Part shown: one piece after another, positions 1 through 24,000 of the stretch
How positions within the stretch are numbered: the stretch's first letter is position 1
How the letters are laid out: every line of letters begins with the position of its first letter
Source of the DNA: an archaeon
GTDB taxonomy: Archaea; Asgardarchaeota; Heimdallarchaeia; Heimdallarchaeales; Kariarchaeaceae
Direction: 5' to 3'
Assembly: GCA_024280435.1 (NCBI GenBank)
Contig: JAJRQD010000138.1
Span: 1 to 24,000, forward strand
DNA: 24,000 bases
Program-made: the position numbers and the translations under genes
The notes under the pieces: generated by a model
Told to the model about the DNA's origin: nothing
Databases searched by the model: none
What the model saw: only the letters and a program-made list of their open reading frames with translations

Positions 1-114
1 TAGTAAAATGTTGTTTCTATGATATTGCAATATATTCTTATTTTGAGATTTTTGTTCAATTATTTTTTCAGTTTAATTTTTCATGGGAAATGTACAAGTT
101 TATTCAATCTTTTA

Positions 115-498
115 TCACATTATATTCTCCGCGAATTCCCCAATTCTTTGTAGTAATTTTTTGGTGGCAATATTATCTGCTGAAGTTGATAACCATACTT
201 CTTCACAACCCAATTCTTTTGCCACAGATATCTGATACTCTGTGATCATTCTGGCATTACCCAGACCTCTGAAATTTGGATGAGTTCTCATTGCTTCACT
301 CCATGCAATTTTATCAGAGTATAATCGTAAATTGGCAACAGACTGTATTCTTCCATCTTTTTCCAGTACAACTGGAAAACAATTCTTATTTTCTAATAAC
401 GAGTCAATGATATTTGGTAAATAATCATTACCATCCCAAATATCTCTGCATATCTCCTCAATAAAGGGATGATCTTCTAACTTATACTCGCGTATCAT
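115..498 (-). CDS. GNAT-family N-acetyltransferase (127 aa)
   Basis: Uninterrupted ORF. The GNAT acetyl-CoA motif A is visible as FRGLGNARM (R/Q-x-x-G-x-G/A), followed by a typical C-terminal N..A..L..+.GF-like segment (SADNIATKKLLQRIGEF). Confidence 0.8.
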   Translation of the reverse strand: MIREYKLEDHPFIEEICRDIWDGNDYLPNIIDSLLENKNCFPVVLEKDGRIQSVANLRLYSDKIAWSEAMRTHPNFRGLGNARMITEYQISVAKELGCEEVWLSTSADNIATKKLLQRIGEFAENIM

Positions 499-551
499 AT
501 TATTGAATAAATAGATTTATTATACTAATATTTGTAATTTATCTCAAATTA

Positions 552-869
552 TTATGTCATTACTTCTTCTAAATTGGATAATATCACCTGTTTTTTACCT
601 TCATTCCATGTGAAAGAATTCTGCAAAATTGACTGTATCTCCTCAACTTTGGCTTTTCTTTCCTTAAGGAGTTTAGCTCTTTTTGCCTCAGCTTTCAGTT
701 TCTCAACAATGTTCTCAATTGCAACCTCAATCAGAAAAACATCCTCTTCTCCCGTATTCTCTTCTTTTTGTATTGTCATCACCAAATATGACATGAGTGA
801 TATTTTTTTTCTATCAGTCCAATGCTCATTGTTGAGTATTCTATCAATTTTATTACCTAGATTACTCAC
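552..869 (-). CDS. Hypothetical protein, charged/coiled-coil-like (105 aa)
   Basis: Longest ORF in this interval. It is on the same strand as the GNAT gene and 53 nt upstream of it. It has a K/E-rich helical stretch (EKLKAEAKRAKLLKERKAKVEEIQ). No domain recognised. The overlapping + strand ORF 574..897 looks like a low-complexity shadow. Confidence 0.5.
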   Translation of the reverse strand: MSNLGNKIDRILNNEHWTDRKKISLMSYLVMTIQKEENTGEEDVFLIEVAIENIVEKLKAEAKRAKLLKERKAKVEEIQSILQNSFTWNEGKKQVILSNLEEVMT

Positions 870-962
870 AAATACTACTTTACTTATTATAATATAAATT
901 AATCTGAATATTGATAATAACTGTAATGATCACTCATAATTACTATGCAAATTATATCTAAT

Positions 963-2198
963 TTAATATTTTGTCTCATTTTGTAAATAGAGTAGATAGA
1001 TATCAAGTAAATTGATATTGTTAGTTGATATTTCCAATCCACAATTTAATGAGGAAAGTAAATTTCCAGTATCACCATTTGTCATGTAATCATCAAAATC
1101 TCTGATTCTAGAGAAGGTATTGTTGTCTATTACATATGCATGGTGAGGTGAGCTCCCATCCTGTCCATCTGTTGCGATTCCAATTACAAATGCTTCATTG
1201 AATAGAGATATTCTCTTTGACAGGTAGAAAAGAAGAATTGATATTCTTCCGCCTTTTCCACTGTTGCTGAAGTAACTAGTATCAACAGTGGGTTCTCCTG
1301 CAAATAAAAGTAAAGTATTATTTGACCTGCTCAACTTATTTATCATTCTATCGCCCACCTTTGTATAATCCCCTGTAATGTGAATATCAACTATCTCTAT
1401 CCCAATATTACTTATTCTCAACTTATCAACTAATTGTTCTATTAAATCATGCCTACTGGCGATAATTATATTATTATCCATTTTGATATTCATTCTCATT
1501 CTATTATCAAGTGAATCAAATGAAATATGTCTATCCTCCAATCTCTTCCTTAACCATTTCAGAGTACTCTTATCAAATTCAGATCTACTAACAGTAGGAC
1601 CAGAGCCAACATATGCGGGATCATCAGAAACCACATCTGAAACAATCCAGGAATGTATATCTGAATTTGAGAGTAGATTAATTAATTTTCCTGACTTTAC
1701 CTTATCGAGATAGGATCGAATGAGATTAAGGTTCTCTATTTCAAATCCTTTTTCAAATGCCTCTAAAGTGATTTCTCTGTACGCTTCAAAACTGACCCCC
1801 TCTTCCGGGATCGCAAATGCCGCAGAGGTACCTCCTGTAATTATTATATGTAATCTATGGTCTCTGTACTGTCTTAGGATTTCAACTACTTTGATTGAAT
1901 TATCAATATTTATTTTGGTTACTTGTGGATGGGTACTCTCGAAAAAATCAATATTATCAGATAACTCATCACGTAGTATTAAGTCATAATATCCCTGTAC
2001 CTGCAGAATAACTATTTTCTTAAAATTCATTTTATGTCTCAATTTACTTGCTAATATCAGAGCATTCTTTCCAATTGCAAAAAGTACTTGATTATCATGA
2101 AATTCATTATTTGAGACTATTTTCTCAATGATAAAGTCTGGAAATTCATTTATTATTTGTGAGTATGTATTTAGAATTGGTTGATATATAGACTCCAT
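963..2198 (-). CDS. Glycerate 2-kinase / MOFRL-family (DUF4147 + MOFRL) protein (411 aa)
   Basis: The family's motif series is present in order: AIGKNALILA (GKAA..MA), ITGGTSAAF (SGGGSALL), NLIRSYLDKVKSGKL (N.vRk.lS.iKGG.L), VSDVVSDDPAYVGSGPT (SDV.gDd...IaSGPT), FAGEPTV...GKGGR (GGEtTV...GkGGRN) and ATDGQDGSS (TDG.DG). Confidence 0.8.
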   Translation of the reverse strand: MESIYQPILNTYSQIINEFPDFIIEKIVSNNEFHDNQVLFAIGKNALILASKLRHKMNFKKIVILQVQGYYDLILRDELSDNIDFFESTHPQVTKINIDNSIKVVEILRQYRDHRLHIIITGGTSAAFAIPEEGVSFEAYREITLEAFEKGFEIENLNLIRSYLDKVKSGKLINLLSNSDIHSWIVSDVVSDDPAYVGSGPTVSRSEFDKSTLKWLRKRLEDRHISFDSLDNRMRMNIKMDNNIIIASRHDLIEQLVDKLRISNIGIEIVDIHITGDYTKVGDRMINKLSRSNNTLLLFAGEPTVDTSYFSNSGKGGRISILLFYLSKRISLFNEAFVIGIATDGQDGSSPHHAYVIDNNTFSRIRDFDDYMTNGDTGNLLSSLNCGLEISTNNINLLDIYLLYLQNETKY

Positions 2199-2315
2199 AT
2201 TTTTGATTTATGTCAAACATATATCAATAATTTGACTCTATCAAATATTAAAATGATGTACATTATTACTCACAATTTAGGAATAGTTTTAATAAATAAA
2301 TAATTAAATAAATGT

Positions 2316-2942
2316 ATGCACTGTGGAAACTGTGGTAATGAAAACAAAGAAGATTCACAATTCTGCCAATCCTGTGGTCAGACATTAGGGTCTGTACCCC
2401 AACAAACTAGCCAAGGTTATCAACCTCAAATGGCACAACCTAATTATTTCCAGCCTACTGAATATCAAGTTCAACAGAAATTGCTATCTATGACACAAAC
2501 ATATAAAATCAAGGATGCAAATGGAATCGAGTTCATGGTTGCAAGACGAAAGATGACCTCAATATTCAATCCAAAAATAGAAGTTAAAGATATGCTTGGT
2601 AATGATATAGGTTATGTGCAGGGGAATTTCTTCCGTACACGTTGGGAAGTATATGATTCCAATGAAAATCATCATGGAACAATTGAATTCCCATTCTTTA
2701 TGTTCTTCACCAAATCATTCACCATCACCACGCCTATTGGAATGTTTAGATCTGGTGGATCTGTTTTTGGAAAGAGATTTGATGCTTATGCTCCCGATGG
2801 AAGACTGAGCTTTGTCGTTGACAAAAAGCTATTCTCAATCCGAGATTCTTTCAAAGTTACAAGTAATGATCAGTTAGGACCATTTCTTACATGCATTGCA
2901 GCTGTTGTTATTGATCAGAAATTCAATACTGGAAATGAATAA
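2316..2942 (+). CDS. Zinc-ribbon + Q/P-rich linker + LOR/YxjI-like (tubby C-terminal-like, scramblase-fold) protein (208 aa)
   Basis: The N-terminus is CGNCGN-x9-CQSCGQ (a C-x2-C ... C-x2-C ribbon). A Gln/Pro-rich linker follows (VPQQTSQGYQPQMAQPNYFQPTEYQVQQ). The body then starts Y.V.QK..S....Y.I.D.NG with repeated beta-hairpin periodicity. It ends in a hydrophobic helix, LTCIAAVVIDQ, as in LURP-one-related/YxjI proteins. Confidence 0.65.
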   Translation: MHCGNCGNENKEDSQFCQSCGQTLGSVPQQTSQGYQPQMAQPNYFQPTEYQVQQKLLSMTQTYKIKDANGIEFMVARRKMTSIFNPKIEVKDMLGNDIGYVQGNFFRTRWEVYDSNENHHGTIEFPFFMFFTKSFTITTPIGMFRSGGSVFGKRFDAYAPDGRLSFVVDKKLFSIRDSFKVTSNDQLGPFLTCIAAVVIDQKFNTGNE

Positions 2943-3023
2943 TTTAACAAAGCATAAATAAAATACTCATCTCTCCATTATTAATATTAAAAATTTATTA
3001 ATTACTGTTATTTATTTGAATTA

Positions 3024-4793
3024 ATGCGGGTAGGCAGGATTAAAATAAAAGGTTTCAGATCAATCCGAGAGATTGATACAACTACATGCAATCTAACCTC
3101 TTTTGTGGGTGAGAATTCTTCAGGTAAATCAACAATATTACAGGCAGTGGATCTTCTACTGAGCTCAAAAAAAATTACAGAGCTTGATTTTCACAATATT
3201 CCCGGTTATAAATCAAATAGTTTTGAAATACTATGTACTTTTGAGTCAATCTCCGAAAATGATAAAAAATCATTGTTTGATTTATTTGCTATTAATTTCA
3301 ATTCTCTTAATTTTAGGAAAAAAGCAAAACTTGAGGACCTTAAGATAACTACAAGTATTGATATACCCGTTCCCAAAAATAAATTATTAGATATATCATA
3401 TATCAATGGGAGGACAAAACCTGAATACGAAGATGCGGTTAAGAATAATATACTTCCAAGTACTATTTTTGATACAGGAAAAAATATTGGGGATATTAAA
3501 GAAGGTATTGCCAAATATATCAAGGATAACATTGATAAAATAGAGTATTCAGGAGTAAAAAAAAGAATACTTAAAACCTCAGAGATGAAACAATTACTGG
3601 TAATACTGCCCGAGGCATTATATGTACCGGCTTTTGATGATATTAACAAACAAGTATCTTATAGCAAGACAAATATTTTTGGTAAATTATTAGAGCAGAT
3701 ATTTAAAAACTTGAGTAATAAAAATGATCTCACCTTGAAGACGATGAATACGCAGATCAATAACCTTACAAAGAAATTCAGAAGAGATGGTTCCTCAAGG
3801 ATCGAAGAATTTGAGAAATTGGAATCTCAGTTAAGTGGTTATGTGGAGGCAATTTTACCTGAATCAAAAGCTATTCTCACATTTGATATCCCCCCGATTG
3901 ATGAGCTATTGAAAAAATACTTCAGTATTGAATTAGATGATGGTATTGCAACTCCTGTTGAGAAAAAAGGACATGGTGCACAAAGGACACTTGTATGGTC
4001 GTTACTTAGAACCTATCTTGATAATCTCAGTGATAGAGGTAATTCAAGAGTACTGTTTCTAGTGGAGGAACCGGAATTATATCTACATCCACAGGCACAG
4101 AGAGTTATGCTGGGTGTATTAAGAGAGCTATCTAATTTTGATCAGGTTATATACAGTACTCATTCTCCAGTGTTTATTGGATTAGATCATCCAGATGAGA
4201 TCCGACTGGTGAGAAAAAGGAATAAACAGACTGTGATTGATATGATATCAAAGCATACACTAGAGCACTCTAAGAATGAGGTGAGATTTCTTACATGGCT
4301 AGATGATAATCAGGCCGAATTATTCTTTGCAAAATCAGTGCTTCTTGTTGAAGGCGATACCGAAAGAATACTCATGGAAGATATCAATCAGTATCGGCCA
4401 AATGGAATGTCTTTGGATGAGTTGGGATGTCAGGTAATAGTTACCAATGGTAAGTTTTCAATGCCATTTTACTGTAATCTATTGATGGACATCAAGATTC
4501 CATTCTTTGTTGTCTATGATCATGATAGTAGTCGTGGTCAGCATAAAGATGCAAATACTCACATAAACAATGCAGTTGGTAGAAGTAACAAAAGTATGGT
4601 ATTGGCAGATAAACATGTATTCTATCCATATTTTGAGAAGGATTGGGGGTTAAATTTGGGAGAAAACAGCAAGGTAGAGCATATACTTGGCCTTGTAAAT
4701 TCATGGAAAGAAAAAGGATCGCACCCTTCAAAATATGATGAGTTATCTAAAAAGATATACACATTTGCTGTGAATGCAAGAAAGCAGAAATAA
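3024..4793 (+). CDS. OLD-family ATP-dependent nuclease (ABC/AAA_15-type ATPase fused to Toprim), stand-alone class-1-like (589 aa)
   Basis: Walker A is GENSSGKST (aa 29-37). The Walker B/D-loop is VLFLVEEPELYLHP and the H-loop is THSP. The C-terminal Toprim has LLVEGDTERIL (catalytic Glu), VTNGK and VVYDHDS (DxD). Size and domain order resemble the phage P2 Old type. Confidence 0.8.
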   Translation: MRVGRIKIKGFRSIREIDTTTCNLTSFVGENSSGKSTILQAVDLLLSSKKITELDFHNIPGYKSNSFEILCTFESISENDKKSLFDLFAINFNSLNFRKKAKLEDLKITTSIDIPVPKNKLLDISYINGRTKPEYEDAVKNNILPSTIFDTGKNIGDIKEGIAKYIKDNIDKIEYSGVKKRILKTSEMKQLLVILPEALYVPAFDDINKQVSYSKTNIFGKLLEQIFKNLSNKNDLTLKTMNTQINNLTKKFRRDGSSRIEEFEKLESQLSGYVEAILPESKAILTFDIPPIDELLKKYFSIELDDGIATPVEKKGHGAQRTLVWSLLRTYLDNLSDRGNSRVLFLVEEPELYLHPQAQRVMLGVLRELSNFDQVIYSTHSPVFIGLDHPDEIRLVRKRNKQTVIDMISKHTLEHSKNEVRFLTWLDDNQAELFFAKSVLLVEGDTERILMEDINQYRPNGMSLDELGCQVIVTNGKFSMPFYCNLLMDIKIPFFVVYDHDSSRGQHKDANTHINNAVGRSNKSMVLADKHVFYPYFEKDWGLNLGENSKVEHILGLVNSWKEKGSHPSKYDELSKKIYTFAVNARKQK

Positions 4794-5741
4794 TTAATTT
4801 TTGTACTTGAATTTAGATATTTTTGCCCACCATCTGAATATTCTCATAGCTTTCAGTGTAATCACTCTGCTCATACCTTCTGATTCATATACAAACCAGT
4901 TCTCACCTTCTGGTACATAGTCTAATTTCCACAGTCCTTCTATCTTTTTATCTCTTAATAATTCAATTGCATCTATAAATCGTTCATCGAATCTGTGGTT
5001 AATTCTCTGAAAATAATCCAATGCTTCCAGTATATTGTATTCTAATCTTGTAGGAAAGCAGAACTTAGTAAATTTACCATCAATAATATCTTCTGAATCA
5101 GTTTTCTTAAACAATTTATGCTTAAGTAGAAATTCGTGTGCCATATTCTGCATACTCTCAATTGTGGATATATTAGCCTTATTTATCTTGGCATATTCAT
5201 ATAATCCTTCTAGTACAATGAGTGTGGTACTAAAAGAAGATTCTTTAGCACCTCTTTTGCGTGCACAGGACCATCCTCCGTCATCCATCTGGTTCTCAAT
5301 CAGAAACTCGAAAATTGCCTCTCTCCTTGGATGCTTGATTTTCAGATAGCTCATAGTTGCAAGCACAAGTGAGGATTGACATATCAAACTAGTTTCTGTT
5401 TCTTCTGCATGGTTGTATCCTCCATCCCATCGTTGGCCTGTCTCAAATATTACCCTCCCTCCCAGTTGAAATTTTGGAATATGATGAGAGAGCCCTAATC
5501 TTCTGAGTATCGTGACTACCCATAGAGTTGATTTCCATAAAGGTTCTATTATATTATCTCCCCAAGTACCCATTTCATCCTGTAAATTTAATAAATCAAA
5601 TACCCATCCTTTCTCTATCTCCACTAGCATCTGCTCTGTCTCAATCTTTTCCTTGGCAGAATCCAGTAGATCTCTATGTACCTGATATCGTGTTGATGGG
5701 TCTCCATCAAGCAGATATTCAATGACTTCTTGGTAGGACAT
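4794..5741 (-). CDS. Alpha/alpha-toroid repeat protein, terpenoid-cyclase/prenyltransferase-like (315 aa), function unknown
   Basis: Clean 315-codon ORF. It has repeated aromatic/Gly motifs typical of prenyltransferase/squalene-cyclase repeats (DEMGTWGD, RWDGGYNH, QMDDGGWSC). The C-terminal ITLKAMRIFRWW resembles the tail of bacterial proteins of this family. The functional call is tentative. Confidence 0.5.
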   Translation of the reverse strand: MSYQEVIEYLLDGDPSTRYQVHRDLLDSAKEKIETEQMLVEIEKGWVFDLLNLQDEMGTWGDNIIEPLWKSTLWVVTILRRLGLSHHIPKFQLGGRVIFETGQRWDGGYNHAEETETSLICQSSLVLATMSYLKIKHPRREAIFEFLIENQMDDGGWSCARKRGAKESSFSTTLIVLEGLYEYAKINKANISTIESMQNMAHEFLLKHKLFKKTDSEDIIDGKFTKFCFPTRLEYNILEALDYFQRINHRFDERFIDAIELLRDKKIEGLWKLDYVPEGENWFVYESEGMSRVITLKAMRIFRWWAKISKFKYKN

Positions 5742-5847
5742 TAAGATAAGATATAATGTATTATTAAAAAGTAAATTGTAATGATCTTAGCAAAATAGTA
5801 AATTATCAAGAAAAGAAAGAAGTAATGTATCTAGAAACTGAGAGATA

Positions 5848-6543
5848 ATGAATATACTCATAACAGGTGGAAGCTCTGGAATTGGTGCTGAACTTGCAAA
5901 GCGTTTATCAACAAAGGGCAATATGATATACATCACAGGTAGGTCTGCAAGTAAATTGGCAACTATAAATAGTATTGTTGAAAAAAAAGGTAGTACCTGT
6001 TTTTATGATGTGGGAGAGGTGGGTAATACTGTGGATGTCAAAAGAATTGTTGCAGATGCATTTACAAAAATGGAGTATATTGATGTACTGATACTCAATG
6101 CCGGTACTGGTTCATTCAAATTGGTGGAGGAGATGAGTGATGATGATTTTGATAAGCAATTTAATACCAATGTGAGGGGTGTATTTCTATTTTTGAGAGA
6201 AATCATACCACATATGAGAGAAAGGAAGAGTGGGCAGATAATTGTAACAGGTTCTAATTTAGGCTTCACAGGTACTGCCAGAGGATCAATCTATTCTGCA
6301 ACTAAATTCGCAATTCAGGGAATGGTATCAAGCATACGCCAGGAATTGATGGGTAGCGGAGTTAAACTTGGTACGATCAATCCTGGATCTGTGGATACAG
6401 AATGGTTTTCAAATCATGATAGGGATATTCCAAATCCCCGAAGATTGGATGTAGGTGAGGTGGTTGATGCATTTATGCTGATGATTAATCAGGGTGAAAG
6501 AAGTAATATCAATCATATTTTACTTAATCCATTGAACTCATAA
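5848..6543 (+). CDS. Short-chain dehydrogenase/reductase (classical SDR, 231 aa)
   Basis: The cofactor motif TGGSSGIG is at the N-terminus, with NAG downstream. The catalytic S...YSATK (Y-x3-K) is present, followed by the PG motif (INPGSVDT). Confidence 0.9.
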   Translation: MNILITGGSSGIGAELAKRLSTKGNMIYITGRSASKLATINSIVEKKGSTCFYDVGEVGNTVDVKRIVADAFTKMEYIDVLILNAGTGSFKLVEEMSDDDFDKQFNTNVRGVFLFLREIIPHMRERKSGQIIVTGSNLGFTGTARGSIYSATKFAIQGMVSSIRQELMGSGVKLGTINPGSVDTEWFSNHDRDIPNPRRLDVGEVVDAFMLMINQGERSNINHILLNPLNS

Positions 6544-6564
6544 AAAGATAGATAAAATATTTAT

Positions 6565-6593
6565 TGCGTATAGTAGAGACTATGCGCATTTTT
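6565..6593 (+). terminator. Hairpin plus T5 tract downstream of the SDR gene
   Basis: TGCGTATAGT (6565-6574) pairs with ACTATGCGCA (6579-6588), giving 10 bp including one G-U with loop AGAG. TTTTT follows immediately (6589-6593), 22 nt after the SDR stop. An oligo-T tract alone suffices for archaeal termination; the role of the hairpin is uncertain. Confidence 0.3.
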
Positions 6594-6906
6594 GAAATGA
6601 CAGTAGATTTGCTCTCTCATGCATAATTGATAATTGTGATGACAATATTTGTTTATTTGATTTTAATATAGAATTTTTAAATCGCGTTATTTTTTAATAA
6701 TAAATTATAAGTAAAAAAATATGGATTTTCTTTACATGTACTATCCAAATTATAATATTCGTGATTTACCATTTATTTTGTGCAAATATCCATTATTTCG
6801 TTAACAAAACAAAGAATTTACTTTATATGGTGAATTAACTACTTATAAGTACATTTTTTATCTCAACTGATAATTTATTAAGCTTTGAAATTTAAGATAA
6901 TTATAC

Positions 6907-7860
6907 ATGCTTTATTCCTTCTTGAAACATTATTTCTCTTTTTTAATGAATCTCTACTACAGAAAAATCGAGTATAATGGATTGGAGAACATTCCCGAGG
7001 ATGGTCCAGTGTTGATATACTCTAATCATCCAAATGCACTGATAGACCCTGTACTTATACTTACAAAGATAGATCGCAAAGTAACTCTAACCGTAACATC
7101 ACAACTGAGTTCTATTCCTCTATTAGGTGGTCTGCTACGGCGATTGAATGTATTATTCATACATCGAAGGTCAGATGGGCATTCGGAAAAAGTAATGAAG
7201 CATAATAGTGATACTATTGTTAACTGTGCCAACATATTACAAGAAAAACGGATGCTTCTTATTTTTCCTGAGGGGAGATCTTATCCAGATAATAAATTAA
7301 GAGAATTCAAAACAGGGATCGTGCGTATAATTAATGAGTATGAATCAAGAAATAGTGTGCAACTAACGATTCTACCTGTTTATATCCACTATTTGAGCAA
7401 ATCCAGATTTAGATCAGATGTATCTGTTAATTTTTTACCACATGAAAAATCTATTCTGAATTCTGAGCTAGACATAGTTGATAAGGTTAAAAAAATACGT
7501 GGCAATTTAGTAGAACAAGAAGTATTACTACAAGATAAAGCCTATGAAAAAGAACAAAAATTAACTGCAAAGATACTTCTCCTGGGATTTCAGGGATTAG
7601 TCTTGAGTTTACTTCCTGTCACTTTAATATATATTCTTGCTGAATTTATTGCTAAGAAGGAAGAGCAGATCGATACAACTCGAGTGGCACTATCTTTCCT
7701 ACTATTACCTCTATTATATTTAATGCAGTTATTTATTGTTTTTACACAATTATCATTGGCGTTTCTTGGAATGATATCATTAATTTCAATTTTTATTAAT
7801 TACTTATCAATTAAATTTATGAGATCTAATAATGGTAAAATATCAAACATCAATAAATAA
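6907..7860 (+). CDS. PlsC/LPLAT-family acyltransferase (1-acyl-sn-glycerol-3-phosphate acyltransferase-like) with C-terminal membrane helices (317 aa)
   Basis: Acyltransferase block I is NHPNALID (H-x4-D). Block III is FPEGRS and a block IV-like segment is ILPVYIHY. The C-terminal third is hydrophobic (LLLGFQGLVLSLLPVTLIYIL and LLLPLLYLMQLFIVF...). Confidence 0.75.
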   Translation: MLYSFLKHYFSFLMNLYYRKIEYNGLENIPEDGPVLIYSNHPNALIDPVLILTKIDRKVTLTVTSQLSSIPLLGGLLRRLNVLFIHRRSDGHSEKVMKHNSDTIVNCANILQEKRMLLIFPEGRSYPDNKLREFKTGIVRIINEYESRNSVQLTILPVYIHYLSKSRFRSDVSVNFLPHEKSILNSELDIVDKVKKIRGNLVEQEVLLQDKAYEKEQKLTAKILLLGFQGLVLSLLPVTLIYILAEFIAKKEEQIDTTRVALSFLLLPLLYLMQLFIVFTQLSLAFLGMISLISIFINYLSIKFMRSNNGKISNINK

Positions 7861-7978
7861 ATTTTCTATGATATTATATTCTTTAATTTCCTCACTTTAC
7901 AAGACTTTATGCATGATTACAGCAACTCATATTTAGATAGTATTATTAATTCTTATAATCTAATTTGTTTTTTATAGT

Positions 7979-8065
7979 AACTATTGACCATTATATCTAC
8001 ATAATTTGCGTTTTTTTAGCTATATCAATATGGTCTATCTGCTATTCTATAAATTTAAAAGTAAT
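7979..8065 (+). repeat. Direct repeat copy A (promoter/5' end of the TPR gene)
   Basis: The 34-nt core at 8020-8053 matches 10035-10068 at 33/34 positions. A 12/12 identical block AACTATTGACCA lies at 7979-7990 versus 10003-10014. The stretches between the blocks are similar but contain indels. The repeat contains the TATA-like TATAAATT (8049-8056) and the in-frame ATG at 8030. Confidence 0.85.
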
Positions 8066-8083
8066 CAAGTGCTAATTCTGTAT

Positions 8084-9070
8084 ATGGGTGATCTGCTCAA
8101 TCTTGCCAAAATATCGATTCATATAAAATCAAATGATTATAATATTGATAATAGAACCATCTCTCTGCTGGAAAAAATTGAATTTGATAATTCTTATGAG
8201 TTTAGAGATCTTAACTACTCAGTAGGCAGGATGTATTTCAAGACAAGAGATAGACAGGCACTAAAACACCTTCTCAATGCAATTGATCATTTTCATAATA
8301 ATAAAATCATCATAGAGATAAATATGATGATTGGAGTGCACTATCTCAGGGAGAAAAACTATGGACTGGCTGATAAATATTTTATGGCCTGTTATCCGTT
8401 GATGCCAGATGATTTTGAATTTGAGGGAGATAACTGGCCTTGGGTGGAGAAAGAGGAATGCTCATCACTTGATGTAAGTGACAGAATTGATCTGTATAAA
8501 TTCCTTGCACCCTACTTTGATCATATTGATATTAAAATATATTTTGAATCACTATTATTCCAGTTGAGATGCAATGAGACTGTGCAATTATTGAGAAAAG
8601 GTCACCATAAAAAGGTATTAATTCATTTTGATGCATTGTTTGATAGTATGCCATATCTGAATATGGAGAAAATCGAGGAATTAAGGATTGAATTCAGAGA
8701 GAATAGAAAACATGATCTTGGTATACAGATATTTGATATGGCAACATTATTTCATTATCAGGCAATTGCTCATTGGTCTCTCTCTGATTTTAAAATTGCA
8801 AAATCACTATTCATTGAGAGTATGGATTACAGAGAGAAAAATGGACACTATCTGGATTTATCTGGTACTTATTCAAATATTGCTATGGTAAATAATAATT
8901 TACAGAATTATTCTGAAGCAATTAAATACTTTGAGAAATCACTTGAACTGATTAATAATTTTGGTAAGGAAGTGGATTTAATACCTAATTTTATTAATCT
9001 AGTGAGAACATATCAATTACTTTTTGATTTTAAGAGTGCCTTGATTATTGCAAAAAAATATATTCAATAA
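8084..9070 (+). CDS. TPR-repeat protein, N-terminal part (frame 2), interrupted by a frameshift at 9052-9058
   Basis: TPR-like helical repeats are present (e.g. YSNIAMVNNNLQNYSEAIKYFEKSLELINN). I prefer the ATG at 8084, about 30 nt downstream of TATAAATT. Alternative in-frame starts are ATG 8030 and the TTG 8006 used by the ORF track. Confidence 0.7.
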   Translation: MGDLLNLAKISIHIKSNDYNIDNRTISLLEKIEFDNSYEFRDLNYSVGRMYFKTRDRQALKHLLNAIDHFHNNKIIIEINMMIGVHYLREKNYGLADKYFMACYPLMPDDFEFEGDNWPWVEKEECSSLDVSDRIDLYKFLAPYFDHIDIKIYFESLLFQLRCNETVQLLRKGHHKKVLIHFDALFDSMPYLNMEKIEELRIEFRENRKHDLGIQIFDMATLFHYQAIAHWSLSDFKIAKSLFIESMDYREKNGHYLDLSGTYSNIAMVNNNLQNYSEAIKYFEKSLELINNFGKEVDLIPNFINLVRTYQLLFDFKSALIIAKKYIQ

Positions 9071-9108
9071 GCAAAAATAGTGATGATATACACATTCGAG
9101 TAAAAGCA

Positions 9109-9816
9109 TTGCAACATCTGGCATTGACATATTTTTATTTACAAGATCATACAGAGGCAATATCTATTACTGAGAAATGTTTGGCTTTACTTGGTAATGT
9201 TAATGATCCAAATATTAAGTCCAATGTTTTATACAATTTTATTTTTCTACATAATAGAACAAATCAATTTGATAAATCAGATAAGCTACTAATCGAACTC
9301 AAATTATTGAAAGATAAAAATATCAATAATAATATACTAATTGAATATTATGTTGCCAAAATGGATTACTATTACTCACAAAAGATTATTGATCTAAAAT
9401 TATATGAAAAATTATTAAAACTAATTTTAGATGCAAATAATAAAGTTAATGATGCGATTTTCGAAACAGCTATTTTACAATTAATTAGCATAGATACCAA
9501 AACAAAGAATTTTACAGTATTTGATACGTTTAAGAACGATAAATTATTTTATAATAAACTAGATAAAATATCAAATTTTTCTATCAAATATCATTTGAAA
9601 CTTGTAGAAATGCAAACATTAAATCTGAACAAAAGAAAACACCTCCAAGAAAGAATAAAATTGGATATTGAAAGCACATGCAATAAAAATATGAAAAAGC
9701 TAATGGATGATCTCCTAACTGATTTTGATAAAACGCCGATACAAGGCTTAATTATGATTAATGATAAATTAATTGATTATAATTTGAATTACAGGTACTA
9801 TGAATTAAAATTGTAA
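9109..9816 (+). CDS. TPR-repeat protein, C-terminal part (frame 1), probably continuous with 8084..9070
   Basis: The only start the track finds is a TTG. The frame is already open from 9034. The sequence reads as TPR (ALQHLALTYFYLQDHTEAISITEKCLALL). It is very AT-rich: only 10 G/C in the 60 nt at 9361-9420. Confidence 0.7.
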   Translation: MQHLALTYFYLQDHTEAISITEKCLALLGNVNDPNIKSNVLYNFIFLHNRTNQFDKSDKLLIELKLLKDKNINNNILIEYYVAKMDYYYSQKIIDLKLYEKLLKLILDANNKVNDAIFETAILQLISIDTKTKNFTVFDTFKNDKLFYNKLDKISNFSIKYHLKLVEMQTLNLNKRKHLQERIKLDIESTCNKNMKKLMDDLLTDFDKTPIQGLIMINDKLIDYNLNYRYYELKL

Positions 9817-9826
9817 ATTAGATTTG

Positions 9827-9934
9827 TTAAGGTGTTATACAATCAGTAGCAGTGTCTACTCCATTTGAACATCCTGATGCTACATTAAAAGTTAGGGCTA
9901 CCACAATTGGTAGTAATAGTATTGTTAATTTCAT
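9827..9934 (-). CDS. Small ORF 1: 35-aa predicted secreted/lipobox peptide MKLTILLLPIVVALTFNVASGCSNGVDTATDCITP
   Basis: It has an ATG start and a TAA stop, and is too short for the ORF track. The N-terminus is a signal-peptide-like n/h/c region ending A-S-G-C. The predicted mature part is C-x9-C. A paralogous copy 270 nt away shows codon-level conservation. Confidence 0.45.
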   Translation of the reverse strand: MKLTILLLPIVVALTFNVASGCSNGVDTATDCITP

Positions 9935-10002
9935 GATCATAGATCTGTTGAACAGTTTGACGAATGCTTTTGTCATGTAAAGTCTTTAAAGAATACTATA
10001 AA

Positions 10003-10080
10003 AACTATTGACCACTATTATTTGTGTTTTTTAACTATATCAATATGGTCTATCTGTTATTCTATAAAATTAAAGTATTA
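10003..10080 (+). repeat. Direct repeat copy B (orphan copy of the TPR promoter/5' end)
   Basis: Same blocks as copy A. Here the ATG (10045) opens only a 12-codon ORF, MVYLLFYKIKVL*, compared with MVYLLFYKFKSNQ... in copy A. Confidence 0.85.
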
Positions 10081-10104
10081 TGAATTAAATATTGATGTCT
10101 AAAA

Positions 10105-10206
10105 TTAGCAATTTGTAAGGATAGAACCACCTATTACGCAACCTTAAGTAATTTCAACTGATAAGGTTATCATAATTGATAGTAAGAGTATTGCTAATTT
10201 CATCAT
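10105..10206 (-). pseudogene. Small ORF 2: paralog of small ORF 1 with an in-frame TAA (M)MKLAILLLSIMITLSVEIT*GCVIGGSILTNC*
   Basis: It matches the 5' end of small ORF 1 at 26/32 nt (10179-10210 versus 9909-9940). Homology continues through the ORF. TAA (10144-10146) replaces the TCA Ser codon just before the conserved G-C. Its ATGATG start overlaps the TGA stop of the upstream methyltransferase. Confidence 0.4.
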
Positions 10207-10826
10207 CTCAATTTTTTAAATAATGTATATATGTATGGTCTCTCAGCCTCACTTGGTGTAATATATACATGATCAAATGATTCAATTAATTTATAATTGG
10301 ATCCTAGTAACTCTATTAGCATGTTTACTGAATAATTTATAACATCAAGTCCACTGCATTTTTTAGCACCACCAATTGCAAACACGGCTATTATTACAAA
10401 TCCTCCTGATACAACTATTTTATTCATCAGTTCAATATACGCATCTCGTTGGTCCTTTTCAACCAGAAAATGAAGTAGTGCCCGATCCTGCCATAATACT
10501 ATATTTCTCAATTTTTGCAGTTCAGTGGGCTTTGTTACATCATCAACTATCCATGTAATTTTACTGGCATTCTCACCTAGGCGTGATTTCAATATATTCA
10601 GGGCAATCTCACTTATATCTGCAACTATTATATCTTTGTATTCCTCAAATAGTAAATTATCTATCAGGGTTGTTGCACCACCTCCTATCACCAGTATCTT
10701 ATTATTTTTATCAATTTTAGTGGAATTTATCAGATCTATACTCTGTTGTGGGCATTTCTGATACCATCCCAGTTTATCTACTGTACCCTTTCCATAAACA
10801 TTTTCCCAATGCTCTTTTGAACTCAC
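10203..10826 (-). CDS. Class I SAM-dependent methyltransferase (207 aa)
   Basis: The N-terminal HWENVYGKG....LGWYQ..P..SIDLI lead-in is followed by motif I, ILVIGGGATTLIDNLL. The acidic post-I residue is in VADIS and motif II is WIVDDVT. The start codon is GTG at 10826. Confidence 0.8.
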   Translation of the reverse strand: MSSKEHWENVYGKGTVDKLGWYQKCPQQSIDLINSTKIDKNNKILVIGGGATTLIDNLLFEEYKDIIVADISEIALNILKSRLGENASKITWIVDDVTKPTELQKLRNIVLWQDRALLHFLVEKDQRDAYIELMNKIVVSGGFVIIAVFAIGGAKKCSGLDVINYSVNMLIELLGSNYKLIESFDHVYITPSEAERPYIYTLFKKLR

Positions 10827-10840
10827 AAATTAAATTAATA

Positions 10841-10903
10841 ATCTGTATTATTAAGTTGATTGTACATTATTGTCAAAATCTGTAATAATCTGATATCTGT
10901 ATT
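10841..10903. promoter_or_regulatory. Cluster of ATCTGTA heptamers in the divergent methyltransferase/feoA intergenic region
   Basis: Exact ATCTGTA occurs at 10841, 10878 and 10895, with the variant ATCTGAT at 10888. The last three are bracketed by the 7-bp inverted arms ATTGTCA (10869-10875) and TGACAAT (10905-10911). The first copy lies between a TATA-like box and the GTG start of the methyltransferase. Confidence 0.25.
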
Positions 10904-11048
10904 GTGACAATGAAATATATGATACAAACATATTTTAAAATATTTTCAGATTAAATGTTTGCTTATCAAAACTTTTTATGCAGTTAATTAAGAAATCAAA
11001 GAATAACTATAAAAAACATAATTTACTAGTTAATATGGGAATGTTCGT

Positions 11049-11312
11049 ATGACCAAAGTATCATCCTCAATAAGCACTCAAATTGCCTCACTATCTGATA
11101 CAATAAGAAATGACCTGGTTAAAATAGACCATATTGATGATAGTTGTGGTATGAACCTTATTAGGTTATCTGAAATGGGCTTCACCATAAATACTCCTGT
11201 GAGGATAGTTAAAAATAATGGACATGGTCCTATGGTGATTGAAGCCAGAGGGGTACAGGCAATTATAGGAAGAGGCCTTTCAAATAAAATCAAAATCAGG
11301 CGTATATCATAG
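11049..11312 (+). CDS. feoA: FeoA-family ferrous iron transport protein A (87 aa)
   Basis: The SH3-like FeoA core reads LIRLSEMGFTINTPVRIVKNNGHGPMVIEARGVQAIIGRGLSNKIKI. The gene ends 13 nt upstream of feoB. Confidence 0.8.
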   Translation: MTKVSSSISTQIASLSDTIRNDLVKIDHIDDSCGMNLIRLSEMGFTINTPVRIVKNNGHGPMVIEARGVQAIIGRGLSNKIKIRRIS

Positions 11313-11325
11313 GTGCAAGTCAGAT

Positions 11326-13341
11326 ATGATTAAAAAAAAAGTATTACTTGTTGGGAATCCAAATGTTGGTAAGTCATTGATATTTAATGGTTTAACAGGG
11401 AGGCATCAAAAAATAGGTAATTATCCAGGGGTAACCCTTACACATTTATCTGGCAATTATTCATTTTCTGATAAAGAGATTGAGGTGATTGACCTTCCAG
11501 GTTTGTATTCATTCAATAGTGGAAATATCGAGGAAGGTATATCCCATGAATTTATTATTGACAACCAAGTAGATTTGCTAATCAATATAATTGATGGAAG
11601 AAGACTTGAACGTAATTTATTCCTGACAGTTCAGTTACGCGCAATGGGTATTCCTATACTTGCAGTGATTACCTTCAAAGATAAGATAAAATCATCCATC
11701 AATTTGAAAAAGCTTTCTGAAAAATTAGATATGCCATTCTTACGGGTTTCTTCCCATGAAAAAGATGATATTATTAATTTAAAAAAGAAAATAGATGTAC
11801 TAGTTAGTGAAGTATCTGTTTTGAGCGATTTAATACTGCCTTTGAATGGATATGAGGATTTGATACATTCAATTAGCAATGAATTGGATAGTACTATACT
11901 ATTACAAAAAGATAATCTAATTGAGAAAGTTCCTTCTCGTTGGATAGTGATATCTGTACTGATGAATAATCGTGATACTCACAATCTGTGGCCTGCATGG
12001 ATCATATCAAAAATACATGGAATATTGGAGGAGAGGTCAATGGATCATGAGAAAATATCTATTGGTTTAATCTCAAAATACTATGAGATAATCGAGAATG
12101 TGCTTGAAGAAACAATCATATTAGATGAAGAGAATAGTTCAATTACTATTACTGAAAAAATAGACCGGTTATTGCTGGATTCAAGGATTGGGTTTGTAAT
12201 TTTTGCAATTATAATGTTCGCAGTGTTTAAAATCACTTTCGATGTATCTGCTCCAATCTCCAATGGATTGGACCTACTTGCCAATTTACTTGCTGATAGT
12301 GTAAAATCAAATATATCAAATAAATTATTTGCCTCTTTTATAGCTGATGCACTGATTGGTGGTGTGGGCTTCATTCTCCTCTTTATTCCACAGATTGCTT
12401 TATTATTCCTGTTCATATCCATAATGGAACACTCCGGTTATCTTGCAAGAGTTGTTTTTATTTTTGATAGATTTCTTAACAGGATAGGTATAAGTGGTAC
12501 ATCAATTGCACCCTTGCTACTCGGATTTGGATGCAATGTACCTGCAATTATGGCGACAAAGAGTATTAATGATCACAATGAAAGAACAGCTTTGATACTT
12601 GTTAATCCATTTATGAGTTGTTCTGCCAGATTACCTGTGTATGTTGTGATTACTGCTGCTATATTTCCAGAATTTGCTGGAATTATGATTGCAATTCTAT
12701 ATTTCACAGGTATTTTTATTGCTATTCTTGTACTATTCATACTTAGGAAAACAATATTGAAAGGTGATACAACCTATCTTTTGATGGAATTACCAGAGAT
12801 GAGTATTCCACCGGCTAGATTGACTCTCTCAAGAATGTGGTTACAGGTGAAAAAATTTGCTGAGAATGCAGCTTCATGGATGGCATTGGGATTGATAATA
12901 ATGTGGATACTATCTATTACCGGTCCTAAAGGATATATTGGACCTGATGCACTGACAGATACACAATTATTGCAGAGGACATTTATTTTTATGCTTGGTG
13001 ATATATTTCAACCAATTTTTCAACCATTTGCTTGGGATGCTCGATTGATTGTAGCATTGATATTTGGGTTTATTGCAAAAGAGATTGTTATCAGCTCATT
13101 AGGGTTGATATATGGTGTATCAGAGGGAACTCTTAATGCAGTTATCATTTCGCAACTCTCTCCTGCATCAGGCCTTGCATTCCTATTCTTTGTACTGCTC
13201 TATACTCCATGCATTGGTACTTTATTCGCAATTAAGCAGGAGATTGGTAGAAAATGGGTAATATTCTCAATTTTGATGGGGTTAGTTGTGGCGTATACCG
13301 TTGCATATATTGCTTTTATCATCGGGTCTGCAATATTCTGA
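11326..13341 (+). CDS. feoB: Ferrous iron transporter FeoB (671 aa)
   Basis: The N-terminal G-domain has G1 GNPNVGKS and G3 DLPG. The C-terminal polytopic membrane domain has the conserved gate-motif regions (GFGCNVPAIMATK, CSARLPVY). Confidence 0.95.
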   Translation: MIKKKVLLVGNPNVGKSLIFNGLTGRHQKIGNYPGVTLTHLSGNYSFSDKEIEVIDLPGLYSFNSGNIEEGISHEFIIDNQVDLLINIIDGRRLERNLFLTVQLRAMGIPILAVITFKDKIKSSINLKKLSEKLDMPFLRVSSHEKDDIINLKKKIDVLVSEVSVLSDLILPLNGYEDLIHSISNELDSTILLQKDNLIEKVPSRWIVISVLMNNRDTHNLWPAWIISKIHGILEERSMDHEKISIGLISKYYEIIENVLEETIILDEENSSITITEKIDRLLLDSRIGFVIFAIIMFAVFKITFDVSAPISNGLDLLANLLADSVKSNISNKLFASFIADALIGGVGFILLFIPQIALLFLFISIMEHSGYLARVVFIFDRFLNRIGISGTSIAPLLLGFGCNVPAIMATKSINDHNERTALILVNPFMSCSARLPVYVVITAAIFPEFAGIMIAILYFTGIFIAILVLFILRKTILKGDTTYLLMELPEMSIPPARLTLSRMWLQVKKFAENAASWMALGLIIMWILSITGPKGYIGPDALTDTQLLQRTFIFMLGDIFQPIFQPFAWDARLIVALIFGFIAKEIVISSLGLIYGVSEGTLNAVIISQLSPASGLAFLFFVLLYTPCIGTLFAIKQEIGRKWVIFSILMGLVVAYTVAYIAFIIGSAIF

Positions 13342-13350
13342 GTTGGTAAA

Positions 13351-13536
13351 ATGATTGAAGAGATTATTGAGTTAATGAAAAAAGAGAGAGTGATTACTGC
13401 AGAGATAGTAGCAACTAGATTCAATATTTCATTGAATAAGGCAAAATCAATTCTTGATATTATTCAGGATCAGGGAATTATCAAACGAGGTATTGCTTGT
13501 TCAAACTGTATAAAATCATGTTCTGGATGCATGTGA
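13351..13536 (+). CDS. FeoC-like small winged-helix protein with C-terminal Cys cluster (61 aa)
   Basis: It starts 9 nt after feoB. It has a wHTH-like pattern (ITAEIVATRFNISLNKAKSILDIIQDQGIIKR). It ends CSNCIKSCSGC (C-x2-C-x3-C-x2-C), reminiscent of the Fe-S-binding wing of FeoC. Confidence 0.6.
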   Translation: MIEEIIELMKKERVITAEIVATRFNISLNKAKSILDIIQDQGIIKRGIACSNCIKSCSGCM

Positions 13537-13587
13537 TAAGACACCTGCTGAATACTAAATATTTGTGTACTTGAATTTTATTGGTAA

Positions 13588-14051
13588 ATTATACAAGGTA
13601 TACTTAGAGATCAATTTCCAATTACTAAAAATAAGGTTTATCTCAATAATTGTCCTGCTAGTGCTTTATCATGGAGTTTGGCAGATAAATGGTCAAATAA
13701 AGTAGAGCAGGCAAGACTTAATTTTAGCAAAATTATTGATGCTGATAAGGATAGTATGGCATTCATGGATATAGGTGTTGATCGGATTTATAATCACAAT
13801 ATGAAATTAACGCAATATCTGATTGATGCTGCCATTGATCATGGATTAAGTATATCCACACCGGTTGATCAGGATAGAAGAGGCTCAATTGTTAATATAC
13901 AACTGGAAAACTCAATTGAAAAAGTAAAACTATTGGTGAGAAAGGATTTGTGTTGGATGCCCGTGCAAATGGGATTAGTATCGTACCGCATTTTTACAAT
14001 AATAAAGAAGATATAGAAAAATTACTATCAACTATTTCAAAAATGAAATGA
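13588..14051 (+). pseudogene. Remnant of a class-V (fold type I) PLP aminotransferase/cysteine-desulfurase-like gene
   Basis: There is no ATG. The N-terminal signature LRDQFPITKNKVYLNNCPAS joins, after about 40 codons, directly onto C-terminal-domain sequence (IGVDRIYNHNMKLTQYLID...RRGSIVNIQL). The last 38 codons sit in another frame (EKGFVLDARANGISIVPHFYNNKEDIEKLLSTISKMK*, ending 14051). The PLP-lysine core is missing. Confidence 0.7.
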
Positions 14052-14299
14052 GTTGATGTTCTCAACCTTGAACTTTCATTATTTTACAATTACACATGTC
14101 TAAAATCCTAAAAATCGGTGGTTTACAAAATAAATTATTATGATTTTACAGTTTATAACACAAATTGAATATGCATAAAAAATAATGGCTTACATTAAAA
14201 AATGATTCTCATGAGAATTTATCATGGTTTACAAATTAACCTAGCAAAACAATCCGAATGAAAGATTTAAAAATGCAATAATGATAATAATTATAGAAT

Positions 14300-14620
14300 A
14301 TGTTGATTAAAGATTTAAAAGCGGAAAAGAGCTTCGATTTCATAATTGGGAGAATATTGAGTCGAAATGGGCCAAAGTCCGTTAGTGTCAATGGTAACAG
14401 ACGATACGTATGGGAATTGTTGCTTCGTGATACATCTGGTACTGTAATCCTTAGTCTATGGGGTGCTCATACAGGTGAATTATACAAATTAAATTCAGTA
14501 ATTAAAATTGTCAATGGTTGGACTAGAGTATTCAGAGACCAGTATCAAATATCATTGGGTAAAGAGGGATCTATACAGGTTGTACCCGATGATAATAGCA
14601 TCCCAAGAATTCTTTCATAA
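14300..14620 (+). CDS. Single OB-fold nucleic-acid-binding protein (SSB/RPA-like, 106 aa)
   Basis: The pattern I.DL....F.+IGR+L........G...+WE.LL.D.SG.+.LSLWG....L...SV+K+.NG.....+....+SLGK.G.+ is typical of archaeal RPA/SSB-type OB folds. Confidence 0.55.
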   Translation: MLIKDLKAEKSFDFIIGRILSRNGPKSVSVNGNRRYVWELLLRDTSGTVILSLWGAHTGELYKLNSVIKIVNGWTRVFRDQYQISLGKEGSIQVVPDDNSIPRILS

Positions 14621-14691
14621 ATAAGTTCTATAAATCACATTCGTTGAATCAAGTAAACATTAATTGAATAAAAAAATATTATATATTTTTT

Positions 14692-15591
14692 CTAGATATA
14701 CATTTTTCCTTTTGATACTAAATATGTTCTTCCACCTGTCCTTGTATGAACTAGAGAATTGTCCTCAAATATCAAAGTATTGTATAGCTTACTAGGCCTT
14801 CCCATCTCATAACCTTGTTCAGTAATGATTTCTATTGACCCATTTTTGGATGAGGGGATAAGTCCCAATTTATGCAGTGCCATTGCAAGAGATGCCTGTG
14901 CAGATCCTGTTGCAGGATCCTCAACAATACCTGATTTAGGTGCATATAATCTTGCTCTTACATCACCACCATCCTTTGCATCCATAGTGAAAACATAGGG
15001 TTCACTTTTGATAATATCAAACTCATCAACTAGTCTTTGCATGTTGGGTTTCAACTTTCTCATAACCTCTGCTGATTTTACAGGTACAAATATAAATGGT
15101 AGGTCTGAAGGCGCAATTTTGTAAAGAGGTAGATCCATTATATCACTCTCCTCAATACCAAGTATCTCTGCAATATATTCTCTATCATGGAATTCTCCAT
15201 TGAGTATAGGTGGAAACTGATCCATGGTACAAATGTCTATCATCTCATCATTTTCAATAGTAACCTCAACAGATCCAAGTTTGAGATTCAACACTAGTTT
15301 TGATCTTGCAGGATTGTTATCTCTCCATATTTTTTCCAGGATATAAGCAGTACCAATTGTTGGATGACCTGCAAATGGTATCTCACGATCTGGAAGGAAT
15401 ATCTTCACATCTGCACCTTTATCATCATAATTTGTGATGAATGTGGACTCGGAATAATTGAATTGTCTTGCTATCTGTTGCATCTCTTCTGTGTTCAGAT
15501 TGTCTGCACCAAATACCACTCCAAGTTGGTTTCCACCATAGATCCCTCTTTCTGAGAAAACATTCACAGTGTAGAACTCAAATTCTTTCAT
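14692..15591 (-). CDS. PhzF-family isomerase (299 aa)
   Basis: The family N-terminus YTVNVFSE...GNQLGVV....L..EEMQQIARQFNYSESTFI is present, together with FAGHPTIGTA and a C-terminal EDPATGSA motif. Confidence 0.9.
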   Translation of the reverse strand: MKEFEFYTVNVFSERGIYGGNQLGVVFGADNLNTEEMQQIARQFNYSESTFITNYDDKGADVKIFLPDREIPFAGHPTIGTAYILEKIWRDNNPARSKLVLNLKLGSVEVTIENDEMIDICTMDQFPPILNGEFHDREYIAEILGIEESDIMDLPLYKIAPSDLPFIFVPVKSAEVMRKLKPNMQRLVDEFDIIKSEPYVFTMDAKDGGDVRARLYAPKSGIVEDPATGSAQASLAMALHKLGLIPSSKNGSIEIITEQGYEMGRPSKLYNTLIFEDNSLVHTRTGGRTYLVSKGKMYI

Positions 15592-15651
15592 AGTTGTATT
15601 TTATTAGTTAATTATAAAAAATATTACAATTGGGATATTTTTTGATATAAT

Positions 15652-15969
15652 TCATTCCTCTTCCATTTTCATAATAAGATGACATACCTGCTTCAGTAAA
15701 TTTGCCTCATCTTCGGATATGTTAGAATCATCTCTTGCAGTTTCATATGCCCCCTCCATCACACGCATTCTCTTCTCAAAGAGTTCATCTCTCTCCTCAT
15801 CATCAATTATCCCATCCTTAACTGCTTTTTTGAGAAAGTCAGTGTATGCTTCAAGATTCTTCACAATCACAGATATTAATCTCTGTTCCTCTTTCGAGAG
15901 ATATCCATCTGACATTGCAACTTCTTTTAATTCTGCCTTCACTTTATAGATGTCAAATCGATTGACCAT
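15652..15969 (-). CDS. Small acidic helical protein, TerB-like repeat pattern (105 aa)
   Basis: There are three internal repeats of the D-G/S-x-[IL]-[SD]-x-[ED]-E-x-x-L type (SDGYLSKEEQRLI, KDGIIDDEERDEL, DDSNISEDEANLL). These resemble TerB/DjlA-N-type domains. The assignment is tentative. Confidence 0.4.
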   Translation of the reverse strand: MVNRFDIYKVKAELKEVAMSDGYLSKEEQRLISVIVKNLEAYTDFLKKAVKDGIIDDEERDELFEKRMRVMEGAYETARDDSNISEDEANLLKQVCHLIMKMEEE

Positions 15970-16091
15970 GTGAATAATTGGTGTTTACCATCTAATATCA
16001 CTTTCGATGACATATATCTATAAAGTATCTGTTAATATTGATAATTTATCAAAATAATAACATTTAACTCATATTTTTTCACATAATTTTG

Positions 16092-18977
16092 TTATTGATT
16101 TTTCAATGCTTTCTTCAAGAATTTAGCAGTATGACTTTTTCTACTTCTCGCAACTACTTCAGGAGTACCCTTGGCAACTACCTTTCCCCCTCCAATTCCC
16201 CCTTCAGGCCCTAGATCTATCACATAATCTGCATTCTTGATTACATCCATATTGTGCTCAATAATCAGTATTGAATTGCCCTTGTCAACTAATCTATGCA
16301 GTACCTCAAGCAGTTTTTTCACATCATGCTTTGATAGACCGGTGGTTGGTTCATCAAGTAAAATCAATGTTTGCCCAGTGACATTTTTTCCAAGCTGTTT
16401 GCTTAGTTTAATCCTCTGTGCCTCTCCACCCGAAAGAGTGGTTGCACTCTGCCCAAGCTTTAAATAACCACAACCAACATCCATCAGAGTATCAAGTATT
16501 TTCTTTATCTTGGGTATATTTTTGAAAAACTTGTGTGCTTCTGCTACACTCATATCCAGTATATCTGATACATTCTTACCCTTGTATGTAACTTCCAATG
16601 TCTCTGCATTGAAACGTTTACCCTTGCACACATCACATTCCACAAAAACATCACCCATGAAGCTCATCTCAATCTTGTTGTATCCATTACCTGAACAGGC
16701 CTCACATCTTCCTCCCTTCACATTGAATGAGAACCTACCCTTGGCATATCCCCTTAGCTTGGCAATCTGTGTCTGTGAGAATATATCTCTGACATGATCA
16801 AATATCTTGGTATATGTACTCGGGTTTGAACGGGGTGTCCTGCCAATTGGTTTCTGATCTATCATTATCACCTTATCAAGATATTCAAGGCCTAGTATAC
16901 TACCATACTTTCCTGGCTTATCCTTGGCACCATGAAATTCTCTTGCCAATGCTTTCCACAGAACATCTGTTATCAGAGATGATTTTCCAGATCCTGATAC
17001 TCCTGATATTACTGTTAGTACACCAAGAGGTATGTCCACATTGATTTTTTTCAGATTATTATGTGATACTCTCTTCATATTGATCCAGTTACTGTTTGGC
17101 TCTCTTCTGTGGCGTGGTGTTTCAATATCCCATTCACGTCTCATATATTTACCCGTGATTGTATCTGCTGCTGCAATCTCCTCTGGCGTACCATAAGCCA
17201 CAATCTCACCTCCATTAACACCTGCTTCAGGACCTAAATCCAGTATGAAATCAGCTGATTCAATAGTCTCATCATCATGCTCAATCACTACAATAGTATT
17301 TCCAAGATCTCTTAGTTCAAAAAATGTGTTTAATAATCTTTGATTATCCCTTTGATGTAGGCCTATTGATGGCTCATCAAGCACATATAGTACTCCAACT
17401 AGCTTAGATCCTATCTGTGTTGCCAATCTTATTCTCTGTGATTCTCCACCTGATAATGTTGCAGACTTTCTGTCAAGTGTTAGATACTCTAGACCGACCT
17501 CTTTCAGAAATCCAATTCGGCCCTTGATCTCAAGCAGTACCTGTTCTGCAATAAGTGCATCTCTCTCAGTAAGTTCTATATTATCAAAGAATTCATAGGC
17601 ATCACCTACACTTAATTGAACAATTTCCATAATGTTCTTACCACCAACCAGCACTCCAAGTGATGCAGGTTTTAATTTATGCCCTTTACATTCTGGACAG
17701 GTATTATATGCCATGAATTGTTCATAATATCTTCTTGCTCCATTGGACTTGGTATTTTTATGTCTTCTATATATTGTATTGATAATTCCTTCTGTCTTTC
17801 TATCAGATTCATATTTCCAGGATCTCTCTCCCTTATCTCCCTCAAATTTGAATTTAATGCGGTCTTCAGATCCATATAACATGGCATCAAGTGCTTTTTT
17901 AGGTAGATCTTTGATTGGTGTCTCCAGATCACCTCCAAAATGCTCTAACACAGTACCTATCTGTTTTACACTCCATGAATTTGAATCCTGGCTGAAGAAA
18001 CTTAAACCACCATCTTTGATACTGAGGTTCTTATCTGCAATCAGTAAATCTGCATCCACTTCAGACACAAATCCCAACCCTGTACAATGATTACATGCAC
18101 CAAGTGGATTATTGAATGAGAATATTCTTGGATTAAGTTCTCCGATTGATATTCCACATTCTATACAACCTGCAAATTCATGATAGAGCACAGTCTCTAT
18201 ATTTTTTGGATCATCAAGATAATCAATTCTCACTCTCCCCTCTGCTCTTCTAAGAGATGTCTCGACTGCCTCGTTTAACCTCCCACGTATCCCCTCTTTT
18301 ACTCTCAACCTATCAATCACAGCTGATATATCATGTTTGAAATTCTTATCCAGTTTTGGAGTCTCCTCATCTAACAGATACTCAACACCATCCACATCTA
18401 ATCGGTTGTATCCCTCTTTTTTCAATTCTGCAAATAATCTGGTGAATGTACCCTTTTCCTTGATAACAATGGGTGCAACAACTCTAAACCTTCTGCCCTC
18501 CTCATTCATTACCTTCTCAACAATTTGCTGTGCAGTGAGAGATCTCACCTCTTTTCCACAGTTGGGGCAGTGTGGAATGCCAATTGATGCATATAATATC
18601 CTGAGATAATCCATGATCTCAGTCACCGTACTGACAGTTGATCTGGGATTGCTTGAGGATGTTTTCTGTTCAATACAAATTGCAGGTGATAATCCTCTGA
18701 TTGATTTGACATGTGGTTTCTCCATTCTTCCGAGAAATTGTCTGGCATAAGAGGATAGAGATTCCACAAATCTTCTCTGCCCCTCTTTGAATAGTGTATC
18801 AATTGCAAGTGATGATTTACCTGATCCTGAGAGACCTGTGAATACTACGAACCTATTTCTTGGTATGCTGGCATTTACTCCCTTTAGATTATGTTCATTA
18901 GCCCCTTCGATTTCGATCCATTGTAACACATCTCGTTTATCTGGTAATGGTAATCTTCTGTTGATTTGTACAGTCAT
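16092..18977 (-). CDS. uvrA: Excinuclease ABC subunit A (961 aa)
   Basis: There are two ABC ATPase modules (GLSGSGKSS and GVSGSGKSS). The signatures are LSGGESQRIRLA and LSGGEAQRIKLS. Zinc-finger cysteine pairs are present (CPNCG, CIECG, CNHC, CPECKG, CEACSGNG, CDVCKG). Confidence 0.97.
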   Translation of the reverse strand: MTVQINRRLPLPDKRDVLQWIEIEGANEHNLKGVNASIPRNRFVVFTGLSGSGKSSLAIDTLFKEGQRRFVESLSSYARQFLGRMEKPHVKSIRGLSPAICIEQKTSSSNPRSTVSTVTEIMDYLRILYASIGIPHCPNCGKEVRSLTAQQIVEKVMNEEGRRFRVVAPIVIKEKGTFTRLFAELKKEGYNRLDVDGVEYLLDEETPKLDKNFKHDISAVIDRLRVKEGIRGRLNEAVETSLRRAEGRVRIDYLDDPKNIETVLYHEFAGCIECGISIGELNPRIFSFNNPLGACNHCTGLGFVSEVDADLLIADKNLSIKDGGLSFFSQDSNSWSVKQIGTVLEHFGGDLETPIKDLPKKALDAMLYGSEDRIKFKFEGDKGERSWKYESDRKTEGIINTIYRRHKNTKSNGARRYYEQFMAYNTCPECKGHKLKPASLGVLVGGKNIMEIVQLSVGDAYEFFDNIELTERDALIAEQVLLEIKGRIGFLKEVGLEYLTLDRKSATLSGGESQRIRLATQIGSKLVGVLYVLDEPSIGLHQRDNQRLLNTFFELRDLGNTIVVIEHDDETIESADFILDLGPEAGVNGGEIVAYGTPEEIAAADTITGKYMRREWDIETPRHRREPNSNWINMKRVSHNNLKKINVDIPLGVLTVISGVSGSGKSSLITDVLWKALAREFHGAKDKPGKYGSILGLEYLDKVIMIDQKPIGRTPRSNPSTYTKIFDHVRDIFSQTQIAKLRGYAKGRFSFNVKGGRCEACSGNGYNKIEMSFMGDVFVECDVCKGKRFNAETLEVTYKGKNVSDILDMSVAEAHKFFKNIPKIKKILDTLMDVGCGYLKLGQSATTLSGGEAQRIKLSKQLGKNVTGQTLILLDEPTTGLSKHDVKKLLEVLHRLVDKGNSILIIEHNMDVIKNADYVIDLGPEGGIGGGKVVAKGTPEVVARSRKSHTAKFLKKALKNQ

Positions 18978-19173
18978 TCTATCCTCTCTAGATTGTCAAT
19001 ATTGCAATAATTGCTCTGGGAATATATGAATATTGAAAGGAGAATATAAAAAGTGAAATTCAATACTCTGAAAAATATTTTGATATATAAGCTACTGAAT
19101 CAGATAATATTGATTTTACTGCTTTTATAATTGCTGAAGTCATAATCTTCACTTTTAATTTTAAACAGATATT

Positions 19174-21171
19174 TTATTTATTTCTCTCTATAATCAGTAA
19201 TTCATTGAGCTCTTTTATCTTATCTCTGAGCTCTGCTGCCAGTTCAAATTCAAGATTATCTGCTGCCTCATTCATCAGACCTTTCAATTCACCTATCATG
19301 GTAATCAGCTCAGATACCGCTACCTGATCATCTACCTTGTATTTTGCCAATTTTGCCGATGCTTCATCTGATAGTGTTTCAAGTACTGAGAAAATACCCT
19401 TGACAATTGTTTTTGGAGTAATATTATTGTCCTTGTTGTGTTTCAACTGTATTTTTCTCCTTCTGTTATTCGCTGTGATGGCTTCTCTCATCGAATCTGA
19501 TATTGTATCTGCATACAGTATCACCATACCCTCTGCATTTCTAGCAGCTCTTCCCATAATCTGTGTCAATGAGCGGGTACTTCTAAGAAATCCCTGTTTA
19601 TCTGCATCTAGTATCGCAACCAGGCTTACTTCTGGAAGATCCAATCCCTCTCTCAGTAGATTGATACCAACAAGTACGTCTATCTCTCCTCCTCTCAGTG
19701 AATTCAGTATTTGTACTCTTTCCAGAGTATCAATGTCTGAGTGCATATACTGGGATTTCAATCCTGATTTGGCAAAAAAATCTGACAGGTCCTCAGCCAT
19801 CCTCTTGGTCAGAGTAGTAACAAGTACTCTCTCCCCTCTCGTAATTCTCTTCTCTACCTCCACCATCAGATCATCCACCTGGTTTTTAGATGGTCTAACA
19901 TCAATTGTTGGATCAACAAGGCCGGTAGGCCTGATAATCTGTTCCACTACCTGATCTGATTTATCTAGTTCATACTCTGCTGGAGTTGCACTCACAAATA
20001 AAGTGGTTGGCATTCTCTTCTCAAATTCCTCCCATCTCAATGGACGATTATCATATGCACTTGGTAATCTGAAACCATGATTGATAAGGTTCTGCTTTCT
20101 GGAAAAATCTCCTCCATACATCCCTCTCACCTGTGGCAAGGTAACGTGACTCTCATCAACAATCATCAGAAAATCATCTGGAAAATGATCAATCAGTGTA
20201 TATGGTGGATCGCCCGGTAATCTTCCATCAAAATATCTTGAATAGTTCTCTATACCGGAACAATATCCTAGCTCTTCCAACTGTTCCAGATCATAATGTG
20301 TTCTCTGGGTTATTCTCTCCGCAGATACATAGTTCCTGTTTTTCTCAAACTCATCCACTCTTTCTCTCAAATCATCTCTTATCTGATGTAATGCTGATTT
20401 AATCTGTTCCTCTTTTGTCAAATACTGTGTGGAGGGGTATATCACAATCTCATCTGGAGTATCTATTCTATTTCCCGTTAATGGATCTATAATTGTTATC
20501 TGTTCAACCTCATCACCAAAAAATTCCACTCGTATACCCTCTTCTTGATATATGGGCTTTATCTCAACCCTATCTCCCTTGGCTCGAAAAGTCTTGGATT
20601 TGAAATCCATCTCGTTTCTTCTGTATTGTAATTCCACAAGTCGACTGAGCAGACTATCTCTCTCAAGCTCCATACCTTTTTTTAATTTGATTGTGAAGTC
20701 TCTGTAAGTTTCTGGAAGACCAACATTGTATATGCAGGATACTGAAGCCACAATAATCACATCTTCCCTCTCTGCAAGTGCTTTTGTTGATGCGTTTCTC
20801 AGTTTATCAATCTCTTCATTGATATTGAAATCCTTGGCAATATACAGATCTTTTGTTGGCATGTATGCCTCTGGTTGGTAGTAATCATAAAAGCTGACGA
20901 AATATTTCACCGCATTATTGGGGAAAAAATGTTTGAACTCTGCGAATAATTGTGCTGCAAGTGTTTTGTTCGGTGCAATCACCAGTGTTGGCTTGTTAAG
21001 TTTGGCAATTATATGTGATGCAGTGAACGTCTTTCCAGAGCCGGTTACCCCGTGTAGTGTCTGAAATTTGTACTTTTTATCTTTATATCCATTAACTAGT
21101 TTATTAATTGCCTCTGGTTGATCTCCTGTGGGAGTATAATCAGTCTTCAGCTCAAACCTGTTGTCACTCAT
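19174..21171 (-). CDS. uvrB: Excinuclease ABC subunit B (about 665 aa)
   Basis: Walker A is GVTGSGKT, and DESH, helicase motifs and the C-terminal UVR domain (FELAAELRDKIKEL) are present. The track ORF begins at 21231. The conserved N-terminus (MSDNRFELKTDYTPTGDQPEAI) starts at the second Met, at 21171. Confidence 0.95.
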   Translation of the reverse strand: MSDNRFELKTDYTPTGDQPEAINKLVNGYKDKKYKFQTLHGVTGSGKTFTASHIIAKLNKPTLVIAPNKTLAAQLFAEFKHFFPNNAVKYFVSFYDYYQPEAYMPTKDLYIAKDFNINEEIDKLRNASTKALAEREDVIIVASVSCIYNVGLPETYRDFTIKLKKGMELERDSLLSRLVELQYRRNEMDFKSKTFRAKGDRVEIKPIYQEEGIRVEFFGDEVEQITIIDPLTGNRIDTPDEIVIYPSTQYLTKEEQIKSALHQIRDDLRERVDEFEKNRNYVSAERITQRTHYDLEQLEELGYCSGIENYSRYFDGRLPGDPPYTLIDHFPDDFLMIVDESHVTLPQVRGMYGGDFSRKQNLINHGFRLPSAYDNRPLRWEEFEKRMPTTLFVSATPAEYELDKSDQVVEQIIRPTGLVDPTIDVRPSKNQVDDLMVEVEKRITRGERVLVTTLTKRMAEDLSDFFAKSGLKSQYMHSDIDTLERVQILNSLRGGEIDVLVGINLLREGLDLPEVSLVAILDADKQGFLRSTRSLTQIMGRAARNAEGMVILYADTISDSMREAITANNRRRKIQLKHNKDNNITPKTIVKGIFSVLETLSDEASAKLAKYKVDDQVAVSELITMIGELKGLMNEAADNLEFELAAELRDKIKELNELLIIERNK

Positions 21172-21402
21172 TCTCGCACCTGTAATTATGTAATTTTCAC
21201 AAGATATAATTGCAATGGTAGAAGCAATCATATTTTCAAATTATTTTATATTGCAAATTATATTATAAAAAACAGATGACTGATAATTACAAGTGAATTT
21301 ATCCTTGCTATCTTCTCTGTATTATTATTAAACAAACTATTTGTGTATGTGGAATAAAAGATGATTTTTAAACATGAGTTGGGTACTTAAATTTAGAATA
21401 AC

Positions 21403-22485
21403 ATGGATCCACAAGAAGCACTATCTGTAATGAAAAGAAATACACAGGAGATTGTTGATGAGAATGAATTATTTGAATTACTGAAAAGAGTAGATAAAGG
21501 GGAGAGTATCAATGCATACTGGGGTACTGCTCCCACAGGAAGAGTACATATTGGCTATCTCATACCAATGAGTAAAATAGCTGATTTTCTCACGGTAGGT
21601 ATCAATTTCAAGGTACTACTGGCTGATATTCATGCACATCTGGATGATCAGAAAAGCCCATTTGAATTACTGGATCACAGAACTGAGTACTACAAACAGA
21701 TTGTTATCGGCTTACTAGAGGGATTGGAAGTTGATGTCTCACGATTGACATTTGTTAGAGGTAGAGATTTTGAGTTGAAAGAAAGGTATGGAATGGATCT
21801 ATTAAGAATGTCTGCATTTGTATCATTCAACCGTGCTAAAAGAGCAGGTGCTGAGGTGGTAAGACAGAAAGAGGATCCTAAACTGGGTGGCTTCATCTAT
21901 CCTCTGATGCAATCAATTGATGTACCACATCTTGAATGTGAGATTGCATTTGGTGGTATTGATCAGAGAGGTATTTACATGCTATCAAGAGAATTTCTAC
22001 CAAAGCTGGGGTATGATAAACCTGTATGTGTGTTCAATCCTCTCTTACCTGGACTAACAGGTGGAAAAATGTCTGCATCAGATGAGAATTCGAAAATTGA
22101 CTGTCTAGATACTCCAAAGAAAGTTAAGAAGAAAATGGGAAAGGCATTCTGTCCTGAAAAAGAAGTGGATGGAAATGGAGTACTGGCATTTGTAAAAACA
22201 GTGATATTTCCGTATTTAGAACGAAAAAATGAGGAATTTATGATTGATCGTCCTGAGAAATTCGGTGGTAAACTTACTTATCTGGATTATGATTCACTTG
22301 AGAAGGCTTTTGTTGCAGGAGATCTTCATCCATTGGATCTTAAAATGGGAATGTCTGAATATGTCAATGTCATTCTAGATAAGGTAAGAAAAAGATTCGA
22401 GGATCGACCGGAGTTATTGGATGCTGCATATCCAAAACCTGTTAAGAAATCTAAAAAAACAAAAAAGAAATCCAAGAAGAATTAA
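21403..22485 (+). CDS. tyrS: Tyrosyl-tRNA synthetase, archaeal/eukaryal type, with Lys-rich C-terminal tail (360 aa)
   Basis: The class I HIGH-type motif is PTGRVHIGY and the KMSKS variant is GKMSAS. Overall length and order match archaeal TyrRS. The tail is KPVKKSKKTKKKSKKN. Confidence 0.95.
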   Translation: MDPQEALSVMKRNTQEIVDENELFELLKRVDKGESINAYWGTAPTGRVHIGYLIPMSKIADFLTVGINFKVLLADIHAHLDDQKSPFELLDHRTEYYKQIVIGLLEGLEVDVSRLTFVRGRDFELKERYGMDLLRMSAFVSFNRAKRAGAEVVRQKEDPKLGGFIYPLMQSIDVPHLECEIAFGGIDQRGIYMLSREFLPKLGYDKPVCVFNPLLPGLTGGKMSASDENSKIDCLDTPKKVKKKMGKAFCPEKEVDGNGVLAFVKTVIFPYLERKNEEFMIDRPEKFGGKLTYLDYDSLEKAFVAGDLHPLDLKMGMSEYVNVILDKVRKRFEDRPELLDAAYPKPVKKSKKTKKKSKKN

Positions 22486-23489
22486 TCCAATTTGAATTGT
22501 ATATAATCATTATCAAATGGATTTCCACGAGTTGCATGTATCTCTCTTTTGCTGAGGTCCATAATTATTGAGGTAACAGTACCGATATTACCAATATCCT
22601 CATTGAGTATGTATGGTCTACAAATCGGCAGTTGTGAATTCGTCTGATCTGCAAGAATTGATTTTGCATTATCAATTGTATGATCTATTTCATGCATCAT
22701 CTCACCCGCTCTGGCATATCTTGAGAATGAACTGGCAAGTTTCTCAGTATCTGTATTCAGAGTATCGTCTGCCAGAAAATGATTTGTATGCAAAAATACC
22801 TCTTTATCTCTGGTTTCAGTCACTTTATCCCCTGCAAATTCTAAATTGATAAATTGCCCATTGTCATTGGCAAATATTATATTGCTTGATTTACCATACC
22901 TATAATCTCTCAAATTTGTGATGCCATCTGATAGACTATCTGAATCTAGCAGGTGTCTCAAAGTGATATGTATTGGTAATCCGCACATTTTTCCATCCAT
23001 ATGCAGAAAATTCAGTGTCACTCCAAGTCCCTTGGAATTAATTCCAATCTTTCCTATTATTCCTGGCTCTGTAATCTGTAAAATAGTGTGTCCATCTGTT
23101 CTCTTAATCCTCATCATTACCATCAATTTTTCAAGATCCTCTGCCCAGTCCCAATTTTGAACGAGTAATGATGATTTTCCAAAATAGAATGCAGTGCATT
23201 CCGAAACAAATTGAGTTAGTATCTCAGTTCTTGAATTGAGTGCATATATCCATAGTGGTTCTACATTTGCACCTTTTGCAATTGCCTCTATCTCATCTGC
23301 ATAATCTCTGTTAAACTCAATTATGACATCTCTATATATTTTAGCTGCATCAAGTATCTCCTCTTCAGTTCTATTAAATATTCTGTGGTAATATCTAATT
23401 GTGTTCTTTATCCTGTCTGATAATATTTTTCCGTGTTGCAGTCCAATCTCAATTGATGTACCCTGCAATTCAATTAATGGCAATATCAC
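22482..23489 (-). CDS. Peptidase C45 / acyl-CoA:6-aminopenicillanic-acid acyltransferase-family (Ntn-hydrolase) protein (335 aa)
   Basis: The N-terminal L.GT..E.G.QHG pattern is present. A putative autoprocessing/nucleophile Cys lies in SECTAFYF, followed by QNWDW. The stop codon shares the TTAA at 22482-22485 with the tyrS stop. Confidence 0.7.
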   Translation of the reverse strand: MILPLIELQGTSIEIGLQHGKILSDRIKNTIRYYHRIFNRTEEEILDAAKIYRDVIIEFNRDYADEIEAIAKGANVEPLWIYALNSRTEILTQFVSECTAFYFGKSSLLVQNWDWAEDLEKLMVMMRIKRTDGHTILQITEPGIIGKIGINSKGLGVTLNFLHMDGKMCGLPIHITLRHLLDSDSLSDGITNLRDYRYGKSSNIIFANDNGQFINLEFAGDKVTETRDKEVFLHTNHFLADDTLNTDTEKLASSFSRYARAGEMMHEIDHTIDNAKSILADQTNSQLPICRPYILNEDIGNIGTVTSIIMDLSKREIHATRGNPFDNDYIQFKLD

Positions 23490-23604
23490 TGATACGTGAG
23501 TTATACTGGCCTGTTAAATATCTAGCTCACTAAGTACATAAAATCTGTCAGTAAGATCTGAGTTTCATTGATAACTATAAAATAAGGGAATAGAATATCC
23601 ATAT

Positions 23605-24000
23605 ATGGAATATTCAAAAAATGAGCAGAAATTGGATAGAATACAGTTTATTACCGGCTCTATGTCTATTGGTATGGTATTAACCTTACAGTTTGTGTAT
23701 TTTCCAGTAATCCAATATATGTCAAATTACTTAACTGGTCTAATCCGTTATCTATCCGTATTCTCTATTTTTCTGATACTGGATCTGTACTTCACAATAA
23801 GTAATCTTAGAGTATCTGATGACTGGGAGAAGCATAAATACCTACGGATGAATATAGGTCTACTATCAGCGGGTATATTTATTCATATATTTTTCATATT
23901 ACCCGGTATTTTCAATTTAAATTCTGACTTTGTATCATCTTTGAACACTAGATTCATATTAGTGACATTTATCTATCTGTGGAAAGCTTTAATCCAGATA
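23605..24000 (+). CDS. Membrane protein, 5' part only (runs off the window)
   Basis: The ATG at 23605 opens a frame that stays open for 132 codons to the window edge. At least three hydrophobic segments are present (SMSIGMVLTLQFVYFPVI, LSVFSIFLILDLYF, IGLLSAGIFIHIFFILPGIF). It is absent from the track because it has no stop codon in the window. Confidence 0.5.
   Translation, partial: MEYSKNEQKLDRIQFITGSMSIGMVLTLQFVYFPVIQYMSNYLTGLIRYLSVFSIFLILDLYFTISNLRVSDDWEKHKYLRMNIGLLSAGIFIHIFFILPGIFNLNSDFVSSLNTRFILVTFIYLWKALIQI

Follow-up and report, generated by a model that had tools for sequence, protein, structure and literature searches.

Members of a new TPR-protein family in Heimdall-group Asgard archaea are accompanied by small, convergent genes for short two-cysteine peptides. 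The pairing of TPR-family gene and small open reading frame (sORF) is almost certainly a real and conserved module, it is restricted to this lineage, and its two genes are very likely coupled in function. The module was recognized in a stretch of 24,000 nucleotides (the window) from an Asgard archaeon; the TyrRS of this host shares 72% identity with the Kariarchaeaceae enzyme. The original prediction had named an archaeal host and four linked elements, namely a TPR-repeat protein, a short exported peptide, a second peptide paralog overlapping a methyltransferase gene, and a duplicated divergent promoter. All four are present in the sequence at the coordinates given, and the host assignment agrees.

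The TPR-family gene lies on the forward strand at positions 8084-9816 and begins with the ATG at 8084. It is split by a one-nucleotide deficit in an A7 homopolymer (9052-9058). Frame 2 ends at the TAA at 9068-9070, frame 1 runs from 9058 to the TAA at 9814-9816, and the window annotation lists two ORFs, 8084-9070 (328 aa) and 9109-9816 (235 aa). Extending the run to A8 reverses the -1 shift and yields a protein of 577 aa, the approximate length that had been predicted. This repaired protein can be aligned over its whole length with intact homologues, which measure 516-533 aa. The alignment with P0016, P0011, P0013, and P0014 spans the frameshift site, which also falls within the high-confidence superhelix of an AF2 model. 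The sister assembly is uninformative regarding the frameshift because its contig stops at window position 8352; the next recovered contig begins in uvrA.

The AF2 model depicts the TPR protein as a long, all-helical superhelix (pLDDT 80, pTM 0.76), and Pfam places TPR_12, TPR_8, TPR_1, and TPR_2 matches at residues 261-326. Residues ~70-260 constitute an N-terminal part that is conserved throughout the family and has no match in Pfam or PDB, and a TPR superhelix that varies among members makes up the C-terminal half. The protein carries neither a transmembrane segment (maximum KD19 of 1.04) nor a signal sequence, and no DNA-binding (HTH) or enzymatic output domain was recognizable in Pfam and PDB searches.

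The window protein, P0011, P0013, P0014, P0016, and others share this N-terminal part, followed by TPRs. Alignments reveal the motifs WPW, FQLRC[NQ]E, EFRE..K.DL..Q.FD.GT.YHYL, and NFEES in the N-terminal part, and we take these sequences to define a new TPR family. Its products are 577 aa long in the window, 516-533 aa in most relatives, 379 aa in the L070 type, and 441 aa in the L065a copy; two double-length members have no sORF. Very few genomes are known to contain the family. An exhaustive search of 1.84 billion representatives recovered just seven proteins at E≤1e-30, and it was this search, rather than a word-index search, that detected the family. Word-index searches returned only the query itself when the repaired protein was used, and only the query, the fragment P0108, and generic TPR proteins when the family profile was used. 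A metagenome scan with the family profile and a scan of viral contigs gave zero matches, and PADLOC returned no match for either TPR half and none to a toxin family. Four metagenome loci matched by P0016 were rejected as family members; they encode generic TPR proteins, because the family N-terminal part is absent.

The sORF for peptide 1 occupies positions 9827-9976 on the reverse strand and is intact. As predicted, it is convergent with the TPR gene, with 10 nt between the two stops. The predicted length of 35 codons, counted from the ATG at 9934, is better replaced by the 49 codons that begin with the ATG at 9976. This longer start is backed by a TATA-like box ~27 nt upstream, both in the window (TTTTTATAG, 9996-10004, reverse strand, in leaderless geometry) and in the two L070 copies described below. 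The product reads MTKAFVKLFNRSMIMKLTILLLPIVVALTFNVASG followed by CSNGVDTATDCITP, comprising a signal-peptide-like head and a 14-aa tail with a C-x9-C pattern; the product ends in ASGCSNGVDTATDCITP. Its N-terminal K[LF]xNRS motif recurs in the L070 peptides and is missing in the L065-L067 subgroup, where the corresponding DNA is promoter.

Evidence for the module comes from the Heimdallarchaeota MAG GCA_026702845.1, which carries six TPR paralogues, each with a convergent sORF at a distance of -4 to +9 nt. These sORFs are located at 5433-5585 and 7608-7760 (L065), 7596-7709 (L066), 7570-7698 (L067), and 6602-6745 and 8018-8158 (L070), and every one encodes a head resembling a signal peptide, followed by a tail whose two cysteines lie 9-10 residues apart. 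The predicted linkage between a TPR gene and a short exported-peptide gene recurs in all seven single-length family members with readable downstream DNA, with gaps of -4 to +10 nt. The seven intact sORF products are 37-50 aa long, and all eight peptides retain both cysteines, with the stop codon directly after the second. When we scanned 898 kb of DNA for a hydrophobic head and a C-x9-10-C tail, 8 of 3113 ORFs of 30-75 aa exhibited the pattern, and seven of these abut TPR-family genes, which exceeds chance. Within the 24 codons of the signal part there are 5-8 synonymous versus 1-4 non-synonymous codon differences, and the head is under purifying selection. TATA-like boxes are found ~27 nt 5′ of the sORF ATGs, and the sORFs appear, from these sequence features, to be translated.

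The peptides have an N-region with K/R, a hydropathy maximum over 15 aa of 2.35-2.83, and a hydrophobic stretch of ~17 aa (17-20 including the small-residue c-region) with Pro or Gly at its centre; in seven of eight copies, small residues occupy the -3 and -1 positions. Judging by these features, which are compatible with a Sec signal, the peptide is probably exported and cleaved. The predicted mature peptides are 11-16 aa long and net acidic, unlike cationic membrane-active peptides.

The lipobox that had been read in peptide 1 did not withstand comparison among the peptides. Like bacterial-type lipoproteins, four peptides, that of the window and three of L065/L066, place Cys directly after small residues at the predicted cleavage site. 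In contrast, the Cys is shifted by 2-5 residues in L067 (…GSMDPYIC) and in both L070 peptides (…SAGNC and …SAENC), so that three of seven peptides lack a Cys at +1. Because the lipobox is not conserved across the family, we rejected the lipoprotein reading. Even the window peptide, with A-S-G-C, departs from the [LVI][ASTVI][GAS]C pattern with its invariant +1 Cys, because its -3 residue is not L, V, or I.

Sequence variation is distributed unevenly along the pair. DNA identity among paralogues is 80-95% in the 5′ half of the TPR gene, ~40-50% in its 3′ half and in the mature-peptide codons, and 65-78% in the sORF head, such that the TPR 3′ half and the mature-peptide codons together constitute one contiguous hypervariable block with conserved flanks. 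At the protein level, identity is 70-81% for the TPR N-terminal part, 25-28% for the TPR C-terminal part, 77-92% for the signal, and 9-45% for the mature peptide; for the closer pair L070a/b, the respective values are 75, 53, 75, and 64%. The covariation of the two hypervariable parts could be due in part to their physical adjacency and to recombination in flanking sequence instead of binding.

By analogy with bacterial RRNPP systems, we tentatively propose that each module encodes a secreted peptide and its cognate cytoplasmic TPR partner. The sORF is leaderless and driven by a TATA-type promoter of its own, and its pre-peptide of 37-50 aa consists of three parts: an N-region containing K/R, a ~17-aa hydrophobic core that has Pro at its centre, and a c-region in which small residues occupy -3 and -1. 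Sec export and a signal peptidase cut would then release an acidic peptide of 11-16 aa with a disulfide between the two cysteines 9-10 residues apart. The convergent gene encodes a soluble, all-helical TPR superhelix with no signal sequence. Perhaps each TPR protein binds its own cognate peptide, with the variable TPR half reading the variable loop and the conserved N-terminal part coupling to a common target, in which case the pair would work like the RRNPP/Rap-Phr pherotype systems. A cytoplasmic receptor of this kind would need re-import of the peptide. That the two partners engage specifically in ligand-receptor signalling is a more tentative suggestion.

RRNPP-type pairs have been described for Bacillota and their mobile elements, and their signature criteria include a propeptide of 10-100 aa, a receptor of 250-500 aa, TPRs, neighbouring genes, and export by Sec or PptAB (PMC10075063). 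Four of five such criteria fit the archaeal modules if the export signal is counted from sequence features. The receptor size does not fit, as only the L070 type (379 aa) and L065a (441 aa) fall within the range. Homology to the Rap/NprR/PlcR/PrgX/Rgg/AimR clade is likewise lacking, and the similarity is that of generic TPRs. NprR matches by sequence with an E of 3e-13, and Rap/NprR rank 38-47 in a fold search with E of about 1e-4, but LGN, OGT, and designed TPR proteins score far above NprR or Rap. On the strength of the four fitting criteria, the RRNPP-like organising principle of the original prediction is supported.

The resemblance to RRNPP/RRNPPA pairs (Rap-Phr, NprR-NprX, PlcR-PapR, Rgg-SHP, and AimR-AimP) lies in a gene for a small propeptide with a putative Sec-type head that adjoins the gene for a cytoplasmic TPR protein, in the many paralogous pairs per genome, and in a conserved, putative export head joined to a variable C-terminal part that would be the active one, as in pherotypes. 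As in Rap, an N-terminal part with no TPR annotation precedes the TPRs. There are also differences. The host belongs to the Asgard archaea and not to the Bacillota, specific homology is lacking, receptors are mostly 516-577 aa long with no HTH detected, and the genes are convergent with abutting stops. Furthermore, the two conserved cysteines point to a peptide looped by a disulfide instead of a linear one, and the promoters are leaderless and TATA-driven.

The agrBDCA and comQXPA loci are polymorphic pherotype loci in which a hypervariable DNA block with conserved flanks encodes the signal together with the part of its partner that determines specificity. The modules share this contiguous hypervariable block between conserved flanks, but have no histidine kinase, AgrB-type protease, or isoprenyl transferase, and the partner is a soluble TPR protein. 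The best matches of the TPR protein are the peptide-binding TPR domains of LGN/Pins (profile E of 1e-34; Foldseek 1e-7). LGN/GPSM2/Pins and kinesin light chain are similar in having TPR_12-type superhelices that hold extended peptides in an inner groove. However, they are eukaryotic scaffolds, and the match is limited to the central repeats (profile positions ~190-400).

A 2025 study put the number of previous cases of true archaeal quorum sensing at only three, none of which relies on peptides (PMC12240190). Though we consider it somewhat unlikely, the modules may be the first archaeal peptide-pheromone/receptor (pherotype) system, wherein hypervariable cassettes, at least six per genome, would encode secreted, disulfide-looped peptides of Heimdall-group Asgard archaea and cognate cytoplasmic TPR receptors of a family not otherwise known, for cell-cell communication or kin recognition in the prokaryotes closest to eukaryotes. 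A co-diversifying peptide/TPR module in Asgard archaea would supply a definite hypothesis of how peptides might mediate recognition in this lineage, and one that can be tested with synthetic peptides.

Unlikely, in our estimation, is that the peptide is an exported effector (archaeocin-like, antagonistic, or for kin discrimination) and that the TPR protein provides immunity or acts as a chaperone in the cytoplasm. By binding the precursor or re-entering peptide, the TPR protein would protect the producer or hold the precursor for export, and peptide and TPR protein would co-diversify like polymorphic toxin and immunity pairs. A hypervariable peptide and partner between conserved flanks, many paralogous pairs in a single genome, and frequent decay are all in keeping with such a function, as is the cytoplasmic location of the TPR protein, since an unprocessed precursor can be met only there. 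However, the short acidic mature peptides lack amphipathic or cationic character, and a Sec-exported peptide requires no cytoplasmic immunity absent re-import. The PADLOC and toxin-family results described above also argue against an effector, and no export or processing genes are linked to the modules.

We assign an even lower probability to a membrane-anchored micro-protein whose head is uncleaved, or lipidated at Cys in some copies, and for which the TPR protein serves as an adaptor. The variable Cys loop would then be displayed outside as a surface identity tag, and the TPR protein would dock on the conserved K-L-x-N-R-S tail. This arrangement could account for the conserved cytoplasmic-side N-motif common to the window and L070 peptides and for the parallel between a conserved TPR N-terminal part and a conserved peptide head. 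Four of seven peptides also fit a permissive lipobox ([AGS]-C after small or hydrophobic residues). Yet the hydrophobic stretch is short (17-20 aa) and has Pro or Gly at its centre, as cleavable signals typically do. Small residues occupy -3/-1 in seven of eight peptides, and the N-motif is missing in the L065-L067 subgroup. Moreover, the hypervariability of the TPR C-terminal half would have to be explained by linkage alone.

The second peptide and the second promoter copy are remnants of a tandem duplication of the whole unit. A promoter module 5′ of the TPR gene (7973-8075, forward strand), with a TATA-like TTCTATAAATTTAAAAG at ~8045-8061 about 30 nt before the ATG at 8084, recurs as a direct repeat at 9997-10077 (forward strand). 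The core of the repeat is 94% identical over 48 nt. The predicted duplication is thus genuine, and its interpretation as regulatory design gives way to that of a footprint of the tandem event; the second copy has been orphaned by deletion of its TPR gene. All that is left of this gene is its last eight codons at 10076-10102 on the forward strand (YYELNIDV and a stop, versus YYELKL and a stop in the first copy). A third 22-nt "repeat" at 10226-10247 was rejected, as it lies within conserved coding sequence for the methyltransferase C-terminus. Peptide 2, encoded at 10105-10206 on the reverse strand, is 72% identical to peptide 1 in DNA over 69 nt and is a pseudogene. It reads MMKLAILLLSIMITLSVEIT, stop, GCVIGGSILTNC, stop, with an in-frame TAA at 10144-10146, no N-terminal motif, no promoter of its own, and, in its own frame, a stop codon four codons upstream of its ATG. 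After duplication, decay has left TPR gene 1 frameshifted, TPR gene 2 deleted, and peptide 2 truncated and interrupted, with peptide 1 alone intact, in accord with the predicted decay of the locus. Decay is also seen in L070a, which suggests that the modules are dispensable.

A class I SAM methyltransferase of bacterial affinity is encoded at 10203-10826 on the reverse strand. The gene is intact, and its Rossmann-type domain has a GxGxG motif in which G48 and G50 are invariant. Taken singly, the window protein matches Methyltransf_25 weakly (E of 3.6e-4), and all eight aligned family members match, with a best E of 2e-14; a PDB sequence search gave zero matches. All 63 relatives are bacterial; their identity to the enzyme does not exceed 46%, and the best match over the full length reaches 44%. 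The enzyme is an unrelated passenger of bacterial origin. Its inclusion in the cassette, which had been predicted together with modification of the Cys-loop peptide as a RiPP-like product on a TPR scaffold, was therefore abandoned. Indeed, the ATG of peptide 2 (10206-10204) does overlap the TGA of the methyltransferase (10205-10203), and the enzyme is intact. However, the methyltransferase is missing beside all six modules of the MAG, where TPR gene and sORF recur together, none of the 63 homologues has a TPR-family gene or matching sORF nearby, and the enzyme stops at its natural C-terminus. With the methyltransferase outside the cassette, the ATGA overlap joins an intact gene to a 5′-truncated pseudogene, and so translational coupling as a functional design was rejected because peptide 2 is truncated, has an internal TAA, and lacks the conserved N-terminal motif. 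RiPP tailoring was rejected as well because the enzyme gene is not co-conserved with the precursor gene. The RiPP-like alternative is thus largely refuted and retains a very small probability.

An equally small probability applies to the notion that the sORFs are chance ORFs, of which an AT-rich genome holds many, or N-terminal debris of a larger lipoprotein gene; it is refuted at the level of conservation by eight homologous copies with a conserved head, Cys spacing, and stop position, by selection on the head, by a TATA-like box for each sORF, by the specific association with TPR-family genes, and by the finding of no longer homologue in any fetched locus.

Rfam and tRNA scans of the window gave zero matches. 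Many window genes have a TATA-like box ~25-35 nt before the ATG and no visible Shine-Dalgarno sequence, and a sigma-70 promoter scan is irrelevant because the host is archaeal. The locus also holds lessons for annotation. The two "TPR" ORFs of the window are a single broken gene, and its sORFs are uncalled in the window's own record, which illustrates that sORFs of 37-50 codons are missed in the annotation of Asgard MAGs.

Two plus-strand reading frames, in a region of about 30% GC, make up the TPR gene of the window: one runs from ATG 8084 to a TAA at 9068-9070, and the other is open from 9058 and ends with a TAA at 9814-9816. They meet in a run of seven A residues (A7, 9052-9058). A single extra A yields a 577-aa product, and intact proteins of 516-533 aa can be aligned with it continuously through the junction. 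An AlphaFold model given ten family sequences as input predicts an uninterrupted superhelix of helical hairpins (pLDDT 80, pTM 0.76), with the frameshift site inside its most confident portion. On these grounds, the halves that the public record lists as separate entries of 328 and 235 aa are one gene: either a 1-nt homopolymer deficit breaks it or the assembly is wrong at A7. The TPR protein of roughly 577 aa announced in the original prediction is present as stated once that A is added. Pfam places TPR repeats at residues 261-326 of the repaired protein, which forms a soluble superhelix with no transmembrane segment.

The TPR protein belongs to a genuine but rare family. A word-indexed protein search retrieved only the query itself, and scans of JGI metagenomes and of viral sequences revealed no additional members. 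When 1.84 billion representatives were searched exhaustively with HMMER, seven proteins reached E<=1e-30, with generic TPR proteins ranking below. The specific relatives share N-terminal motifs (ADxYFMxCWP, WPW, RIDLYxF, FQLRC[NQ]E, EFRExRKxDLxxQxFDxGTxYHYL and NFEES), and this N-part has no match in Pfam or PDB. Of the members that could be traced, most belong to a single MAG, GCA_026702845.1, whose neighbouring proteins are named 'Candidatus Heimdallarchaeota archaeon' by NCBI and which carries fibrillarin, Nop5 and an Arf-like GTPase at one locus. Two family members of double length, at loci L068 (6001-9261, 1086 aa) and L071 (5001-8249, 1082 aa), are two units fused head to tail.

GCA_026702845.1 has a convergent sORF downstream of each of six family genes, with stop-to-stop gaps of -4 to +9 nt. 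The association of TPR gene and sORF thus recurs in a related genome as six paired modules. The sORFs lie at L065 (5433-5585 and 7608-7760), L066 (7596-7709) and L067 (7570-7698), whose peptides read, from the hydrophobic head on, …MLKTKLLRITIALLPFLLGIICSGSACDYYLEESFGC, …SGTACGAGTDKILGC, …TGTACDHTDHFVGGC and …TGSMDPYICTDEAGNPITDC, respectively, and at L070 (6602-6745 and 8018-8158), whose two copies, L070a/b, encode MIKYLKLLNRSFAIKAFVLILPLLLGIVLGSAGNCEMPDGSTAFDCE and MINYLKFINRSFTIKIFVLLLPLFLGIVFGSAENCETPDGRTLIDC. With the window included, the pairing holds for all seven single-length members whose downstream DNA was readable; no sORF follows the two double-length members or one truncated copy. 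Eight peptides, counting both copies in the window, can be aligned. Common to them are a K/R N-region, a hydrophobic core with LLP at its centre, and small residues followed by a pair of Cys that lie 9-10 residues apart; the second Cys is C-terminal or at most three residues from the C-terminus. At L066, the TPR and sORF stops overlap on opposite strands (TTAA, 7596-7599), and at L067 the genes abut with zero gap. Given such tight 3'-3' packing, antisense overlap of the two transcripts is probable.

The sORFs behave as genes, and codon comparison shows purifying selection on their signal-like head: among the four L065-L067 copies, the signal part has 5-8 synonymous versus 1-4 non-synonymous codon differences in 24 codons. 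These copies carry a conserved CTTAATAAT box about 27 nt ahead of the ATG. The window and both L070 copies have a TTTTTA[TA][AG] box about 27 nt ahead of a longer start, as well as a common K[LF]xNRS N-terminal motif. We therefore read peptide 1 of the window (minus strand, 9827-9976) as 49 codons from ATG 9976, up to which the frame is open, rather than as the 35 codons from ATG 9934 originally proposed; its convergent placement 10 nt past the TPR stop stands. Its predicted mature loop is CSNGVDTATDCITP.

Small residues of the kind preferred by signal peptidase I occupy -3/-1 in seven of the eight copies, and we infer that the peptide is exported and cleaved. The signal-like head expected of the proposed lipobox peptide is present, but the window peptide departs from the strict lipobox, with A at -3, and the Cys lies away from +1 in L067 and L070a/b. 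Lipidation was therefore rejected as a family feature.

Whole-unit alignment of the MAG paralogues reveals where the module varies. DNA identity is 80-95% in the TPR 5' half, drops to about 40-50% along the 3' half of the TPR gene and the codons of the mature peptide, and returns to 65-78% in the sORF head. The corresponding protein identities are 70-81% for the TPR N-part, 25-28% for the C-part, 77-92% for the signal and 9-45% for the mature peptide. The more recent pair L070a/b is intermediate in all four, at 75, 53, 75 and 64%, respectively. Because the gene order is convergent, the variable parts of both genes lie side by side as a single uninterrupted cassette, with a conserved arm at either end. 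The pattern fits cognate co-diversification and also recombination in the arms, and the two are not mutually exclusive.

All elements first described in the window (TPR gene, convergent peptide ORF, second peptide with ATG/TGA overlap, and repeat) were found in the sequence. In the repeat pair at 7973-8075 and 9997-10077, about 100 nt in length, the core shows 94% identity. Directly after the second copy comes a 27-nt relic of the TPR 3' end (10076-10102; YYELNIDV-stop versus YYELKL-stop in the TPR gene), followed by peptide 2 (minus strand, 10105-10206), which can be aligned with peptide 1 as far as the internal ATG of the latter. From this succession, we read the region as a tandem duplication whose unit comprised the promoter, the TPR gene and its convergent peptide gene; the second unit has lost its whole TPR ORF by deletion. 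The repeat is part of that duplicated unit and not, as had been thought, a divergent promoter module of its own.

Peptide 2 reads MMKLAILLLSIMITLSVEIT-stop-GCVIGGSILTNC-stop, the internal TAA being at 10144-10146. A stop in its own frame four codons upstream of the ATG means that it lacks the N-terminal segment and promoter of peptide 1, and a methyltransferase gene takes their space. The decay suggested for this locus is borne out by the TPR frameshift, the in-frame stop and the deleted ORF: the window copy of the module is degenerate, with peptide 1 alone intact, unless A7 is an assembly error. Such decay recurs, since one TPR paralogue of the MAG has an in-frame TGA in place of an Arg codon (L070 5902-5904). 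The promoter and start of the sORF also occur in a weak, inverted form (TATTCTTTAA…ACTTTAC…ATG; 7866-7915, plus strand; inverted repeat I2, 71%) that is directed at the TPR gene and may be a third relic of the module.

We propose that the peptide would be exported, cleaved and closed by a disulfide, that the variable TPR half would recognise the variable peptide loop, and that the conserved N-part would engage a common partner. RRNPP signalling is the closest working analogy. Four of the five published RRNPP signature criteria apply here, a putative export signal being counted among them, and the pairing is conserved, in keeping with the RRNPP-like organisation first suggested, but specific homology to NprR or Rap is absent, because LGN/Pins-type TPRs are far better matches. 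For this reason, and because no output domain was recognised, the module is not classed as an RRNPP member, though its mode of action may be similar. The evidence is sequence comparison throughout, mainly from two Asgard lineages. Few cases of archaeal quorum sensing are known, none peptide-based (PMC12240190), and we found no description of such a TPR-sORF module in the searchable literature.

Among the alternatives, an exported effector with an immunity or chaperone TPR protein likewise takes the peptide to be exported. We consider it unlikely, and its membrane-active toxin form is disfavoured by mature peptides that are acidic and very short. That the hydrophobic head belongs to a membrane micro-protein served by a TPR adaptor seems rather doubtful.

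A RiPP cassette is very improbable. The class I SAM methyltransferase (10203-10826, minus strand) has a natural C-terminus (…YTLFKKLR versus …YTLFKRI in homologues); all eight aligned members match Methyltransf_25/11/12, with an invariant GxG motif. It is, however, a neighbour of the module rather than the cassette member once envisaged: none of the MAG modules has a methyltransferase beside it, and none of the loci of 63 relatives from species-representative genomes has a TPR-family gene or matching sORF nearby. These relatives are all bacterial (Flavobacteriaceae, Gammaproteobacteria, Acidobacteria); their identity does not exceed 46%, and the best match over the full length reaches 44%. This suggests that the archaeon acquired the gene horizontally. 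The ATGA overlap invoked for translational coupling exists, the peptide 2 ATG sharing bases with the methyltransferase TGA, but peptide 2 is a truncated copy with an internal TAA.

Chance ORFs are just as improbable; a pattern scan of 898 kb of fetched DNA found a single unrelated ORF that fits the peptide pattern. This background match (L032 4650-4871, plus strand) is a Cys-rich secreted 73-aa peptide of a Bacteroidia MAG.

No Shine-Dalgarno sequences were found in the window, and TATA-like boxes lie about 25-35 nt ahead of many start codons. The TyrRS (21403-22485, plus strand) scores best against eukaryotic cytosolic enzymes (yeast/human in PDB, E 1e-101 to 1e-100), then archaeal ones (euryarchaeal, 1e-78 to 1e-59), and poorly against bacterial enzymes. 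Its closest named relatives, at 72% and 68% identity, are from Candidatus Kariarchaeaceae, an Asgard lineage (Promethearchaeati). The sister assembly GCA_024278115.1 matches window positions 1-8352, with 11 mismatches in the first 7.9 kb (by position 7866). Its TPR gene has the same start, and the contig ends inside that gene; no relative of at least 90% identity to the TPR C-half, methyltransferase, FeoA or FeoB is recorded for this assembly. An 8-nt deletion in its promoter module copy 1 (L064 7990-8344, equivalent to window 7990-8352) makes this copy resemble copy 2.

Other genes in the window include an OLD-family ATPase with a TOPRIM nuclease (3024-4793, plus strand; PADLOC Old E 2e-75, also GajA-like; Pfam AAA_15, OLD-like_TOPRIM), abutted on the opposite strand by a 315-aa gene with no assigned function (4794-5741, minus). 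The two may form a defence gene pair in this Asgard genome. A PlsC-type acyltransferase (6907-7860, plus; PF01553) with a hydrophobic C-terminal extension represents an ester-lipid synthesis enzyme family in an archaeal genome. Bacterial-type uvrA and uvrB are adjacent (window 16092-21231, minus; L072 7858-9756), with uvrC close by in the sister contig.
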